Part shown: positions 1-64,000 of the stretch, piece after piece | Layout of the letters: each line of letters opens with the position of its first letter | Position numbering within the stretch: the stretch's first letter is position 1 | Assembly (NCBI GenBank): GCA_965249135.1 | Contig: OZ252220.1 | Location: forward strand, 672,001 to 736,000 | Direction of reading: 5' to 3' | Source: Alphaproteobacteria bacterium | GTDB lineage: Bacteria; Pseudomonadota; Alphaproteobacteria; GCA-2746255 | Length of the DNA: 64,000 nucleotides | Notes under the pieces: model-generated | What the model was told of the DNA's origin: nothing | What the model saw: the letters and a program-made list of their open reading frames with translations, nothing else | Database searches by the model: none | Program-made: the position numbers and the translations under genes

Positions 1-1712
1 AGTTCGATGCCGCACTAATTCGCATAAAGAGGGAAGTGGAAGAGCAAAAGGACAGTCTATTTGCTTCGGTTGAGTACGACACGATTTTTAATGAAAAGGT
101 GCTGTCGGCGCTTAACACGAAAGACCTAAAGAATGTCATTGAGGACTATGTCAGGCGGTACAACGACCTTCTTGCCGGGTCGACATACTTCAAGAGGGGA
201 ACGTTTGACTACTACAACGCCGGCCAGATAGCGAAGAGTCTTGCTGACAATGGGTTTTTCGATGCAAAACACACGGTCAGCTTGAACGCCGATTCCGGAA
301 ACCAAGAAATCACAAATCAGAAAGACCTTGAGGCCGTAATCGAAAAAGAGAAGAAGGAAATCCTTACCGACGAAGCGCTTCGTAAGAACTTTGAAGACGT
401 GGCAAAGCAACTACAGAGGAACGCGGAATTGAGGGCATTCTGCGAGTACGTCCAAGACGACGAGGCCATTCTTTCTCGGCTGAATAATCCAGAGAAATTA
501 AAGCAAGACGTTCTAAAATCTTATCTTAAGGTTAACGAGAACTTGTACACCGACTGGATTGCGAAGTACGACGCGGCAGCGCAGCGCCGCAAGGAACTTG
601 AGGTCGAGGCGCGCGAGAAGCGCACTCAGTGGGAAAGGGTCATAGATATATTTAACGATCGGTTCGTTGTTCCATTCAGATTGGAAGCAAGGAACAAGGC
701 AGAAGTCAGTCTTGGCCAAACATCGATCATCGATCTTGGCTTCACTTATGTGGACGGCGCAGACACGATAGAAGTGGAAAGGACCTTGCTTTTAAAGTCG
801 TTGAGCATGGGTGAGAGAAAGGCGCTGTATGTTCTGAACGTGATCTTTGAAATTGAGACTCGGATCAAAAGCCAGCAGGAAACACTTATTGTAGTCGACG
901 ATATTGCGGACTCTTTTGATTATCAAAACAAGTACGCAATCATCCAATATCTTAAAGATATAAGTGACGATGGCCTATTCAAACTGCTGATTATGACGCA
1001 TAACTTCGATTTTTTCCGCACTTTGAATAGCGGATTTATCGGTTATTCAAATTGTCTGATGGCCTCCAAAAACGAAGGAGGAATAATGCTCGCCCAAGCA
1101 GTCGGGATTAAGAATGTTTTCGCGAACGATTGGAAAGGTAATTTTTTTACTGATGCTAAAAAGAAGATCGCCTCAATCCCGTTCCTACGAAATATTGTCG
1201 AAATGACAATCGGCGAGGCTGATCCGAATTACCAAGCCCTTACGGCTATGCTGCATTGGAAGGTGGGGTCGGACGCGATTACGGTAGGTCAGTTGGACGA
1301 CATAAATAACTCAATCTGCAAGACAGGTGGGGCTTCGGCAGATCCAGCAAAGTTGATTTGCCAGCTAGTGGCGGAAGAAGCCGAAGCGTGTTTGGGCGTG
1401 CAAGCGGGCATGAACCTTGAGAATAAGATTGTTCTCGCCATTGCCATACGAGTGGAAACGGAACGGTTCATGATCGATCGCATTTCCGATCCTGCATTTG
1501 TGGCGGAGATTACCGCCAACCAAATGCAGGTCTTAATCACGAAATTCAAGAAACTTTTCCCCGACGATCAAGAAACCTTCACAACGCTGGATCAGGTTGC
1601 GCTGATGACGCCGGAGAATATCCATGTGAATTCGTTTATGTACGAGCCCATTGTAGATATGTCGGACGATCACCTACGTAAGTTGTACGGAAAGGTAAAG
1701 GCATTGCAATGA
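1..1712 (+). CDS. RloC-like/AAA_13 SMC-type ABC ATPase, 5'-partial; candidate defence protein
   Basis: Frame is open back to the window edge. Coiled-coil region followed by signature LSMGERKAL, Walker B/D-loop LIVVDDIADSFD and H-switch IMTHNFDFF. Visibly more AT-rich than core genes. Confidence 0.75.
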   Translation, partial: FDAALIRIKREVEEQKDSLFASVEYDTIFNEKVLSALNTKDLKNVIEDYVRRYNDLLAGSTYFKRGTFDYYNAGQIAKSLADNGFFDAKHTVSLNADSGNQEITNQKDLEAVIEKEKKEILTDEALRKNFEDVAKQLQRNAELRAFCEYVQDDEAILSRLNNPEKLKQDVLKSYLKVNENLYTDWIAKYDAAAQRRKELEVEAREKRTQWERVIDIFNDRFVVPFRLEARNKAEVSLGQTSIIDLGFTYVDGADTIEVERTLLLKSLSMGERKALYVLNVIFEIETRIKSQQETLIVVDDIADSFDYQNKYAIIQYLKDISDDGLFKLLIMTHNFDFFRTLNSGFIGYSNCLMASKNEGGIMLAQAVGIKNVFANDWKGNFFTDAKKKIASIPFLRNIVEMTIGEADPNYQALTAMLHWKVGSDAITVGQLDDINNSICKTGGASADPAKLICQLVAEEAEACLGVQAGMNLENKIVLAIAIRVETERFMIDRISDPAFVAEITANQMQVLITKFKKLFPDDQETFTTLDQVALMTPENIHVNSFMYEPIVDMSDDHLRKLYGKVKALQ

Positions 1713-1915
1713 ATCAAGGAAAACTTAAGAGCCAAGACGCGGACGAAGAGTTTGACGCTGAGGAAACTGCGCATCGCCGTGACGAGGTTATCCGCAGAAT
1801 GGCGAATACGCCGCCGCAACCTCGCAAGAAACCTACTCGCTCCCGTCAAGGAATGAGAACGTCAACTGCCGCGAATCGGGTAGCTCGTAAGAATACCAGC
1901 GATAAGGAATCTTAG
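1709..1915 (+). CDS. Small hypothetical protein of the type found convergent with IS1595 transposases
   Basis: 68 aa, ATGA overlap with the upstream gene; EETAHRRDEVIRRMANTPPQP motif; stop overlaps the transposase stop. Confidence 0.5.
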   Translation: MNQGKLKSQDADEEFDAEETAHRRDEVIRRMANTPPQPRKKPTRSRQGMRTSTAANRVARKNTSDKES

Positions 1916-2865
1916 GCTTGGGCGCGGGCCTGTCGGCCATAAGGTTTTTTGTAGGTGATACGCTTACCGATGACGCCCCTCACTGCCTTGATCGCCCTTT
2001 CCGCGTCGGTGACTTCCAAGGCCGTGCGCTCGTTGTATCGGAAATCAAACTCCGCCAAGTACCGCTTCAAATGTTGCTGCAAAACGTGATGGTACGTGCC
2101 AGCGATCCCGCGCTTAAGAAGGGCAAAATATGACTCTACGGTGTTTGTGTGAGCGTCACCGCGCACATACTCCTCAATGCCGTGGTTAACCGTCTCGTGT
2201 TGCGCGAAGTCGCAGTGCATATGTCGGTACTGACCAGCATCGTCCATCATCAGCGTGGACTTCTTGTCGATCTGCGCAACGAGGATCGGCCGCAGCGTCT
2301 TGATGTTGACGCGCGGAACTTGCTGCGAGCGGACGCGGCCATCCCGCTCCACAAGGGCGAAGGCAATCTCTTTGCCCATGCCGCCAACGGCGCTGGTGCG
2401 CTTGGAACGATGCTTGTTCTTTTCTTTGCCGCCAATGTACGTCTCGTCGGCTTCAACAAACTTGCCTTCGCCGCCAAGCGGGCTGCCGTTCAGCTCGCGC
2501 ATCCCCTCACGGATACGATGGGCCATGAACCACGCCGTCTTGTATGGCAGGCCAAGCATCCGATGAAGCTGATGTGCCGAAATACCCTTCTTGCTCGCAC
2601 ACATCAGATGCGTAGCCAGAAGCCATTTGGTCATCGGAATATGAGACCGCTCGTAGATCGTTCCGACCTTAGCTGTGAACTTCTTGCGGCAGTCCTTGCA
2701 GTGATACCAGCCCGGCCCCATCGACTTGCCGCCCAGCGGCTTTACGCCGTCGAACTGTCCGCAATAGGGGCAGTAAGCGCCATCCGGCCAGCGGATCGCT
2801 TCGAAGTGCTTCCGCGCCGCAGTGAGGTCAGTGAAGATCGGGTTAGTCAGGTCAACGGTGGTCAT
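1912..2865 (-). CDS. IS1595 family transposase
   Basis: N-terminal Zn ribbon (CPYC...CKDC), HTH, catalytic motifs VEADETY, MMDD, HTNTVES and YLAEFDFRYN. Confidence 0.95.
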   Translation of the reverse strand: MTTVDLTNPIFTDLTAARKHFEAIRWPDGAYCPYCGQFDGVKPLGGKSMGPGWYHCKDCRKKFTAKVGTIYERSHIPMTKWLLATHLMCASKKGISAHQLHRMLGLPYKTAWFMAHRIREGMRELNGSPLGGEGKFVEADETYIGGKEKNKHRSKRTSAVGGMGKEIAFALVERDGRVRSQQVPRVNIKTLRPILVAQIDKKSTLMMDDAGQYRHMHCDFAQHETVNHGIEEYVRGDAHTNTVESYFALLKRGIAGTYHHVLQQHLKRYLAEFDFRYNERTALEVTDAERAIKAVRGVIGKRITYKKPYGRQARAQA

Positions 2866-3115
2866 GGGCTAACTCCTTGACCACAAATATAGGGCGTCAG
2901 ATGTGTTCAGTCAAGGTGATAATTTCCCTGGAAAGGGGCCAAAGACGCGTACCGGAACCCCCGGACAAAAGGACGGGTGTTATCCGAGTCGTCTCACGTT
3001 TCTTCGCCATTCACGCCGCTTTTCTGGTGTCGCCCGCCCCATCTGGCAGAACAGGCGAGAGTTTAGCAGGGGTCAGCGTGGTCGCAAATGGACGTGGGGT
3101 GAAAGGAAGGCGAAA

Positions 3116-5140
3116 TCAGGAAGAAGGGAGGCCTTTCCTGGCTGCCCAGCGTGTGCCGTGTTTGAAATAACGGTAGACGCCGATGCCCATCGCAAAAAAG
3201 CCGATCAGAATCGGCATGAAGCCGATGTTTGCGAATCTGAGCTTGGCGGCAAGCGAATCGATGTCCTCACGCAGTTTCCTCTGGATCTCGCGGATCTCCT
3301 TGCGGGTCTGAAACTTCTGCCGGTTGAGCTGTTCGATCATGAGTTGACGTTCAACCGTCTTCTCGGCCTTCTTCTCATAGAGATTCTGACTGCGGAGGTT
3401 GTCGACCTCCATATCTCCGGTCTTAATGTTGTCTTCGAGTTCCTTTAAACGGCTGCGGTAGAGTTCTTCGGCATCCTGGGCAATCTTGTGGAACCGTTCG
3501 AACGGACGGAAGGACGTGCCGCGCGAGCGAAGCGAGATCATGTCCTCCGTGCCGCTGAGGTTCTCAAGCGCATTGATGGTGAACTCGCCGTTCGAGGCCA
3601 TCGGCGTATAGGTCTGGTGGCCATAAAAGTCACCGATCATCGTCCAACGGCTGTTATGAAGCACGTCCGTATCCGCAACGACGATGATATTGATCGGCTT
3701 TACCGATTGCCCGATCGGCGGATAGGTCCACTTCTGGATTTCCTCTTCCGAAGGAAGTTTCGATTCTTTCTTCTTTCCTTCCGCCTTCGCGTCAGCCTCC
3801 GGTTTTCCTTCCTTTTTCTTCGGAAGTTCGACTGGCGGCGGGCCGTCCGGGAACGCCGACTTGACTGGCCCCGTGACACGAGCCGCCAGAATAAAATTCT
3901 CACCGCTTGGCTTGAAGTCGCGGAGGTATTTCTCCGGGTCGATGTTGCCAACCAGGGTCTTCGTTTCGAAAAACTGCGAATCCTGCGAGCTGGCGATGAG
4001 CGGCGTGAAGGTGGTTGTCGCGCCTGCCTTCGGACGCATCGCGCCTGCGGTCGCAAAGTCGACATGCTCGAGCCCGCTGGTCACCGGATCCAGCTCGCTC
4101 AGATTTTCCCGCCCCAGTTTGAACCAGGGAAGGTAGCGGATGACTTCTTCATTCCCCTTCTGATTGATCTGGTAACCGGTCGTGCCCGTTTCGGCATTTC
4201 GCCGGTCGCCGACGAATCGATCGGGATCGTATTCGATCCCCCATGTGTCAAACAGCTTGGCCATGGTCGAGCCACGATCCGTCATGGCCGGAAGCTCGCC
4301 GTACTTCGTCGGCGGCGTCCCGAATTCCGCAAAGGGATCGACGAAGATGAGGGCGCGGCCCCCACGAAGAACGTACTGGTCGATGAAGTAAAGGGCACGG
4401 TCGCTCAGCTCGCGCGGGTGGGCAATCAGAAGCAGATCCGCACCGCTGATTTCTCGCATGTCGTCGATGAACCGGACATCGAAGAACTTCTCCATTTCCT
4501 CAAGAATGGCGTAAGGCTTCGATTCGCCTCGCTTCACGGCCGCGATGGTGACCGTCCCGTGTTTGAGGGGGAGCGCCCCGATGACGGCGACGATGGGCTT
4601 CGTCTTTCTTCCCAGACCAAAGATCATCTGGGTGATGTCGTATTCGACGAATTGCTCTTTTTCGGGCTGGAAAAAGGCGATGACGTCGGCAACGCCCCCT
4701 TCTCCCTTCTCATCCTGGCCGGCCGCGCCGTAAAGGCCTAAGTAAAACTGAGCTCCGGTCTCATCCAGAGGAACGCCCTGAACGCCATCCTTCTGGGCCC
4801 GGTCTTCTTTCTCGGTGAACGGCTCGGGATCGATCACCTCGAGCGTAAGCATGTCATTCGAATGCCGCACATATTCCTCGAGAAGCTCCTCGACGCGCTT
4901 CGCATAGGTGCGAATCTCCGGAACTGCGTCCGACATCCGCTTTGAATAATAGAAATGCAGAGTGACCGGCCGCCCAAGCCGTTCGAGGACGAAATGGGTG
5001 CTGGGCGAAAGGGTAAAGAGCTTGTCTTCCGTGAAATCGTAACGCGCCGACTTCCACGCAACGCTCGTAATGGCGTTCACAGAGAAGAAAAGAACCGCCG
5101 CAAAAATGAGACCACTTACCGTTAAAAACCCGCGCTTCAT
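3116..5140 (-). CDS. GldG-family ABC transporter auxiliary component
   Basis: N-terminal TM, RYDFTEDKLFTLS, IDQYVLRGGRALIFVDP, IVVADTD, LRSRG and a C-terminal TM; downstream of an ABC permease and ATPase. Confidence 0.9.
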   Translation of the reverse strand: MKRGFLTVSGLIFAAVLFFSVNAITSVAWKSARYDFTEDKLFTLSPSTHFVLERLGRPVTLHFYYSKRMSDAVPEIRTYAKRVEELLEEYVRHSNDMLTLEVIDPEPFTEKEDRAQKDGVQGVPLDETGAQFYLGLYGAAGQDEKGEGGVADVIAFFQPEKEQFVEYDITQMIFGLGRKTKPIVAVIGALPLKHGTVTIAAVKRGESKPYAILEEMEKFFDVRFIDDMREISGADLLLIAHPRELSDRALYFIDQYVLRGGRALIFVDPFAEFGTPPTKYGELPAMTDRGSTMAKLFDTWGIEYDPDRFVGDRRNAETGTTGYQINQKGNEEVIRYLPWFKLGRENLSELDPVTSGLEHVDFATAGAMRPKAGATTTFTPLIASSQDSQFFETKTLVGNIDPEKYLRDFKPSGENFILAARVTGPVKSAFPDGPPPVELPKKKEGKPEADAKAEGKKKESKLPSEEEIQKWTYPPIGQSVKPINIIVVADTDVLHNSRWTMIGDFYGHQTYTPMASNGEFTINALENLSGTEDMISLRSRGTSFRPFERFHKIAQDAEELYRSRLKELEDNIKTGDMEVDNLRSQNLYEKKAEKTVERQLMIEQLNRQKFQTRKEIREIQRKLREDIDSLAAKLRFANIGFMPILIGFFAMGIGVYRYFKHGTRWAARKGLPSS

Positions 5141-5149
5141 TTCCAGTCC

Positions 5150-5884
5150 CTAGATCGCTTTCTTAAATTCGATCACGATCGCATTCGCATACAGGAAAAA
5201 ACCGATCAAGGTCGAAAAATAGATGAGGTCGCGAATATCGATGACGCCTTCGATGATCGCCTCGAAATGGGTCAAGAAACTAAAGGATGCAATCAAATCC
5301 ACCGTCCATTGGGGCGCCCAGGCACTGAAGAAATCCGTCACCAGCGGTTGTCCGGAAATCGTGAAGATGAAACAGACGGCAACCCCGGTAATGAAGGCGA
5401 TGACTTGGTTTTTCGTAATGGCCGAAATGCAGGAACTGATTGCCAGATAGCCGGCGGCCATGATGAGCGAGCCGATATAGCCTGCAAAAATGACCCCGTT
5501 ATCTGGGTTACCCAGATAATTCACGGTAAGCCACATCGGGAAGGTCAGCGCCAATGCAATCGCAGTGAATGCCCAGGCGGCAAGAAACTTGCCCAAAACG
5601 GTGGCGCCGAAGGGGATGGGCAGCGACATTAGGAATTCGATCGTGCCCGCCTTCCGCTCTTCCGCCCAAAGCCGCATCGAGATGGCCGGCATCAGAAGAA
5701 GGTAGAGCCACGGATGGAAGTCGAAGAACGAGCGGAGGTCGGCGTGGTCGCGCTCGATAAAGAGGCCGAGATAGAAAGTGAAAACCCCTGCAAGAAACAG
5801 GAAGATGACGATGAAGACGTAAGCCAGCGGGGTCGCAAAATAGCTCACGAGTTCACGCTTCATGATGATGAACGTCTTGCTCAT
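5150..5884 (-). CDS. ABC-2 type permease (GldF-like)
   Basis: KRELVSYFATPLAY, MRLWAEERKAGTIEFL, six TM segments. Confidence 0.92.
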   Translation of the reverse strand: MSKTFIIMKRELVSYFATPLAYVFIVIFLFLAGVFTFYLGLFIERDHADLRSFFDFHPWLYLLLMPAISMRLWAEERKAGTIEFLMSLPIPFGATVLGKFLAAWAFTAIALALTFPMWLTVNYLGNPDNGVIFAGYIGSLIMAAGYLAISSCISAITKNQVIAFITGVAVCFIFTISGQPLVTDFFSAWAPQWTVDLIASFSFLTHFEAIIEGVIDIRDLIYFSTLIGFFLYANAIVIEFKKAI

Positions 5885-6870
5885 GTCCGTGTCCGCTTCC
5901 CTTTCTCCCGGCGCCCCATGGCGACGGCGTCACCGATGGTGAGGCTGCGGAAGACCTCATCGAGCCGGCCGCGTTCGGCGTAGAGTTCCTCGACCCGCCA
6001 GCCGCGTTCCCGCGCCAGATCGCCCACCTCCGTCACGATCGCGGCGCCGTCCTTTGGAAACAGCATGTAGTCCTGCAGGCCGTCCTGTTTGTGCCCGGTT
6101 TCGATCCGGGCGACCTGCGGCAGGGCCTGCAGCACCTTCGTCGCCTCCGACGCCGGAACGCCCGCCACCGAGATGGTCACGGCGTTATGGAATTTCGAAC
6201 GCGACTCAAGGACGTTCGGCGTACCGTCGGCGACGATCTTGCCGTGATCGATGATGATCGCCCGGTCGCAGACGGCGTTTACCTCTTCGAGAATATGGGT
6301 CGAGACGACGATCGCCTTCTCCGGCGCCATCTCTCGGATCAGGGTCCGCACCTGGTGTTTTTGATTGGGATCTAAACCATCCGTCGGCTCGTCGAGGATA
6401 AGGATAGGCGGGTCGTGCAGGATCGCCTGGGCGACGCCCACCCGGCGTCGAAAACCCTTCGAAAGCGTCTCGATGGGTTGGTTCAACACCGGCTCCAATC
6501 CCAGTTTCGCGATCGCCGCATCGATCGCCTTTCGTTTCTCAAACCCCCGCAAGCCTCGGATCGTAGCGGCGAAATTCAGAAAGGCCCGCGGCATCATGTC
6601 CGGATAGGATGGCGCGCCCTCGGGCATGTAGCCCATCATGGCCTTCGCCTTGAGCGGCTGTTTGCGGATGTCGTGACCGCCAACCAGGACGGTTCCCGAT
6701 GTCGGGCGAAGGAAGCCTACGATCATTCGCATGCTCGTCGATTTGCCGGCGCCGTTGGGGCCCAGAAAGCCGAGAACCTGGCCACGGGGGACCGAGAACG
6801 AAACGTTGTCGACTGCCGTGAAGAGGCCGAACCGCCTCGTCAGGTTCTGGATTTCGATCATCGTTGCCAT
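5881..6870 (-). CDS. ABC transporter ATP-binding protein (GldA-like)
   Basis: Walker A GPNGAGKST, LSKGFRRR, ILILDEPT, STH. Confidence 0.95.
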   Translation of the reverse strand: MATMIEIQNLTRRFGLFTAVDNVSFSVPRGQVLGFLGPNGAGKSTSMRMIVGFLRPTSGTVLVGGHDIRKQPLKAKAMMGYMPEGAPSYPDMMPRAFLNFAATIRGLRGFEKRKAIDAAIAKLGLEPVLNQPIETLSKGFRRRVGVAQAILHDPPILILDEPTDGLDPNQKHQVRTLIREMAPEKAIVVSTHILEEVNAVCDRAIIIDHGKIVADGTPNVLESRSKFHNAVTISVAGVPASEATKVLQALPQVARIETGHKQDGLQDYMLFPKDGAAIVTEVGDLARERGWRVEELYAERGRLDEVFRSLTIGDAVAMGRREKGKRTRT

Positions 6871-7060
6871 TTCAAACGTTCCCTCCGCCCTTCACCAGCG
6901 CCGCGAAGCCCACGGGACCGGCGGCGATTACCTCACAACCACTTGGTGAAGAACGAGAATTCGCTTGGATACCTAGGCTATACCGCGGCTTCGTTCAAGT
7001 CACAAATCGTTGATTCCCGATGATCCATCGTGAGCCCGGCGGGGTTTCCTCACCCTATCG

Positions 7061-8347
7061 TCAGAGTTGCCAACGCTTCATGCCGTCTGGCAAGGATGCG
7101 TTTCGCCACATGCCCTTGACGTCGGCGATAAGGCCGTCCGGCATCAGAAGGGAAAGAAAGGACTGGCTCGTAAACTCGCGATAGTCAGCATGGGGCACCG
7201 CCCCCACCACGCAATGATAAGGGTCGACGCGTTCCAAGGTAGGCGTGAGTTCGACCCCGTAAAGCCGCTTTGCCTCTTGCGGGTCCGCATGGGCATCGTG
7301 CACATCGACCCGGTGCCCCTTCGCCTTAAGGCCTTCGATCAGATCGATGACCTTCGTGTTGCGAAGGTCGGGAAGGTTCTCCTTGAAGGTCAGACCAAGC
7401 ACAAGCACGCGGGCCGATGCCGCATCCGGAAAAGCCGCCTGGATCTCCCCATGAATCCGTTCGGCCAGCCGTGCCCCCATGCGGTCGTTGATCCGCCGTC
7501 CGGCAAGGACGATCTCTGGGTTAAGGCCTTGTTCCTTCGAACAATGGGCCAGATAGAACGGATCGACCCCGATGCAGTGACCGCCGACGAGGCCCGGCCG
7601 GAAATCGAGAAAATTCCATTTCGTCGCCGCTGCGTCGAGCACGTCGTAAGCGGAAAGCCCGAGTTTTCCAAAGATCTCCGTCACTTCGTTGATGAAGGCG
7701 ATGTTGATGTCGCGCTGGGTATTCTCGATCACTTTGGCGGCCTCGGCCGTGCGGATATCACGGGCGACAAAGATGTTGCCGTCATTCAACCGGCCATAGA
7801 CCTCTTGCAAGAGCGCCGCGACTTTCGGCGTTTGACCGGCGACGACCTTCGTGATGTGCTTAAGCGTGTGCTCTTTATCCCCCGGATTCATACGTTCCGG
7901 CGAATAGCCAAGAAAGAAGTCGACGCCGGAGCGAAGCCCGGAGGCTGCCTCCAGAAGGGGCCCGCAAACCTCCTCCGTGACCCCCGGATAGACGGTGCTT
8001 TCAAAGACGACGACGGCACCCTTGGCGAGCACCGAGCCGACGGTCCGCGAGGCCTCCTCGAGTGCCGTGAGGTCGGGCCGATTCGCCGTATCCACCGGGG
8101 TCGGCACCGCCACGATGAAGAGGTCCGTCCCCTTCAGCTCCTTGACCGCGTCCGCAAGCTGGAGGCTGGAGCCTTCCAGGGCCTCTGCCGGCACCTCACG
8201 GGTCCGGTCCTGGCCGGCACGTATCTCAGAAATACGTGAAGAATCAATGTCATAGCCCGTAACCCGAAAATGCCGGGCGAGGGCCACCGCGAGCGGCAGA
8301 CCCACGTAACCAAGCCCGAGAACGGCGATTCGGGAAACAGATTTCAC
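7061..8347 (-). CDS. Nucleotide-sugar dehydrogenase (TviB/WbpO, UDP-HexNAc 6-dehydrogenase family)
   Basis: GLGYVG, FESTVYPG, YSPER, AKVIENTQRD, GGHCIGVDP, GLTFKEN. Confidence 0.93.
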   Translation of the reverse strand: MKSVSRIAVLGLGYVGLPLAVALARHFRVTGYDIDSSRISEIRAGQDRTREVPAEALEGSSLQLADAVKELKGTDLFIVAVPTPVDTANRPDLTALEEASRTVGSVLAKGAVVVFESTVYPGVTEEVCGPLLEAASGLRSGVDFFLGYSPERMNPGDKEHTLKHITKVVAGQTPKVAALLQEVYGRLNDGNIFVARDIRTAEAAKVIENTQRDINIAFINEVTEIFGKLGLSAYDVLDAAATKWNFLDFRPGLVGGHCIGVDPFYLAHCSKEQGLNPEIVLAGRRINDRMGARLAERIHGEIQAAFPDAASARVLVLGLTFKENLPDLRNTKVIDLIEGLKAKGHRVDVHDAHADPQEAKRLYGVELTPTLERVDPYHCVVGAVPHADYREFTSQSFLSLLMPDGLIADVKGMWRNASLPDGMKRWQL

Positions 8348-8465
8348 AACTTTTCTCTGGGAAATTCCGGAATTTTCTTTCGCGTGCTTCTATCCCGTCC
8401 GCGTTTAAGGGTCAAATCCTCCATGAAAAGCCTGGTTATATGCTTGATTTTCCATATAAAAAGTA

Positions 8466-8508
8466 TTGACATTCATCCCGTGTACGAATATTTGTTCACG
8501 AAATGAAC
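8466..8508 (+). promoter_or_regulatory. Sigma70-like promoter with an overlapping palindromic operator
   Basis: TTGACA(8466)-N17-TATTTG(8489), then GTTCA-cgaaa-TGAAC (8494-8508), upstream of the MarR-type gene. Confidence 0.55.
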
Positions 8509-8540
8509 GCAAGCAAAGGAGACTGCGGGTGGAAGGACTG

Positions 8541-9191
8541 ATGAAATCGGGGAAGGCCAGCCAGAACCCGGCAACGACCTCGACGACGCTTGAGCTGCTG
8601 GCCAGCGTGGAGGCGAACCGCCACGTCTCCCAGCGCACGCTCGCCACCCGTCTCGGCATCGCGGTGGGGCTTGCAAACGGCTACTTCCGGCGCTGCGTGC
8701 ACAAGGGCTGGATCAAGATGTCGAAGGCCCCGGCCCGTCGCTACGCCTACTACCTGACCCCGAAGGGTTTTGCCGAAAAATCCCGTCTTACCGCCGAATA
8801 CCTTACCCTTTCCTTCGATTTCTTTCGCACTGCCCGGACGGAATGCCTGCGCGCGCTTCGGGCCGCGGAAGCCCGCGGCTGGCGGCGGATCGCGCTGTTT
8901 GGCGCCGGCGAGCTTGCCGAGATCGCCACCCTTGCCGCCCGCGAGACCGACATCGAGCTGATTGCCATCCTGGCGCCGGGCCGCAACGAACAGAAACTCG
9001 CGGGGCTTCCGGTTATGGCCGACCTCGAAGACATCGATGCGTTCGATGCCGTTCTCATCACGGACATCCAAGCCCCACAACAGAGCTTCGATGCGCTCCG
9101 TGCCCGGTTCGAGCCGGCCCGCATCCTGACCCCGCCACTCCTTCATGTCTCGCGGGAAAAAGCGCCGGGGGAAACGGAGGCCGCGGAATGA
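8541..9191 (+). CDS. EPS-associated MarR-type winged-helix regulator
   Basis: SQRTLATRLGIAVGLAN...RYAYYLTPKGFAEKSRLT plus a C-terminal Rossmann-like part; ATG at 8541 preferred. Confidence 0.85.
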   Translation: MKSGKASQNPATTSTTLELLASVEANRHVSQRTLATRLGIAVGLANGYFRRCVHKGWIKMSKAPARRYAYYLTPKGFAEKSRLTAEYLTLSFDFFRTARTECLRALRAAEARGWRRIALFGAGELAEIATLAARETDIELIAILAPGRNEQKLAGLPVMADLEDIDAFDAVLITDIQAPQQSFDALRARFEPARILTPPLLHVSREKAPGETEAAE

Positions 9192-9688
9192 AACGCTGGT
9201 TCGTCGCCCGCACCCACGCTCAGGCCGAGGCAAAGGCGGTTGCTCATCTTCGCCGCCAGGGCTTCGAGGTCTACCTGCCGCGTTACGCAAAGACCCGCCG
9301 CCATGCCCGGCGTGAGGAACGGATCGTCGCACCGCTCTTCCCGCGTTACCTTTTCATATGCCTGGACCTGGATCACCATCGCTGGCGGTCGGTCAATGGC
9401 ACGCTCGGCATCGAACGTCTGATTTGCCATGGCGAACGTCCCGCGCCGGTGCCAGCAGGCGTAATCGAAGATCTGAAGTGCCAGGAACGCCCGGACGGCT
9501 TGCTTGCGCCGGCCAGCCTGGTGCTGCTTGAGCGGGGATCGCACGTGCGCCTGGTCGATGGCGCCTTCGCCGAACAGACCGGGATTTACGAACGGATGAC
9601 GGCCGATCAACGGATCGTGCTGTTGTTGAGCCTGCTGGGACGTGAGGTTCGCCTCACGGTCCCGCTCGAAGCCATCGACGCGGCTTAA
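9188..9688 (+). CDS. NusG/RfaH-paralog transcription antiterminator
   Basis: Starts MKRWFVARTH at an ATGA overlap; NGN domain PLFPRYLF and KOW-like GSHVRLVDGAF. Confidence 0.9.
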   Translation: MKRWFVARTHAQAEAKAVAHLRRQGFEVYLPRYAKTRRHARREERIVAPLFPRYLFICLDLDHHRWRSVNGTLGIERLICHGERPAPVPAGVIEDLKCQERPDGLLAPASLVLLERGSHVRLVDGAFAEQTGIYERMTADQRIVLLLSLLGREVRLTVPLEAIDAA

Positions 9689-9858
9689 ATTCGAAGCCTG
9701 CGTCAGGCGAACACGTCTTACGATTCCGCGCCGATCCCGGAGTGCGGTAATATGGAAAAAGCAAACTCTTTGACGAAATCGAACAACCTTCCTCGTCTGT
9801 CCGCGGGAAGGGCATCGCACCCTAGAAGACGGGTCGGATAAATTGGTATCTGTCGAGC

Positions 9859-11007
9859 ATGGTTGATTCAATTCCCTTTATCGATCTCATGGCGCAACGC
9901 GACCGGCTTAAAGATCGGATCGATCCCGCCATCGCACGGGTATTGAACCACGGAAAATTCATCCTCGGTCCGGAAGTGGACGAGCTTGAAACAAAACTAG
10001 CCGAATTCAGTGGCGCCAAGCATGCCGTTACGTGCGCAAACGGAACGGATGCCCTTTTGCTGGCCTTGATGACGCGTGGGATCGGACAGGGCGACGCCGT
10101 TTTCATGCCCACCTTCACCTTCGTGGCCACGGCGGAGGCGCCGGCGCTGGTGGGGGCGACGCCGGTTTTCGTCGATGTCGCGGAAGAAAGCCTCAACCTG
10201 GATCCGGCCGGCCTCGAGGCGGGCGCCGCGGCAGCCAAGAAGGCAGGGCTCAGGCCAGCCGCGATCCTCGCCGTCGACCTCTTCGGCCAGCCCGCGGATT
10301 ACGGAGCGATTTCAAAATTCGCCGACGCCTGCGGCTTGGCGTTGATCGCCGATGCCGCTCAATCCTTCGGCGCAAGCCTGAATGGCAAGCGCGTAGGCAC
10401 GCTCGCCGCCATCACGACGACGAGCTTTTTCCCTGCGAAGCCGTTGGGTTGCTATGGCGATGGCGGCGCGCTCTTCACGGATGACGAGGCGGTAGCTACC
10501 CACCTTCGTTCGATTCGCGTTCACGGACCCGGAGCGGCGAAGCACGAGAGCGCGCATATCGGCATGAACAGCCGTCTCGATACGCTTCAGGCGGCCGTGC
10601 TGCTTGAGAAGCTTAAGGTTTTTCCTGACGAAATCGAAGCACGCAACCGCATCGCCGCACGCTACGAAGAAGGGCTTTCCGAATGCGTCATCGTGCCGAA
10701 GATCCCGTCGGATCGAACCTCCGTCTGGGCCCAATATACGATCCGGCTCCCCAACCTCGACCGCGAAGCCATCGCGACACACTTGCAGACAAAAGGCATT
10801 CCGACGGCGATTTATTATCCGAAGCCGCTTCATCTTCAAACGCCCTATACGGCTTTCCCAAGAAGCGGCGCGCTTCCCATTTCCGAACGCCTCGCGGGCG
10901 AAGTATTGAGTCTTCCCATGCACGCCTATCTCGACGCCGAGACTCAAGACCGCATCCTCGCCTCGCTGAAAGAGGCGACCCGGACCCAGGTCAAGGCCGC
11001 CGGCTAA
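9859..11007 (+). CDS. DegT/DnrJ/EryC1/StrS sugar aminotransferase
   Basis: ANGTDAL, DAAQSFGA, SFFPAKPLGCYGDGGA (PLP lysine), NSRLDTLQAA. Confidence 0.95.
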   Translation: MVDSIPFIDLMAQRDRLKDRIDPAIARVLNHGKFILGPEVDELETKLAEFSGAKHAVTCANGTDALLLALMTRGIGQGDAVFMPTFTFVATAEAPALVGATPVFVDVAEESLNLDPAGLEAGAAAAKKAGLRPAAILAVDLFGQPADYGAISKFADACGLALIADAAQSFGASLNGKRVGTLAAITTTSFFPAKPLGCYGDGGALFTDDEAVATHLRSIRVHGPGAAKHESAHIGMNSRLDTLQAAVLLEKLKVFPDEIEARNRIAARYEEGLSECVIVPKIPSDRTSVWAQYTIRLPNLDREAIATHLQTKGIPTAIYYPKPLHLQTPYTAFPRSGALPISERLAGEVLSLPMHAYLDAETQDRILASLKEATRTQVKAAG

Positions 11008-11101
11008 GAGAAATCCATGGACATCCGAGGAGGAAAATTCGTCATCATCGCCAGTGGCATCGGTTGCAACGAATTTGTTTTTGAAAAGCGCGCTTAAGGG
11101 T

Positions 11102-11875
11102 ATGGCCAGCAACGTGCCCAAAGTAACCCAGAAAAGCCAGTGCATCGTCGAATTACAGGAACACATTCTTGCAGAGAATGGTTTTGCCCTCACCAAGGAG
11201 AGCACCATCCTTGATTTCGGGTGTGGTTCGGGTCGGCATGTCTACGAACGCCTCGATTGCGGCTACGAAAACGTCTTTGGTTACGATATTCGAAACTACG
11301 TCACATTAAGAAAGCCGGAGGATATTGAACGCTTCCGTTTCGACGAAGAAGACAGGATTACCCACATCCCTTTCCCGGACGATACCTTCGATTTCGTCTT
11401 TTCGACCTCTGTCTTTGAGCGCGTGCTCGAACCCGAAATCGCTTTACGAGAGATCTACCGCGTGCTGAAGCGGGGCGGCGTAAGCTTTCATAATTTCCCC
11501 GCAAAATGGCGTCTCATCGAGCCCCATATTTACGTCCCCCTTGGCGCCGCCTTCCAAAGCTATGGCTACTATCTCTTCTGGGCGTTGCTTGGGATCCGGA
11601 ACAAATACCAGAAGGGCAAATCGGCAAATGAAGTTGCCAAGCTCAATCGCAATTACGCGCAAGTAGGCCTTAACTACCCGAATGGCAAGACGATCGATCG
11701 CATGCTAGGTGAATATTTCGACGGGTTTTCCTATCAGGAACTCGTCTACACGAAACACGGGCCCGGCCGGTCCGCCGCCCTCTACCCACTGCTGAAAGGA
11801 TTCCCCTTCCTCGCCTCGCTTTTTCGCCTGCTCCACACGCGGGTCGTTCTATTGAAGAAGTTGCCGACGCCCTAG
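11102..11875 (+). CDS. Class I SAM-dependent methyltransferase
   Basis: ILDFGCGSG, PFPDDTFDFV, EIYRVLKRGG. Start uncertain (11054 or 11102). Confidence 0.85.
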   Translation: MASNVPKVTQKSQCIVELQEHILAENGFALTKESTILDFGCGSGRHVYERLDCGYENVFGYDIRNYVTLRKPEDIERFRFDEEDRITHIPFPDDTFDFVFSTSVFERVLEPEIALREIYRVLKRGGVSFHNFPAKWRLIEPHIYVPLGAAFQSYGYYLFWALLGIRNKYQKGKSANEVAKLNRNYAQVGLNYPNGKTIDRMLGEYFDGFSYQELVYTKHGPGRSAALYPLLKGFPFLASLFRLLHTRVVLLKKLPTP

Positions 11876-11892
11876 CCTACACCCACGACGCA

Positions 11893-11926
11893 CTTGCGCC
11901 TCCGACGTCAATGTCGGAGGCGCAAG
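11893..11926. terminator. Hairpin between convergent genes
   Basis: CTTGCGCCTCCGAC-N6-GTCGGAGGCGCAAG, perfect 14-bp stem. Confidence 0.7.
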
Positions 11927-11950
11927 GGTGTTCAGAATTTTGATAGAGAC

Positions 11951-12520
11951 TTAAGCGCTCGCGGCGATTTGGTGGACGCGCACGTGGTCGGCCTTATTCT
12001 TCGTCAGAATGTCGACCGCCTTCTGCCCATCCGCCGGCTCCCGCAGGTGGACCCAGAGTAAAATACCGCCACGCTCGAGCTGTTGCTCATAATGCTCGGC
12101 ATGTTCCGCGCCGATCTCGCCGGCCACGAGGCCCCCGAAGGTCCCGGCCAAGCCGCCGGCCGCCACGGCCGCACCGATCGCCGGCAGTAGCGCGCCACCC
12201 GTCGCGACGACGACGGCGCCGCCCGCGACAAGGGCCGCGATAAAGAGCGGGGCCCCGACCAGCGCCGCTTCCCCCACTTCGACCGAGTCACCCGAGATCC
12301 ACGCGATGCGGGGGGCCTCCGGATCGTCGGCGGCTTCCTCAGCCTTCTTATAGACATGGCCTAGTTTTCCCTTCACCGTCTTGTCGTGCGCCAGCAGGCT
12401 CAACTCCGACCGGTTGAACCCGGCGTCCTGCAGGTCGTCGATGGCCGATTCCAGGCATTCAACGGAATGAAAGGCGCCAACCGCTTCGTTTACGGTCTCG
12501 GTCGAACTCACCATGGACAT
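11951..12520 (-). CDS. General stress protein-like membrane protein (glycine zipper)
   Basis: AVGAF...AIDDLQDAGF, Gly/Ala-rich TM hairpin, YEQQLERGGILLWV. Confidence 0.7.
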   Translation of the reverse strand: MSMVSSTETVNEAVGAFHSVECLESAIDDLQDAGFNRSELSLLAHDKTVKGKLGHVYKKAEEAADDPEAPRIAWISGDSVEVGEAALVGAPLFIAALVAGGAVVVATGGALLPAIGAAVAAGGLAGTFGGLVAGEIGAEHAEHYEQQLERGGILLWVHLREPADGQKAVDILTKNKADHVRVHQIAASA

Positions 12521-12616
12521 TACCCCCGTTTGCTGCCAACCCTCTGGAAGCGTTAAGGCTGGCTCTTTTTATTTGGGCCATTATATCGCGTCTTCAAGGG
12601 GGCCGAAAGAAGCGAA

Positions 12617-13189
12617 ATGGAAGCGGGCAAGCGGGTCGAACAAGTCCTTGATTTCTGGTTCGCCGAGAAGGCCGCCGCCGGCCAGGCGGCGGCCTGGAAA
12701 TTGTGGTACCAAGCGGACCCCGGCTTCGATCGGGAAATCCGCGAACGTTTCCTTAACGATGTTGAACTGGCCGCCGCCGGCAAGCGTGACGGGTTCTCGC
12801 AAACGGCCCAGGGCGCGCTTGCCCTCATCCTCCTCCTCGACCAATTTCCCCGCAACCTCTTCCGTAACACGGCCCGCGCCTTCACCACGGATGGGAAGGC
12901 GCGAGCAACGGCCGAGCAGGCCCTTGCAAAAGGCTTCGATCGAGCGCTGCCCCTCGTCGAACACAGCTTCTTCTACCTTCCTTACATGCATAGCGAAAGC
13001 CGGGCGGACCAGCAGAAATGCATCGCCCTTTTCGAGGCACACGGGAACGCCAAATCGCTGGACTATGCAAGAAGGCATGCCGAAATCATTGAGCGTTTCG
13101 GTCGCTTTCCCCACCGCAATGCAATCCTGAGACGGGAAAGCACGAAGGAAGAATTGGAGTTCCTGAACAGGCCAAATTCCGGCTTTTGA
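12617..13189 (+). CDS. DUF924 family protein
   Basis: VLDFWF, LLDQFPRNLFR, FFYLPYMHSE, RFGRFPHRNAIL. Confidence 0.93.
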   Translation: MEAGKRVEQVLDFWFAEKAAAGQAAAWKLWYQADPGFDREIRERFLNDVELAAAGKRDGFSQTAQGALALILLLDQFPRNLFRNTARAFTTDGKARATAEQALAKGFDRALPLVEHSFFYLPYMHSESRADQQKCIALFEAHGNAKSLDYARRHAEIIERFGRFPHRNAILRRESTKEELEFLNRPNSGF

Positions 13190-13208
13190 CGGAAGTGCTA
13201 GGAGGAAT

Positions 13209-13241
13209 AAAAAAGGGCGCCGAATGTTTCGGCGCCCTTTT
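13209..13241. terminator. Bidirectional intrinsic terminator
   Basis: AAAAAAGGGCGCCGAA-TGT-TTCGGCGCCCTTTT between convergent genes. Confidence 0.88.
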
Positions 13242-13271
13242 CATTCATACAGATGGCAAACACTTCGGCGC

Positions 13272-13550
13272 TTACTTTGCCCCGCAAGGGTTGCAGCCTT
13301 TCGCCGCGCAGGGGTTTTTCGCCGCGCACGGATTCTTCGCCGCACATGGGTTCTTGCCTGCGCAAGGGCTACAGCCCTTCGCCGCACATGGGTTCTTGCC
13401 TGCGCAAGGGCTACAGCCCTTCGCCGCACATGGATTGCACGGGTTGCAGCCCGCGGCGGCGGGATTCGCCGTTGCCACGGCACCCGCCAAAAGGACTGCC
13501 GCGCCTAAGGCAACGGCGCCCTTCAAGGGAATTCGCTTTTTCAAAGACAT
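13272..13550 (-). CDS. Secreted Cys-rich low-complexity peptide with NPCAAK repeats
   Basis: RBS GGGAGAGG, Sec-type signal ending ANPAAA, ~59-aa mature part with 13 Cys, synonymous variation between repeats, followed by a terminator. Confidence 0.85.
   Translation of the reverse strand: MSLKKRIPLKGAVALGAAVLLAGAVATANPAAAGCNPCNPCAAKGCSPCAGKNPCAAKGCSPCAGKNPCAAKNPCAAKNPCAAKGCNPCGAK
13335..13433. repeat. Perfect 42-bp tandem repeat (~2.4 copies) inside the Cys-rich gene
   Basis: CTTCGCCGCACATGGGTTCTTGCCTGCGCAAGGGCTACAGCC at 13335 and 13377, partial copy at 13419. Confidence 0.95.
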
Positions 13551-13805
13551 CGGCTTCCTCTCCCGATAGTTGGTGCTCCGATCTAGGAGCGATACGCGCG
13601 TTCTTGGTTGGAGTGACGCGCCTTTAAGATGCTCCTGACGAGGCTTGGGTTACAAGATACAAAAATGACGGCCACTTCGGTAGCGTGAAATCCTACCTTC
13701 GGAAAACATGGTTACTACTGAAATCCCGGTATCCCGCCCTTTTCCCAGATTTGGGGCGCCGATCACGGACTTGTCATCTCGAACCCGCCCCGGCATAAGG
13801 ACTGC

Positions 13806-14810
13806 ATGAAGAGGGGAATGATCGTTGCGGCGCTGGCCGGCTTGGTGGCGATAATTCTTCTTGTCGTCTATCGCGGTGTCGCGGAAGTCCTCGGCCCCCT
13901 TGTCGATGCCGGTTGGGGGCTCCTTTTAATCACCCTCTTCCATGCCATCCCCCTAACCCTCTCGGCAAAGGGCCTGCAGGTCTTGATCATCGGCCATCGA
14001 GCCGGGCTTCTGACCATTACGAACATTCGCTGGATACGCGAGGGGATCAGCAACCTGCTGCCGGTCGCCCAGGTGGGCGGCGATTTTGTTGGCGCCAGGC
14101 TTCTTACCTTTCATGGCATCCCAGGCGGCATGGCGGGTGGAAGCGCCGTCGTCAGCCTGACGATGGAAGTCCTGACCCAGTTCCTGTTCACGGTCTTAGG
14201 CTTCGGACTTCTTTTCCTCGTTCTGGGGGGGCGTGAATCGGAGGGGCTTTACTGGATTCTGCTTGGGCTTTTGACGGCCTTGCCGGTGCTCTTAGGGTTC
14301 GTCATCGCGCAACGGAGCGGCTTTTTCCGGCTGATCGAGCGGCTCTTCAACCGGATGACGAAAGACCTCGAGCTCGGATGGCTTGGAATCGGCGAGCTTC
14401 GCGGGCTGCACGAGGCGATTCAGACGATCTACCGCTCGCCGCGTGCCCTTGCCGGTAGTGCCCTCTATCACTTTTTTTCCTGGGTGATCGGCGCCGGCGA
14501 GGTCTGGATCGCCCTTTATTTCATGGGCTACCCGGTCAGCATCTGGGACGCGCTGATCCTTGAAAGCTTGAGCAAGGCCGTACGCAGCGCCGCCTTCATC
14601 GTGCCGGGTGGGCTCGGCGTGCAGGAGGGCGGCTTCATGCTGCTTGCCCCGTTGCTTGGGCTCACGCCCGAGGTGGGGCTTGCCCTTTCCCTTGCCAAGC
14701 GCGTGCGCGAGGTGGGGTTGGGGGTCCCCTCCCTCTTCGCTTGGCACGCCGTCGAAGGAAGGCGCCTTTGGCAGCGCCGCAATCCATCGGAAAAAACGGG
14801 CGGCGAGTAA
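13806..14810 (+). CDS. Lysylphosphatidylglycerol synthase TM-domain/flippase-like protein (HpnL-like)
   Basis: RWIREGISNLLPVAQVGG, AAFIVPGGLGVQEGG, LSLAKRVRE; multi-pass membrane protein. Confidence 0.85.
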   Translation: MKRGMIVAALAGLVAIILLVVYRGVAEVLGPLVDAGWGLLLITLFHAIPLTLSAKGLQVLIIGHRAGLLTITNIRWIREGISNLLPVAQVGGDFVGARLLTFHGIPGGMAGGSAVVSLTMEVLTQFLFTVLGFGLLFLVLGGRESEGLYWILLGLLTALPVLLGFVIAQRSGFFRLIERLFNRMTKDLELGWLGIGELRGLHEAIQTIYRSPRALAGSALYHFFSWVIGAGEVWIALYFMGYPVSIWDALILESLSKAVRSAAFIVPGGLGVQEGGFMLLAPLLGLTPEVGLALSLAKRVREVGLGVPSLFAWHAVEGRRLWQRRNPSEKTGGE

Positions 14811-14814
14811 CCGC

Positions 14815-15300
14815 TTATCGGCGATAGGCCGACACCGGCCGCCGGCCATCCGCCGTCGGCTGGTAGACGACACTGATCTCCTCGAAGGCCTCCAGCCATG
14901 CATCGGGCGACGCATGATCCGGCAGCTCGAAGGCGTCGAAGCCGCAGCGGAGCATGAAGAAGAGCTGGTCCCGAAGGACGTTGCCGACGGCGCGCAATTC
15001 GCCCGTAAAGCCGTGGCGTTCGCGCAAAATCCGGGCGGTGGAATAGGCCCGTCCATCCTTGAACAATGGGAACTCGAGCGCCACGAGATCGAAATGGGAA
15101 AGCGCATCGGCAATCGTTTCCGCCGCCTGATCGCTCCTAAGGCGAATGCCGAGCCGGCCGTCATGGGCAAGCAGTAAATCGCGATCCGCCTGCCAGCGTT
15201 CCAGCGTGACGATGACCGGGACTCCCTTCGGAAGCGGTGCGTCCTCGGCAACGAACGCCCAGGGATCCGCCTGCACGCCCTCGCGCCTAATGAGCGTCAT
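14815..15300 (-). CDS. DUF934 family protein
   Basis: LEFPLFKDGRAYSTAR, GELRAVGNVLRDQ, RCGFD; coupled to cysI. Confidence 0.92.
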   Translation of the reverse strand: MTLIRREGVQADPWAFVAEDAPLPKGVPVIVTLERWQADRDLLLAHDGRLGIRLRSDQAAETIADALSHFDLVALEFPLFKDGRAYSTARILRERHGFTGELRAVGNVLRDQLFFMLRCGFDAFELPDHASPDAWLEAFEEISVVYQPTADGRRPVSAYRR

Positions 15301-16942
15301 AGAGCCTCTCCTTGAACGGCTCGAGACCGACCCGGCGGTAGGTGTCGAGGAAACGCTCCCCGTTCTGCCGCTCGGTCAGATAGGTCTCAATCAGCGTCTC
15401 CACCGCATCGGGCACCGCATCGTAAGGAACGGCTGGCCCAACGATCGCGCCCAGCGAGGCGTCCTCCTCCGCATTGCCCCCTAAGGTGATCTGGTAGAAC
15501 TCCGCCCCCTTCTTGTCGACGCCAAGGATGCCGATATGGCCGACATGGTGATGACCGCAGGCGTTGATGCAGCCGGAGATCTTGATCTTCAGCTCGCCGA
15601 TGTCGTGCTGGCGATCGATATCCCGGAAGCGTTCGGTCAGGGCTTGAGCGATGGGGATGGAGCGCGCATTCGCCAGGTTGCAGAAATCGAGGCCCGGGCA
15701 GGTGATCGTGTCCGTAATGAGGCCGACGTTCGGTGTGGCAAGGGCCGCAGCCTTCAGAGTCTGCCAGATTTCATAGACGTCGTTAAGCCGGACGTGGGGC
15801 ACTACGAGGTTCTGTTCGTGAGTGACGCGCGTTTCGTCGAAGCTATGGCGCTCGGCCAAATCCGCGACCAGATCCATCTGCTCGGCGCTCGCATCCCCTG
15901 GCGCCTCGCCGATCCCCTTCAAGGAGATGTTGACGATGCCATAGCCCGGCACCTTATGGGGCGCCAGGTTCGTGCGGCACCACTCGGCAAACGCGCGGTC
16001 CTCGAACCGCATCGCCTCGAAGGCGGTCTGGGTCGCCTCCAGGGTTTCGTAAGGCGGCGGCGCGAAGAAGGTACGGATGTGTTCCACCTCTTCCGCCGGC
16101 AACACGAGCGCGCCGTCGCGGATGTGTTCCCATTCCGCCTCGACCATCTCGGCGAAGCGCTCAACGCCTACGCTCTGCACGAGGATCTTGATGCGCGCCT
16201 TGAACAAATTGTCCCGTCGGCCAAGCTGGTTATAGACGCGCAGGATCGCCTCCAGATAGGAAAGCAGGTCGCGTTTCGGGAGGAACTTGCGGATCGTCTC
16301 GCCGATGACCGGCGTGCGGCCCTGGCCGCCCCCCACCAGGACTTCGAACCCCGCCTCGCCCTTTGCATTCTGCCGCATGTGCAGGCCGATGTCGTGGACG
16401 CGCACGGCGGCACGGTCATGGGCGGCACCCGTCACCGCGATCTTGAACTTGCGGGGCAGGAAGGAAAATTCCGGGTGCAGTGTCGACCATTGGCGGATGA
16501 TCTCCGCATAGATCCGGGGGTCTTCGATCTCGTCCGCCGCCACCCCTGCGTACTGGTCCGCTGTCACGTTACGGATGCAGTTGCCGCTCGTCTGGATGGC
16601 GTGCATTTCGACGGAGGCAAGGTCCGCCAGGATGTCGGGCACGTCCTCAAGCTTCAGCCAGTTGAACTGGATGTTCTGCCGGGTCGTGAAATGGCCATAG
16701 CCTTTGTCGTATTCCCGCGCGATGTGGGCGAGTATACGCACCTGCTTCGACGAAAGCGTGCCGTAAGGAATCGCGATCCTGAGCATGTAGGCATGGAGCT
16801 GCAGATAAAGGCCGTTCATCAGCCGGACCGGACGGAACTCGTCTTCCGTGAGCTCGCCCTTCAGCCGGCGGACGACCTGCCCGCGAAACTGTTCGACGCG
16901 TTCCTGAACCAGCGTATGGTCGTATTCGTCGTACTGGTACAT
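15287..16942 (-). CDS. cysI: Sulfite reductase hemoprotein (nitrite/sulfite reductase family)
   Basis: MYQYDEYD start, HFTTRQNIQ, TSGNCIRN, LPRKFK, siroheme/Fe-S ligands CPGLDFC and SGCINACG. Confidence 0.93.
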   Translation of the reverse strand: MYQYDEYDHTLVQERVEQFRGQVVRRLKGELTEDEFRPVRLMNGLYLQLHAYMLRIAIPYGTLSSKQVRILAHIAREYDKGYGHFTTRQNIQFNWLKLEDVPDILADLASVEMHAIQTSGNCIRNVTADQYAGVAADEIEDPRIYAEIIRQWSTLHPEFSFLPRKFKIAVTGAAHDRAAVRVHDIGLHMRQNAKGEAGFEVLVGGGQGRTPVIGETIRKFLPKRDLLSYLEAILRVYNQLGRRDNLFKARIKILVQSVGVERFAEMVEAEWEHIRDGALVLPAEEVEHIRTFFAPPPYETLEATQTAFEAMRFEDRAFAEWCRTNLAPHKVPGYGIVNISLKGIGEAPGDASAEQMDLVADLAERHSFDETRVTHEQNLVVPHVRLNDVYEIWQTLKAAALATPNVGLITDTITCPGLDFCNLANARSIPIAQALTERFRDIDRQHDIGELKIKISGCINACGHHHVGHIGILGVDKKGAEFYQITLGGNAEEDASLGAIVGPAVPYDAVPDAVETLIETYLTERQNGERFLDTYRRVGLEPFKERLYDAH

Positions 16943-16960
16943 TCGCTTAACGATGCTCCT

Positions 16961-17263
16961 TTAAGAATCGCGATCGGCCTGTTTGCCGAGATCGCGTCGT
17001 GTGGTCGGCCCTTTTGCGCGAATGCGCTCGCGCGCGCTTAAGGGTTTAAGTTTTCCTTCCACCTGCTCCACCTTCATCAAATAAATGCTCACCACCTCGC
17101 GCGCCTTCTCCGCCGCTTCGGCAACCTTCAGGAGCTCTTCCGCTTCTCCTTCCGTCTTTACGGCACAAGCCTCGTCGAGCCACAACGTCCACCGGCGCTC
17201 CACCGCCAGATAGACGACGTCTCCGTCGCGTAAGCGATTCGCCGTGACGACCTGAAGCGTCAT
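16961..17263 (-). CDS. DUF2849 family protein
   Basis: VVTANRLRDGDVVYL...RERIRAKGPT, upstream of cysI. Confidence 0.9.
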   Translation of the reverse strand: MTLQVVTANRLRDGDVVYLAVERRWTLWLDEACAVKTEGEAEELLKVAEAAEKAREVVSIYLMKVEQVEGKLKPLSARERIRAKGPTTRRDLGKQADRDS

Positions 17264-17374
17264 CCGCGCCTTGCTGCCTCGAATGGGTTGCCCGCGAGGC
17301 GTAAGGATGACTCCCGTTGCCGCCTCGCCTTCGATTTAGCGAATCTGGGCCTCCCATTCAAGCGGGCAACACCA

Positions 17375-17490
17375 GTATATTAGAAAACTTTTTCGTGATA
17401 TGGTTTTTTATGCTAAAAAATTAGTATATATTACTACTATTATTTTTATTTATAGAAATATTTCCTATTTCAGCAAATAGGACTTTTTTG
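17375..17490. promoter_or_regulatory. AT-rich divergent control region with Lrp-type boxes
   Basis: Very AT-rich tract; TAGAAAACTTTTTC (17381) and near-palindrome ATAGAAATATTTCCTAT (17452-17468). Confidence 0.55.
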
Positions 17491-17504
17491 AAACGGGGCC
17501 CGTC

Positions 17505-18002
17505 ATGGACGCGATTGACCGCAAGTTGCTCGACTGCCTGCAGGCGGACGCGACGATGCCGCTCGCCGAAATCGCCGAGCACGTCGGCCTGTCCGCCACC
17601 CCTTGTTGGCGGCGAATCCAGAAGATGGAGGAAAACGGCATCATCTTAGGCCGCGTAGCACTCCTGGATGCGACGAAACTGAACGTCGGCGTCACCGTCT
17701 TCTTATCCATCAAGACCAGCCAGCATAACCGCGAATGGCTCGAAGAATTCGCCAACGCCGTCGTCGAAATGCCGGAGGTCGCCGAGTTCTACCGCATGAG
17801 CGGCGAGGTCGACTACCAGCTCCGCGTCGTCGTGCCCGACATCGCGGCTTACGACGCCTTTTACAAGCGGCTCATCGAAAAAGTGCCGTTGTCGGAAGTA
17901 AGTTCGAGCTTCGCGATGGAGCAGATCAAATACACGACGGCTCTGCCTCTAAGCTATGCGCGTATTTCGGACGCGTCCACCCGGGAAGCAGGCGGCAAGT
18001 GA
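17505..18002 (+). CDS. Lrp/AsnC family regulator (DecR-like)
   Basis: MDAIDRKLL, VGLSATPCWRRI, EFYRMSGEVDY, SSFAMEQIKYTTALP. Confidence 0.93.
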   Translation: MDAIDRKLLDCLQADATMPLAEIAEHVGLSATPCWRRIQKMEENGIILGRVALLDATKLNVGVTVFLSIKTSQHNREWLEEFANAVVEMPEVAEFYRMSGEVDYQLRVVVPDIAAYDAFYKRLIEKVPLSEVSSSFAMEQIKYTTALPLSYARISDASTREAGGK

Positions 18003-18008
18003 TCCGCA

Positions 18009-18332
18009 TCATTTTTCGTGTCTCGGGCCGATCTGCGAGAACACCCAGATGGCCGCCGTCTCCTTGTTGAAGGCGGTGCTCTGCTGGCGCTTCGATCGGG
18101 TTTCGTTCAGCTTGCCAAGGATGTCATCCGGATCGTCCGCCTCGACCTCATACAAGGCGAGATAGTTGTGGGCGCTTTTCGCCCATTGCTCATCCGTGAG
18201 CTTGAAGCGTTGGGCGCCTTCCCAATCCGTCGTGGCGAGGATCTCATCCAGGTGAAGGTCCTCGTACCAGCGGTTGAATTCCGCTTCCTCTCCTTTGGTC
18301 GGGTTGCTGAAGATGAGCACCAGATGTTTCAT
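18009..18332 (-). CDS. Dimeric alpha/beta-barrel protein (EthD/DUF4286-like)
   Basis: EEAEFNRWYEDLHL...AQRF...YLALYE. Confidence 0.7.
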   Translation of the reverse strand: MKHLVLIFSNPTKGEEAEFNRWYEDLHLDEILATTDWEGAQRFKLTDEQWAKSAHNYLALYEVEADDPDDILGKLNETRSKRQQSTAFNKETAAIWVFSQIGPRHEK

Positions 18333-18458
18333 CGGGGGTTCCTTCCTATGCCAATCGTTTCCGCGATGGATGGTTCAACACTTGTAGCGGGCCGATTCAG
18401 GCTACATTATTACGTCCAGTGAGACTATCCGAAGGACTGAAAAAAGGGGAAGCGGAAG

Positions 18459-19093
18459 ATGACACCCTGGGAAATCAAAGCGCGCGAATTCAGCAACTGC
18501 AACTGTGCCTATGGCTGCCCCTGCCAATTCAACGCACTGCCGACCTACGGCGATTGCCAGGCGGTGGCCGGAATGGAAATCGACGAAGGGCATTACGGCG
18601 ACGTCCGTCTCGACGGATTGCTATTCGCGGCCATTTTTTTCTGGCCGAAGGCGATTCACGAAGGAAAGGGCAAATGTCAGCCGATCGTGGACGTGCGCGC
18701 CGACGCGCAGCAACGCGAAGCCCTGCTTAAGATCGTATCGGGCGAAGACACGGACCCCTTCGCCACGGTGTTCGCGGTTTTTGCCTCCACGATGGAGATC
18801 GTTTACCCCCCCCCTTGTTTAAGCCGATCGACTTCGAAGTCGATATCGCAGTGCGAACAGGCAAGCTTTTTATCGATGGCCTGATCGATTCCCGCGGCGA
18901 GCCTATCCGCGACCAGAGCACCGGCAAAGAATTGCGTGCCCGCATCGAACTTCCGGATGGATTCGAATACACGATCGCCGAAATGGGCAGCGCCTCCAGC
19001 ACGACCCAGGGCGAAATCGCGCTCAATTTGAAGGACAGCTACGGCCAGTTCGCCCATCTGCATCTCAACAACCATGGCGTGATTCGGGCTTAA
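18459..19093 (+). pseudogene. DUF1326 family protein, frameshifted at a C9 run
   Basis: NCNCAYGCPC motif; the ORF splits at the C9 tract 18806-18814 and continues as LFKPIDFEVD...GFEY in another frame. Confidence 0.85.
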
Positions 19094-19107
19094 AGCCGGG
19101 TAATCCC

Positions 19108-19950
19108 ATGGCCGGCGACCTCGACATCGTCCTGGAAAAGGCCCTGAAGCGCGATCAATGGATCGCTGGCTTCGGTCTTGCCCTTCTTTTTCTCTTCGCC
19201 TGGGCCTATTTGCTTGGCGGCGCCGGCTTAGGCATGTCGCTGGCCCAGATGACACTGGCCTCCTTCTTCCCGCATCTGCAACCGACGCTGGCCATGGGCG
19301 CGAATGTCGTCATGGCGCCCGGTGAGTGGAGCGTCGCATACACGTTTCTGATGATCGCCATGTGGTGGGTCATGATGATCGCTATGATGACGCCGAGTGC
19401 GGGGCCCATCATCCTTTTGCAAGCACGCGTCGCCCGAAGGACCGAGGCCAAGGGCAAGGAAGGGCTTGCCCTTGGCAAGACAGGCGCCTTCGCCGGCGGC
19501 TACCTTCTGGCCTGGCTCGCCTTTTCCTTATCCGCGGTTTTTCTGCAATGGGCGTTCGAGGCGACCGGTGCCGTCTCCGCTACAAGTATGGGATCGCAAA
19601 GTGCCTGGCTCTCGGCCCCCATCCTGTTTGCGGCCGGTCTCTACCAGCTCTCGCCAATGAAGGACGTGTGTCTCCGCCATTGCCGGGCGCCGGCTGAGTT
19701 TCTGTCGCGCCACTGGCGCCCCGGCCAGCTGGGCGCCATCCGGTTGGGCCTGCTGCATGGCGCCTATTGCGTCGGGTGCTGCTGGGCCTTGATGATACTT
19801 CTTTTTGTGGGCGGCGTCATGAACCCGATCTGGATCGTGGCCCTTGCCGCCATCGTGCTGCTTGAAAAAATCGGCCCCCGCGGCCCTTCGTTCGGCAAAG
19901 CCGGCGGGGTGCTTCTGATTGCCTGGGGCGGGGCGACGCTGCTCGTCTGA
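19108..19950 (+). CDS. DUF2182 family membrane protein (predicted metal-binding)
   Basis: MWWVMMIAMMTPS, AGLYQLSPMKDVCLRHCR, YCVGCCWALM; usual partner of DUF1326. Confidence 0.92.
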   Translation: MAGDLDIVLEKALKRDQWIAGFGLALLFLFAWAYLLGGAGLGMSLAQMTLASFFPHLQPTLAMGANVVMAPGEWSVAYTFLMIAMWWVMMIAMMTPSAGPIILLQARVARRTEAKGKEGLALGKTGAFAGGYLLAWLAFSLSAVFLQWAFEATGAVSATSMGSQSAWLSAPILFAAGLYQLSPMKDVCLRHCRAPAEFLSRHWRPGQLGAIRLGLLHGAYCVGCCWALMILLFVGGVMNPIWIVALAAIVLLEKIGPRGPSFGKAGGVLLIAWGGATLLV

Positions 19951-20124
19951 TCCTGGTGGCGGTGGCTGCTTTGGACATTGGAGGACAGCATCCCAACCGG
20001 ATGGGACCTTCGATAGGCACAGGTTACAGCCAAATATTGGGGTGGTTTTTGGAAGCGGAATGCTTCTTGATGATAGGGTTCTGGCTGAAGATCAACGCGC
20101 CCGCTGGGTCGATGGCATCTATAG

Positions 20125-20376
20125 ATGAAACTTGAAAACCAGGTCATCCGGATTGAGGACATCTACGTGCCCGTTAAGCGGCACAAGACGCTCAATCCGG
20201 AGACCGTGAATGAAATTGCCAATAGTATGCTGGAGGTTGGCCAGCTGGCGCCGATCCTAATTCGTAGAGATAAGGAACGTTATATCCTTGTGGAAGGCCT
20301 TCATCGATTGGAGGCGTGCAAGGCGGTCGGCGAAGAGACGATCCTTGCCCTCTTGGTTCAGGCTCGCAAATATTAA
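20125..20376 (+). CDS. Stand-alone ParB/sulfiredoxin N-terminal domain protein
   Basis: IANSMLEVGQLAPILIR...LVEGLHRLEA. Confidence 0.8.
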   Translation: MKLENQVIRIEDIYVPVKRHKTLNPETVNEIANSMLEVGQLAPILIRRDKERYILVEGLHRLEACKAVGEETILALLVQARKY

Positions 20377-20442
20377 GCCAAAATTGAGGTGGCGGAGCAG
20401 GCAGTCAGATGCATACCCGTCCACGTCGCGCGCCCTTCCCGC

Positions 20443-21762
20443 CTAGCCATACAAGCCCGCCCTCGTCGGCGGCAGACCGGAAGGGCCCTTGGATTTCTGC
20501 TTGGTGGCAAGCGTTTGATAAATCCTGAGCGCGCCGTCGTCGAACGCAAACGACGCGCCTGCAAGGTAGGCCATCCACATACGGTACTTCTCCAGTCCGA
20601 TTTGTGCGATTGCCTTGTCCTTGTTGGCGACCAGCCGCTGATGCCACAGCCGACAGGTCAGCGCGTAATGCTCGCGCCAGCACTCCACGTCGCGAACTTC
20701 GAAACCGCGCGCCTCCATGACCTCGAGCGAATGGCCGATATGGTCGAGCTCCGAGCCTGGGAAGATGTACTTCAGCAAAAGCCGCTTTTCCGGCACCATC
20801 CTTCGAAATTTGCGGCGGCTTCGCTTGACCCGCCGGGTGATGCCATGATTCAAGAGGAGACCCCGGTCACGCAGCAAGCTGTTCAGCTTGCCGAAATAGG
20901 TCGGGTAGTTGGCGATGCCGACATGCTCGTACATGCCGATCGAGGCGATTTTGTCGTATTCGCCGTCGAGGCTCTCGTAATTGCGTAACTCCACCCTCAC
21001 CTGGTCTTCCAGGCCGAGCCGGCGCACCTTCTCCACCGCGTAGTCGTGCTGGGTCTGCGAAAGCGTAACACCGTGGGCCTTGACGCCGTACCTCTTCGCC
21101 GCGTGGCACAACAGCCCGCCCCAGCCGCAGCCGATGTCGAGGAACCGCTCGCCCGGTTGCAGGCGCAGTTTCTTGCAGATCATTTCTAGCTTGTCGTGCT
21201 GAGCCTGCTCCAGCGGGTTGTCCCAGTCCGTGAAATAGGCGCAGGAATATTGCATCTCCGCATCCAGGAAGAGGGCGTAGAAGTCGTTGCCGATGTCATA
21301 GTGGAACTGAATGAATTTCTTATCGTCGCGACGGGTTTGTTGACGGCCGGTCGCGTCGTCGGTGTATGCGTGGGCCAGCTGGACTTTGTCCTCGAATGCA
21401 AATAACAGGGGCAGCGCGTGCTTCAGCAGGAAGCCCTTGCGCAGGTGCCGCGCCTTGATCTTGACCTTCTTCTGGCGCGCAAGCCCGATGAAGGTGAGCA
21501 GGTCGCCGCCTTCGAAATCGATGTGTCCGGCGGCGTAGTGACGCACCAAGGTCTCCAACGTCGGCCGGCGGAGGATCGAACCCAGCACGCCCGGTCCGCT
21601 GATCGTGATGCAGTGGGCCGGATCCGCATGTCGGCCCAAAGGCACGATGGAACCGTCCCACAAGCGTACGCAAAAGCGAGTATCGAGCCGTTCGGCCAGA
21701 TGCTCGAAAATATTCCGGGCCGCGTTCAATCGCTTGTGGTCGAAGATCGTTGCCCCACCCAT
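20443..21762 (-). CDS. cfa: Cyclopropane-fatty-acyl-phospholipid synthase family methyltransferase
   Basis: IQFHYDIGNDFY, MQYSCAYF, LDIGCGWGG, SIGMYEHVG, KYIFPG. Confidence 0.9.
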   Translation of the reverse strand: MGGATIFDHKRLNAARNIFEHLAERLDTRFCVRLWDGSIVPLGRHADPAHCITISGPGVLGSILRRPTLETLVRHYAAGHIDFEGGDLLTFIGLARQKKVKIKARHLRKGFLLKHALPLLFAFEDKVQLAHAYTDDATGRQQTRRDDKKFIQFHYDIGNDFYALFLDAEMQYSCAYFTDWDNPLEQAQHDKLEMICKKLRLQPGERFLDIGCGWGGLLCHAAKRYGVKAHGVTLSQTQHDYAVEKVRRLGLEDQVRVELRNYESLDGEYDKIASIGMYEHVGIANYPTYFGKLNSLLRDRGLLLNHGITRRVKRSRRKFRRMVPEKRLLLKYIFPGSELDHIGHSLEVMEARGFEVRDVECWREHYALTCRLWHQRLVANKDKAIAQIGLEKYRMWMAYLAGASFAFDDGALRIYQTLATKQKSKGPSGLPPTRAGLYG

Positions 21763-21776
21763 GTTTGCGAGAGTCC

Positions 21777-22000
21777 CCTCGCCCGAAAATCGCGCATAGA
21801 AGAAGACTAGTTAGCGGACCACGCAGTCTTAAGCGAACCCGTCTCCGCCGATTTCCCTGTTTAACAGGGAAAATACAGGGAATTTTCGAAGAATCAGCCT
21901 GTAATCGACGGGATCTTTCCCTCTAATGGACCGATATCACTTGGCCATTTAGCCAAATTTCCTACGCGACGGAACGGGGAAATTTTTCGACCGAACAGGG
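21777..22000. repeat. 224-bp non-coding direct repeat, copy 1
   Basis: Matches 23488-23711 at constant offset 1711; central ~125 bp identical; contains TTCCCTGTTTAACAGGGAA. Confidence 0.95.
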
Positions 22001-22025
22001 AATGCATGACGCCGGACACTGGGTG

Positions 22026-23138
22026 CTAAGCCTTCTTGATCAGGCCGTAAGATCCCAAGTAGATGACGTAGATCAACGTTACATAAATCATCAGGTCCAT
22101 CCAGGTCAGAGGATCTCCGCCGAAACCGGGGCTGATCTCGGCTTCATGGAGCACGTCGATGGCAAACCAACGTGTGTAGGCGATGAAGGTCGCGATTCCT
22201 AGACCGTAGGTGATGACGAGTCGGATCACTCTGTTGGCAAGGGGGCCGAGACCGGTCGGTGGGTTGCCCACCACGTTTGGCCAAGCGATCAGCCAAAAGG
22301 CTATGCAGACCCCGAGTTGCGCCGGCCAGAGGTTGATCGCGGCCGCCAGAGTAACTTGGGCCTCCTCCGGCATAAGCAACCCCTTGAGGAGGGCAAGGAA
22401 GACGAAGTAAATCCCTGTGCCGACGATGAAGTTTCCCACGAGGGCTGCGATGGCCGTCTTGGCGCGTGAGCCGAACGCGTTCCAGGGCCAGTTCTCGAAG
22501 ATGAGGAAGATCGTGAGCCAGGACAGGATCACCGAGTAAAACCAGCCGATCACCGTCGTCAGAGGCAGGACCGTATTCTCAGGAGCAGTCCAACTGGCGA
22601 CACTGGGGTAGATGAGGATGATGTACAAGAAAAACGTGAGGAAGAAACCGAAGAAGAACTCCGCAATACCCACCCAGGGCTGCTTCAGTCCCAAGTCGAC
22701 CCACGGCCAGTGTCCCGCACTGGTACCCAGGATGCCCCAAGTGTAGAACCCGATGAGCACAATCATGGTGGTGGCGGTGTAGCCCGCCTTGCTGATGTCG
22801 AAGGCGGGGTCGAGCGACCCGTAGCCGTGAAGCAGCACGACGGCCGTAATCACGGCGAGCACCGTGGTTAGCGCAATCCAAAGCAAGCCCCGCGCGGGCT
22901 GTGGCAGGTGGCCAAGTCCCCACAACTCGCCCATGAAGCCAAAGAAAACCACGAATAGGATCGACCAGAAGAGCATCACATTGAACGGTTGCGGATAGAG
23001 TTTCCACACCGCCTGGCTGGGATCCGCGAAGAGCTCCCAGATGAGGTAGCTGCCCGCCAAGATGACCAAGAGACTGATCAGTGAGAACGCTATCGGGCCA
23101 AGCTGCAACCCAAAGGGTTTTTTCTCTATTGTTTCCAT
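22026..23138 (-). CDS. Multi-pass membrane protein, probable transporter
   Basis: 370 aa, ~10 hydrophobic segments, recurring WP motifs; family not securely recognised. Confidence 0.7.
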   Translation of the reverse strand: METIEKKPFGLQLGPIAFSLISLLVILAGSYLIWELFADPSQAVWKLYPQPFNVMLFWSILFVVFFGFMGELWGLGHLPQPARGLLWIALTTVLAVITAVVLLHGYGSLDPAFDISKAGYTATTMIVLIGFYTWGILGTSAGHWPWVDLGLKQPWVGIAEFFFGFFLTFFLYIILIYPSVASWTAPENTVLPLTTVIGWFYSVILSWLTIFLIFENWPWNAFGSRAKTAIAALVGNFIVGTGIYFVFLALLKGLLMPEEAQVTLAAAINLWPAQLGVCIAFWLIAWPNVVGNPPTGLGPLANRVIRLVITYGLGIATFIAYTRWFAIDVLHEAEISPGFGGDPLTWMDLMIYVTLIYVIYLGSYGLIKKA

Positions 23139-23159
23139 GACGGGTCTTCCCTCGTGTTC

Positions 23160-23417
23160 CTAAAGTTGAACTTTAGACGAACGCAGCTCCAGTATCCATA
23201 CCATGACAGCACTGTACCGTCTCGTGGCAAATGTCGATGCCGCGCGCTCATGGAGCAGATCCTCGACTTGTCGCAATGACAGCGGAAGGCGGACATACAT
23301 CATCACCGACAGGCGTATAACCTCGGGCGAGCTGTTGAAATAACGGAAGGGATTTTGCATCTCCTGACGCTACGCGACGTCTCCATCCGCCTCAAGCCCA
23401 TTTACTCTGACAATGCC
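23160..23417 (-). mobile_element. IS6 family remnant (left IR plus transposase N-terminus)
   Basis: MQNPFRYFNSSPEVIRLSVMMYVRLPLSLRQVEDLLHER; minus-strand IR GGCATTGTCAGAGTAAA at 23417-23401. Confidence 0.88.
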
Positions 23418-23487
23418 CCCGGTCCGGCTTGTGACGTTGCCTTGCGCGAAGGCCCGCAGAACGCCGCGAACAAGGCCAATACTCGGG

Positions 23488-23711
23488 CCTCGCCCGAAAA
23501 TCGCGCATAGAAGAAGACTCGTTGGCGGCGCGCATAGTCTGATGCGAACCCGTCTCCGCCGATTTCCCTGTTTAACAGGGAAAATACAGGGAATTTTCGA
23601 AGAATCAGCCTGTAATCGACGGGATCTTTCCCTCTAATGGACCGATATCACTTGGCCATTTAGCCAAATTCCCCGCGCGACGGAACAAGGAAATTTTTCG
23701 GCCGAACAGGG
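23488..23711. repeat. 224-bp non-coding direct repeat, copy 2
   Basis: Matches 21777-22000. Confidence 0.95.
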
Positions 23712-23786
23712 TTAGAGAAGTGTCTCAACGTAATAAACATAATGGGTTCATCCGGGACGGGAAATGCCATGTTCAACCCATGGTTA

Positions 23787-23803
23787 GTTAATGTGACAAT
23801 GCT
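23787..23803. repeat. Orphan IS6-type terminal inverted repeat
   Basis: GTTAATGTGACAATGCT, similar to the IR at 23401-23417. Confidence 0.6.
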
Positions 23804-23883
23804 CCAAGCGGATATAATTTTCGGTAGGCACAATCGCGCGGCCACCCGTGACGAACCTGGAGGCGCGCCATCGATCATGAAGC

Positions 23884-24510
23884 ATGATATACCCGGATTT
23901 ATGGCAGACACTCCCGGAGCATCCGTTCGGGCCCGAGATGTCTACCCACGCGTGTCTCCTAACGAGAGGCGCGGGCGATGTCCTTTTTTATAGCTCCGGG
24001 CATTCGGACGAACACCAACACATTCTCCGGCTCGGAGGGATTGACCGCCAGTATTTGAGCCATCGGGACGAAGCCGGAGACGCCCTGGTTCGCATCAAAG
24101 AGACGTTTGGATCGAAGCTCTGTTGTCACAAGCTGGAGGAAGAAGCAATTCGTGCCGCGTGTCCCGTGGACCTGACGTTCGAGAACCGGGAGTTTCATCT
24201 TGGTGACATCGAGGTCATACCGACGCCTGGTCATACGGAAGGAAGCGCATGCTTCATGTACAAGTCACCACATGGGCACACGTACCTCTTTACGGGCGAC
24301 ACCATCTTTCTGAAGGACGACTCTTGGGGAACCTATGTGTCGGACGAGCACAAGCGCACATTAAAGGAAAGCCTCGAGTTGCTGGGCAGCCTGAAGCCAA
24401 GCGTGGTTATTTCCAGCGCGGCGATTGGCCATCTCTCGTTCAAAGAAGTATTACCCGGTGAATGGCCAGTAATCGTAGAGGGTGCCATTCGTTCGCTGGC
24501 GTTAAGGTGA
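23884..24510 (+). CDS. MBL-fold metallo-hydrolase
   Basis: YLSHRDE, TPGHTEGS, LFTGDTI. Confidence 0.85.
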   Translation: MIYPDLWQTLPEHPFGPEMSTHACLLTRGAGDVLFYSSGHSDEHQHILRLGGIDRQYLSHRDEAGDALVRIKETFGSKLCCHKLEEEAIRAACPVDLTFENREFHLGDIEVIPTPGHTEGSACFMYKSPHGHTYLFTGDTIFLKDDSWGTYVSDEHKRTLKESLELLGSLKPSVVISSAAIGHLSFKEVLPGEWPVIVEGAIRSLALR

Positions 24511-24682
24511 TAGCGAATTGCACCCGAATCAGACCCTCGTCAGCCCCTACGAAATCTGCCACCTTTAGTGCGTGGGCGGGTGAGCGTCTCTGCGTGACGT
24601 GTAAATCTCACGCCGTTTGGCGTAGGGGCTTCTCCCAAAGGCCGCAGCCTAAACACACGAAAACGGAAAGTGGAGGATTCGA

Positions 24683-24892
24683 ATGAGTGATAATGTGTAC
24701 AAGGTGATCCGTCTCGTCGGTTCCTCTTCGTCGAGCATCGAAGAGGCCATTCATAACGCAATCAGGAAGTCCTCGAAGACCCTGAAAAACTTGCGTTGGT
24801 TTGAGGTCGTCGAGACCCGCGGGCATATCGAGGGCGGCAAGGTTGACCATTTCCAGGTAACACTGGAGGTAGGATTCACGCTGGAGAATTAA
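24683..24892 (+). CDS. Dodecin (flavin-binding)
   Basis: [11 protein letters not shown]...[10 protein letters not shown]...[11 protein letters not shown]...FQVTLEVGF. Confidence 0.93.
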
Positions 24893-25053
24893 GTCGCGCA
24901 AGCCGCACCTTTATTCGCTTGATTGACTTTCGTATCTGGGTGCGTACCGGATATGCGGCCGTGGCCTGCCTCCATTAAGCGATCCACTCTCTAAATTAGA
25001 GATTAGCGCGGTTTAAATTGCGGCCGAAAGTTCGGGTACCATTGCAGCACGCG

Positions 25054-25395
25054 TTAGGCCTTTTTCGTAGCAATCTCATTCACCTTGGCCGCCATGATAA
25101 AATCGTTTTCATGCAGCCCCTTGATTTTCTTTGTCTGCCAAGAGACGGCCGCAAAGCCCCAGCCGAATGAAATGTCCGGGTGGTGGCCTTCTGCCTCCGA
25201 AAGGGCCCCGACCGCGTCCACGAAATCGAGTGCTTCCTTGAAGTTTCTGAAGGTGAAGCGTTTTTCGATTCGCGCGTCTTCGTCGCATAGCGCCCAGCCT
25301 GGGGTCTGGGCGAGGTACTTTTCCGTCTCTTCCGGCTTCAGAGGCGGAATTCCTCCTTGGCAGGGGGTGCAGGTTTTCGCCGTCAAATCCGTCAT
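25054..25395 (-). CDS. Pterin-4a-carbinolamine dehydratase
   Basis: CTPCQGG, EAEGHHPDI, GLHENDFIMAAK; ATG at 25395. Confidence 0.92.
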   Translation of the reverse strand: MTDLTAKTCTPCQGGIPPLKPEETEKYLAQTPGWALCDEDARIEKRFTFRNFKEALDFVDAVGALSEAEGHHPDISFGWGFAAVSWQTKKIKGLHENDFIMAAKVNEIATKKA

Positions 25396-25454
25396 GCTTT
25401 CTCCATTGCTTCCATAGGTAACACGGCTCACTTCAAAGACGAGACTCGCGCAGC

Positions 25455-25688
25455 TTAGTAGGACTTGGCGGGGAACGGAATATCGAACTCCTCCAGCGTG
25501 GCTCCCGCCTTTAGGCTCACTTCGTACTGCCGAACTTTACCCTCTTTGATATGGCCGTGTATCCTGATGACATCGAACCAGTGCAAGTTTTTCATTGTCG
25601 ACTTGCCGATCGCGCTTTGAATCGCTTCCTCGATACTGGACGAAGATGAACCATCAGGCTCGGTAACTTTGTACAGTTTGTCAGTCAT
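25455..25688 (-). CDS. Second, divergent dodecin
   Basis: MTDKLYKV...[15 protein letters not shown]...LHWFDV...YEVSLKAG; corresponds to the C-terminal part of the 25455..26084 ORF, RBS GAGG before ATG 25688. Confidence 0.8.
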   Translation of the reverse strand: MTDKLYKVTEPDGSSSSSIEEAIQSAIGKSTMKNLHWFDVIRIHGHIKEGKVRQYEVSLKAGATLEEFDIPFPAKSY

Positions 25689-25701
25689 TCGAATCCTCTC
25701 G

Positions 25702-26574
25702 TTAAAACGATGCCTGGTCCGGCAGGCGGTCGATTTCGGCAACGTCGTCGGGCTCGAGCCGTACGTGAAGAGCCTGTGCCGAATCGCGCACGCTCGACAC
25801 CCTGCTCGCCCCCGGGATCGGAAAGATGTGATCCCCTTTCTGCAGAAGCCACGCCAGGGCGACGCAATAGGGCGATGCACCATATTTCTTGAAGAGACGC
25901 CGGAAGAGCGGGTGCTTCGGCAATCGCATGTGGCCCCTATGACCCCCCACAGGACTGTAAGGAACGTAGGCGACGCCCCTCTCTCGGCACAGGCCAATGA
26001 GGCCGTTGTCGAGATCTCTTTTGAAGAACGGATTGCAGCGATTCTGAACGGACGCGACGGCCGTTCGGCCAAGCGCGAATTCAAGTTCTGCCCGATCGAC
26101 GTTAGACAACCCGATGTTGAGGATCTTTCCTTCCTCCTTGAGCCGGATCAATTCCCCAAGCGAATCATCAAAGAGCACGTCCGAGTCCACCGCATGGAGG
26201 TGATAGAGGGAAATCGCCTCGCGCTGCAGATCCTTGAGGCTCTTCTCGCACGAGGATCGCAGCCATTTCGGGTTCCCATCCGTTACCCATTCCCCTTTTG
26301 GCCGCCGCAAGCCCCCCTTGGTGGCGACCAGCACGGCCTCGCGCGCGCCGATCCGCGTGAGCGCTTTGTGGATAAGGCGCTCGTTGTGGCCGATGTCCGA
26401 ATCGTTCAGACAGTAGACATTGGCGGTGTCAATGAAATTGCCGCCATCTTCGACGAACGTATCGATGACCTCGAAGGCCTGGGATTCATCGGGCCGCCCC
26501 GCGATGGAAAGCGGCATGGCGCCCAAGCCGATCGGCTTTACCTGCCATCCCGTCCCGTTCAGGTCCCGGTTCAT
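25702..26574 (-). CDS. Aldo/keto reductase
   Basis: IGLGAM, FIDTANVY, VATKGG, IGLSNV, YSPVGG, PIPGAS; ATGA overlap with msrB. Confidence 0.92.
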   Translation of the reverse strand: MNRDLNGTGWQVKPIGLGAMPLSIAGRPDESQAFEVIDTFVEDGGNFIDTANVYCLNDSDIGHNERLIHKALTRIGAREAVLVATKGGLRRPKGEWVTDGNPKWLRSSCEKSLKDLQREAISLYHLHAVDSDVLFDDSLGELIRLKEEGKILNIGLSNVDRAELEFALGRTAVASVQNRCNPFFKRDLDNGLIGLCRERGVAYVPYSPVGGHRGHMRLPKHPLFRRLFKKYGASPYCVALAWLLQKGDHIFPIPGASRVSSVRDSAQALHVRLEPDDVAEIDRLPDQASF

Positions 26575-27080
26575 TTGTCTTCTTCCCCAAGCCACCTTCC
26601 GGCGACCTTCGGATCGCCGCGCCCGAGTTTGTCGGGAAGGACCTTACCCTTCGGCACAAAGGCTGTGGCAACCGAGTTCAGGCAGTAGCGTGCCCCGGTC
26701 GGTGGCGGGCCGTCAGGGAAGACGTGGCCCAAATGGCCGTCGCATCGAGCGCAGCGGATCTCGATCCGTTCCATCCCCATTGACGGGTCGCGGCATTCGG
26801 TAACATGGCGATGATCGTAGGCCTCGAAGAAGCTCGGCCAGCCGGTGGCAGAATCGAATTTCGCATTCGCCTTAAACAGCGGCAGGCCACAGAGCCGGCA
26901 GACATAGGTGCCGTCCTGCTTGTTGTCGAGCAGGCTGCCGCAGAAGGCCCGTTCCGTCCCGCGGTCAAGCAGGACGCGCCTTTCCTCCTCATCGAGGTCG
27001 GCGATGAGCTTTTGCATCTCCTCGGCATCTGGCGGGCGGAGGTCGAACGCCTTCTCGGAACAAGCTGTGTTCACGGTCAT
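26571..27080 (-). CDS. msrB: Peptide-methionine (R)-S-oxide reductase
   Basis: GTERAF, CRLC, GWPSF, CARCDGHLGHVFPDGP, RYCLNS. Confidence 0.95.
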   Translation of the reverse strand: MTVNTACSEKAFDLRPPDAEEMQKLIADLDEEERRVLLDRGTERAFCGSLLDNKQDGTYVCRLCGLPLFKANAKFDSATGWPSFFEAYDHRHVTECRDPSMGMERIEIRCARCDGHLGHVFPDGPPPTGARYCLNSVATAFVPKGKVLPDKLGRGDPKVAGRWLGEEDK

Positions 27081-27205
27081 AATTTACCCGGCTTCAACTC
27101 TGCCCAATCCTAAGCTCAATCGGAGCAGAAGGCGTCATCTCATCCTCGACCAGGTGACCCCTGATAAGCTTTCGCGCGACGTTCTCGGGAATCAAGCCTT
27201 CCTCC

Positions 27206-27454
27206 TCATTTTCTTAGGTCGTCAATGAAGAGACTGTCCGGCGGATCGGTTTCAAGCGGACCAAGCCGGGGATCGTAGCGGAACAAGGTCGCGCAATAGG
27301 GACAGAGGATCGTGTCCGCCGCGCCCATATCAAGATAGATATGGGGGTGGTCCAGGGGCGCTGAAGTGCCGGTGCACTTGAACTCTTTGACGCCGATTTG
27401 GATCTCCGGGACGCCCCGGTCGTTCTTGAACTTGGCATAATCGTCATGCGCCAT
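27206..27454 (-). CDS. zf-CHCC zinc-finger protein
   Basis: FKCTG...DHPHIYLDM...CPYC. Confidence 0.85.
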   Translation of the reverse strand: MAHDDYAKFKNDRGVPEIQIGVKEFKCTGTSAPLDHPHIYLDMGAADTILCPYCATLFRYDPRLGPLETDPPDSLFIDDLRK

Positions 27455-27575
27455 CGCATCTGGCCAACTCGTTCTCGATGATCCCGATGTCGATCAAATA
27501 GCAATCTCACCAGATTGATACTATGGGAGAAATTTTGGCCGACATCGAATTTCGCAGTAGGTCTATTGGATTAGC

Positions 27576-27890
27576 CTAGGCCTTCCTGATCTGGATGTCG
27601 CCGCCCTCCAGGCGGACCTCGTAGGTGAAGACGGGATCGTTGGTGACACAGCCCTCCTCGGCCTCGCCGGTCCTGACGTTGAACCGCGTAAAGTGCCAGG
27701 GGCAGGTGACGATATCGCCTTCGAGCTCACCATCCGCCAACGGGCCGTCGGCGTGCGGACAGGTGTTGTTGAAGGCAAAGTATTCGCCGTCGACGTTGGC
27801 GATGACTATTTCTTCACCGTCTAGATCGACCAGTTTCATGTCTCCGGGTGCTAGGTCAGTCGTATTCGTGACGGTTCGGAACTCAGGCAC
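27576..27890 (-). CDS. Rieske-type ferredoxin
   Basis: CPH...CPWH ligands; GTG start at 27890 with RBS. Confidence 0.9.
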   Translation of the reverse strand: MPEFRTVTNTTDLAPGDMKLVDLDGEEIVIANVDGEYFAFNNTCPHADGPLADGELEGDIVTCPWHFTRFNVRTGEAEEGCVTNDPVFTYEVRLEGGDIQIRKA

Positions 27891-28022
27891 TGCATCCCCT
27901 CCTGTCGACGGTTGGATGAGGCGTTTGCACATTATCAAGTGGGAACCTGGCATTGGGGATTCAATGCTAACCTGGCGCGAGCGGCGCGCGAGGCGGTCGG
28001 CAGTTATCGTCGGTCCAGGGTC

Positions 28023-28039
28023 GTTAATATGACAATGCC
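28023..28039. repeat. Orphan IS6-type terminal inverted repeat
   Basis: GTTAATATGACAATGCC. Confidence 0.65.
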
Positions 28040-28088
28040 GGAGCGTGTATAAACCCGCACCCTATCCGGTCTATCACGCTCCAAAGTG

Positions 28089-28949
28089 CTAGTTTCCGCG
28101 ACGATTGAGCTGAATGCGCTTATAGGCGCCTTCGATGTTAAGCGGTGACCATGTCTCAAACCGATCCCAGGACTTGTACTTGGAAAGGTCTACTGCGGCC
28201 TTGGTTTCTTCGAGACTCTTTCCCATACGGGCCTGCTCAAGCACCTGATTGTAGAGATCGCTCATATACTCCCGGAAGGCCGTAACGTCGGCTTTCGTGC
28301 CCAGTCGCCCATGGCCCGGTGCAAGGATATCGAAATCCATGATCTCTACACGCGTCAGGGACCGAATCCACTCCGACAGATAAGCATCCGAGAAATCCTT
28401 ATACGCAACGGTTTTCACCGGAATGAAATCGACGGCGAAGAGTGTCCGCTCGGCGGGGAATCGTATGACGATCATGTTGTCGGAATGGTTCTTGCCGAGA
28501 TAGCGCAGCTCGACTGCTTTGCCGCCAAGCTCGATCGTCATCTTCTTTTTGAATGTGATCCGCGGCACAGCAGTCGGTCGCTTTTCGCCGATTATTGCGC
28601 GCTTTGCTTTTTCATGGGCGATAACGATAGCGCCGGCTTTTGCGAAAACTTCACCGCCCGAAATGTGATCTGCATGATCGTGGCTGTAGACCACATATCG
28701 AATCGGTTTTCCGAAACGGCTGGCGATCTCGGATTTAAGCCATTGGGCGGCATCGGCGTTAATCGGATCGGTGACGATGACGCCGTCGGGCGTCACCAGA
28801 AACACTGAATAGTGGAAGTTGTTTTGGAACCGGTAAAGGTCGCCGGCAATCTGGGTGATTGTCCGTTTGGGTGGGCTTTGAGCATACACCGCGACAGCGC
28901 CTGCGAACAATACCACCACCGCCAGAAATGCCTTCATGACACTGAACAT
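28089..28949 (-). CDS. Secreted MBL-fold metallo-hydrolase
   Basis: Signal peptide (AVAVYA), SHDHADH, NHSD, FAVD, PGHG. Confidence 0.88.
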   Translation of the reverse strand: MFSVMKAFLAVVVLFAGAVAVYAQSPPKRTITQIAGDLYRFQNNFHYSVFLVTPDGVIVTDPINADAAQWLKSEIASRFGKPIRYVVYSHDHADHISGGEVFAKAGAIVIAHEKAKRAIIGEKRPTAVPRITFKKKMTIELGGKAVELRYLGKNHSDNMIVIRFPAERTLFAVDFIPVKTVAYKDFSDAYLSEWIRSLTRVEIMDFDILAPGHGRLGTKADVTAFREYMSDLYNQVLEQARMGKSLEETKAAVDLSKYKSWDRFETWSPLNIEGAYKRIQLNRRGN

Positions 28950-28977
28950 GACTTGCCCTCCAATTGCCGGCCAACCA

Positions 28978-28994
28978 GGCATTGTCACATCAAC
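28978..28994. repeat. Orphan IS6-type terminal inverted repeat (opposite orientation)
   Basis: GGCATTGTCACATCAAC. Confidence 0.65.
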
Positions 28995-29163
28995 GAGCCA
29001 TCGGAATGCCGACCGCTTCTTCGGCCGAGTAGCCAAACAGTTGCTCGGCACGCTTGTTGAACATCGTGATGCACTGATCTTCACCGATCGAGATGATGGC
29101 CTCTCCGACCTGGTCCAGGACGGCGGCAAGCAGCGCGCGCGACGGCCCCGGGATGGATTTCAT
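28990..29163 (-). pseudogene. Truncated PAS-domain sensor fragment
   Basis: VLDQVGEAIISI...ITMFNKRAEQLFGYSAEEAVG is a PAS N-terminus; it stops at the IS6-type IR. Confidence 0.75.
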
Positions 29164-29407
29164 CCTGTCGGTCTCTCGAACCATTTCAGCCGGGATTTCG
29201 CATATGGTGCCTCCCGATCGCCGGAAATGGTGCCACGAACAGTGGTCGAAGGCGAATCCGGCCCGATCCCAAGCGTTGTATGGCGTTCTCCGTTCTCGGT
29301 CGAACGATGTTGACCTCGGCACCCTGGTCCTTTCCCCTAGAGGGCTTGGAATGGCCCGGCCCTCTGCCAGCCGCAAGCCCCTGTTTAAAGTACAGGAACG
29401 ATCCGCG

Positions 29408-30286
29408 ATGGAAGCCGATAGTTCCCTCGAAGACGCCCTCCGCAAGCACGTCGAGACGCTCACCGTTAAGATCGGCCCGCGTACGGCATGCCACGGCGAC
29501 AGCCTCGAACGGGCGGCGCGGTATATCCACGAAGCTTTCGCAAGCGCCGGGCTCGAGGTCACCGAACAGACCTACGACTACCGCGGCCGGCGCGTTGCCA
29601 ACCTGGTCGCGACGCCGCCCGGCGCCGCCGGGGCCTCCACCTACTACGTCATCGGCGCCCATTATGACACCGTGCCGCCGACGCCGGGTGCCGACGACAA
29701 CGCGAGCGGTGTCGCCGTGATGCTGGCGCTTGCCCGCCGGCTGGCCGCAACGCCGCCACGGGTCCCGGTCCGTCTCGTCGCCTTCACGCTGGAGGAGCCC
29801 CCGGCCTTTCGCACCCGTCACCAGGGCAGCCGCGTCTTCGTTCGCGAGTGCAGGCGCGTCGGCGAGCGCATTCTGGCCGCCCTGATTCTCGAAATGGTCG
29901 GTTACACGTGCCCGCATCAACACTACCCCCTCGCGCTCCACTGGGCGGGCTACCCCAGCCAAGGTAATTTTATCGGGATCGTGGGCAACCGGCGCTCGCG
30001 GCGGTTTGGACACGCGGTCCTGAAAGGATTCCGCAACAATGGGCGCCTGCCGGTCGAGTCGCTGTTCGTGCCGCTCAACGGTTGGGTCCTGCCAGCGACG
30101 CGCCTAAGCGATCACGCCTCGTTCTGGGATGCCGGCTGGCCGGCACTGATGGTCACCGACACGGCATTCTTCCGCAATCCCCATTACCACCTCCCCAGCG
30201 ATACGCTCGACACGCTCGATTTCAGGTTCATGGCCGAGCTGGTCAAAAGCCTGGAACTCGCGCTGGCCGAGTTCCCGCCCGCGTAG
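29408..30286 (+). CDS. M28 family metallopeptidase
   Basis: IGAHYD, GADDNASG, FTLEE, LEMVGY, SDHASF, YH. Confidence 0.92.
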   Translation: MEADSSLEDALRKHVETLTVKIGPRTACHGDSLERAARYIHEAFASAGLEVTEQTYDYRGRRVANLVATPPGAAGASTYYVIGAHYDTVPPTPGADDNASGVAVMLALARRLAATPPRVPVRLVAFTLEEPPAFRTRHQGSRVFVRECRRVGERILAALILEMVGYTCPHQHYPLALHWAGYPSQGNFIGIVGNRRSRRFGHAVLKGFRNNGRLPVESLFVPLNGWVLPATRLSDHASFWDAGWPALMVTDTAFFRNPHYHLPSDTLDTLDFRFMAELVKSLELALAEFPPA

Positions 30287-30418
30287 GTCTCGTGCGAGAG
30301 GCCACAAACCGAAGAAAGGAACGCTCCATGCCAAGACAAAAGAAAACAGCGCTGGACGCCAACGATAATTAAACTCAAGTCTTAAGAGACGCGCGGAACA
30401 TGAAAAAAGGACAGAGAA

Positions 30419-31051
30419 ATGAATGTGCTTGTTGTTGGTGCGACCGGAGGGACTGGCCGTAAACTTGTTGAACAGCTCAAGAAGAAAAATCACGAACCAA
30501 TTGCGATGGTTCGCGACGGCGCGGATACATCCGGGTTACCGGCGGATGTAGAACGTCGCTGCGGCGACGTGGAGGCTCTCGAGCGTAGTGTCCTAAAAGG
30601 CGTCGACGCGATCATCTTCGCCGCCGGCTCGGGATCGAAGACCGGCCCGGAAAAGACCATCGATGTAGATCAGGAAGGTGCCAAGGCGCTTATTGACCTC
30701 GCGAAGGCGGAAGGCATCTCGCATTTCGTCATGCTGAGCGCGAAAGGCGTGGATTCACCTGAGGCAGCCAGCGAGGGCATGCGCCATTACATGCGAGCGA
30801 AACGGGATGCGGACGATTATCTTATTGCCTCGGGTCTCGACTACACCATCGTCCGGCCTGTCCTGCTGACCCACAACGCCGGGACCGGGCGGGTCACCTT
30901 GGCTGAGACCGTCGATCCGCACACCGAAGTCTCTCGAGAAGACGTCGCGGCAATATTGGCCCAGAGCCTCGACGTGCAAACCGCTAGAAACCGGATCTTT
31001 GAGCTGACCTCGGGCGGGACGCCGGTCGAGGATGCTTTGGAAGCTGCCTGA
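30419..31051 (+). CDS. NAD(P)H-binding atypical SDR oxidoreductase
   Basis: GATGGTG, FAAGSG, YMRAK, YTIVRP, SREDVA. Confidence 0.9.
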   Translation: MNVLVVGATGGTGRKLVEQLKKKNHEPIAMVRDGADTSGLPADVERRCGDVEALERSVLKGVDAIIFAAGSGSKTGPEKTIDVDQEGAKALIDLAKAEGISHFVMLSAKGVDSPEAASEGMRHYMRAKRDADDYLIASGLDYTIVRPVLLTHNAGTGRVTLAETVDPHTEVSREDVAAILAQSLDVQTARNRIFELTSGGTPVEDALEAA

Positions 31052-31216
31052 ACTCCGAGCCCTAAGGCGGCATCAAGCGGTTTCATTGCCGCATCGTACA
31101 GGCGGACGGCAAGTCGATCCCGCTGATCGACCTGCACCCGCTGCCGGAACCGAACCAACAGGCGGCCGAATAGCCTGGATCTCCGAATCACCAGATCTTC
31201 TGTAGAAGGAAAAACC

Positions 31217-32134
31217 ATGTCAGCTAAATCACAAAAAATCAAAGCCTCGGACCTGATGGTCCGGGCGCTGGAGAACGAAGGCGTCGAATACATCTTCGGC
31301 GTGCCGGGCGAGGAGAATCTGGATTTTCTGGAATCGTTGCGGGAATCGTCAATCCGCCTGATCCTGACGCGTCACGAGCAAGGCGCTGGTTTCATGGCGG
31401 CCACCTATGGCCGGCTTACCGGGAAAGCCGGCGTTTGCCTGGCGACGTTGGGGCCGGGTGCTACGAATTTCATCACCGCCGCTGCCTACGCCCAACTTGG
31501 CGCCATGCCGATGATGATGATTACCGGCCAAAAGCCGATCAAGCAGAGCAAGCAGGGACGGTTTCAGATCATCGATGTGGTGGCGATGATGAAACCGATC
31601 ACCAAATTCGCCAAACAGATCGTCAACGGCAGCACCATCCCCAGCCTGGTCCGCGAGGCGTTTCGGCTGGCCGAAGAAGAACGCCCCGGCGCGGTTCACC
31701 TGGAGCTGCCCGAAGACATCGCCGCCGAGAAGGTTGATAACGCCACGCTGTTTACTCCCGCCGTGCCGCATTGCCCGATAGCCAGCGACCAGGCGATCGA
31801 CGCGGCGGTCGCGATGATCCGGGCGGCGAAGCATCCTTTGTTGCTGGTCGGCGCAGGTGCCAACCGCAAGCGGGTCATCGAATCACTCGAGGCCTTTATC
31901 GAGGCCACCGACATTCCCTACTTCAACACCCAAATGGGCAAGGGCGTCATCGGCGGCTACCATTCCCATTACATCGGCACGGCGGCACTCTCCGACGGCG
32001 ATTATCTGCATTGCGCGATCGATCGGGCCGATTTGGTCGTCAATGCCGGCCACGACGTGGTTGAAAAACCGCCCTTTTTCATGGAGCACGGGGGCAAGAA
32101 AGTTATCCACGTGAACTTCAGCCCGGCCGGGTGA
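31217..32134 (+). pseudogene. ilvB: Acetolactate synthase large subunit, C-terminally truncated
   Basis: FGVPGEEN, RHEQGAGFMA, TLGPGATN. Only 305 aa and lacks the TPP-binding GDG domain; ends at the prophage junction. Confidence 0.88.
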
Positions 32135-32612
32135 TCGGGTTCTCCGGGGCCTCCGGCGCCGCGTCGTCGTCTATGTTGCCGGCGGGGCCGTCGTCGAATG
32201 CTGTCAGGCGAGCCGCAATCTCGTCGAGCGTGAACCCGGTGAGGTCGAGATCGAACTCCGCTTCCTCGTGGAGCCAATGGAACTCGGCCCCCAGGAGCTC
32301 GTCGTCCCAGCCCGCGTTTTGGGCGATCCGGTTGTCGGCGAGGCGGAACGCCCGCGCCTGCGCCTCGCTCAGATGCTCGAGGCGGATCACCGGCACCGTC
32401 TCCAGCTCCAATTGCCGGGCGGCCAACAGCCGGCCGTGGCCCGCGATCAGCACGCCGCGTTCATCCACCAGGCCGGGCACGTTGAAGCCGAAGGCGGCGA
32501 TCGAGCCCGCGATCTGCGCCACCTGAGCGTCCGAGTGCGTACGTGCATTGGCGGCGTAAGGCAGCAGCCGGTCGAGCGGCCAGTGCTCGATGTTGAAATC
32601 CGATGCCGTCAT
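32118..32612 (-). pseudogene. ParB N-terminal domain of a phage DNA methyltransferase, truncated before the MTase domain
   Basis: LLPYAANARTHS, IAGHGRLLAA, RLADNRIAQNAGWD; ends at PITRPG, where homologs continue into the N6/N4 MTase domain. Confidence 0.85.
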
Positions 32613-33502
32613 ATGCCGCACATCCCTTCGCACTCGCCGACCCAGAGATCGGATTGATCGACCGGACCCCCGGCCGCGAGTTCCTCCAGCGGGCGGCGGT
32701 TCACGTTGACGTAGAGGCGGCCGCCCTTCCTGAGCCCGGCCCGCTCCTGAGCCGGCATGTCGCGGATCAGACGATCGATCGTGACGGCCTCGTTCCAGTC
32801 GTTCGGGTCGTCGCGCAGGGCCCGCCACTCGGCTGCACTCCGGTAGGGGCAGAAGGTGCAGGCGGAACGGGGCGGAACCGGATAACCATGGCTGATCAAC
32901 CAGTCGGTGCAGTCCTGCCGGCTCATCCAGCGCCCGTGCGGCTCCGGCCCGTCCTTCGTCGCGCGGTCGATCAGCGGGTGGCGCTTGGCGAGCCAGCGGA
33001 CGTCCGAGGGCTTCACGCGTATCCACTCGTCGGCCGAGATCCCCAGCCACGAGCAAGCGAGCGGCACGGCCGAACGGATCGGCTTGTCGGGCGGCCGCCC
33101 GGGCAGCTCCTTGATGCGCCGCTGGATCGGCTTGATCTTGTAGTTGGACGTGCACTCGCGGCGCAGCATCCCGTGCGAGCCGTCGGCGTTGACGGTGAAG
33201 AAGGGCGGCGCGAGGTAGCCGTTCGCGCGGCCCGCCACAGGCTTCACACCGGCCGCGGTCTTGCGGATGTCGTCGGCGAGGTCGGAGAACTGGACGACCT
33301 CGACCGGGAACGGCAGCACGTTGCCCGATCGCAGCCAGTCCAGATGCTCGTAGACCGCCTTCGGCTCCGCACCGGTGTCGGCGAAGATGGCGGCGTCCGG
33401 CATGGGCGCGAGCTCGCCATGGGCCGCCATCAGCGCCATGGTCGTCGACTGCACGCCGGCGCCGAGCGAGATCACGTGCAGGGGCGGTTGCGGCTGGGTC
33501 AT
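32609..33502 (-). CDS. Phage PAPS-reductase-like (PP-loop) protein
   Basis: VISLGAGVQS, FADTG, RECT..YKI, SACTFCPY, C-terminal ECEGMC. Confidence 0.8.
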   Translation of the reverse strand: MTQPQPPLHVISLGAGVQSTTMALMAAHGELAPMPDAAIFADTGAEPKAVYEHLDWLRSGNVLPFPVEVVQFSDLADDIRKTAAGVKPVAGRANGYLAPPFFTVNADGSHGMLRRECTSNYKIKPIQRRIKELPGRPPDKPIRSAVPLACSWLGISADEWIRVKPSDVRWLAKRHPLIDRATKDGPEPHGRWMSRQDCTDWLISHGYPVPPRSACTFCPYRSAAEWRALRDDPNDWNEAVTIDRLIRDMPAQERAGLRKGGRLYVNVNRRPLEELAAGGPVDQSDLWVGECEGMCGI

Positions 33503-33627
33503 GGGTCTCTCCCATCACGAAAAGGCCGCCCGCGCCCGGCAGGGCGGGACGGCCGATGTCGATGTCTCGTTGGTGGGCGGCGCACCGCGCGGGCCGGTGC
33601 CGATCGCGCCGGTCCGGCGTCCTCGAT

Positions 33628-33735
33628 GGTGGTAACCGGAGGTGGTAACCAGGGTGGTAACCCAGTTTTTCGGCCTGTCGCTGGCGGGATTCCGCGCTGA
33701 GCCCGCCCGCTTGCGTTTACCGCCCGGAAGGACCC
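33628..33735 (-). other. Lambda-like cos packaging site candidate (cosQ-cosN-cosB)
   Basis: Minus strand GGGTCCT(33735-33729)-N20-GGGCGGGCTCAG(33708-33697)-CGCGG, then three GGTTACCACC repeats (33628, 33641, 33653). Confidence 0.65.
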
Positions 33736-33764
33736 GCAATATCAATTGGTTAGCATGGTGATTG

Positions 33765-33828
33765 GTCCCGGATGGGGATCAACACTGGTCCCTGTTTGGG
33801 ACGTCTGGGGTTGGTCCCGGTATGGGAC
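33765..33828. promoter_or_regulatory. Three palindromic operators upstream of higBA
   Basis: GTCCC-N5-GGGAY at 33765, 33788 and 33814. Confidence 0.7.
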
Positions 33829-33846
33829 TGTGCTACGGTCGCCGCC

Positions 33847-34149
33847 ATGAGGATCATCGCGCTGGCGACCCTGAAGCGGTTCATCGGCACCGAGCCCGCT
33901 CACGCCGACGCCCGCGAGCCGGTGATGGCGTGGTACCGGCAAGTCAAGGTCGCCGATTGGGCCAGTCCCGCCGACGTCAAACGGGACATCCGCAACGCCA
34001 GCATCCTCAAGGACGGCCGGGCGGTGTTCAATATCGCCGGCAACAAGTACCGCATCGTGGTGTGGATCAACTATCCCTACCGCGTCGTTTACATCCGGTT
34101 CATCGGCACGCACCGGATGTACGACGCTATCGATGCCCAGACGATGTGA
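33847..34149 (+). CDS. higB: Type II TA toxin HigB
   Basis: MRIIA...AVFNIAGNKYRIV...IRFIGTH..YD. Confidence 0.92.
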   Translation: MRIIALATLKRFIGTEPAHADAREPVMAWYRQVKVADWASPADVKRDIRNASILKDGRAVFNIAGNKYRIVVWINYPYRVVYIRFIGTHRMYDAIDAQTM

Positions 34150-34159
34150 GGAGCGAGCC

Positions 34160-34540
34160 ATGGACATTGCACCGATCAAGACCAAACGGGACCACGCCCG
34201 CGCGTTGAAGGACATCGAGAACCTGATGGCGGCGAAGCGCAACGGCCCGGAGGGCGACCGCCTTGATGTCCTGGTGACGCTTGTCGAGGCCTGGGAGGCT
34301 AAGCACTATCCGCTCGACCTGCCGGATCCGGTCGCCGCGATCCGCTACCACATGGAGCAGAGCGGGCTGGCGGCGAAGGATCTGGTGCCCTACATCGGCA
34401 GCCGCAACCGGGTCTACGAGGTCCTCAACCGCAAGCGCCCGCTGACCCTGAAGATGATCTGGCGACTGCACAACGGGCTGGGCATTCCCGCCGAGTCGCT
34501 TATCAAGGCCGACGAGCACGCTGCCGCACGAAGGGCCTGA
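34160..34540 (+). CDS. higA: Type II TA antitoxin HigA (HTH)
   Basis: PIKT...RLDVLVTLVEAWE...PDPVAAIRYHMEQ...EVLNRKRPLTL. Confidence 0.92.
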   Translation: MDIAPIKTKRDHARALKDIENLMAAKRNGPEGDRLDVLVTLVEAWEAKHYPLDLPDPVAAIRYHMEQSGLAAKDLVPYIGSRNRVYEVLNRKRPLTLKMIWRLHNGLGIPAESLIKADEHAAARRA

Positions 34541-34578
34541 GACGTCGAGATCGTCGACTGCCACTGAGGACGGAGACC

Positions 34579-34900
34579 ATGACCATCAAGCGCGAGGACA
34601 TCGTCAACCGCCGGGTCGATCTCTCCGACGTCGCCACCGGACGGCGCCTGCCGCCAGTGCGTCCGGGGGAGATTCTGCGCGACGAGTCTCCTGAACCCGC
34701 TCGAGATGAGCGTCTACGGCCTCGCCAAGGCGATCAAGGTGTCGCGGCTGCGGCTCAACGACCTCGTGCGTCGTCACCGCGCCGTCACCACCGACACTGC
34801 GCTCAGGCTGGGGCGGTATTTCGGGACGACGCCTGAGTTCTGGATCAACCTGCGCAGACCCGCTACGATCTCGATGTCACCGAGCGCGCCGTGCGCAATT
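34579..34900 (+). pseudogene. Orphan HigA/VapI-family antitoxin, frameshifted
   Basis: LPPVRPGEILRDE in one frame and MSVYGLAKAI...DTALRLGRYFGTTPEFWINL in another; no cognate toxin; end approximate. Confidence 0.8.
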
Positions 34901-35030
34901 AGTCCATGGCGCATGAAAGAATCACCGCTCTGGCCGCATCGGGCGAATTCGAGACGCTGGGGTTCAAACGCACGGTGGGAACATGTCGCGAGGTGGTCAG
35001 AACCATATCTTTGAAGGAACTGTTAGACAG

Positions 35031-35444
35031 ATGAGCGCGAGCGTTTTTCTATCGTGTGGCGTTCGCCGGCTGATGGCGGGCCTGTGCGCCGGCACGATCC
35101 TCGGGCTTTCCTCGGGCGCACTGGCCAACGATTGCGTGGTGACCGACTGGGCGCTCGCCCGCGGGATCGCCACCGGCGCGCCGGTGGACAGGGGACGACG
35201 GTTCACTGTTGCCGACGACCGGGTGCATGCCTACGTCAGGCTGAACTGTACTTGGGTCGACGGGCCGGTTATGTTCCGCTTTGAACGCAACGGCAAGAAC
35301 TATGCGGCGGTGCGCTTGCCGGTGCGGCCAGCGGCCGGTTGGCGCACCTGGGCGTCGGTACGGGCATTGTCGGGGAATTGGCGGATCACGCTGGAAATCG
35401 AGGGGCGCAGAATGCTCGACGATTCATTTACCGTCAGCCGGTAA
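35031..35444 (+). CDS. Secreted DUF2914-like protein
   Basis: Signal peptide, LARGI...PVD, GWRTWAS, GNWRI. Confidence 0.6.
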   Translation: MSASVFLSCGVRRLMAGLCAGTILGLSSGALANDCVVTDWALARGIATGAPVDRGRRFTVADDRVHAYVRLNCTWVDGPVMFRFERNGKNYAAVRLPVRPAAGWRTWASVRALSGNWRITLEIEGRRMLDDSFTVSR

Positions 35445-35519
35445 GACCGCCCAAGTCTTCCAGGTGACGATGAAGCGCAGGTTGCCCAGGAGGGCTTTCA
35501 ACGCCGTTGCACGGCTCAT
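35424..35519 (-). CDS. 31-aa ORF, first gene after the late terminator (possible truncated phage late gene)
   Basis: Strong RBS GAAGGAG before ATG 35519; MSRATALKALLGNLRFIVTWKTWAVLPADGK. Confidence 0.35.
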   Translation of the reverse strand: MSRATALKALLGNLRFIVTWKTWAVLPADGK

Positions 35520-35539
35520 GTCAGGCTCCTTCAGGCAAC

Positions 35540-35570
35540 AAAAAACCCGCCGCGGCGGTGCCGGAGCGGG
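35540..35570 (-). terminator. Intrinsic terminator just downstream of the late promoter (tR'-like)
   Basis: Minus strand CCCGC-TC-CGGC-ACC-GCCG-CG-GCGGG-TTTTTT. Confidence 0.7.
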
Positions 35571-35604
35571 CTGGGTTCGGACGCACCTATGAGATGGTGG
35601 CAGA

Positions 35605-35634
35605 AACCTACATCTTGTGATAAACACCTGTCAA
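35605..35634 (-). promoter_or_regulatory. Sigma70-like late promoter (pR'-like)
   Basis: Minus strand TTGACA-N18-TAGGTT pointing towards the cos-like site. Confidence 0.6.
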
Positions 35635-35896
35635 CCCCACAAGATGCTGAAATCTAATTTCGCGGTCGGCTCGAGCGTCGGGGCCGCTCATAGCCGGTCA
35701 GTTAAGCGTCGGGAGTGGGGCCAGCATCGGCTACGAAGCACTCACAGAGGGGCTCGCGCGCGTCGCCGGCAGGGGGGCAGCCGATGTCGTGTCTGGCCTG
35801 GATCATGCCGCTTCGCCGTTTTCTTGCGATAGCGGGCGAAGCGGCCTAGCCTTGCTCTCTGGGTCTCAGCCTTAACAGTAGTGGAGCGCGGTCAGC

Positions 35897-37342
35897 ATGA
35901 ACTTACTCGACGACATCTTGAAGGACGCCAGGCGGGCGCGCCTCATTCCGATCGTTGCCGATTCACGGAAAGAAGAGCGGATTGTATCCGTCCTGCTGGC
36001 GACGCTCTCCGTGGTGAACCCACTTGCTAAGCAGATATTGGAGCGTTGCGCAGTCAGAGTCGGGAAGACATCCGAGCTACGCTGCTACACGGAAGTAGAG
36101 TTTCCAACTTCCAACGGAACCGGGAAGGACCGGCCCGACGGCATCGTGAGCCTAAAAACGCGCGGGAGCCAGTGGGCAGGACTTTTGGAAGCGAAGGTCG
36201 ACGGTGCGGAGATCGATCAGGATCAAGCGTGCCGATATGGAGAGCTAGCGCGCGAGTACGGGATTGACGCGGTAATCACGTTGTCGAACCAATTCGTTCC
36301 ACTACCAACACATATTCCATACTCGGTTCCCAAGCGACTCAGGAATCGGATCAATTTCTTTCACTTTTCATGGGTGAGCATCCTCACCGAGGCGTCACTA
36401 ATTCTCAGAGGAGAAGATATCGAACGTGAACAAGCGTTCATCCTCCGAGAGATGGTGCGCTTTTTTGACCATGGGAATTCGGGGATCAAGCGTTTCGACC
36501 AAATGACCGCAGAATGGCGCCCACTTGTTCTTGGAGTTCGTGATGGGCAGAGCTTTATCCGATCTTCATCGGAAATCGAGAATACCGTCGCGAGCTGGCA
36601 CCAAGAAGAACGAGACGTCTGCCTCATTCTAAGCCGTCGTATTGGCGAGCCGGTCGGTGTCCGCCTTTCCCGCAAGCATCAGGCCGATCCTGACCTTCGG
36701 TTTCGCGAAACATGCAATGTACTGATCGCTTCTCAGGAACTGCATTCCAGCTTCACAATACCGAACGCCGCAAACGATGTTGAAGTAACAGCGGATTTGC
36801 AGCGAAGAACAATCTCGTGTTCCATGAGATTACAAGCTCCTGGTGACAGAAAGCGGACCGACGCGAGGGTGAACTGGCTTGTTCGGCAACTACGGGGTGT
36901 TGAAGGCGACGATGTCATTATTCGGGCGTTTTGGCCCGGCAGGGGGGCGTCGACTCAGGCGGGCCTGCCGGAGGTTAAATCAGACACCAAGTGTCTTGAG
37001 AGCGGGCGTGCGGGTGCGGGTGCGGCACCAACAAATTTCGAGGTTGTAGTAATCAGAGATCTAGCGGGTCGGTTTTCCGGGCGACGGGCCTTTATCGAGG
37101 ACTTGGAAAACCTAATTCCGGAGTTTTACGACCGGATCGGTCAGCATTTACGGCCTTGGACTCCTCCACCTCCCTCAATCGCTAAGCACGATCCAATTCA
37201 AGATACCGATGCCGTCGAAGCGATCGAGAAGCGCAGTGAAGACGGCGTCGCACACTCGGAGCCGGATCAGCCCCGGGATTCGAATAAGCCCGCTCCCTCC
37301 GTGACGGGCATCCAAGGGGGTGGTGCGGTAGAGGAACATTAG
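35897..37342 (+). CDS. PD-(D/E)XK nuclease-like cargo protein
   Basis: CYTEVEF...RPDG...LLEAKV...Q...Y motif order; more AT-rich and opposite in orientation to the phage genes. Confidence 0.6.
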   Translation: MNLLDDILKDARRARLIPIVADSRKEERIVSVLLATLSVVNPLAKQILERCAVRVGKTSELRCYTEVEFPTSNGTGKDRPDGIVSLKTRGSQWAGLLEAKVDGAEIDQDQACRYGELAREYGIDAVITLSNQFVPLPTHIPYSVPKRLRNRINFFHFSWVSILTEASLILRGEDIEREQAFILREMVRFFDHGNSGIKRFDQMTAEWRPLVLGVRDGQSFIRSSSEIENTVASWHQEERDVCLILSRRIGEPVGVRLSRKHQADPDLRFRETCNVLIASQELHSSFTIPNAANDVEVTADLQRRTISCSMRLQAPGDRKRTDARVNWLVRQLRGVEGDDVIIRAFWPGRGASTQAGLPEVKSDTKCLESGRAGAGAAPTNFEVVVIRDLAGRFSGRRAFIEDLENLIPEFYDRIGQHLRPWTPPPPSIAKHDPIQDTDAVEAIEKRSEDGVAHSEPDQPRDSNKPAPSVTGIQGGGAVEEH

Positions 37343-37362
37343 AGATCCTGAGGCTTGGTTGA

Positions 37363-37932
37363 TCAGCCGGCCCGCCTGGGCCGCTCATAGCCGTAATGGA
37401 CGGCCAGCATGCCGAGCGCCGTCACCAGCACACCGGTCGCCTGGCTTGCGAGCATCAACTTTCCGTTCCAACCCTGCTGCATCGCCCATTCGCGCAAAGA
37501 CATCTGCAGCCCGACTACGTGCCAGACGCAGCTGCCGCCGGGGCTTGCCATGCCGCCGAGCGCGTCGAGCGCGTCATGCACGCGGTCGCGCGCCGCGATC
37601 TGGCGGACCGTGAGATCGTCGTTCCAGGTCATCTTCTCGCCGCGCAGCCGCCTCACGCGAACGATCGAGGCGGTGGCCGTGGTGTCGTAGGCGGCGATGG
37701 TGAAGTGGGCCTGGAAGTCACGCGCGGCCTGATGCATGGCACGCGTGATGGTGCCCGCCTTGCGCATGCGCGCCAGCGTGTCGACGGTGCGGACAAGGGT
37801 GACCGGCCGGCCCTCGGGGTCCGCCGCGCGCACCGTCTCGAGCGTGCGGCCGCCGGGCAGGCGCATGGCCTCCGGCTTCGCGCGTTGGACCCGGGCCTTG
37901 CCCTTGGGGGCGCGCTTCCTGCGTTTAGCCAC
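37363..37932 (-). CDS. DUF6456-like phage protein (putative late regulator)
   Basis: RTVDTLARM...GTIT...ALDALGG..SPGGSCVWHVVG...ALGMLAVHYG; last gene of the early operon. Confidence 0.65.
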   Translation of the reverse strand: MAKRRKRAPKGKARVQRAKPEAMRLPGGRTLETVRAADPEGRPVTLVRTVDTLARMRKAGTITRAMHQAARDFQAHFTIAAYDTTATASIVRVRRLRGEKMTWNDDLTVRQIAARDRVHDALDALGGMASPGGSCVWHVVGLQMSLREWAMQQGWNGKLMLASQATGVLVTALGMLAVHYGYERPRRAG

Positions 37933-38167
37933 GCGCCGCTGTCCGATGGTCTCGCATGGACACGGTGCGCCCGCATGCGTCTCTGCCCGGCTCCGATTGT
38001 CTGCCGTAGAGTTTCTCGCCGAGCCTCTTGACCAGCTCGCGCTCGGGCCAGGTGAGGCGGCCGTCCTCGGCGGCGATCACCAGAATGCCCTGCTCGCGCC
38101 AGCCCTCGCGTTTGATCTCGCCGGCCGGCCGGCGCCCGCCGCCATAGCCCTTGGGCAACCACCTCAC
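37925..38167 (-). CDS. Conserved phage hypothetical protein
   Basis: GTGA overlap start; RWLPKGYGG.RR...KREGWREQGIL...LTWPERELV..LGEKLYG. Confidence 0.6.
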   Translation of the reverse strand: MRWLPKGYGGGRRPAGEIKREGWREQGILVIAAEDGRLTWPERELVKRLGEKLYGRQSEPGRDACGRTVSMRDHRTAARG

Positions 38168-38421
38168 CGGTTGATCTCCCGCAAGCAGGCGCCGTAGCCG
38201 AGGACGTCGACGAGGCTGTCGAGATGCCTGGGGTCGTGGGCGAGCCGCGCCATCTTGAGGTCCATCAGGCAGACCGCCACCTGGGCCGCCGTGACCCGGA
38301 TCCCGAGCACCTGCGACCAGCGGGCGGCGACATGCTCGAACAGATCCTCGGGCGCGCCGTAATCGGCCCGGCGCTTGTCGACGGCGCCGGCGGCGTGCTG
38401 GAGCAGCATGGCGCCGTTCAT
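38164..38421 (-). CDS. DUF6378-like phage protein
   Basis: RRADYG.P...VAARWS...MDLKMAR...DSLVDVLGY. Confidence 0.75.
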   Translation of the reverse strand: MNGAMLLQHAAGAVDKRRADYGAPEDLFEHVAARWSQVLGIRVTAAQVAVCLMDLKMARLAHDPRHLDSLVDVLGYGACLREINR

Positions 38422-39029
38422 CGCGCACCCGCCCGGCTCTCGATCGCCCACAGCAGCAGCGCGATGGCGTCGGCCTCGTTGTCGTCGGCAGGGTCAAACC
38501 CGCGCTCGCGGACGGCGGCGATTACCGCCTGCTTGGACGCGTTGCCCTTGCCGGTGACGTGACACTTGATGGTGCCGACCGGCACGCCCTGATAGGGAAT
38601 GGAATGGTGCTCGCACCAGGCGGTCGCATGCGCCAGGAAGCCGCCGTAGATCTGAGAAGCGCTGGTGCCGGCGTGGCGGCGGACCTCCTCGAGGCAGACC
38701 GCATCGATGCCGCCGGCCGTATTCTTGATCTCGGTCAGCCAGCCCTTGAAGCGCAGGAATCGCATCCCGCCGCCGGAGAACCGGTCCGGGCGGAACGACA
38801 TGGTGCCACTGGTGATGGCGCCGTCTCCGTCGCGGAGCGCCCAGCCGGTCGCGGTGCCGAGATCGAGGGCGAGCACGGCGCCGGGACCGGACACGCCGGA
38901 GTCGGTGGCGGCCGGCACCGGGGGTTCGGCCACCGGGCGGGCAATACCGGCATTGCCGCCGTGCCGGGCAGCCGGCAGCCGGGCGCGGTGTTCAAGCGGC
39001 GGTTTCTTGGGCAGAGTTACATGAGCCAT
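38418..39029 (-). CDS. Phage RuvC-like Holliday junction resolvase
   Basis: VLALDLGTATGWA, EEVRRH, GKGNASK, DDNEADA. Confidence 0.85.
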   Translation of the reverse strand: MAHVTLPKKPPLEHRARLPAARHGGNAGIARPVAEPPVPAATDSGVSGPGAVLALDLGTATGWALRDGDGAITSGTMSFRPDRFSGGGMRFLRFKGWLTEIKNTAGGIDAVCLEEVRRHAGTSASQIYGGFLAHATAWCEHHSIPYQGVPVGTIKCHVTGKGNASKQAVIAAVRERGFDPADDNEADAIALLLWAIESRAGAR

Positions 39030-39059
39030 GGTGATCTCCTTTGATCGGGGTTGTCGTGG

Positions 39060-40163
39060 TCAGGGTGGCGGCGGGGAACTGCCAGGAACGCCGCCGCCAC
39101 CCGCTCTTGCGCGTTGGGTGGCGCAACACGCGGTGGACCGGTCGGGGCGGCGGCGCCGCGGACCGGCCAGAACGGGCGATTTGGGAGGGGGTGAACGTGT
39201 ATCCGGGGTTTGATTTTCACGATGCGAGCCCGGTGAACGTGGGGAACGTTGATCCGGCCCTTGATTTTCTATCGTGAGCCGCCAGCGCTGCGCCTGATGA
39301 CGCACGCCGGCCACCCTGACGCATATCTTGACCTCACCGATCGCGAAGACACGGTCGCGCAACCGGCCCAGCGCCCGGCCGAGACGGGTGCGCTGCGAGC
39401 GCTCTCCGCCGTCGCCGAGCGGCAGCGGCGGCTCGCAGGCGAGCGCGAGCTCGTGCAGCTCGGCCGTGCCGACCTCGGCGGTGCCGTGGCGTTCCCACCC
39501 CGCGGCCACGAAGGCGCGCCAGACCGCGCCCTCGGCGTCGGCCGCCTCGTACATCTCGTCGAGATTGGCGAGGAAGCCGGGATAGCCGGTGCGGGTCTCC
39601 CAATGGGTGAGATCGGGATGGAACCTGAGTTCGGCCGTGTCGGGCACGGCGAGGCCGCGGGCCTCGAGGTAGGTCTCAGCCGAGCTGTCGGCGAGCGCCC
39701 GGCATCCCTTGATGATGATCTCGATCTCGCGGCGGGCGTTCTCCTTGCTGCGCGTCTCCGGCGCGGTCCCGGATGCGGACCCGGCGCCGTCCTTCGGCGG
39801 GGCGGGCGCTGCGGTGCGTACCGGTGCGGTGCCGACGATCTCGGCGGCATAGTCGAACAGCGCCCGGCCCGTGAGACCGGTCGCGTGCTCGAGCGTGCTC
39901 AAGGGTCCGCCGCCCTCGCCGGTGTCGAAGTCGATCCAGTCGCCGGCGTGCGCGCCCTTGAGCGCGATGACGCAGGAGCCGTTCTTGCGCGGCGTATCAC
40001 CGCCGATGTTGGCGAGCCGCCACTCGTCGCCGTTGCGCCTGCCGTTCGGAAAATGTCGCGGCACCCAGAGCTCGGCGGAATCGCGGAGCCGGCTGACGAT
40101 CTCGTCGAGATCGTGGCGGGCGGGTTCGAGGCCGAACGGGCGGGTGTCGTTGAGGTCGATCAC
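39060..40163 (-). pseudogene. Phage primase-like replication protein with probable internal deletion
   Basis: N-terminal GDWIDFDTGEGG and YLEARGL...LRFHP, then GYP-GFLANLDEMYE with no Toprim EG/DxD motifs. Confidence 0.6.
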
Positions 40164-40453
40164 TGGAACGCCTTCTCCGGGACTACGCCGGTGAAGAAGC
40201 TCCTGTCCTCGCGGATCGCCATGAAGCCGAAGCCGGGCCCGCGATGATGGGGGTCTGCTCCGATCCACAGGTTGGCCTCGGGGTCATGGACCCAGCGCCC
40301 GGGCCCGAAGAGGCGGTCGAGAAAGCGCTCCATGGGCATGGCGCAAAGACGCTCTTCAATTGCGCGCACCTCCTCGACGGAGATGCCCGCTTCGCGGGCC
40401 CATAGAGGATGTTCTTCCTCGCGGTCCGGCGGACCGTGCCGATCGTTACTCAT
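40160..40453 (-). CDS. Hypothetical protein
   Basis: RBS GGAGGAG before ATG 40453; stop overlaps the next start. Confidence 0.5.
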   Translation of the reverse strand: MSNDRHGPPDREEEHPLWAREAGISVEEVRAIEERLCAMPMERFLDRLFGPGRWVHDPEANLWIGADPHHRGPGFGFMAIREDRSFFTGVVPEKAFQ

Positions 40454-40470
40454 GTTCTCCTCCAGCCCTT

Positions 40471-41772
40471 TCAATCGAGAATGACCAGGCCGCGCTCGGC
40501 GCGCGTGATCGCGGTGTAGAGCTAGCGGGCGCGGTCCTCGGCGGTGCGCCCGAGACCGTCGTCGAACACGATGACGTTGGGCCAAGCGGAGCCCTGCGAT
40601 TTGTGACAGGTGACGGCCCAGCCCCAGACCGCCTCGATCAGGCCGCGCCGGGTCCAGTGGTCGCGGCGGCCGCGGTCGGGAGCGGCCTTGATGTGGTCGT
40701 CGAAATGCCCCTTGTAGATAAAGTGCCGTTGGGGCTTGTCGGCGCCGCCGCCGACGATGTCCCCGTCCTCGGTGCGGATGGTGGCGGAGAAGGAGGTCTC
40801 GTTCTCGTCGCGCACCTCGCCGAGGGTGAGGAACATGCCGTTGACGACGCCGAGGTCGTTGCGGTTCCTGAGACAGATGATCTTCTCGGACGTCCCGCTG
40901 CGGACCTCGCCCGTGGGATAGATGCTCTCGTAGCCGGCGGCGCGCTTCATGGCGTTGTTGAGCTGCAGGCGGGTAGCGTTCCTGCCGCAGATCACCTGGC
41001 CGCCGCGCAGCATCTGCTCGGGGCCGACATCGCTCCGCCGCATCTTCCAGACGAAGGCGTCGTGCCGGCCGTAGGGGATGGGCCGGCCCTCACGGGCCAT
41101 GGTGGCCAAGCGAATGACGGCGCTGTCGCCGGCCTGGCGGTGGATCTCGGTCAGCATCACGTCGGGCTCGGCCTCGGTGAAGGCGCCCTGGCCCTTGATC
41201 GGCGGCAGTTGGCCGGGATCGCCCAGCACCAGGATCGGCTTGCCGAAGGCCAGCAGATCGCGTGCCATCTCGTCGCCGACCATGGAGACTTCGTCGAGGA
41301 CAATGAGCTTGGCGTCGCGGACGGCGGACTGGTCGTTGAGGACGAAGCGGGGCTTGTGGGCGTCGTCGAGCCGGAGTTCCAGGCTGCGCAACCGGGATTC
41401 CTCCAGCAGCCGCTCGCCGGAGCGGAGGCTCGGCAGCCTCGCCTTGATCCCGGCGATGTCCTTTTTGACCTTCTCGATCTCGGCCTCGGTCGCCTCCGAG
41501 ACGCGGTAAATCAGGCTGTGGATGGTGGAAGCGGGGGTTCCCTTGCGGGTCATCACCAGCGCCGCCTTGCCGGTGTAGGCCACATAGAGCACGCCGTTCG
41601 AGCATTCCTCGAGGCCGAGTTCCTCGATGATGTAGCGGGTAATCGTGCTTTTCCCGCAGCCGGCGTAGCCCCAGATTCGCGCGACTTGCTGCTCCGCGGT
41701 ACGGTGCTGGAACCAGTCCACAACCGTCTTCAGCGCCTGCGTCTGCTGGTCGGAAAGCGTTATCCGGTCCAA
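40471..41772 (-). pseudogene. RecD/Dda-like SF1 helicase with a nonsense mutation
   Basis: GYAGCGKS, LDEVSMV, LGDPGQLPP, TCHKSQGS. TAG at 40522-40524 sits where W is expected before LYTAITRA; TTG start with RBS GAGGAGG. Confidence 0.88.
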
Positions 41773-41904
41773 GGTGTTTCCTCCTCTGTCACGTGCTTCC
41801 AAATCCGACCCTTGGCGATGGCGTAAATCGTCTCCTTCCTGACGCCGTGCAGACGGGCAATGCAGGCGCCACAAAGCCCGACGCCGAGCAGACCCTTGAC
41901 GCGC

Positions 41905-42678
41905 TCATCGATCGACGTCCCAGCAGCGTTTGGCGTATTCGCAGAAACGGCAGAGATAGAAGTCCGCGTTGGCGGCGATGCGCGGCGGCAGCTCGCCGGC
42001 CTCGGCGGCCTGGATCACCTGGACCGCCTTGTCGGAGAGGCCTTGCGCCGCGGCCGCATCGAAGGGCACGGCCTCGTGATAGAGCGCCTGGGTGTCCTTG
42101 TTCATGGCCGTGAACAGCGCGAGGCCGGGCGTCATGTAGGCCATGTAGAACTGCGTCTGCCCGTAATAGACCGGCTTGGACGCACGCAGGCCGCGCTTGA
42201 CGGTGTCGGTCCAGGGCCGGGCATTGAGCGCCTTGTGCTCCCAGAGCGCGGGCCACGCGATCCCGACCTCGGGCCCTGAGACGATGACGCCGTCGATATG
42301 GCCGCGGATGCGCCCGCCGGCGGCCGAGAAGCCGAACTGGCCGCCGTCGCGGCGTTGGGTGCGCAGATCGAAGCCGGCGGCCCGTAGCCACTCGACGGAA
42401 AGCGCCTCGAACTGATGGCCGGCGGCGAACACGCGCAGCAGCGAGCCGTCGAAATCCTGGCCCGGGTCCTTCGGCGTGTGGGTGTACTCGTAGACCAGCT
42501 TGCGCGCGCAGGGCTCGCCGATCCGGCTCGCGCCGAGATAGTCGCGCGGACGCGCCGCGCGCTCCGCCGCCTCGAGCGCGGCATCGATCGCGGCGTTGAT
42601 CTGCCGCCCCGCATCGGTAACGGCGGAGGGGCGCAGATAGACGAAGCCCGAGCCGTGGTTGAGATCGACGATCGTCAT
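41905..42678 (-). CDS. Phage PD-(D/E)XK (Cas4/RecB-like) exonuclease
   Basis: YLGASRIGEPC, GHIDG, WEHK, Q..FYM, CRFCEYAKRC. Confidence 0.85.
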   Translation of the reverse strand: MTIVDLNHGSGFVYLRPSAVTDAGRQINAAIDAALEAAERAARPRDYLGASRIGEPCARKLVYEYTHTPKDPGQDFDGSLLRVFAAGHQFEALSVEWLRAAGFDLRTQRRDGGQFGFSAAGGRIRGHIDGVIVSGPEVGIAWPALWEHKALNARPWTDTVKRGLRASKPVYYGQTQFYMAYMTPGLALFTAMNKDTQALYHEAVPFDAAAAQGLSDKAVQVIQAAEAGELPPRIAANADFYLCRFCEYAKRCWDVDR

Positions 42679-42687
42679 CGTGGCCCC

Positions 42688-42903
42688 TCAAAACGGCAAA
42701 TCGTCGTCGAACGGCTGGTTCTCGGCGGCCTGGCGCTGCATGGAGTCCTGGAAGCCGTCGACACAGGCCTCGATGATTTGATCGATCTCTTCGCCCGTCC
42801 GGTCGTGGAACGGCGCCATGAGGCCGAGTTCGCCCAGCGCCTCGGCGAAGAACCGCCTGGTGTCCTTGATCGCCCGCTTCTCCATCCCGGTCTTATCAAT
42901 CAC
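42688..42903 (-). CDS. DUF6511-like phage protein
   Basis: IDKTGME..AI...EIDQIIEACVDGFQ...DDLPF; an in-frame Cys-rich region (CALC...FCSMRC) lies upstream, so the start is uncertain. Confidence 0.6.
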   Translation of the reverse strand: MIDKTGMEKRAIKDTRRFFAEALGELGLMAPFHDRTGEEIDQIIEACVDGFQDSMQRQAAENQPFDDDLPF

Positions 42904-43276
42904 GCCGTGAGCCCTCCCGGCGAGGGACGCGCCGGCGTCGAGGCAGCGCATCGAGCAGAAGCCGTAATGGGGGTAGCGGTCCCATTGCAGGCGGAGGCAG
43001 AACCCGAAGCCTCTGGCTTCGCGTCCGCAAAGGGCACAGGGCCGGCAGTCATCAAGAGGCGGGCGAGATCGCCGTCCCGCTTCGGGCGCATCCCGGTCCG
43101 CTCCGAGGCCAGCACGATGAACCGCGCAATGGCGTTCGACGCCATCGCTTCGAGCTCGGGCATGGTCAAAGAGCGGATGGGCCGGTGGAGCCTTCCCCGC
43201 GCTTCGAGCCACGCGCCGACGGCTCTTGCGGCTTCGCCGGTGACGTGGGCCTGCCATTCGTCGTCGCGGTCATCAT
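42900..43276 (-). pseudogene. Conserved phage hypothetical protein with a disrupted start
   Basis: DDEWQAHVT.EAARAVGAWLEARG...ELEAMASNAIARFIV is out of frame with the ATGs at ~43273. Confidence 0.45.
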
Positions 43277-43997
43277 CCGTTCAGCCAGTCGGGCCCGGCG
43301 GCGCCGGAGCGGGCGCGGGAGCGGCCTGTGCGGCCGTCTGGGCGGGTGGTGCCGCGGGTGCGGAGGCTGGCGCGGGCTGGGCTTGCGGCTGTTGCCACGC
43401 GGCCTGGGTCTGGGCCGGCGCGGGCGAAGCGGCGCCGGTGCCGCGGGACCGTGACGGCGCCGGCGGCACCGCCTCGCCGTTCATCACCGCCCGCCATTCC
43501 TTCTCGTTCGGCAGCACCGGACGGTCGAGCCGATTGCGGTCCGGGTAGCGTGGATCGTTGTTGGGCTCGACCATGATCCTGGCGACGAACGTGATGCCGT
43601 TCAGATCGGCGAGACCGCGCAGCTGACGCTTCTGCCGGGCCGCCTCGCTCATGTCCTCCGGGTCGAGCGCCAGCGCGCTGTCGATCATGGCGCGGACCAT
43701 GCGCTTGGAGATGTTCCAGCCGATCGAGGCGCCGTTCTCGTCGACCTTGCCGCCGGCGACGGTGAACAGCTGCCAGAATTTTCGGCGCGCATGCGGGCCC
43801 TCGGCCACGGTGAACTCGCAATCGAGCGAGAGCACGTCGCTCCCGGGCGTGTTCGAGGCCTTCAAGAGGCCCTTGTCGTGCTCGCCCTGGCCGTCCACGC
43901 CGCCGGGGCGGACGGTCATGACGACCTTGGCGAAGCTGCCGTCGGGGATGAGATCGGTGCCCTGGTGGGGCTTGACGTCGTTGAAGTTGTAGGTCAT
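43273..43997 (-). CDS. Phage SSB-like (DUF669-like) protein, frameshift in the last codons
   Basis: LDCEFTV.EGPHARRKFW, Pro/Ala-rich tail; the terminal PDWLNG is shifted to another frame. Confidence 0.7.
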
Positions 43998-44012
43998 CGC
44001 GATTCTCCTTTC

Positions 44013-44867
44013 TCAGCTGGGTTGCGCCGGCGTCGTGGACGCGGACGCCCGGTTGATCTTGTCGAGCAGTGCGGCGAGGTCGGGCGGCTCGGTGATGTCG
44101 AGGCGGCCCGAGCGGTCCTTGGCCGGCAGGCGATAAGGATTGCCGGAGCGGCAGACCAGGCGGCGGGTCTCGCCGCTCTCCGGCGCATATCGCCAGCCTT
44201 CACCTTCGGCCTCGAACAGGCCCATGGAGATCACCTGATCGACGATGCCGGGGAGCTCGCGGGCGGCCTTGCCGCCCTCCATCTGCGGCTGCCAGTGCTC
44301 GCGGTTGAACTCGTCGGTGACGCACTCGAGGATGCCGACGAAGACCGCGGTCCGGCCCGGCGCGTGCTGGGGGTGCTTGAGGAGCCCGATGACCTCGCGG
44401 GCGAGCACTCCATAGGCGCCGCGGAGATCGGGCTTGCCGGTCTTGTCGGAGACCGATTCGGGCCGGGTCCTGGCCCATGCCATGGCCTGGCGGGTGAGAT
44501 CGGTGATCGAATCGACGAAGACGATGCGTTTGCCGGCAACCACCGGCACGAGCTCGGCGTAGACCTGGGCGACATGGCGGTAATGGCCCTCGGAGAAGAA
44601 GCTGTTGGGATCGGCCGCCGGATCGACGCCGCCGACGAGGCAGGCGATATCGAGCGCGTCGGCAAAGGTGCGCACCGGGATGCTCATGCCCGGCCAGTCC
44701 TGGACCGACTTCATGCCGGCCTCGAGATCGATGCACAGCGTCTCGTCCGGCGGCAGGGTGCGGAGCAGCGAGGTCTTGCCGACGCCGGAGGGGCCGAACA
44801 GCGCGACGGTGGTCTTGCCCCGGGCCTCGGCGAGGCGCTCGTCGGCGGTGATGATGCGCAGGCTCAT
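44013..44867 (-). CDS. Phage AAA ATPase (AAA_24/Sak4-like)
   Basis: GPSGVGKTS, IDLEAG, FVDSIT, AKDRSGRL. Confidence 0.85.
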   Translation of the reverse strand: MSLRIITADERLAEARGKTTVALFGPSGVGKTSLLRTLPPDETLCIDLEAGMKSVQDWPGMSIPVRTFADALDIACLVGGVDPAADPNSFFSEGHYRHVAQVYAELVPVVAGKRIVFVDSITDLTRQAMAWARTRPESVSDKTGKPDLRGAYGVLAREVIGLLKHPQHAPGRTAVFVGILECVTDEFNREHWQPQMEGGKAARELPGIVDQVISMGLFEAEGEGWRYAPESGETRRLVCRSGNPYRLPAKDRSGRLDITEPPDLAALLDKINRASASTTPAQPS

Positions 44868-45184
44868 GATCTGCCTCCCCGGTTACGCGGCGGCGCCCGC
44901 CGGGCGCAGATCGCGATGTAGCTGTAGTCGGCGTCGCCGTGGCGGCGCTGAACCAGATGAACGAGGCCCTGCCCGGAGGCCCGCATCGCGGCCGTGGCGA
45001 GGCGGTCGAGCGCGGCCCGCGTCTCCGCATCCGCCGCGTCCGGCCGCTTCTCGCGGTCAGCGATGAGATGGCCCCGGTGATGGGCGATGCGGCTTCCCGC
45101 ATGGGCCGCCCCGAGCCAGGCGGCGAAGTCGGCTGCGTCGAGGACGGGCTGCGGTGCGGCCGGGCGCGGCAGGACGGCGTTCAT
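44864..45184 (-). CDS. Conserved phage hypothetical protein
   Basis: FAAWLGAA..G..IAHHRGHL..DR...GLVHLVQRR...YSYIA; ATGA overlaps at both ends. Confidence 0.65.
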   Translation of the reverse strand: MNAVLPRPAAPQPVLDAADFAAWLGAAHAGSRIAHHRGHLIADREKRPDAADAETRAALDRLATAAMRASGQGLVHLVQRRHGDADYSYIAICARRAPPRNRGGRS

Positions 45185-45372
45185 GCCGCGGTCTCCTCGG
45201 CCGCCACCTCGCTCCTGTAGACGGCGATCAGCGGGATGCCGTCGCTGGTGGTGCCAGCATCCTCCAGGTGATAGTCGTTGCCGGGCTCCAGGACCTCGGC
45301 CAGCTCCCAGCGCCGGAACAGCCCCGGAATGCGGTAGAGTTCGCTTGGCAGCAGGGGGATCGGAAGGGTCAT
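45181..45372 (-). CDS. Hypothetical protein, first gene of the leftward operon
   Basis: 63 aa, coupled to the next gene, RBS GGAG. Confidence 0.55.
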   Translation of the reverse strand: MTLPIPLLPSELYRIPGLFRRWELAEVLEPGNDYHLEDAGTTSDGIPLIAVYRSEVAAEETAA

Positions 45373-45420
45373 GGATGGCTGTCTCCGCTCTCCCGGCGCC
45401 GGCTGGTCCGGCGCTTCTAT

Positions 45421-45455
45421 TGGTTAAAAGCGACTTTCGGCGGCGGATTGGGACA
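45421..45455 (-). promoter_or_regulatory. Element-specific promoter-like motif, copy A (faces the replication operon)
   Basis: Minus strand TGTCCCAATCCGCCGCCGAAAGTCGCTTTTAACCA; near-identical to 47877-47911. Confidence 0.7.
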
Positions 45456-45585
45456 TCGCGGGACGAAAAACATTTCGGGCCCGTGCCCGAACCGGACCGG
45501 GAGGCCGCGGCATGTGCCGGTTTCCGACGTCTTGGAGTGCTACTGGGACGCGCGATTGGGACTCGACTAGGCCTCCCCCGTATGA

Positions 45586-45600
45586 GAACATTATGAGAAC
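45586..45600. promoter_or_regulatory. Alphaproteobacterial LexA (SOS) box
   Basis: GAAC-ATTATGA-GAAC, immediately upstream of TTGACG(45608)-N18-TATGAT(45632). Confidence 0.7.
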
Positions 45601-45693
45601 ATAACCGTTGACGGGGATGCTGGAAGGCGACTATGATAATTCTCATATTCAGGCAAACGCGCAAATGCGTTAACACGAGACGGGACAGAATCG

Positions 45694-45978
45694 ATGGGGT
45701 TCGGCGGCTATCTCAGGAAGAAGCGCGAGGAACGCGAGCTCACCCTCGTCGAGGTCGCCGAGCGGGTCGGCATCTCGGTCGCCTATCTCTCGCGCATCGA
45801 GCGCGAGCGCGAGAACACGCCCAAGGACGAGCTCATTCAGAAGGTCTGCAAGGCGTTGGACCTCGATGCGGACGAGGCCTTCGCGGCGGCGCGGCGCCTG
45901 CCGCCGGACCTGCGCCCACATGCGCACAGCGTCGTGCGGCTCTATCGCCGGCTCGGCAAGGGGGAGTTGAGCCTATGA
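45694..45978 (+). CDS. XRE family HTH regulator (ImmR-like)
   Basis: FGGYLRKKREERELTLVEVAERVGISVAYLSRIER. Confidence 0.92.
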   Translation: MGFGGYLRKKREERELTLVEVAERVGISVAYLSRIERERENTPKDELIQKVCKALDLDADEAFAAARRLPPDLRPHAHSVVRLYRRLGKGELSL

Positions 45979-46768
45979 CCACACCCCGGATTTTCTACCG
46001 CCATGCGCGGGCGACGGCGAAGCCGCACTATGTGAGCCGGTCCGACGTCGCTCGGGTGGCGTCGGCTGTGCGCAGCCAGCTCGGCTACCGGGACCATCAC
46101 GCCAGGATCGACTACCGCGAGATCGCCGAGCGCATCTCGCGTCTCGGGGTGAACGGCATCGATGTCGCCGTCGATTGGGATCTGGAGGGGACGGTCGAGG
46201 ACGAGACCGGAGCGCCGGCGCTCGGCTCCTGCGAGTACGACCTGGCGGTGCCGGGCCATGCGCTGATCTACGTCAACCGCCAGGAGATCGGCGAGCGCAG
46301 CTATCTCGGGCGCAGCACGGTGCTGCACGAGCTCGGCCACGCGGTCTTCGATGCCCCGGCCCGGGTCCTCGCCAACCGACAGGGGCGGCTCGATCTCGGC
46401 GACGACAGCCGCGGCAGCCGGGCCTTCCGTCTGGTGACGCCCGGCCCCGAGCATCTCGGCAACAGCCGTACGGCGGACGGATCGATGGACTGGGCGGAGT
46501 TCCGGGCCAACGAGTTCATGGGTCGTTCCTGGCGCCGCTGACGGCAATTCGCCGGACGCTGCGCCGATTGTGTCAGCGCTTCGAGGTGCCGCTGGTCGAG
46601 GAGAGATCCCGGACCGGCCGGGCGCGGATCAAGGCCGACTTCACCGGCCGGCACGCCTGCAAGCTCGAGACGGCGGTCTTCGAGCTTGCCGAGGACTTCG
46701 GGCTGTCGCCCGCCTTCATCGCGGTGCGGCTCCGAAAATACGGCCTGGTCCGGGGGCAGGGCTTGTAG
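45975..46768 (+). pseudogene. ImmA/IrrE family metallopeptidase, frameshift at ~46522
   Basis: RSTVLHELGH (HEXXH) and EFRANEFMG, then SFLAP...FGLSPAFIAVRLRKYGL in another frame. Confidence 0.85.
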
Positions 46769-46838
46769 CGGCGCGAGGAATAGGGGGGAGAACGGGGAGC
46801 CTCGCTCCCCTCTCTTTGGCCCGGGAGTTCAACAGTTT

Positions 46839-47045
46839 ATGCAAACTAATGAACAATGGCGGTGCAACAGATGCCGCAAGCTCCTGGGGATCATCCGCGG
46901 CGGACGGCTGCATCTGCGGTTCGGACGCGGGAATGAGTATGTCATCGCCTTCCCGGCCCTCGGGCTGTGCCGGCGCTGCCTGACCCTGAACACCGCCACA
47001 GGGCCGCCGGACCCGCCGTCCGAGGAGCCGATACGATACCGCTGA
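46839..47045 (+). CDS. Small zinc-ribbon protein, Mu Com-like
   Basis: WRCNRCRKLLG...CRRCLTLN, matching the Com pattern RC..C.KLL...C.RC...N. Confidence 0.7.
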   Translation: MQTNEQWRCNRCRKLLGIIRGGRLHLRFGRGNEYVIAFPALGLCRRCLTLNTATGPPDPPSEEPIRYR

Positions 47046-47151
47046 GCGGTTTAGGTCCTTCCTGATCATTCGTTCATTCACCGAGAGGCGCGCGACGCCC
47101 TGACCCCGGCCTTCATGAGGCGCCAGACGCCCGGCCGAGAGGCCGGCGTCC

Positions 47152-47864
47152 ATGCGCTCTCTCTGGTTGTCGCTCCACGAGCGGCTGGTGCACAGCACCG
47201 AAGACCTCACCTTCCAACGACGATCCAGACCCTGGCACGCTCCGATCCCGTGCTCGCGCCCTTCTCCGATCCAGGCGCGCTGCTCGCGTTGCTGCACGGC
47301 CGTGACGCGGAGCCGGAAGAGAAGAACCGCATCCTCACCGCGCTGGTCGCGGAAGCCCAGACGGGCGGCTCCTCCGGCGAGACCGCTCAGACCATGCTCT
47401 GGCTCGCGCTCTGGCCCGGCCTCGATGCCGTCCACCGGCGGCTGTCGCGGTTCTACCGGAGCGCGCCCGAGGAGTTGGTCTCGGAGATCGCCGGGCGGTT
47501 CACGACCGGGATCGCCCGTCTCGATCGCTCGCGCGTCCGCCGCATCGCGGCGACGCTGATCCGCAATGTCGAGCGCGACATCCGCGCCCGGCCCAGCCCG
47601 ATCCCGGCGGACGAGCCGATGGAGGAGGCCGCGCCCTTGTCGGTCCTGGGTCTGCCCGATGGCGTGGACCCGGAGCTGGCGACGGAACTCCTGGGCGAGC
47701 GTCTCCGCGCCTGGATCGGCGATGACGCGGACATCGTCCTCGCCATCGCGGTCGTCGGCGAGACCTCGGACGAGGTTGCGGCCCGCCTCGGCACGACCGC
47801 CTCGGCCGTGCGCAAGCGCTACCGGCGCGCCCTCGCCCGGTTGCGGACCGCGTGGGAGGAATAA
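47152..47864 (+). pseudogene. Sigma-70/ECF-like protein, frameshift at ~47224
   Basis: LWLALWPGLDAV...IAATLIRN.ERD and a region-4 HTH EVAARLGTTASAVRKRYRRAL; the N-terminus MRSLWLSLHERL is in another frame. Confidence 0.7.
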
Positions 47865-47876
47865 TTCGGGGCGGCG

Positions 47877-47911
47877 TGTCCCAATCCGCCGCCAAAAGTC
47901 GCTTTTACCAA
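47877..47911 (+). promoter_or_regulatory. Element-specific promoter-like motif, copy B (faces the recombination operon)
   Basis: TGTCCCAATCCGCCGCCAAAAGTCGCTTTTACCAA, 40 bp upstream of ATG 47952. Confidence 0.7.
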
Positions 47912-47951
47912 GTAGGGGCCGGCCTCGCCGGTTGCGCCAAGGCGGCACGCG

Positions 47952-48161
47952 ATGACCCACAACGCACTCGATCCCGACCGCATGAGCACCGCCGAGCGGC
48001 TCGATGAGCTCGCCCGCATCCTGGCCGCGGGACTGGTGCGTCTCCGAAACCGGTGCTTCTCTGGAAAACGTCATGAGTCCAACGCGTTGAGAGAAGGTTC
48101 GCTGGACTTCCCGGCCCCGCAGAGCGTTCATGACGCACCTCGAACGGAGAACCCGTCATGA
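47952..48161 (+). CDS. Small conserved protein preceding DUF2924
   Basis: DPDRMSTAERLDELARILAAGLVRL; ATGA overlap with the next gene. Confidence 0.7.
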   Translation: MTHNALDPDRMSTAERLDELARILAAGLVRLRNRCFSGKRHESNALREGSLDFPAPQSVHDAPRTENPS

Positions 48162-48601
48162 CCGAACTCATCGCCCGGATCGCGGCCCTCAAGACGACGC
48201 CGACGCCGGACCTCCAGGCGCAATGGCGCGAGCTCTTCGAAAGCGAGCCGCCCAGGCGGAACCGCGGATACCTCGAGAGCCGCATCGCCTACCGCATCCA
48301 GGAGCTCGAGCACGGCGGGCTCTCGCCCGCCACCATCGCCCGCCTCGAGGCGCTCGGCGAGACCCTCGACGGCGGTGACGCGACGGTCCGCAAGCGCCGC
48401 GTCGACGGCCGGCCGGTCACCGGCACCCGCCTCATCCGCGAATACCAGGGTGTCGAGCACTGCATTACGGTTATGGCTGACGGCTTCGAATACCAGGGCC
48501 GGCCCTACAAATCGCTCTCGGCCGTCGCCCGCGCCATCACCGGCACCCGCTGGAACGGGCCGCTGTTCTTCGGACTCCGGAACTCTGGAGGCGCCCGATG
48601 A
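48158..48601 (+). CDS. DUF2924 domain protein
   Basis: RIAYRIQELEHGGL, GTRLIREYQG, YKSLSAVARAITGTRWNGPLFFGL. Confidence 0.92.
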   Translation: MTELIARIAALKTTPTPDLQAQWRELFESEPPRRNRGYLESRIAYRIQELEHGGLSPATIARLEALGETLDGGDATVRKRRVDGRPVTGTRLIREYQGVEHCITVMADGFEYQGRPYKSLSAVARAITGTRWNGPLFFGLRNSGGAR

Positions 48602-49910
48602 GCAAGTCCCCGCCACGTAAGTTCCGCTGCGCGGTCTATACCCGCAAATCGAGCGAGGAAGGGCTCGACATGGCGTTCAATTCCCTCGACGCCCAGCGCG
48701 AGGCATGCGAGGCCTATATCGCGAGCCAGAAGCCCGAGGGCTGGGTGGCGATGGATGACCGCTACGACGACGGCGGCATCTCCGGCGCCACCCTCGAGCG
48801 GCTGGCGCTTGTCCGGCTCCTCGCCGACATCGAGGCCGGCCGCGTCGACATCGTGGTGGTCTACAAGATCGACCGCCTGAGCCGCTCGCTCATGGATTTC
48901 GCGAAGCTGATCGAGGTGTTCGAGACCCACGGCGTGACCTTCGTCTCGATCACCCAGCAGTTCAACACCACCACGCCCATGGGCCGGCTCACCCTCAACA
49001 TCCTGCTCTCCTTCGCCCAGTTCGAGCGCGAGGTCACCGCCGAGCGCATCCGCGACAAGTTCGCCGCCAGCCGCCGCAAGGGCATGTGGATGGGCGGCAA
49101 CCCGCCACTCGGCTACGACGTCAAGGACCGCAAGCTGGTGGTGAATACGGAGGAGGCCGCGGTGGTGCGCATGATATTCGAGCGCTTCACGGCCGTCGGC
49201 TCCGCCACCCAGCTCGCGAGGACCCTGCGGGCCGAGGGCGTCGTCACCAAGCGCGGCCGGCCCATCGACAAGGGGACCCTCTACCGGCTCATCAACAACC
49301 GGGTCTATATCGGCGAGGCCGTTCACAAGGGCCGGAGTTACCCCGGGGAGCACGAGGCCATCGTCCCGCGCGTCCTCTGGGACAAGGTCCACGGCATCCT
49401 GAAGGAGAGCCCGCGCCTGCGCGCCAATATCACCCGGGCGCAGACCCCGGCGCTGCTCAAGGGCCTCGTCTTCGGCGCCGGCGGCCGTGCCATGACGCCC
49501 ACCCATACCCGCAAACGCGGCCGGTTCTACCGCTACTACGTCGCCGCTGGGCTCGCCAAGGGCGAGATCCCGGCAGGCGTTGTGCGCCGCGTGTCCGCTG
49601 CCGAGATCGAGGCCGCCGCCGTCCATGAGCTCCGCACCCTGCTGCGCGCGCCGGAGGTCGTCGTCGCCACCTGGCGCGCGGCCCGGGAACGGGACGGCGC
49701 GCTCACCGAGACCGAGGTTCGCGATGCCCTGCAGGATCTCGTCCGCTGTGGGAGGAGCTGTTCCCCGCCGAGCAGGCCCGCCTGGTCCAGCTCCTCGTCC
49801 GGCGCGTCGAGGTCCACCCGGAGGGGTTGAAGCTGCATCTCCGCGTCGACGGGCTCCGCAGCCCGGTCGCCGACATGCGAGCGGAACAGGACCAGAGGAG
49901 GGCCGCCTGA
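48598..49910 (+). pseudogene. Large serine recombinase, frameshift at ~49741
   Basis: CAVYTRKS (catalytic Ser), YKIDRLSRS, FAQFERE, recombinase domain; the C-terminus PLWEELFPAEQARLVQLL is in another frame. Confidence 0.9.
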
Positions 49911-50315
49911 TGACCGAGGCCCGGTTGAGCGACGACGGCGCCACCCTTACCGTCTGGATCCCCATGGCCTTCACGCTCCGGGGCGGGCGCAGGCTGGCGG
50001 TCTCGCCCGACGGCGCGCCGGCCTGGGCCGGGCCTTCGAGCGGGGTCGGATACCCTGGTCAAGGCGCTGGCCCGCGCCTTCCGCTGGCGCAGGCTCCTGG
50101 AGACCGGCGTCCACGGCACCGTCGACGAGATCGCCCGCGCCGAGGGGATCAACGACTCCTGCGTGAGCCGCATCCTGCGCCTCGCCCTGCCCGCCCCCGA
50201 CAGGGTCGGGACCATCCTCGACGGACGGCAGCCGCCCGCGTTCACCCTGGTGCGGCTGATGAAGCCGTTTCCGGTGGAATGGGAACGGCAGCGCGGGTGG
50301 ATTCAGGACTGGTGA
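49910..50315 (+). pseudogene. Recombinase-associated HTH protein, frameshifted
   Basis: LTVWIPM...RGGRR in one frame, TLVKALARAFRWRRLLETG...PVEWERQR in another. Confidence 0.7.
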
Positions 50316-50427
50316 CGCTGCTCCGCCGCTTTGCCTGGGTGAGATAGAAGCGGAGCGTCAGGAATGCGGCGATTACAACGCGAGCAATCTCAGGCGCTTC
50401 CGGCATGACCGGGTCTGGCGGTCCGGT

Positions 50428-53400
50428 CTAGAACGTCACCCTGAGGCCGGCATTGAAGCCATGAGCGGCGGCCCCGTCGCCATACCGGCCCTTGTAGGCC
50501 AGCCCGAGAAAGGCATTGGCCGAAAGGCCGGCCTCGACGCCGAACTCGGTGACCAGGGAATCCTCGGCGGTCGGAGCGCCGGTGACCGTGAAGGCGGTGG
50601 TGCTGCCCCGCAGCGTGGCGGTCGACGACGGGTCGGTGTCGCCGAAGGCATACCGCCAGCCCGCCATGCCGCGGAGATGGATCATGTCATCCACCTCTAT
50701 CGCGCCGCGCAGACCGAGCGTCGTGAACGTCGTGTTGTTGGTATCCGACGAGGCCGCCAGGGCCGCATCGCCGCCGCTTTCGCTGAAGCCGTCCGTGGCG
50801 AGATTGGTATGGGACACGCCGGCAAAAGGCTCCAGCATCAACGCGCCGGCCTGCACCTCGTATCCGGCTTCGGCAAAGAGCTGCCAGCTCCTGGCGTCGT
50901 AGCCGGCCGACAGGCGCTCCGGGGAATAGTTGGTGAAGCTGACCGTCCGGCTGGTGTCCACGGCGTGCCAGTTATGGATCGCTCCGAAGCCGAGACCCCA
51001 AGCGCCGGCCTCGGCGCCGCCATAAAGACCGGCGGACCATGTGTCGACCGAAGCAGAGGACAACCGCGCACGCTGGCTCACATCCGTCCGGCTGTAGCCG
51101 CCGAGGACACCGAGGCGCCAGTGGTCGCCCAACGCACGGTCGGCGCCGAACAGGACGCCGCGCAGGTCCGTCTCCATCCGCGCCGTGCCCGTGCCGGGCG
51201 TGGCATCGGTCTCGCCCCAGGCACCGTAGCCGGTGATCCACGAGCCGCTATCGCGGTCGGCCAGCGACGACGGATTGCCGAAGGCCGCCGTCGATGTCCG
51301 TGCGTCCGATGTCTGTGCGTCCGATGTCTGTGCGTCCGATGTCTGTGCGCCGGGATCGCCGAAGCGCCCGTTCATGCGGCTTTTGACGGCCGCGACCTGT
51401 CTTTGGCCCGTGTCCATCAACGCCCCCTTGAGGGACGCATGCGCCTCGCCCGAAAGCGCATCGGAGGCGGCCCGTACTTCCTCCGCCGTGTTCAGGCCCA
51501 GAATAGCCTGTGTGATTGAGTTGTCTTCTTCCAGGCTGTCGAGTTCCAGGCTGTCGAGGGCGTTGGCCGCCGCCCGCTGGTTGGCCGATCCGGTAACACC
51601 GGTAACCTCGACGATAGTGATGCTGTTTCTTGTGACAGCCAATTCCACATAGTCGGCCCCGTCGCCGACGTCGCCGTCGTCGAGATAGTCCAGCTCATAG
51701 TCCATGAACAATGAGCCGCCGATGACTTCATCGAATTTGTCTTTGATGGTGGAAATGCGATCGGCGTCAAGGATCGTATAGGTGCCCTCATAAGCGCCCA
51801 CGACTCTCACCGTGCCGCCAAGGCGGGCTAAGCCGGTGACGGTGAGCAGGTCGCTACTACCGTTCGGGCCGGTCGTGACGGTAAAAGTGCTGCCTTGCTC
51901 GCCCAAGAAAATGCCCGTCAGAGCGGTCTCCTGCACGGCGCTCGCACCGCCCGGCGACAAATCGCCCCAATTGGTGAAGCGATTGTTGAGACTGAGAATC
52001 ACCGCGGTGCCGGAATTGAACGTTGCGCCCGCCATGTTGTTGAAGGAATTGGCCCCTGCACCCAGATCGATGGTGCCGGGGGCCGTCAACGTGCCCCAAT
52101 TGTCGATTGTCTCGTCGCCGGAGCCCCCCAGCACGTCGTCATATTCTACTAAGACACCGTTTGATCGAATCCTTTCGCCGCCGCGGACCGTCACAGGGCC
52201 CCTGATCGTCAGCGTATTGGTCGCACCATTACTAATTTCGACGCCTGCGCCCTTGGCACTGGTGATGGTCCCGCCATGCAGCGTGATGCTGATGGCGCCA
52301 TTGGATTGTGCATAGATCCCGGTGCTGGTATCGCCCGAGGCGGTGATGTCGCCCGTCACGTCAATCTTAACAACAGCAGAGCTGTTAGGATTATCGGTAC
52401 CGCTATCGTTATCGGAGTATGCATAGATCCCCGAGCTGTTACCGCCTGAGGTGGTGATGTCGCCCGTAAAGTTAACCGTCACAGCGCCATTGCCATAGGA
52501 TAGTGCATAGATCCCCTCGCTCTCCTCGCCCGAGGTGGTGATAGTGCTGCCGTTCTTCATTGTAACCGTCACATCGCCTTTGCCATAGGATTCTGCATAG
52601 ATCCCCTCGCTCTCCTCGCCCGAGGTGGTGATATCGCCCGTCACTACCGTAATATCAATATTGCCGGCGCTGTTCTCGTCCTCGATATACGCAGAAATCC
52701 CTCTGCTTTTCTTTTTCGTGGTGGTGATATCGCCCTCCAGGTCAACCGTCACATCGCCGTCGGAAGCTGCAGAGATCCCGCCGCTGCTTTCGCCATAGGT
52801 GGTGATATCGCCCGTCACATTAACCGTCACATCGCCGTTTTTATCGGAATTTACATAGATCCCATCGCTGCCCTCGTCCGAGGTGGTGATATCGCCCGTC
52901 ATTGTGACCGTCACATCGCCGTCGCCCCCGGAATCTGCAGAGATCCCCTCGCTGTCCTCGCCCGAGGTCTTGATATTGCCCGTCACTGTAACCGTCACAT
53001 CGCCGTCGCCATCGGATTTTGCTGCGATTCCGCTGCTCTGCTCCTCGCCCAAGGTGTTGATATTACCATCCACTGTAACCATCACGTCGCCGTCGCCATC
53101 GGATTTTGCAACGATTCCGTCGGCGTTAATGCCCTCGGTGATGATATTGCTGCCCTTCTTCATGTTAACCGTCACAGCGCCATCGGAATTTGCATAGATC
53201 CCACGGCTCCTTTGCTTGGCTTTGATATTGCCCCTAAATGTAACCGTCACATCGCCGTCTTCGCCGCCACCGCCACCCGACTTTGCATAGATCCCTGCGC
53301 TGCTGGTAGTACCGAGCCCGATAAGCATGTCGGGATCGCCCTCGGTTTCGATATCGCCCGTCACATTAACCGTCACATCGCCGTCGTCCTCGGATCTTGC

Positions 53401-53931
53401 ATAGACCCCTTCGCTGCACTCCTGGTTATCACTTATGTGGCAAATACCCTTGGCGGTGATCTTGCCCGTCACATTAACCGTCACATCGCCAGCGGATCTT
53501 GCAGAGATTCCTCTGGCGTTAGTGCCCTTGGTGGTGATGCCGTTGGCACCGGTATCGACGGTGAGGGTGATGTCGGTATTACCGTAGGTGTCAGTGTCTT
53601 CGTTATGGGTATCAAAATTGATCCCGCTTGTCCCTGCCTCCGGAGCGATATCGCCGTTCAGAGTATTGACTTTGAGCGTGTTGTAGGTGCCGTGCGGACT
53701 ATTGACCTGCACACCACCGGACAGGTCGCCGGTACAGGTCACCGTCGTGCCGCTGTCGGTGCACTCCGGGGATCCCGGTGTGAACGATTGCGCCTGCGCA
53801 GCGAGCCCCCCGCCGAAAAGCATCGCACCCGCAGCAGCCCACAACAACAGCGCATTGCGCAATGTGCGGGAACGCGAGACGGTCACGGCACCGCCGGCGC
53901 CGCGGCCTTCGCAGTCGCTCTCAGGGTTCAT
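50428..53931 (-). CDS. Autotransporter (type V secretion) with repetitive beta-helical passenger
   Basis: Signal peptide (GLAAQA), about ten GDVTV...GDITT.G..S.GI.A repeats, C-terminal beta-barrel ending FNAGLRVTF. Start uncertain (53931-54036). Confidence 0.92.
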   Translation of the reverse strand: MNPESDCEGRGAGGAVTVSRSRTLRNALLLWAAAGAMLFGGGLAAQAQSFTPGSPECTDSGTTVTCTGDLSGGVQVNSPHGTYNTLKVNTLNGDIAPEAGTSGINFDTHNEDTDTYGNTDITLTVDTGANGITTKGTNARGISARSAGDVTVNVTGKITAKGICHISDNQECSEGVYARSEDDGDVTVNVTGDIETEGDPDMLIGLGTTSSAGIYAKSGGGGGEDGDVTVTFRGNIKAKQRSRGIYANSDGAVTVNMKKGSNIITEGINADGIVAKSDGDGDVMVTVDGNINTLGEEQSSGIAAKSDGDGDVTVTVTGNIKTSGEDSEGISADSGGDGDVTVTMTGDITTSDEGSDGIYVNSDKNGDVTVNVTGDITTYGESSGGISAASDGDVTVDLEGDITTTKKKSRGISAYIEDENSAGNIDITVVTGDITTSGEESEGIYAESYGKGDVTVTMKNGSTITTSGEESEGIYALSYGNGAVTVNFTGDITTSGGNSSGIYAYSDNDSGTDNPNSSAVVKIDVTGDITASGDTSTGIYAQSNGAISITLHGGTITSAKGAGVEISNGATNTLTIRGPVTVRGGERIRSNGVLVEYDDVLGGSGDETIDNWGTLTAPGTIDLGAGANSFNNMAGATFNSGTAVILSLNNRFTNWGDLSPGGASAVQETALTGIFLGEQGSTFTVTTGPNGSSDLLTVTGLARLGGTVRVVGAYEGTYTILDADRISTIKDKFDEVIGGSLFMDYELDYLDDGDVGDGADYVELAVTRNSITIVEVTGVTGSANQRAAANALDSLELDSLEEDNSITQAILGLNTAEEVRAASDALSGEAHASLKGALMDTGQRQVAAVKSRMNGRFGDPGAQTSDAQTSDAQTSDARTSTAAFGNPSSLADRDSGSWITGYGAWGETDATPGTGTARMETDLRGVLFGADRALGDHWRLGVLGGYSRTDVSQRARLSSASVDTWSAGLYGGAEAGAWGLGFGAIHNWHAVDTSRTVSFTNYSPERLSAGYDARSWQLFAEAGYEVQAGALMLEPFAGVSHTNLATDGFSESGGDAALAASSDTNNTTFTTLGLRGAIEVDDMIHLRGMAGWRYAFGDTDPSSTATLRGSTTAFTVTGAPTAEDSLVTEFGVEAGLSANAFLGLAYKGRYGDGAAAHGFNAGLRVTF
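51293..51348. repeat. 15-bp tandem repeat encoding (AQTSD)n in the autotransporter linker
   Basis: GATGTCTGTGCGTCC, ~3.7 copies. Confidence 0.9.
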
Positions 53932-54060
53932 CGCGCAACGCGTATTTCGCATGAAAGGCTCATCCCCAAAACATCCCTTACCCCGCGGTTGGCACGTCGC
54001 TGCCTCGCCTAAATCCACCTGATCCCAGGTTAACAACCGCCGAATCTTCCTGCAAGAGGC

Positions 54061-55186
54061 TGTCCTCGTTCAGGACATATGAGACGGCTGGGCATCGTTG
54101 GCTGCTCGGTGAGCAAGGTACTCGGCGGGTGTTTGTCCGCCAAGGGCCTGATGCGGCCGGAAGGTGTTGAACTCGTTGGCGAAAGCGTCGAGCCATCGGT
54201 TGGTGTCCTCGAGGTTGTCGGTGTCGAGTTGCCAGCAGGCGTAGAACTCGTAGCGCCAAGCCCCGTTGTTGCGCTCGACATGTCCGTTGAGTTCGGGCGA
54301 TCGGGGCGGCAACTCGAAGAGCTCGATGTCGCGCCGCTGACACTCGCTCTCGAAGGCGGCCTTGAACTCGGCGCCGCCGTCGACCTGGATGGCAGTGATG
54401 GGGAAGGGCATGTCGGCTTGCAGCTTGTCGAGGAAGCGCTTGGCGTTGTGAGCCGTGGCGCGCCGGTAGGCTCGGGCACAGGTCCATTTGGCCACCGGAT
54501 CGCAGGCGGTGAACTGTTTGACGGCGGGGTGCCCGGCACGGGGCGTGAGGGTGAGAGTATCGACCTGGACGATCTCGCCGGGCCGCGTGGGTCTGCGGCC
54601 CTTGGGCAATCGCCTGGCATGGGGGCGGTGCGCCGTGCCGCGCCGGGGGCGCGGTGCCTGAGGATGGGCACGGGCAGGACCTGGCCCGGACCACCAGCAT
54701 CTTCAGGATGCGCCCGACGGTGCTTTCGCTCACCGTGTATCCCTGGCGGCGCAGGATGACGGCGAGCTTGGCCTTGCCCCACATGGGGTAGTCGTGGCGC
54801 AGCTCCTTGACCGCCGCGACCAGCGCCGGCGGCCAGTCCGGCCGACGCAGGCGCCGGGGCCGGCGCGATCCCGGCTCGGGACGGTTCCGCCACCGATAGA
54901 GGGTGGACCGCGGCACGCCGACGACCTCGGCCGCCCGATCGGCGGTCAAGCCGCCGGGTTTGGCTTTGCGCCAGCGGTGCACCGCGTCGCGTCTGATCGA
55001 CGCTTCGCGATCTGCGGACTGCGCGTCGATCAGACGAGACGCGGTCTTGGCGTTTCGGATAACGTGACACGGCAGGCTTCGGACCTGCATGGGGGCCTCC
55101 TTCGGCTGGTGGTTGCACCATCACAGCCTCGGAGACCCCCGCCCCCACATCAAGGGCCGCGTCCCACATCTGTCTGAACTAGGTCA
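54061..55186 (-). mobile_element. IS481 family insertion sequence with a frameshifted transposase
   Basis: N-terminal HTH (GVPRSTLYRW) and rve core (VQVD, IQVDGGAEF, NGHVER) in different frames; imperfect IRs TGTCCTCGTTCAG and TGACCTAGTTCAG; flanks GAGGC/GAGAC. Confidence 0.88.
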
Positions 55187-55303
55187 GAGACAAGCTCCGG
55201 GCGTTCGAAGGCCTCGGCCAAGTGTTCTCGAACGGCGTCGAGCGCCGGCGGAGGCGGCCCACCACGTATCGCAAGCGCGAGAATTCAAAGTGACCCACTA
55301 CCG

Positions 55304-55618
55304 GCTGTACGGATCACTGGACTCCGCCCCCGCACCGTGCAGGATAGGGCGAAGAAGGGGAAAATCCCCGGGGCCGCCAAGCTCGGCGGCGTGTGGACCT
55401 TCGACAGAGCGAAGCTGCGGCGGTGGGTGCGAAGGAAGGAGCGCAAATGCCGAAACATCTCTACTGTCGAGACGGCACTTGGTACGCCCACCTTCGCGTT
55501 CGGGGACGTCTCTATCGACGAAGCCTGCAGACAACTATCAATCCACGGCACGGCGCCGCCTGAAGAAGATCCTCGAGGAGGCCGACCACTTGCGCTTCCA
55601 CGGGGAGGCCCGCCATAG
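55304..55618 (+). pseudogene. Excisionase-like HTH protein, start unclear
   Basis: AVRITGLRPRTVQDRAKKGKIPGAAKLGGVWTFD, overlapping the integrase start. Confidence 0.65.
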
Positions 55619-56513
55619 CTGGAAGGAAGCCACCGTGCGGTGGGCCGTGGAATACCCCGCCCAGGTCAAACCGGCCGCCATGAAGCGGTATCTCGTCTCC
55701 GTCCGTCAGCTCGACCCTGACTTCGGCGACGTCTACCTCGACGAGATCACCCGGCGGCGGATCGCCGATTTCGTTTCTCACCGCAAGAAAGAGGCGACGA
55801 ACGCCACGATCCGGCGCGATCTCACGGCGCTTTCCCGAATCCTCGCCTGTTGCGTCGCCTGGGGCTGGATCGAGACGAATCCGGCCCGCGACTTCGACCG
55901 CTCGGTCCTGCGCGAACGACGCGACCCGATCGTGCCGCCGGCCGATGAGGACGTCGCTTGGTTCTTAAAATTCTGCTCGGGTAATTTTGCCCGCGCCGTC
56001 CAACTCCTCCGGCAAACCGGGATGCGCGCCGAGGAAGGCTTCTCCCTCGAGCAGCGCCAATGCGACCTCAGGCGCCGCGAGATCCTGCTCCCCCGCACCA
56101 AGACGAATCGGCCCCGGGTGATACCGCTCGCCGATCCCCTGCTCGCCCCTGCCAGTATCACATTAAGTATCACACCCCGGCACCTGACCTCGCCTTTCGT
56201 CTTTTGGCACGGCGACGGGAAACGCTACAAGAATGTCGCCAGCCGCTTTGCCGCCATAATGAAGCGGGCAGAACGGAAGGCATTGGAGCAAAAGCGCGAG
56301 TTCCGGCGGTTTCGCTGCCATGATCTCCGGCACAAATTCGCCATCGAATACCTGAAGGAAGGCGGCGGCGTCTACGAGCTTGCTCAGATTCTCGGCCACT
56401 CATCGGTCAAGACGACCGAGCTCTACCTCGCTTTTACGAGCGAAGGAGTATCCCAAAAAGTATCACAGCGGCGGCGGTTTTCCGGCGAAGACAGCTCAGC
56501 GGAGACAAACTAA
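55447..56513 (+). pseudogene. Tyrosine integrase, frameshift at ~55536
   Basis: TGMRAEE, TKT, HDLRH, LGHSS, TTELY. The natural N-terminus MPKHLYCRDGTWYA...RRSLQT is out of frame; gene abuts the tRNA 3' end. Confidence 0.85.
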
Positions 56514-56523
56514 CTCATTGAAT

Positions 56524-56616
56524 TGGCGGAGGGAGGGGGATTCGAACCCCCGATACGGTGTTAAACCGCATAACGGTTTAGCAAACCGTCGCCTTCAGCC
56601 ACTCGGCCACCCCTCC
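56524..56616 (-). tRNA. tRNA-Ser(GCT)
   Basis: GGAGGGGTGGCCGAGTGG...ACGGT-TTGCTAA-ACCGT, long variable arm, GTTCGAATC, ends CCA. Confidence 0.96.
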
Positions 56617-56866
56617 AACGCGGGAACCCTGCGAATCCAGCCCCGTACGCGCGTTCTAGCGGCGGCGCCGAAAGCTGTCAATGAAGCGCCCCCGCTTTCG
56701 CCCCTAAAAACCCTGGTTTTCTGCGGCATTCGGCCGTTTCCGGCGAAGCGCCTTGCCTCGCTTTCGTTTTCCGTTAACATTTCCTTACGAGGGGGGAGGC
56801 TATCCTCTAGGAAGGCATACAAAAACCGGCATCGGCGGGGGTTTCCTGCCGTGGGGGGCTCGGTGC

Positions 56867-57409
56867 ATGGGAAAACGGATAGCAGGTTTCGCGTTGACGG
56901 CCGCCGTTCTATGGGCCGCTTCCGGCGACAAGGCCTTGGCGGAAGACTCGAAGCTCGTGGTCGCCAAGGCGGCGTCCGTGCGCGCTCTTCAGTCCGAACT
57001 CATGGTCGCCGCCCTTGCCTGCCCCGGTGATCTCGGGGTCTCGCTCATTCAAAACTACAATCGTTTCGTCCGTCACTTCTCGCCGGCGCTTATCCGCAGC
57101 GCCGATACGCTGCGCACGCATTTCCGGGCAACCTACGGCGCAAAACATGCGATCCGTTTCGATTCCTTCCTCACCCGCCTTGCCAACCGGGCCTCCTTAA
57201 GCTCGATCCGCGAGGCGGCCTATTGCGAGGACCGGGCCGAACTGGTCGAGGCGGCGCTCGGCCTGAACGATTCGGATCTCGAAAGCTTCACGATCATCAC
57301 CTACACGACGACGGCCGACCTCATCGGCAAAGAGCCGTTCACCCTTACCCCTGAGACGCACCTCGCCGCCCGTGCAGCGCTTGAGAAAGCAGCCAGGCGT
57401 TCCAAATAG
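56867..57409 (+). CDS. Secreted hypothetical protein
   Basis: Signal peptide, LQSELMVAALAC...YNRFV...FLTRLAN...YC. Confidence 0.7.
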   Translation: MGKRIAGFALTAAVLWAASGDKALAEDSKLVVAKAASVRALQSELMVAALACPGDLGVSLIQNYNRFVRHFSPALIRSADTLRTHFRATYGAKHAIRFDSFLTRLANRASLSSIREAAYCEDRAELVEAALGLNDSDLESFTIITYTTTADLIGKEPFTLTPETHLAARAALEKAARRSK

Positions 57410-57421
57410 ACTCTTTTCGTT

Positions 57422-58568
57422 TTAAGGAAGAAGGATCTCGACCCGGCGGTTCCTGGGTTCGCGCACATTATCCGGCGTCGCCACCAGAGGATCGCTCGCC
57501 CTTGCCAAGGATCGCGATGCCGTTCGCCGCCACCCCCTGTCCGATCATGAAGCTCTTCACCGACGCGGCCCGGCGTTCGGAAAGCGACTGGTTGTAGCGG
57601 CGCGAGCCGGAACGGTCGGCATGACCGGTCAATTGGATGACGGTGAGCGTGCCCTGCTTCGCGGCGGCAGCCGCCTCGACCAGGATCTGCACCGCATCCG
57701 GCCGGATGGCGGCCTGGTCCCAATCGAAGAAGACGAGGAAGGTCTGCTTCTCTCGCGGCGCAACTGGCGGGGCCGACGGCGTCACTCGCGAGGCCGGGCG
57801 GGGCTGGGCAGCGGCGGTTCGCCGCGGCGCGCGCTCGGCGACCCGGCGGGCCGGCTTCAAAGGCTTCGCAAGCTTCGAAGGTTTCGCCGCCGCTTGCCGA
57901 TCGAAATGCCAGGTGAGGCCGAACAGGATCGAATGGTCTTCGACGCCGCTTTCGACGCTCTCGCCGGCAACCGTCACGAATTCCGGGCCGACCGTCGTCA
58001 GATACCGGTAGTCGACATTGGCCGAAAGCCGCGGGGTGAGCGTATGGCTGACGCCGAAAAGCACCTAGTAGGCAAAAACGCTGTCATCTTCATCGATGAG
58101 CCGCACGCCATTTTGCGTCACGTCGTTGAGCGACACATGCGCCGTGCCGAGGCCGACGCCGAGATGCAGCCCTAAGAACCGGTCCGGTGCAATCTCGGCC
58201 CTGTAGAAGTCGTAGATGAAGTTTGCCGTCACGGTGCGGATCGAACGGTCGCCCCCCACGGCGCCCGTGCCGCCGGTCAAGCTGTCGATATCGTTCTCGC
58301 GGTAGAGAAACTCGCCTTCGATGCGGAACCCCCGGAAGTCATAGCCGACTGCAGCCCCGGCCAGGTAGCCGCCGCTGAATTCGCTCGTACGGTTGAAGGT
58401 GCTGCCCAAAAGGCCGGTGATATCCTCCGGGTCCGGGAAACTCCCGCCGGCCTGGGCGCGCAAATACCATGCTTCGCCGTTCGCGGCCCCGGCCGGGCCT
58501 GCGAAGGCGAGCGCGAGCAGAAGAACCGCCATTCCCGCCCCAAGATTCGGGAATTTCATGCCTGCCAC
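57422..58568 (-). pseudogene. OmpA family protein (beta-barrel + peptidoglycan-binding domain), nonsense plus frameshift
   Basis: TAG at 58065 where FAYQ is expected; VFFDWD, TGHADRSG, YNQSLSERRA; terminal VREPRNRRVEI shifted out of frame near 57495. Confidence 0.85.
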
Positions 58569-58698
58569 GGTGGGATACCCCCTCGAAGAAGATTGGTTAA
58601 GATTACGGGAAATCGGGGCCGAAAGTCGAGCCCCGACACAGACTTGACCCCTTCACGGGTAAGCCTTGGCAGGCCATGGTTTTTCGGGCCCAAGATCT

Positions 58699-60150
58699 CT
58701 ATTCGGCGAGTTTCTTCTTCAGGATCTCGTTCACGAGCTTCGGGTTCGCCTTGCCGTCCGTCGCCTTCATCACCTGGCCGACGAAATAGCCGAACAGCTT
58801 CTCCTTGCCGCCTTTGTAGTCGGCAACCTTCTCGACCTCGCCCCCCAGCACCTTCACGATTGCCGCCTCGATGGCGCCACTGTCCGTCACCTGGCGCAGC
58901 CCCTTCGCTTCGACGATCGCAGCGCTTGGTTCGCCGGTCTCCACCATCTCGGCGAAGACGTCCTTCGCGATCCGCCCGGAAATCGTAGCGTCGGCGATGA
59001 GGTCGATGAGCCCGCCGAGGTTTTCCGCCGAGACGGGCGAGGCCGCAATCGCAACGCCCTTCTTGTTCAGCGCGCCGAAGAGTTCGCTGATCACCCAGTT
59101 CGCGGCCAACTTCGCGTTCCGGCCCTTCGCCACCTTCTCGTAATAGGCGGCGTTTTCCTGCTCGGAAACGAGCACGCCCGCGTCATAAGCCGAAAGGCCA
59201 TATTCGGCGATAAAGCGTTCCTTCTTCGCGTCGGGAAGTTCCGGCAACGCGGCGCGCAAATCCTCGACGTAAGCCTCGCTCAGGCGAAGCGGCAGCAGAT
59301 CCGGATCCGGGAAATAACGATAGTCGTGCGCTTCTTCTTTCGAGCGCATCGGCCGCGTCTCGCCCTTCGCCGAATCGTAAAGCCGGGTCTCCTGCACGAT
59401 CTTGCCGCCGTCCTCCAGGACTTTGACCTGGCGCTTAGCCTCGTACTCGGTGGCCTGCATGGCGAAGCGGACGGAATTCACGTTCTTGATTTCGCAGCGC
59501 GTGCCGTAAGGCTCCCCCGGCCGGCGCACGGAGACGTTCACGTCGCAGCGCATCGAGCCCTCTTCCATATTGCCATCGCAGGTGCCGAGGTAACGCAGGA
59601 TTGAGCGAAGCTTGCGAAGATAGATGCCGACTTCTTCCGGCCCGCGCAGGTCCGGCTCGGAAACGATTTCCATCAGCGCAACGCCGGCCCGGTTGAGATC
59701 GACATAGGTCTGGCTCGGATGCTGATCATGGAGGCTCTTGCCGGCGTCCTGTTCGAGATGAAGACGGGTGAGACCGATCAAACACGTCTTTCCCTCCGGA
59801 AGGTCGAGGAGGACCGCACCCTTGCCTACGATCGGATGAGTCCACTGGGAAATCTGGTAGCCGGCCGGCAGATCCGGATAGAAGTAATTCTTGCGATCGA
59901 AAACGGATACCAGATTGACCTGCGCCTTGAGCCCAAGCCCGGTTCGAACCGCCTGTCGGATGCATTCCTCGTTGATGACCGGCAGCATGCCTGGCATCGC
60001 CGCGTCGACGAGCGAGACCTGGGTGTTCGGCTCGGCCCCAAACGTGGTCGGCGCGCCGGAGAAAAGCTTCGCCTTCGAGACCACCTGGGCATGCACCTCT
60101 AAGCCGATCACGATCTCCCATTCTCCCGTCGCGCCTTCGATCCGCATCAT
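58699..60150 (-). CDS. gatB: Asp/Glu-tRNA amidotransferase subunit B
   Basis: [40 protein letters not shown]. Confidence 0.98.
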
Positions 60151-61622
60151 GCGCCGCTTTCCTTCGCGTGCTTAAGGCTGGGCGCGGCCGCCTCGAGGGC
60201 TGCTGCCGTGCGCAACACGGTCCCCTCGTCGAAGGCCCGCCCGATCAGCTGCAGGCCAAGGGGAAGGCCGTCCTCGGACAGGCCGACCGGCACCGAGATG
60301 CCCGGCAGGCCGGCCAGGCTCGCCGGCACCGTGAAGACGTCGTTCAGATACATCGCGATCGGGTCGTCTGCCTTCTCCCCGATCGGAAAGGCAGGGCTCG
60401 GGGTGGTCGGCGTCAAGAGGACGTCCACCTTCTCGAAGGCCGCCTCGAAATCACTAGCGATCAGGGTCCGCACCTTCTGCGCCTTCAAATAGTAGGCGTC
60501 GTAATAGCCGGCCGACAGCACATAGGCGCCGATCAGGATGCGGCGGCGCACTTCCGGCCCGAAGCCTTCGGCCCGTGTCTTCTTATACATATCGTCGAGG
60601 TCCTGGCCCTCGACCCGAAGGCCGTAGCGAACCCCATCGTAGCGCGCCAGGTTCGACGACGCCTCCGCAGGGGCGATGATGTAATAGGCGGGAAGCGCAT
60701 ATTTCGTGTGCGGGAGCGAGACGTCGACGATCGTAGCACCGGCTGCCTTAAGCCACGCCTTTCCCTTCTCCCAAAGCGCGACGATTTCACCAGCCGTGCC
60801 TTCCGCCTGGTATTCTTTCGGGATGCCGATCTTAAGTCCGCGGACGCCTTGGCCAAGGGCCGCTTCAAAGTCCGGGACCGGCAACTCGGCCGAGGTCGAA
60901 TCCTTCGGATCGAAGCCGGCCATCGCGCCCAGCAGGATGGCCGCGTCCCGAACGCTGCGGGCCAGAGGCCCCGCCTGATCGAGAGACGAGGCAAAAGCGA
61001 CGACCCCCCAGCGCGAGCAGCGCCCATAGGTGGGTTTAAGCCCGACGACGCCGCAGAAGGCGGCGGGCTGGCGGATTGAACCGCCGGTATCCGTCCCCGT
61101 CGCCCCTAGGCAAAGCTTCGCCGCGACGGCGGCCGCGGAACCGCCGGAGGAACCGCCGGGAACGAGCGGCCGGCTTTCGCCTTCCCGCCGCCAGGGATTC
61201 TCGGCCGGCCCGAAATAGCTCGTCACGTTCGACGAGCCCATCGCGAACTCGTCCATATTCGTCTTCCCCAATAGGACGGCACCGGCCTCCCACAGTTTTG
61301 CGGTCACCGTCGATTCGTAAGGAGGCGCGAAGCGCTCCAGGATGTGAGAGGCGGCGGTGGTGACGACGCCTTCCGTGCAAAACAGATCCTTCACCGCGAT
61401 CGGAATGCCTTCCAGCGCACGGCCTTCGCCTTTTGCCAGATGCTGATCCGCCACCTTGGCTGTGGCCATGGCGGCTTCCGGCGTTTCCGTGATGAAGGCG
61501 TTGAGCCCCCGCGCCGCTTCCATCGCGTTTAGATGCGCGCTCACCAGTTCCGTGGCGCTGAAGTCCTTCTTTCGAAGGCCATCGCGCGCCTCGGCAAGGG
61601 AAAGACGGGTAAGCTCTGCCAT
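60147..61622 (-). CDS. gatA: Asp/Glu-tRNA amidotransferase subunit A
   Basis: [41 protein letters not shown]. Confidence 0.98.
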
Positions 61623-61629
61623 GAGCGCC

Positions 61630-61917
61630 CTACTCGACGACCTTCGGAACCGTGAAGAAATCCGCCGTGTGATCCGGCGCGTTTGCCAGGATTTTCTCGT
61701 GCAGATTGCCTTCCGTCACCTCGTCCGCCCGGCGGCGCAATTCCATCGCGGCGACGGACGTCATCGGCTCGACGTTTTTGGTGTCGATCTCCGCAAGCTG
61801 CTCAACGAAATCGAGAATTTGCGAAAGCTCTCCGGCAAGCTCCTCAAGCTCATCCTCGTCCACCCGAACGCAGGCCAAAGAAGCGATGCCTGCCACGGTG
61901 GCCTTGTCCAGCGACAT
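61630..61917 (-). CDS. gatC: Asp/Glu-tRNA amidotransferase subunit C
   Basis: ILDFVEQL...VEPM...ILANAP...FFTVPKVVE. Confidence 0.96.
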
Positions 61918-62002
61918 GGGGTAAATCTCTCCAGATCAAATGGTCGGAATGCCTTGAAAACCGGGGCGTCCGGCGGAATATGGGCGGAAGGTATCACCCG
62001 CT

Positions 62003-62485
62003 ATGGCGATCTGCAACCCTATGGAGCTTCGCGAACGCTTGTCCCCGGACGCGTGCCTGATCGGCCTCGACGTCGGGGAAAAAACCATCGGCGTCGCGTT
62101 TTCCGATCCCTCTTGTAAGATCGCGACCCCGTATGAGACGCTAAACCGATCAAAGTTCCAAGACGACATGGAAACATTGAAAGGGCATATTGCTGCCCAT
62201 CGCGCCGGCGGCATCGTCGTCGGCCTGCCCGTCAACATGAACGGAACGGAAGGCCCGCGCTGTCAGTCCACACGCGCCTTTGCCGACAACCTGCTTCAGG
62301 CCATCGACCTGCCACTCGTCTTCTGGGACGAGCGTTTGTCGACGGCCGCCGTGACGCGCATCCTGCTGGATGCGGACCTCTCCCGAAAACGTAGGCGTGA
62401 AGTCGTCGACAAACTCGCCGCCGCTTATATTCTGCAAGGCCTGCTCGATTCCCTCGCCGCCCTTCAACAAAAAGCCAGCCCGTGA
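62003..62485 (+). CDS. ruvX: YqgF/RuvX pre-16S rRNA nuclease
   Basis: GLDVGEKTIGVA, VGLP, WDERLST, VDKLAAAYILQ. Confidence 0.95.
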   Translation: MAICNPMELRERLSPDACLIGLDVGEKTIGVAFSDPSCKIATPYETLNRSKFQDDMETLKGHIAAHRAGGIVVGLPVNMNGTEGPRCQSTRAFADNLLQAIDLPLVFWDERLSTAAVTRILLDADLSRKRRREVVDKLAAAYILQGLLDSLAALQQKASP

Positions 62486-63699
62486 CGAGCTCCCTTGAGA
62501 ACATCCGTATCCTCGATCTCACGCGCGTGCTAGCCGGGCCAGTCTGCACACAGCTCTTGGGCGATCTGGGGGCCGACGTCATCAAGGTCGAGCGGCCCGC
62601 TATCGGCGACGACACGCGCAAATGGGGGCCGCCCTACCTCAAGGGTGGGGCCGGAAACGAGACCTCCGAAAGCTCCTATTACCTGAGCGCCAACCGCAAC
62701 AAACGCTCGATCACGCTTGACCTTGCCAAGCCGGAGGGTCAGGCCATCGCCAAGCGGCTCCTGGAAAAGAGCGACTTCCTGGTCGAGAACTTCAAGGTCG
62801 GCACATTAAAGAAGTATGGGCTTGCCTACGATCAACTCAAACCCGCCTTTCCCGCCCTCATCTACTGTTCGATCACCGGCTTCGGACAGACCGGCCCGTA
62901 TGCGCACCGGGCAGGATACGACTACCTCGCCCAGGCCATGGGCGGCTTGATGAGCATCACCGGCGAGCCCGAGGGCGCACCGCTGAAAGTCGGCGTCGGC
63001 ATCGCCGACATCATGGCCGGCATGTATGCGGCAAGCGCCATGCTGGCGGCGCTGCATCGGCGCGACGCAACGGGCGAAGGCCAATACATCGACATCGGCC
63101 TTTTGGATTCGCAGGTCGCCTGGCTCACCTATGAAGGGCAGAACTACCTCACGTCTGGTCACGTGCCGAAGCGATTGGGAAATGCGCACCCGAACATCGT
63201 GCCCTACCAGACCTTCGAGGCGGCGGACGGCTACTTCGTCCTGGCCGTCGGCAACGACCGCCAGTTTCAGAAATTCTGCAATCTTGCGGGTTGCCCGGAA
63301 CTGGCCGAGGATCCGCGTTTCCATACGAATTCGGAGCGCATAAAAAACCGCAAGGCGCTCGCCGAACGCTTAGGCGAGGTGATCGTGCAAAAGCCGATCA
63401 AGTACTGGACGGAGGAACTGGAAAAGCTGGGCGTGCCCTCAGGGCCGGTCAACGACATCCGGGAAGTGTTCGAAGACCCACACATCCGTCACCGCGAGAT
63501 GAAGATCCAGATGCCGCATACGCTTCGGGCGGATCCGCCGGTCGATTTGATCGGCAACCCGATCCGGCTTTCGAAGACGCCCGTCTCCTATCGCCACGCC
63601 CCGCCGACCCTTGGCCAGCACACGGACGAGATTTTAGGCGATCTGCTCGATATGCCGGCCAATGAGCGGGGGGACTTGCGGAAAAAGGGCATTATCTAG
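62482..63699 (+). CDS. CaiB/BaiF family III CoA transferase
   Basis: DLTRVLAGP, LGADVIKVE, NRNKRS, GFGQTGPY...GYD. Confidence 0.93.
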   Translation: MTSSLENIRILDLTRVLAGPVCTQLLGDLGADVIKVERPAIGDDTRKWGPPYLKGGAGNETSESSYYLSANRNKRSITLDLAKPEGQAIAKRLLEKSDFLVENFKVGTLKKYGLAYDQLKPAFPALIYCSITGFGQTGPYAHRAGYDYLAQAMGGLMSITGEPEGAPLKVGVGIADIMAGMYAASAMLAALHRRDATGEGQYIDIGLLDSQVAWLTYEGQNYLTSGHVPKRLGNAHPNIVPYQTFEAADGYFVLAVGNDRQFQKFCNLAGCPELAEDPRFHTNSERIKNRKALAERLGEVIVQKPIKYWTEELEKLGVPSGPVNDIREVFEDPHIRHREMKIQMPHTLRADPPVDLIGNPIRLSKTPVSYRHAPPTLGQHTDEILGDLLDMPANERGDLRKKGII

Positions 63700-63713
63700 G
63701 GGTTGCCGCTCCC

Positions 63714-63743
63714 TTGCGGAAAACGTAAGAGACGGCGTATAGT
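63714..63743 (+). promoter_or_regulatory. Sigma70-like promoter for pyrB (nearly leaderless)
   Basis: TTGCGG-N18-TATAGT ending 9 bp before the ATG. Confidence 0.45.
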
Positions 63744-63752
63744 GCCGCTTTA

Positions 63753-64000
63753 ATGAACAAGATCGGCTCCAATACCTTCTTTCCCCACAAGAATCTCCTG
63801 GGGATCGAGGGGCTTTTGGCAGACGAGATTTCCCACCTTCTCGATCTTTCCGAATCCTACGTCGAACAGAACCGCCAGGCGAACAAGAAGCGCCCGCTTC
63901 TGCAAGGCCGCACCGTCATCAACCTTTTCTTCGAAAGTTCGACGCGCACGCGGACTTCCTTCGAGCTTGCCTGCAAACGCCTCAGCGCGGATGCGATCAA
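63753..64000 (+). CDS. pyrB: Aspartate carbamoyltransferase catalytic subunit, 3'-partial
   Basis: Manual translation gives [10 protein letters not shown]...[18 protein letters not shown]; absent from the ORF track because it runs off the window. Confidence 0.95.

Follow-up and report, generated by a model that had tools for sequence, protein, structure and literature searches.

Two nearly identical copies of a short motif face outward from a block of regulatory genes in the DNA analysed here (a stretch of 64,000 nucleotides, hereafter the window), and a sigma-like gene lies between them. This leads us to ask what the two copies do, and whether they are promoters read by the element's own sigma factor, sites of inversion, or relics of a dead element. 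We consider it probable that the block is the core of a temperate phage with its own ECF-like sigma factor and private outward promoters, and with a repressor, a protease and a structured leader acting upstream of that factor.

The regulatory block in the window

The features of the block and of the operons on either side are the following, from left to right.

39060-40268, minus strand: primase-like DUF7146 gene, with the next four part of the replication/recombination genes (39060-44867)
40522-41874, minus strand: SF1 helicase gene
41905-42678, minus strand: Cas4-type exonuclease gene
43281-43997, minus strand: phrog_2300 gene
44013-44867, minus strand: Sak4-like AAA_24 gene
45181-45372, minus strand: small63, the first gene past the left motif copy, found 3' of the sigma gene in most relatives
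45426-45455, minus strand: left motif copy, TGTCCC-N17-CGCTTT, putative sigma-dependent promoter of the replication/recombination operon
45581-45647, plus strand: region of a sigma-70-like promoter, TTGACG-18-TATGAT (45608-45637), with three TATGAGAA repeats around it (a direct pair and an inverted one), which are probable operators
45694-45978, plus strand: XRE-family HTH repressor gene, 94 aa (HTH_3, E 2.2e-14)
45975-46768, plus strand: gene of an ImmA/IrrE-like metalloprotease (HELGH), its frame broken by one base near 46523 in the assembly
46794-46810, plus strand: terminator-like hairpin followed by a T-rich tail, lying between the protease-like and zinc-ribbon genes
46839-47045, plus strand: gene of a Com-like zinc-ribbon protein, 68 aa, CxxC...CxxC, immediately upstream of the sigma gene in relatives
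47083-47151, plus strand: highly conserved sigma leader directly before the sigma start, containing hairpins, a GNRA loop and two pairings that compete with each other
47152-47864, plus strand: gene of a divergent sigma factor with sigma4 and a probable sigma2 domain, its frame broken by one base near 47222 in the assembly
47877-47906, plus strand: right motif copy, 13 nt past the sigma stop codon, putative sigma-dependent promoter of the small69-DUF2924-recombinase operon
47952-48161, plus strand: small69, the first gene past the right motif copy
48158-48601, plus strand: DUF2924 protein gene (E 2.7e-51)
48598-49883, plus strand: large serine recombinase gene, its last ~47 residues in another frame from about 49740

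The first-pass annotation had described two inverted motif copies around the block, and our searches bear this out: TGTCCCAATCCGCCGCCRAAAGTCGCTTTT has two exact matches in the window, at 45426-45455 (minus strand) and 47877-47906 (plus strand), and none in 100 shuffles of the window, and with up to three mismatches the same two copies are the sole matches in the 2,118,282-base genome, the backward control giving none. They are identical at 29 of 30 bases, with a single differing position; near-identity spans these 30 nt and not the 35 bp first given, and a weaker likeness with one indel extends about 9 nt beyond. The distance to the operon starts, put at 40-50 bp, is 53 nt from the end of the left copy to the ATG at 45372 (minus strand) and 45 nt from the end of the right copy to the ATG at 47952 (plus strand). 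TGTCCC and CGCTTT are separated by 17 nt rather than the 16 nt initially counted (equivalently TGTCCCA-N16-CGCT). By eye, the leaders downstream of both promoters share a conserved hairpin, seen in the window's clade only.

The same annotation proposed that a private sigma factor acts here rather than a CI/Cro pair. The block nonetheless contains an XRE repressor gene, TATGAGAA repeats at a sigma-70-like promoter, and an ImmA/IrrE-like gene. Since a CI-like repressor and its operators are present, the sigma factor looks, from sequence, like an output stage downstream of a repressor and not like a replacement for one. The protease-like gene has a HEXXH motif and the XRE gene directly upstream; HELGH is encoded at 46331-46345 in the window and occurs in the orthologue translations of two loci of the same clade, L003 and L005. 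For Peptidase_M78, these intact orthologues score 19.1 and 19.4 bits, under the cut-off of 22, and the window's two protease pieces give no Pfam match to it. Most relatives have one unassigned ORF of 720-820 aa at this position, and Pfam assigned no family to the relatives' large immunity-region ORFs.

The serine recombinase has the domains expected of its class (PF00239, E 2e-38; PF07508, E 8.4e-18), its Zn_ribbon_recom match staying below cut-off (19.9 vs 25.3). Between 29 and 54 kb, the scanned ORFs include no terminase, portal or capsid gene, while a relative in Defluviicoccus vanus has a small terminase, a portal and a head protease downstream. The element in the window is the regulatory core of an alphaproteobacterial temperate-phage family, present as a remnant without structural genes. 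Matches to the capsid family PF05065, sought in the genomes of five relatives, could not be linked to the loci. The proposed prophage switch may not operate in the copy in the window, which lacks structural genes and has three genes broken in the assembly.

Each of these three genes (sigma, protease-like and recombinase) carries a one-base frame break; the one in the sigma gene, already recognized in the first-pass annotation, shifts the frame that starts at ATG 47152 into that of the ORF 47115-47864. Because of the three breaks and the missing structural genes, the switch may be inoperative here, and it is quite possible, although we favour the contrary, that the module is here only a dead remnant whose repeats are no longer functional. 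Against this stand the two intact motif copies and the contigs from all four runs of one sample, which have one extra base at 47222/47223 and one after 46523, so that both frames are open. These runs contain 0.43 to 0.56 of the region's words (three others, 0.05-0.06). The contig comparison covered 44800-48600, the recombinase break near 49740 falling outside it, and some of the contigs differ elsewhere too and may therefore come from sister strains. None of the sequencing runs on record as RNA contains the region.

The sigma-like protein, its motif and its leader

Pfam confirms a sigma-like gene between the motif copies, finding sigma-70 region 4 there (PF08281, 27.8 bits with a cut-off of 25.7; PF04545, 24.3 with a cut-off of 24.1), and no match to region 2 in the window protein. 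The AlphaFold2 model (pLDDT 88.9) has two domains and no region 3, with helices as far as residue 146 and from 174 onward, and between them a linker (152-162) modelled at low confidence. Residues 165-237 superpose on region 4 of SigR and SigD (Z 7.8-8.1, rmsd 1.9-2.8 A, 26-31% identity), and residues 1-151 on sigmaS and sigmaA in their regions 1.2-2 (105-114 residues, Z 8.0-8.5, rmsd 2.9-3.4 A); Z values of about 8, as in these VIA superpositions, are common among helical proteins. PEELVSEI and N-x3-D-x2-R, which we take to be typical motifs of ECF region 2, are kept in the sigma alignment. The protein has an N-terminal helical extension on the probable sigma2 domain, and its C-terminus, residue 237 of the 237 modelled, lies within sigma4.

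A Foldseek search of the model against the PDB gave nothing at E <= 0.001, its top rows being sigma factors or sigma-bearing polymerase complexes at weak E-values (0.02-0.3), and tblastn of the protein found no homologue in 50,697 phage records. Three family members score 17.7-19.7 bits against TIGR02937, the model of the ECF superfamily (cut-off 42.9), the weak match covering residues 92-245 in two homologues; as this score is under the cut-off, we name the protein ECF-like and do not file it as an ECF member. We infer that it is a divergent ECF-like sigma factor, which would direct host RNA polymerase to the motif.

The motif was followed through 160 related loci, comprising 80 loci in genome contigs (retained from 205 relatives) and 80 independent viral contigs (retained from 267). 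Its conserved core is TGTCCC-N17-SGCKTT, and the pattern TGTCC-N18-SSSBTT matches 166 times in the genome loci (backward control 16) and 173 times in the viral contigs (backward control 15). A copy lies 4-14 nt past the sigma stop codon in 74 of the 80 genome loci; 78 of the 80 viral contigs also have the sigma-proximal copy, giving 152 of 160 over both sets. The opposite-strand copy is found 1.5-6.5 kb upstream in 59 of the 80 genome loci (62 of which extend 6 kb upstream), and 26 of the 29 sufficiently long viral loci have a distal, opposite-facing copy. The genome loci have 19 further motif sites at +1.3 to +1.6 kb. The arrangement first noticed in the window, an element-encoded sigma-like factor with two putative outward promoters for replication and for the DUF2924-recombinase operon, thus recurs in 160 loci with fixed place and geometry, and the comparison supports this core of the first interpretation strongly. 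As all of these were gathered via the sigma gene, the association of motif and sigma factor has one negative control, another related element of this genome, in which neither a sigma homologue nor a motif match was found.

In the sequence logo both blocks hardly vary, unlike the spacer; the 17-nt spacers of one element's two copies share only 2-13 bases (56 loci). Conservation limited to two blocks and their spacing, with a free spacer, is the behaviour of a bipartite promoter and not of a recombination site. Co-variation with the sigma sequence, which had been named as a check, is seen in the -10 block: its variant agrees within the element in 50 of 56 loci (44 GGCTTT, 6 CGCGTT), a count that exaggerates the number of independent events since the relatives are akin to one another, and CGCGTT is limited to one clade of the sigma tree.

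The zinc-ribbon gene also accompanies the sigma gene. It lies directly 5' of it in 64 of the 80 genome loci by tblastn, with about 100 nt between its end and the sigma start codon; an ORF search of the related loci yielded 58 distinct sequences, and the four cysteines are invariant in 37. Zn_ribbon_Com (PF10122) is matched below threshold in 4 of 10 proteins (best 18.9 bits, cut-off 22.9), with no match in the window's own protein, and a PDB profile search with the alignment returned generic zinc fingers only (best E 0.017). Rfam gave no match over 45300-48100 at E up to 1. The conserved, structured leader before the sigma start suggests, from its sequence and predicted pairings, a translational control of the Com type.

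It could instead be this Com-like protein, or another factor of the block, that binds the motif DNA and acts there as activator or repressor, while the sigma-like protein has some other role. The zinc-ribbon protein is as well conserved as the sigma factor, its match to the Com family is sub-threshold, and co-occurrence cannot tell the two apart, because their genes travel together. The site itself makes this improbable: it is non-palindromic and has the geometry of a sigma-type promoter, with two short blocks, a fixed 17-nt gap, a free spacer and a position 45-53 nt before gene starts, and a single zinc ribbon of 68 aa is poorly suited to blocks 17 nt apart. Its -35 block moreover resembles the promoter signature of ECF41 sigma factors, TGTCACA-n16-CGTC in the accessible part of the ECF41 study (PMC3426412).

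Inversion of the block

Compared with L005 and with 153 of the 160 relatives, the block from 45555 to 47909 is inverted, with breakpoints inside the two motif copies. These are nearly identical in the window, and recombination between them is therefore the most likely cause of the inversion. Within the clade, the two copies agree at 29 of 30 positions in the window, 26 of 30 in L005 and 25 of 29 in L003. The suggestion that the repeats might be inversion sites thus proved right as history, the block having been inverted in the window's lineage, but not as a programmed function.

A programmed, reversible switch, worked by the serine recombinase or by homologous recombination and changing the operon behind the sigma gene, would account for the breakpoints and for repeats nearly identical over 30 nt in this clade. 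We find it very hard to credit, since in other clades the two copies share two short blocks only and so cannot be recombination partners, and since orientation is constant in 74 of the 80 genome loci and 79 of the 80 viral loci. Both operons also retain a promoter of the same kind, so that the regulatory logic is the same in either orientation and was left unchanged by the inversion. A look for inversion in the reads had been advised; contigs from the four runs of the one sample cross both junctions in the window orientation with no strand-changing joint, a weak argument given that contigs drop rare variants.

Least probable of all is that a host ECF factor reads the promoters and the phage protein merely modulates it: the -35 block TGTC(C/A)C does resemble that of ECF41, a group present in Alphaproteobacteria according to the accessible part of PMC3426412, but the host genome has only four matches to the strict bipartite motif, of which two are the window copies and the other two lie inside run-on frames with no gene start close by, the sigma gene is present there in one copy, the motif travels with the phage sigma factor through hosts labelled Rhodospirillaceae, Paracoccaceae, Roseobacteraceae, Devosiaceae, Rhizobiaceae and others, and the -10 variant tracks the phage sigma clade.

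Proposed induction and comparison with known systems

Returning to the reading with a private phage sigma factor, the lysogenic state would be held by the XRE repressor on operators around the sigma-70-type promoter, and the ImmA/IrrE-like protease would remove the repressor upon induction. Translation of the sigma factor would then be gated by the zinc-ribbon protein together with a leader that may sequester the region by the sigma start codon. Once made, the sigma factor would steer host RNA polymerase to the private promoter TGTCCC(R)-N16/17-SGC(T/G)TT, whose copies face outward. The left copy would drive small63 and the Sak4-like ATPase, exonuclease, helicase and primase-like genes for replication and recombination, and the right one small69, the DUF2924 gene and the serine recombinase gene, presumably for excision or integration.

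A broader proposal, which we put forward tentatively and would not yet bet on, is that the temperate phages of Alphaproteobacteria include a large, undescribed family, with at least 472 matched loci over two collections, which induces through its own orthogonal sigma factor. A clade-variable repressor module would control a conserved cassette of zinc ribbon, leader and sigma factor; the sigma start would be concealed in an RNA switch until the zinc-ribbon protein opened it, and divergent TGTCCCR-N16-SGCKTT promoters would fire excision and replication. As both promoters are of one kind, the cassette could flip between them without loss of function.

A sigma factor would here be the early output of a lysogeny switch, for excision and replication, in a family that extends over many alphaproteobacterial genera and viral metagenome contigs. 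The sigma-promoter pair, with its two short blocks, fixed spacing and natural variants, is testable and a possible orthogonal expression tool in Alphaproteobacteria, and several cultured, non-pathogenic lysogens among the loci, such as Defluviicoccus vanus Ben 114, Devosia enhydra ATCC 23634, Pleomorphomonas koreensis DSM 23070 and Rubellimicrobium thermophilum DSM 16684, make the hypothesis directly testable. The leader and zinc-ribbon gene may be a second case of Com-type translational control, here of a transcription factor. Our literature search found no description of this sigma family or motif.

The ECF41 factors share with the phage system a -35 element TGTC(A/C)C and a spacer of 16 nt when the -35 is taken as 7 nt long, as far as the accessible part of PMC3426412 describes them, and TGTCAC is the reading in L005 and in one L003 copy. 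The same part of that source gives ECF41 proteins a C-terminal regulatory (SnoaL-like) extension and adjacent host genes as targets, whereas the phage factor has an N-terminal extension and none of the SnoaL-like kind, and its -10 block is SGC(T/G)TT in place of the usual ECF CGTC. As in Com-mom of phage Mu, a small zinc-finger gene stands directly 5' of the gene that it would control, and the structured leader is able to sequester the start region; unlike in Mu, the match to Zn_ribbon_Com is sub-threshold, the putative target is a sigma factor and not a DNA-modification enzyme, and RNA binding is a prediction.

In ImmR-ImmA of ICEBs1, an XRE-family repressor gene is followed by a gene for a HEXXH metalloprotease-like protein. 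The window's protease-like gene likewise follows the XRE repressor gene and its product would inactivate the repressor upon induction, but its family scores below threshold for Peptidase_M78 and most relatives have the large unassigned ORF there. In lytic phages, sigma factors like phiEco32 gp36, T4 gp55 and SPO1 gp28 act in timed cascades and redirect host RNA polymerase. The factor described here would similarly redirect it to phage promoters, but it is encoded in the block that controls lysogeny in a temperate phage, with its own divergent targets on either side. Most known phage-encoded sigma factors belong to lytic phages or serve the late genes of PBSX. In that Bacillus subtilis element, Xre is an XRE-type repressor encoded upstream of Xpf, and Xpf drives the late genes for structure and lysis. 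Xpf is listed with sigma2 and sigma4 regions, in group IV, in the accessible part of PMC10141391. The two systems are alike, by description, in placing an XRE-type repressor upstream of an element-encoded sigma2+sigma4 factor that switches on element operons upon induction; they differ in protein family, host phylum and promoter, and the targets here would be the flanking replication and recombinase operons.

Outward-facing motif copies and the genes around them

A pattern search of the window located the 30-nt sequence TGTCCCAATCCGCCGCC(G/A)AAAGTCGCTTTT at 45426-45455 (-) and 47877-47906 (+), the two copies facing outward, with 0 matches in 100 shuffles; with up to 3 mismatches allowed these remain the only 2 copies in the 2.12-Mb genome. 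The left copy ends 53 nt before the ATG (45372, -) of a 63-codon ORF (small63) and the right copy 45 nt before the ATG (47952, +) of a 69-codon ORF (small69), in agreement with the first-pass annotation, which had placed an inverted pair ahead of two operon starts, but described it as a 35-bp motif of the form TGTCCC-N16-CGCTTT, whereas the repeat found is 30 nt long and the measured gap is 17 nt. Strict motif matches in the host genome number 4, namely the window's two and two others lacking a downstream gene start, and the sigma-like gene is present once. Immediately upstream of the putative left promoter, the same strand carries a terminator-like hairpin and its T run (45474-45491, -), and a 9-nt repeat of the -35 region (GATTGGGAC) occurs at 45554-45562, 108 nt inside the block.

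Features between and on either side of the motif copies
Left of the motif, minus: small63, first of the left-hand genes
Left genes, minus: Sak4-like AAA_24 ATPase
Left genes, minus: phrog_2300 protein
Left genes, minus: Cas4-type exonuclease
Left genes, minus: SF1 helicase
Left genes, minus: primase-like DUF7146 protein
Left genes, minus: three small phage-type genes
Between the repeats, plus: sigma-70-like promoter TTGACG-18-TATGAT with three TATGAGAA copies around it
Then, plus: XRE repressor gene
Then, plus: HELGH (ImmA-like) protein gene, whose intact orthologues score slightly below the Peptidase_M78 cut-off
Then, plus: terminator-like hairpin
Then, plus: 68-aa CxxC...CxxC zinc-ribbon gene
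Last of the block, plus: sigma-like gene
Right of the motif, plus: small69
Right genes, plus: DUF2924 gene
Right genes, plus: large serine recombinase

The 32-50 kb region is higher in G+C than its flanks, and because none of its scanned ORFs is a terminase, portal or capsid gene, it is read as a prophage remnant. Within 31217-34540, a thiamine-pyrophosphate enzyme gene is apparently truncated at ~32.1 kb (N-terminal and middle domains only) and is followed by a phage-type PAPS-reductase-like gene, then a HigB-type toxin and its partner; the island's left edge may lie here. The stretch 50428-56616, with a 1202-aa autotransporter gene, an rve-type transposase fragment and a tyrosine integrase adjoining tRNA-Ser (56524-56616), looks like a second, separate island beside the phage remnant.

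A second related, phage-like element at 2.09-2.115 Mb of the genome encodes diverged Sak4, phrog_2300 and Cas4 homologues; it has neither a sigma homologue nor any motif match (0), and amounts to one negative control only. It lies 1.39 Mb away and has three segments in common with the window (37363-39107, 32121-33665 and 49596-51000; two inverted, one direct) at 99.9% identity, and such repeated segments could lead to large rearrangements or assembly confusion.

The sigma-like protein and its motif across relatives

Homologues of the sigma-like protein are 237-250 aa long and begin with MRSLW..., a start coded in the window at 47152, out of frame with the long ORF, the assembly having a one-base frame break near 47222. 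Pfam recognises region 4 above cut-off, while the NCBIfam ECF superfamily model spans residues 92-245 in two homologues at a score far under its cut-off. The AlphaFold2 model of P0002, a homologue (92% identical), has a pLDDT of 88.9, and Foldseek ranks sigma factors or sigma-bearing polymerase complexes highest, at weak E-values. Superposed domain by domain, residues 1-151 fit sigma regions 1.2-2 (Z 8.0-8.5, rmsd ~3 A, 105-114 residues) and residues 165-237 fit region 4 of both SigR and SigD (Z ~8, rmsd 1.9-2.8 A). We call the protein a divergent ECF-like sigma and do not file it as an ECF member. A search of 50,697 deposited phage records gave no homologue of the sigma.

The sigma alignment yielded 205 relatives in one-genome-per-species contigs and 267 in viral contigs, 80 of each being kept. 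The motif is present in these related elements, with 166 matches to a relaxed pattern against 16 in the backward control for the genome set, and 173 against 15 for the viral set. A proximal copy, 4-14 nt past the sigma stop codon in the genome loci, is found in 74/80 of these and in 78/80 viral loci; an opposite-strand distal copy, 1.5-6.5 kb upstream, is found in 59/80 genome loci (62 extend that far) and in 26/29 viral loci of sufficient length. What stays constant across loci is the two blocks and their distance, the spacer being variable: the two copies of one element share just 2-13 of 17 spacer bases (56 loci). As to co-variation of motif and sigma, which the first-pass annotation had proposed as a check, the -10 variant is identical in both copies of an element at 50/56 loci, a count that overstates independent events because the loci are related, and the CGCGTT variant occurs in a single clade of the sigma tree. 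Such behaviour is expected of a bipartite promoter whose recognition factor evolves along with it, and not of recombination sites.

Third copies, +1.3 to +1.6 kb after sigma and before the phrog_2300 gene, number 19 across the 80 genome loci; they lie between the Sak4-like and phrog_2300 genes (e.g. L031, L034, L035, L041, L045, L052, L053), a gap that holds no copy in the window. As for the phage identity of the family, the Defluviicoccus vanus locus continues downstream with primase, primase/helicase, ParB-methyltransferase, small terminase, portal and head-protease genes. Near-identical putative promoters and leaders are shared by genomes labelled Devosiaceae, Paracoccaceae, Roseobacteraceae, Rhizobiaceae and Stappiaceae (loci including L035, L053, L062, L063, L071-L074, L077, L079 and L080), with one Woesearchaeota and one Burkholderiaceae among the host labels; this identity across families suggests either recent spread of one phage type over wide host ranges or MAG binning artefacts.

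Inversion of the block and the frame breaks

In most relatives the genes after sigma are small63 and those for replication (74/80 genome and 79/80 viral loci), with the DUF2924 gene upstream and on the other strand in 65/80 genome loci, mostly accompanied by small69 and the recombinase; only the window and L003, the relative nearest to it, have small69-DUF2924 after sigma. Aligned with the related locus L005, the window matches forward over 45555-47909 and in reverse over 37461-45455 and 47877-49855. The motif-bounded block (45456-47876) has thus flipped in both the window and L003 as compared with L005 and 153 other loci, with breakpoints within the motif copies. Copies of this clade are near-identical over their full length (window 29/30, L005 26/30, L003 25/29), which would allow homologous recombination. 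The alternative that the repeats are inversion sites holds as a past event, the block having flipped with its breakpoints in them, and is very probably wrong as a programmed function, the spacers being free. The first-pass annotation had advised a check of reads for inversion; in four runs of one sample, contigs cross both junctions in the orientation seen in the window, with no strand-changing joint listed, and such contigs are blind to rare forms.

Three genes of the assembly change frame once: those for sigma, the ImmA-like protein and the recombinase. Over 44800-48600, a stretch that takes in the first two breaks, contigs of all four runs have one extra base at 47222/47223 and after 46523; some of these contigs differ from the window at further places and so may represent sister strains, and either assembly errors or variation between strains could thus account for the frame breaks.

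Putative control of sigma and known systems

The ~70-nt leader just before the sigma start codon (47083-47151) has 81% mean identity over 50 distinct sequences and is far more conserved than the sigma proteins (~40% identical). RNAalifold predicts three hairpins, in which GACGCC can pair with an upstream GGCGC (98.6% of cells paired over the whole structure); alternatively, it can pair with GGCGTC beside the start codon, giving a longer stem with a GNRA loop (95.1% over the whole of that alternative structure), against 19-48% in slid controls. The two predicted pairings are mutually exclusive, one covering bases beside the sigma start codon. All three segments change jointly in two sequences; such covariation is scarce, and palindromic DNA sites could partly mimic the signal. 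No Rfam family matches the leader, and the zinc-ribbon protein scores sub-threshold against Mu Com, in 4/10 proteins. We propose, with modest confidence and by analogy with the Com-type logic of Mu, that the zinc-ribbon protein and structured leader would control sigma translation. Most relatives have no XRE/ImmA pair and instead carry a single 720-820-aa ORF that separates the putative distal promoter from the zinc-ribbon gene (L035:7304-9508, L023:7152-9626, L017:7363-9573, L044:7333-9507), a candidate immunity or sensor protein; a Pfam scan of those from L035 and L023 found no family.

A literature search found no description of the sigma family or its motif. Among known systems the nearest counterpart is Xre-Xpf of PBSX, where Xpf drives late genes, whereas the putative targets of the phage sigma are the excision and replication operons flanking the regulator. 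Xpf is listed as sigma2+sigma4 in PMC10141391. The -35 block and spacing of the phage motif are similar to the ECF41 promoter signature, TGTCACA-n16-CGTC (PMC3426412).

What the first reader, a model, noticed from the sequence alone, without database searches (positions are those of the whole stretch)
46839..47154. Com-like zinc ribbon upstream of a hairpin-locked ribosome binding site
Seen: the sigma gene's SD lies in a strong hairpin GACGCCCGGCC-GAGA-GGCCGGCGTC (47126-47150) ending 1 nt before the ATG, and the leader has a GAGGCGC..GACGCCC direct repeat (~47085, ~47117). Known: Mu Com is a zinc-finger protein that opens an RBS-occluding structure to allow mom translation. Inference: a Com-type translational gate on a sigma factor, an arrangement I do not recognise as described.
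Basis: partly seen in the sequence, partly recalled or inferred. Interest (0 to 1): 0.7.

Follow-up and report, generated by a model that had tools for sequence, protein, structure and literature searches.

The report
Zinc-finger-gated RNA lock on prophage sigma
In a widespread family of prophages, a small zinc-finger protein related to phage Mu's Com sits just before a highly conserved folded RNA leader that hides the start of the phage's own sigma-factor gene, so the protein probably decides when that master regulator is made.

Summary
The hairpin 47126-47150 (-20 kcal/mol, 0 of 200 shuffles as stable), the ATG at 47152 and the direct repeat are real. The ATG is the family's start: 158 of 160 related loci begin there. 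The window's sigma frame breaks at 47222/47223, but contigs of four public runs carry one extra T there, so this is an assembly error.

The 68-codon ORF is a distant Com homologue: profile-profile probability 95.4%, against 0 of 60 column shuffles, though Pfam's own threshold is not met. A like ORF precedes the sigma gene in 144 of 146 sources.

The ~70-nt leader is nearly invariant in 115 distinct sequences, although the sigma proteins are only ~40% identical, and it matches no Rfam family. Each "repeat" is a 4-bp hairpin with a bulged A and a CNNGA loop, resembling the published Com RNA motif.

Best reading (0.55): a Com/mom-type translational activator acting on a phage sigma factor. No binding or expression data exist, and compensatory changes trace to few independent events.

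This is a new variant of a known kind. I found no paper on it. This scan noted it before on other genomes (e1-6065653, e1-5867581).

The parts
46839..47045 (+). Com-like zinc-ribbon gene (68 aa; CxxC at residues 9-12 and 44-47; proline-rich tail)
   Evidence: ORF read. No Pfam hit for this protein at E<=1 or E<=10. The family profile against 6 phage Com proteins gives hhalign 95.4%, E 1.9e-8, and 0 of 60 shuffles reach that score. The AlphaFold model has pLDDT 88, six strands and a floppy tail. A like ORF ends 88-117 nt before the sigma start in 144 of 146 sources. The two exceptions are degenerate copies.
47038..47050 (+). Small hairpin ACCGC-TGA-GCGGT with the zinc-ribbon stop codon in its loop
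   Evidence: Read. A hairpin enclosing or overlapping the stop codon occurs in 99 of 109 distinct relatives, with differing sequence; mean z is only -1.4. Its role is unknown.
47085..47100 (+). Operator-like hairpin 1 (Ha): stem 47087-47090/47096-47099, closing pair G47085-C47100, bulged A47086, loop CGCGA
   Evidence: 99.8% of cells are paired in 115 leaders. Pair 88/98 is A-U in 77, G-C in 37 and G-U in 1. The same holds in 49 metagenome leaders.
47117..47132 (+). Operator-like hairpin 2 (Hb): stem 47119-47122/47128-47131, closing pair G47117-C47132, bulged A47118, loop CCAGA. It shares 47126-47132 with the locking hairpin.
   Evidence: 99.7% of cells are paired, and three of its five pairs show changes on both sides; 98.3% in the metagenome set. 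RNAalifold predicts it.
47126..47150 (+).
   Evidence: -20 kcal/mol, z -4.29. 95.4% of cells are paired; pair 131/152 is C-G in 108 and U-A in 4; G-U variants occur at three pairs. The minimum-energy fold holds at least 80% of its pairs in 92 of 115 leaders, but not in the window's own leader.
47152..47864 (+). Divergent sigma-70/ECF-like sigma gene (237 aa in relatives). In the window the frame shifts at 47222/47223 because one T is missing from the assembly.
   Evidence: Sigma70_r4_2 scores 27.8 bits (cut-off 25.7). Frames were located. The extra T appears in contigs of 4 runs. In the fold search every listed PDB hit is a sigma factor, best E 0.035.
47877..47907 (+). Candidate promoter of the phage sigma, facing the DUF2924/serine-recombinase genes
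   Evidence: The 31-mer TGTCCCAATCC-N9-AGTCGCTTTTA occurs twice in the window against 0 expected. These two are the only copies in the 2.12-Mb genome.
45425..45455 (-). Second copy of the candidate promoter, facing the replication genes (Sak4-like AAA_24 on the minus strand)
   Evidence: AAA_24 and PHROG 124.
46794..46810 (+). Terminator-like hairpin between the ImmA-like gene and the zinc-ribbon gene
   Evidence: Pattern scan: 3 found in the region against 1.2 expected, so the evidence is weak.

Best explanation
A Com/mom-type translational gate on a prophage's own sigma factor.

The mRNA that carries the zinc-ribbon gene continues into a ~70-nt leader. By default the 3' segment GGCCGGCGUC, together with the SD-like GAGAGG, is paired. 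Its partner is either the GACGCC of repeat 2 (the local hairpin 47126-47150) or the GACGCC of repeat 1 (a long-range fold that also covers the AUG). In both cases ribosomes cannot start the sigma gene.

Each repeat can instead fold into a small hairpin with a 4-bp stem, a bulged A and a CNNGA loop. Once enough zinc-ribbon protein has been made, it binds and holds both small hairpins. That takes away both partners of the 3' segment, frees the ribosome site, and sigma is translated. Sigma then directs RNA polymerase to the two outward-facing promoter-like sites, one before the replication genes and one before the recombinase genes.

Shown here:
- conservation of the leader;
- the mutually exclusive pairings;
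- adjacency of the two genes;
- homology of the protein to Com;
- likeness of the hairpins to Com's RNA motif.

Inferred:
- that one transcript carries both genes;
- that the protein binds the hairpins;
- that binding activates translation;
- what sigma transcribes.
For: 1. Gene pair. A CxxC...CxxC ORF ends 88-117 nt before the sigma start in 144 of 146 sources. The other two hold degenerate copies.

2. Homology to Com. The family profile against 6 phage Com proteins gives 95.4% and E 1.9e-8 over both knuckles, with a 16-residue insert. Column shuffles that keep the Cys columns score 16.4 +/- 3.5 (max 25.6) against 42.8, and 0 of 60 reach it. PF10122 is the top Pfam family in 15 of 28 members at E<=10 and in 24 of 150 representatives at E<=0.01.

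3. Leader conservation. It is nearly invariant in 115 distinct sequences while the sigma proteins are 39-50% identical. The covariance model hits 76 of 80 further metagenome loci, each hit ending at the sigma start. There is one copy in the own genome.

4. Structure. Ha+Hb: 99.7% of cells paired, 4 pairs changed on both sides, 0 of 500 shuffles as high; repeated at 98.9%. Hc: 95.4% and 94.3%. In four leaders GGCAC, GAUGCC and GGCAUC changed together, keeping both Hb and Hc. The long-range R1 helix is 98.0% paired, and a U-G pair becomes U-A in 6.

5. Default state is closed. Ha+Hc averages -19.5 kcal/mol and Ha+Hb -7.5.

6. RNA motif. The Com SELEX motif is NGAGNNCC(N)2-3GAGNNCCNN, with GA protected in a hairpin loop next to the start-hiding hairpin (PMC6483171, passages). 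Ours reads A-GAG-RC-GC-NN-GAC-GY-CC. In Mu the stem is AUGC/GCAU with loop CUGCGA.

7. Tail. Like Com, the protein has a low-confidence C-terminal tail.
Against: - There is no binding, expression or transcript data. No RNA run holds the stretch, so co-transcription is assumed.
- The window's own protein has no Pfam hit even at E<=10. The best family member reaches 21.7 bits, under the 22.9 cut-off. Against Mu Com alone, hhalign gives only 23%.
- Compensatory changes trace to few events on the sigma tree: 4, 5, 1 and 1 state changes, with 2-3 independent pairs, so a sign test cannot reach 0.05.
- RNAalifold's consensus picks Ha, Hb and two short local helices, not the full locking hairpin.
- Pair 135/148 of Hc is unpaired in 38 of 115 leaders, and pair 133/150 in 6.
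- A terminator-like hairpin lies just before the zinc-ribbon gene, and no promoter for the pair was found.
- One metagenome locus (L238) with 372 nt of upstream DNA has no leader hit.
- The direction of control (activation or repression) is taken from Mu, not from data.
Confidence: 0.55

Rival explanations
1. The same RNA and the same protein, but with the opposite sign or a different target. The zinc-ribbon protein binds the leader to repress or fine-tune sigma translation, for example by stabilising a closed form. Or it autoregulates through the hairpin at its own stop codon.
For: The RNA and protein evidence does not give a direction. Hairpin-binding phage proteins that repress translation are well known (the MS2 coat protein and its operator; recalled, no call). 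A conserved hairpin encloses the zinc-ribbon stop codon in 99 of 109 sequences.
Against: The small hairpins exclude the locking pairings rather than extend them. The closed state is already about 12 kcal/mol more stable without any protein, so a repressor would add little. The only characterised relative, Com, activates (PMC6483171).
Confidence: 0.12
2. The conserved block works as DNA. Two direct repeats, each with internal dyad symmetry, form an operator or promoter bound by a DNA-binding protein: the Xre repressor, the sigma itself, or the zinc ribbon acting on DNA. On this reading the apparent covariation is symmetric change in the half-sites.
For: Symmetric G:C to A:T changes in a palindrome fit a dimer-bound operator as well as an RNA stem. 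These changes are few events. The block is conserved as sequence far more than a bare structure needs.
Against: - Conservation runs unbroken to the start codon, so a promoter there would leave no room for a leader.
- One-sided changes that keep pairing are G-U on the coding strand: 8, 3 and 2 in Hc and 72 U-G in the long-range helix. On DNA or the other strand these would be mismatches.
- The three-way change GGCAC/GAUGCC/GGCAUC preserves two alternative RNA helices.
- The protein is homologous to an RNA-binding protein.
- The motif occurs only on the sense strand at one fixed place per locus.
Confidence: 0.1
3. The zinc ribbon acts on the sigma protein, as an anti-sigma factor or a co-factor. 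The leader is then an independent cis-acting RNA, such as a thermometer, a small-RNA or ligand target, or a stability element.
For: Sigma genes are often paired with small zinc-binding partners (ZAS anti-sigma factors; recalled, no call). Adjacency alone does not say what the protein touches.
Against: - The family has no HxxxCxxC motif. Its invariant residues are W4, C6, C9, L13, G14, P36, C41, C44, L47 and N48.
- The gene lies upstream of the sigma gene, not downstream.
- Homology is to Com.
- The leader's hairpins resemble Com's RNA motif.
- Two 4-bp hairpins are too small for a typical ligand-binding riboswitch, and no Rfam family matches.
Confidence: 0.1
4. The hairpins are ordinary mRNA structure with no dedicated regulator. 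They were kept because this module spread recently and has not had time to diverge.
For: The leader varies little and the compensatory events are few.
Against: The flanking proteins have diverged to about 40% identity (sigma) and 33-63% (zinc ribbon), while the leader keeps 27 invariant and 32 nearly invariant columns. The DNA between the zinc-ribbon stop and the block is not conserved. Hosts span several alphaproteobacterial orders.
Confidence: 0.05

Closest known systems
Phage Mu com-mom translational control (Com zinc finger, its operator hairpin and the translation inhibition structure)
   Same: - A small four-Cys zinc protein of about 60 aa with a floppy tail, encoded just upstream on the same strand.
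- Its target is a 4-bp hairpin with a C...GA loop next to a hairpin that hides the ribosome site and start codon. In Mu these are AUGC-CUGCGA-GCAU followed by CCCAC...GUGGG with the GUG start (PMC6483171, passages).
- The proteins are homologous by profile comparison.
   Different: - The gated gene is a sigma factor, not a DNA-modification enzyme.
- There are two tandem operator hairpins 31-32 nt apart, not one.
- The second shares bases with the locking hairpin, so the states exclude each other; in Mu the two hairpins are adjacent.
- The genes are about 100 nt apart instead of overlapping.
- The protein carries a 16-residue insert between the knuckles and fails Pfam's cut-off.
- The hosts are Alphaproteobacteria, and the prophages use a serine recombinase and are not Mu-like.
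Com-like genes before other cargo: adenine methyltransferases of FluMu/Pnm1, phage B3, UMP151 and Chuche; Pseudomonas L-type bacteriocins, a tailocin lysis enzyme and levansucrase
   Same: These show that the Com device is modular and sits before costly or late genes (PMC3299994, passages; PMC6240691, passages; records).
   Different: All of those targets are effector enzymes or toxins. None is a transcription factor, and for most no RNA target has been defined. PMC6240691 says the general regulatory role 'remains to be explored'.
Phage-encoded sigma factors that drive middle or late genes (for example phiEco32 gp36, SPO1 gp28, T4 gp55; recalled, no call)
   Same: A phage-borne sigma with private promoters. 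Here the candidates are two identical 31-mers found nowhere else in the genome.
   Different: Those sigmas are controlled by transcription order or by protein partners as far as I recall. I found no described case of a protein-operated RNA lock on a phage sigma. This sigma matches no PHROG family and no record in the phage collection.
MS2/PP7 coat protein-operator hairpins (recalled, no call)
   Same: A short hairpin with a bulged A and a conserved loop is read by a small phage protein to control translation of the next gene.
   Different: Coat proteins repress by holding the hairpin that contains the start codon, and they are unrelated in fold. Here the bound hairpins compete with the one that hides the start.

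Membership tests
Com zinc ribbon (Pfam PF10122, Zn_ribbon_Com) | Four cysteines in two CxxC knuckles | tested here: met
   C6, C9, C41 and C44 are invariant in 28 family members. At least 90% are conserved in 150 representatives.
Com zinc ribbon (Pfam PF10122, Zn_ribbon_Com) | Score at or above Pfam's gathering cut-off (22.9 bits) | tested here: not met
   The window's protein has no hit at E<=10. The best of 28 loci-derived members scores 21.7 bits. Of 150 representatives, 24 match at E<=0.01, best E 1.3e-5. Mu Com itself scores 36.8 bits.
Com zinc ribbon (Pfam PF10122, Zn_ribbon_Com) | Homology detectable by profile-profile comparison with bona fide Com proteins | tested here: met
   hhalign of A3 against 6 phage Com proteins (A6) gives 95.4%, E 1.9e-8 and 39 columns over both knuckles. 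0 of 60 column shuffles reach that score, even with the Cys columns kept. Against Mu Com alone the result is only 23%.
Com zinc ribbon (Pfam PF10122, Zn_ribbon_Com) | About 60 aa with a disordered C-terminal tail | tested here: met
   68 aa. The model has pLDDT 90-97 up to about residue 50 and 64-71 after it. Com is described this way in PMC6483171.
Com/mom-type translational activation system | The regulator gene lies immediately upstream of the regulated gene on the same strand | tested here: met
   144 of 146 sources, with a gap of 88-117 nt. In Mu and five other phages the genes overlap.
Com/mom-type translational activation system | A short operator hairpin with GA in its loop lies beside a hairpin that hides the ribosome site and start codon | tested here: met
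   Predicted and conserved: Ha and Hb with a CNNGA loop, and Hc over the SD-like site. The comparison motif comes from PMC6483171. This is computational evidence only.
Com/mom-type translational activation system | The protein binds the RNA and raises translation; it binds zinc | not testable with these tools
   Needs EMSA, SHAPE, reporter fusions and metal analysis.
Sigma-70 family (ECF-like) | Region 4 (-35 binding helix-turn-helix) | tested here: met
   Sigma70_r4_2 scores 27.8 bits against a cut-off of 25.7, and Sigma70_r4 scores 24.3 against 24.1.
Sigma-70 family (ECF-like) | Region 2 (core binding, -10 recognition) | tested here: inconclusive
   There is no Pfam region-2 hit. TIGR02937 spans residues 94-245 of relative P0029 at E 5e-4, below its cut-off. 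For the model (pLDDT 85.7), every listed PDB hit is a sigma factor over 150-200 or more columns, but the best E is 0.035.
Sigma-70 family (ECF-like) | Cognate promoters | tested here: inconclusive
   Two identical 31-mers face the replication and recombinase operons and are the only copies in the genome. A related two-block motif follows the sigma gene in other clades. There are no transcription data.
Any Rfam RNA family | A covariance-model match | tested here: not met
   There is no match on the leader at E<=10 in 44800-48300. The only two rows are weak and lie elsewhere.
ZAS-type anti-sigma factor | HxxxCxxC zinc motif, with the gene downstream of the sigma gene | tested here: not met
   No conserved His lies before the CxxC (invariant columns), and the gene lies upstream.

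The most novel reading that the evidence does not exclude
The leader is a three-way RNA switch with two decoys. The strand that hides the ribosome site can pair with either of two repeats, so the Com-like protein must occupy both small hairpins at once to open it. That would make a steep, cooperative threshold or timer. A temperate phage would then commit to its lytic programme after transcription, through its own sigma factor. This would also show that the Com fold is a general, portable RNA-operated gate used well beyond Mu-like phages.
Probability: 0.35. Interest if true: 0.75.

Novelty: new variant of a known kind. Interest (0 to 1): 0.62.

Why it matters
Com has been the only studied member of its class for decades, with one known type of target: DNA-modification genes. 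Com-like genes before bacteriocins and other cargo were noted, but their role was left open (PMC6240691). Here the same device appears to control a transcription master switch in prophages found across Alphaproteobacteria. Relatives numbered 204 in genomes, 261 in viral contigs and at least 204 in metagenomes.

If the reading is true, it gives:
- a second, much better-sampled Com-RNA pair for working out how this zinc finger reads RNA;
- a compact protein-operated riboregulator (about 70 nt plus about 55 aa) that could be reused as a tool;
- a testable model of how these uncultured prophages time their induction;
- a new conserved RNA motif for Rfam.

Several hosts are cultured strains, so the tests are ordinary.

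Tried and rejected
**Searches and jobs that gave nothing usable**
- A complex prediction of the zinc ribbon with sigma gave no verdict (score 0.00). It counts neither for nor against binding.
- No RNA holder is listed among public runs, so expression could not be examined.
- A fold search of the zinc-ribbon model against viral structures found nothing at E<=0.001, only generic zinc ribbons.
- A PDB sequence search with the family profile gave a best E of 0.1, for rubredoxin and bL32.
- The ESM Atlas returned only unnamed clusters, half of them viral.
- The word-index search found just 2 relatives of the zinc ribbon. The exhaustive search later found 509.
- The search for related loci with the zinc-ribbon alignment was not possible because it has no conserved stretch long enough. 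I therefore could not ask whether this zinc ribbon ever sits before a different gene.
- The cultured-phage collection holds nothing like the leader plus sigma gene or a family sigma protein (P0094).

**Leads that turned out to be chance or not conserved**
- Extra copies of the hairpin motif 1.2-2 kb downstream in some loci lie inside coding DNA and are chance.
- The ORF from the ATG at 47115 as the sigma start is rejected. Homologues do not cover it, and it exists only because of the assembly indel.
- A conserved upstream ORF in the leader is rejected. An ATG at that place occurs in a few clades only.
- The weak ZMP/ZTP row lies inside the sigma gene on the other strand and is chance.

**Tests without enough power**
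- A class-wide co-occurrence test was uninformative: only 3 of 151 sampled genomes hold the leader.
- The independent-pairs test on the tree lacks power, with 2-3 pairs.

**Literature**
- Four searches and two paper look-ups found no description of this module. Supplements were not consulted.
Full report
**What is in the window.** Positions 37-51 kb form a 66-71% G+C island in a ~58-62% background. The island carries phage genes:
- a Sak4-like AAA_24 ATPase on the minus strand (44013-44867);
- an Xre-type HTH gene (45694-45978);
- an ImmA-like HExxH gene;
- the 68-codon CxxC...CxxC ORF (46839-47045);
- a sigma-like gene;
- DUF2924 (48158-48601) and a large serine recombinase.

The whole genome is one 2.12-Mb contig, 98.75% complete.

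**The observation.** The hairpin alone folds at -20 kcal/mol, z = -4.29, and 0 of 200 shuffles are as stable.

The region-4 sigma match lies in the frame of an ATG at 47115, not in the frame of 47152. Homologues settle the matter. They begin MRSLWLSLHERLVHSTEDLTFQ, which is the translation from 47152. In 158 of 160 related loci a start codon sits 81-85 codons before the LALWPGLD motif. The two misses are L001, whose frame is broken, and L084, which is cut at the contig end.

In the window, residues 1-24 are read in one frame and residues 26-237 in another. Contigs of four public runs from one sample carry one extra T at 47222/47223 in all or most of the depth: X1 31 of 31, X4 53.6 of 53.6, X2 22.1 of 22.1 over the two places, X3 in part. 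One contig is otherwise identical over 134 nt. The same runs add a G at 46523 in the ImmA-like gene and an A at 49741 in the recombinase. All three frame breaks are therefore assembly indels, and the sigma gene is very probably intact in the organism.

**The sigma.** The gene product passes Pfam's cut-offs for region 4 only (27.8 bits against 25.7). NCBIfam ECF models match below their cut-offs, and there is no PHROG family. An AlphaFold model of a 92%-identical relative (pLDDT 85.7) finds no PDB chain at E<=0.001. Even so, every listed hit is a sigma factor: ECF sigma-L and sigma-H, sigma-B, sigma-32, sigma-A, CnrH, SigK and sigma-E, with best E 0.035. I accept it as a very divergent sigma-70 family protein.

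Relatives are common:
- 188 proteins by the word search;
- 204 stretches in one-per-species genomes, mostly Rhodobacterales, Hyphomicrobiales and Rhodospirillales;
- 261 in IMG/VR;
- at least 204 in metagenomes.

None is in the cultured-phage collection.

**The zinc ribbon.** An ORF with W-x-C-x-x-C ... C-x-x-C ends 88-117 nt before the sigma start in 144 of 146 sources that have at least 500 nt of upstream DNA. The two exceptions hold degenerate copies: one has a Cys-to-Tyr change and the other has lost the first knuckle.

The window's own protein has no Pfam hit even at E<=10. PF10122 (Zn_ribbon_Com) is nonetheless the commonest family among relatives:
- 15 of 28 members at E<=10, the best at 21.7 bits, just under the 22.9 cut-off;
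- 24 of 150 cluster representatives at E<=0.01, best E 1.3e-5.

I fetched Com from Mu and five other phages. In each of the six the Com gene abuts or overlaps a Mom-like or adenine-methylase gene or, in Mcat3, a hypothetical gene. The profile-profile comparison gives 95.4% probability and E 1.9e-8 over both knuckles, with a 16-residue insert in our family. With the four Cys columns fixed and the rest shuffled, the score is 16.4 +/- 3.5 (max 25.6) against 42.8, and 0 of 60 shuffles reach it. Against Mu Com alone the comparison is weak, at 23%.

The model (pLDDT 88) is a six-stranded ribbon with a low-confidence tail, as is described for Com (PMC6483171). My conclusion is that the protein is a distant Com homologue that fails Pfam's own threshold.

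**The leader.** The ~70 nt before the sigma start are nearly invariant across 115 distinct sequences, with 27 invariant and 32 nearly invariant columns. The DNA just upstream is not conserved, and the flanking proteins have diverged to ~40% identity. No Rfam family matches.

The two lie 31-32 nt apart at one fixed place per locus.

- On alignment A2 these two hairpins are 99.7% paired. Four pairs changed on both sides, and 0 of 500 shuffles are as high.
It has one compensatory pair (C-G to U-A in 4) and G-U variants at three pairs. Pair 135/148 is unpaired in 38 sequences and pair 133/150 in 6.
- In four leaders GGCAC, GAUGCC and GGCAUC changed together, which keeps both alternatives.
- The 3' arm can also pair with repeat 1. 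That helix is 98.0% paired, and in the clade where the arm reads GACGUC the change repairs this helix while breaking the local one.

Energies favour the closed form: -19.5 against -7.5 kcal/mol on average. The minimum-energy fold holds the locking hairpin in 92 of 115 leaders. In the window's own clade the minimum-energy fold is the long-range version, which also buries AUG and codons 2-5.

An independent set of 76 metagenome leaders (49 distinct), aligned to my model, gives 98.9% and 94.3%.

**Limits of the RNA evidence.**
- On a tree of 114 sigma proteins the covarying pairs need only 4, 5, 1 and 1 state changes. There are 2-3 independent pairs, too few for a sign test.
- RNAalifold's consensus shows hairpins 1 and 2 and two short helices, not the full locking hairpin.
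- The model-fitted alignment A7 leans toward the structure it was built from.

**Likeness to Com's RNA.** In the passages I read of PMC6483171, Com binds a short hairpin next to the "translation inhibition structure" that holds the mom start codon. It recognises CC(N)2-3GAG in the loop, and the GA becomes protected. The SELEX motif is NGAGNNCC(N)2-3GAGNNCCNN. Our hairpins read A-GAG-RC-GC-NN-GAC-GY-CC. In Mu itself the operator is AUGC-CUGCGA-GCAU, followed at once by CCCAC...GUGGG with the GUG start. So the architecture is the same: a 4-bp stem and a C...GA loop next to the start-hiding hairpin. The differences are listed under Closest known systems.

**System level.** A 31-mer, TGTCCCAATCC-N9-AGTCGCTTTTA, occurs twice in the window and nowhere else in the genome. 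One copy faces the replication genes and the other faces the DUF2924/recombinase genes. A related two-block motif directly follows the sigma gene in other clades and recurs before another operon. A sigma-70-like promoter precedes the Xre gene, and a terminator-like hairpin precedes the zinc-ribbon gene. How the zinc-ribbon and sigma pair is transcribed is open.

**Known or new.** Com-like genes are recorded before mom, before adenine methylases (PMC3299994; records), and before Pseudomonas bacteriocins, a lysis enzyme and levansucrase (PMC6240691). Four full-text searches (listings only) and look-ups in two prophage papers found nothing on a Com-type gate on a sigma factor or on this leader. 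I class it as a new variant of a known kind.

This scan had already reached the same reading on other genomes (e1-6065653, e1-5867581). I re-derived it here from this window's own relatives. Those notes are not independent evidence.

**Verdict.** The mechanism stands at about 0.55 until binding and reporter tests are done.

Noticed in passing
window 46523, 47222-47223, 49741: There are three single-base assembly indels within 3.3 kb. Public contigs of four runs add G, T and A respectively. The indels break the ImmA-like, sigma and serine-recombinase frames. Relative L001, from a similar assembly, has a different extra base in its sigma gene.
   Followed up: yes
window 45425-45455 (-) and 47877-47907 (+): Two identical 31-mers, TGTCCCAATCC-N9-AGTCGCTTTTA, face outward from the regulatory block toward the replication and recombinase operons. 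They are the only copies in the 2.12-Mb genome and are candidate promoters of the phage sigma. A related two-block motif follows the sigma gene in other clades.
   Followed up: partly
window 47038-47050 and relatives: The zinc-ribbon stop codon sits in the loop of a hairpin. A hairpin encloses or overlaps the stop codon in 99 of 109 distinct relatives, with differing sequence. There is no U-tract and the purpose is unknown.
   Followed up: partly
L002:4756-5075: In the window's nearest intact relative, a 129-nt unit is repeated about three times head to tail right after the sigma gene. The unit holds the promoter-like motif and a stretch that resembles the operator hairpin (AGAGGCGCCGGA...GGCGTCC).
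   Followed up: no
L029:1361-3565: In the main (Rhodobacterales/Hyphomicrobiales) clade the gene before the zinc ribbon is a 734-aa protein with no Pfam family, not Xre/ImmA. There the sigma gene is followed on the same strand by Sak4-like and helicase genes.
   Followed up: no
window 51292-51349: A 15-nt unit, CGATGTCYGTGCGTC, is repeated four times in tandem, just past the recombinase end of the island.
   Followed up: no
window 37000-51000; 56524-56616: The prophage-like island has 66-71% G+C against ~58-62% around it. The nearest tRNA gene is tRNA-Ser(GCT) on the minus strand. The island's ends and attachment site were not mapped.
   Followed up: no
L238 (metagenome locus): This is the one sigma relative with 372 nt of upstream DNA and no leader hit at E<=0.001. 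It may be a variant without the gate, or a divergent one.
   Followed up: no
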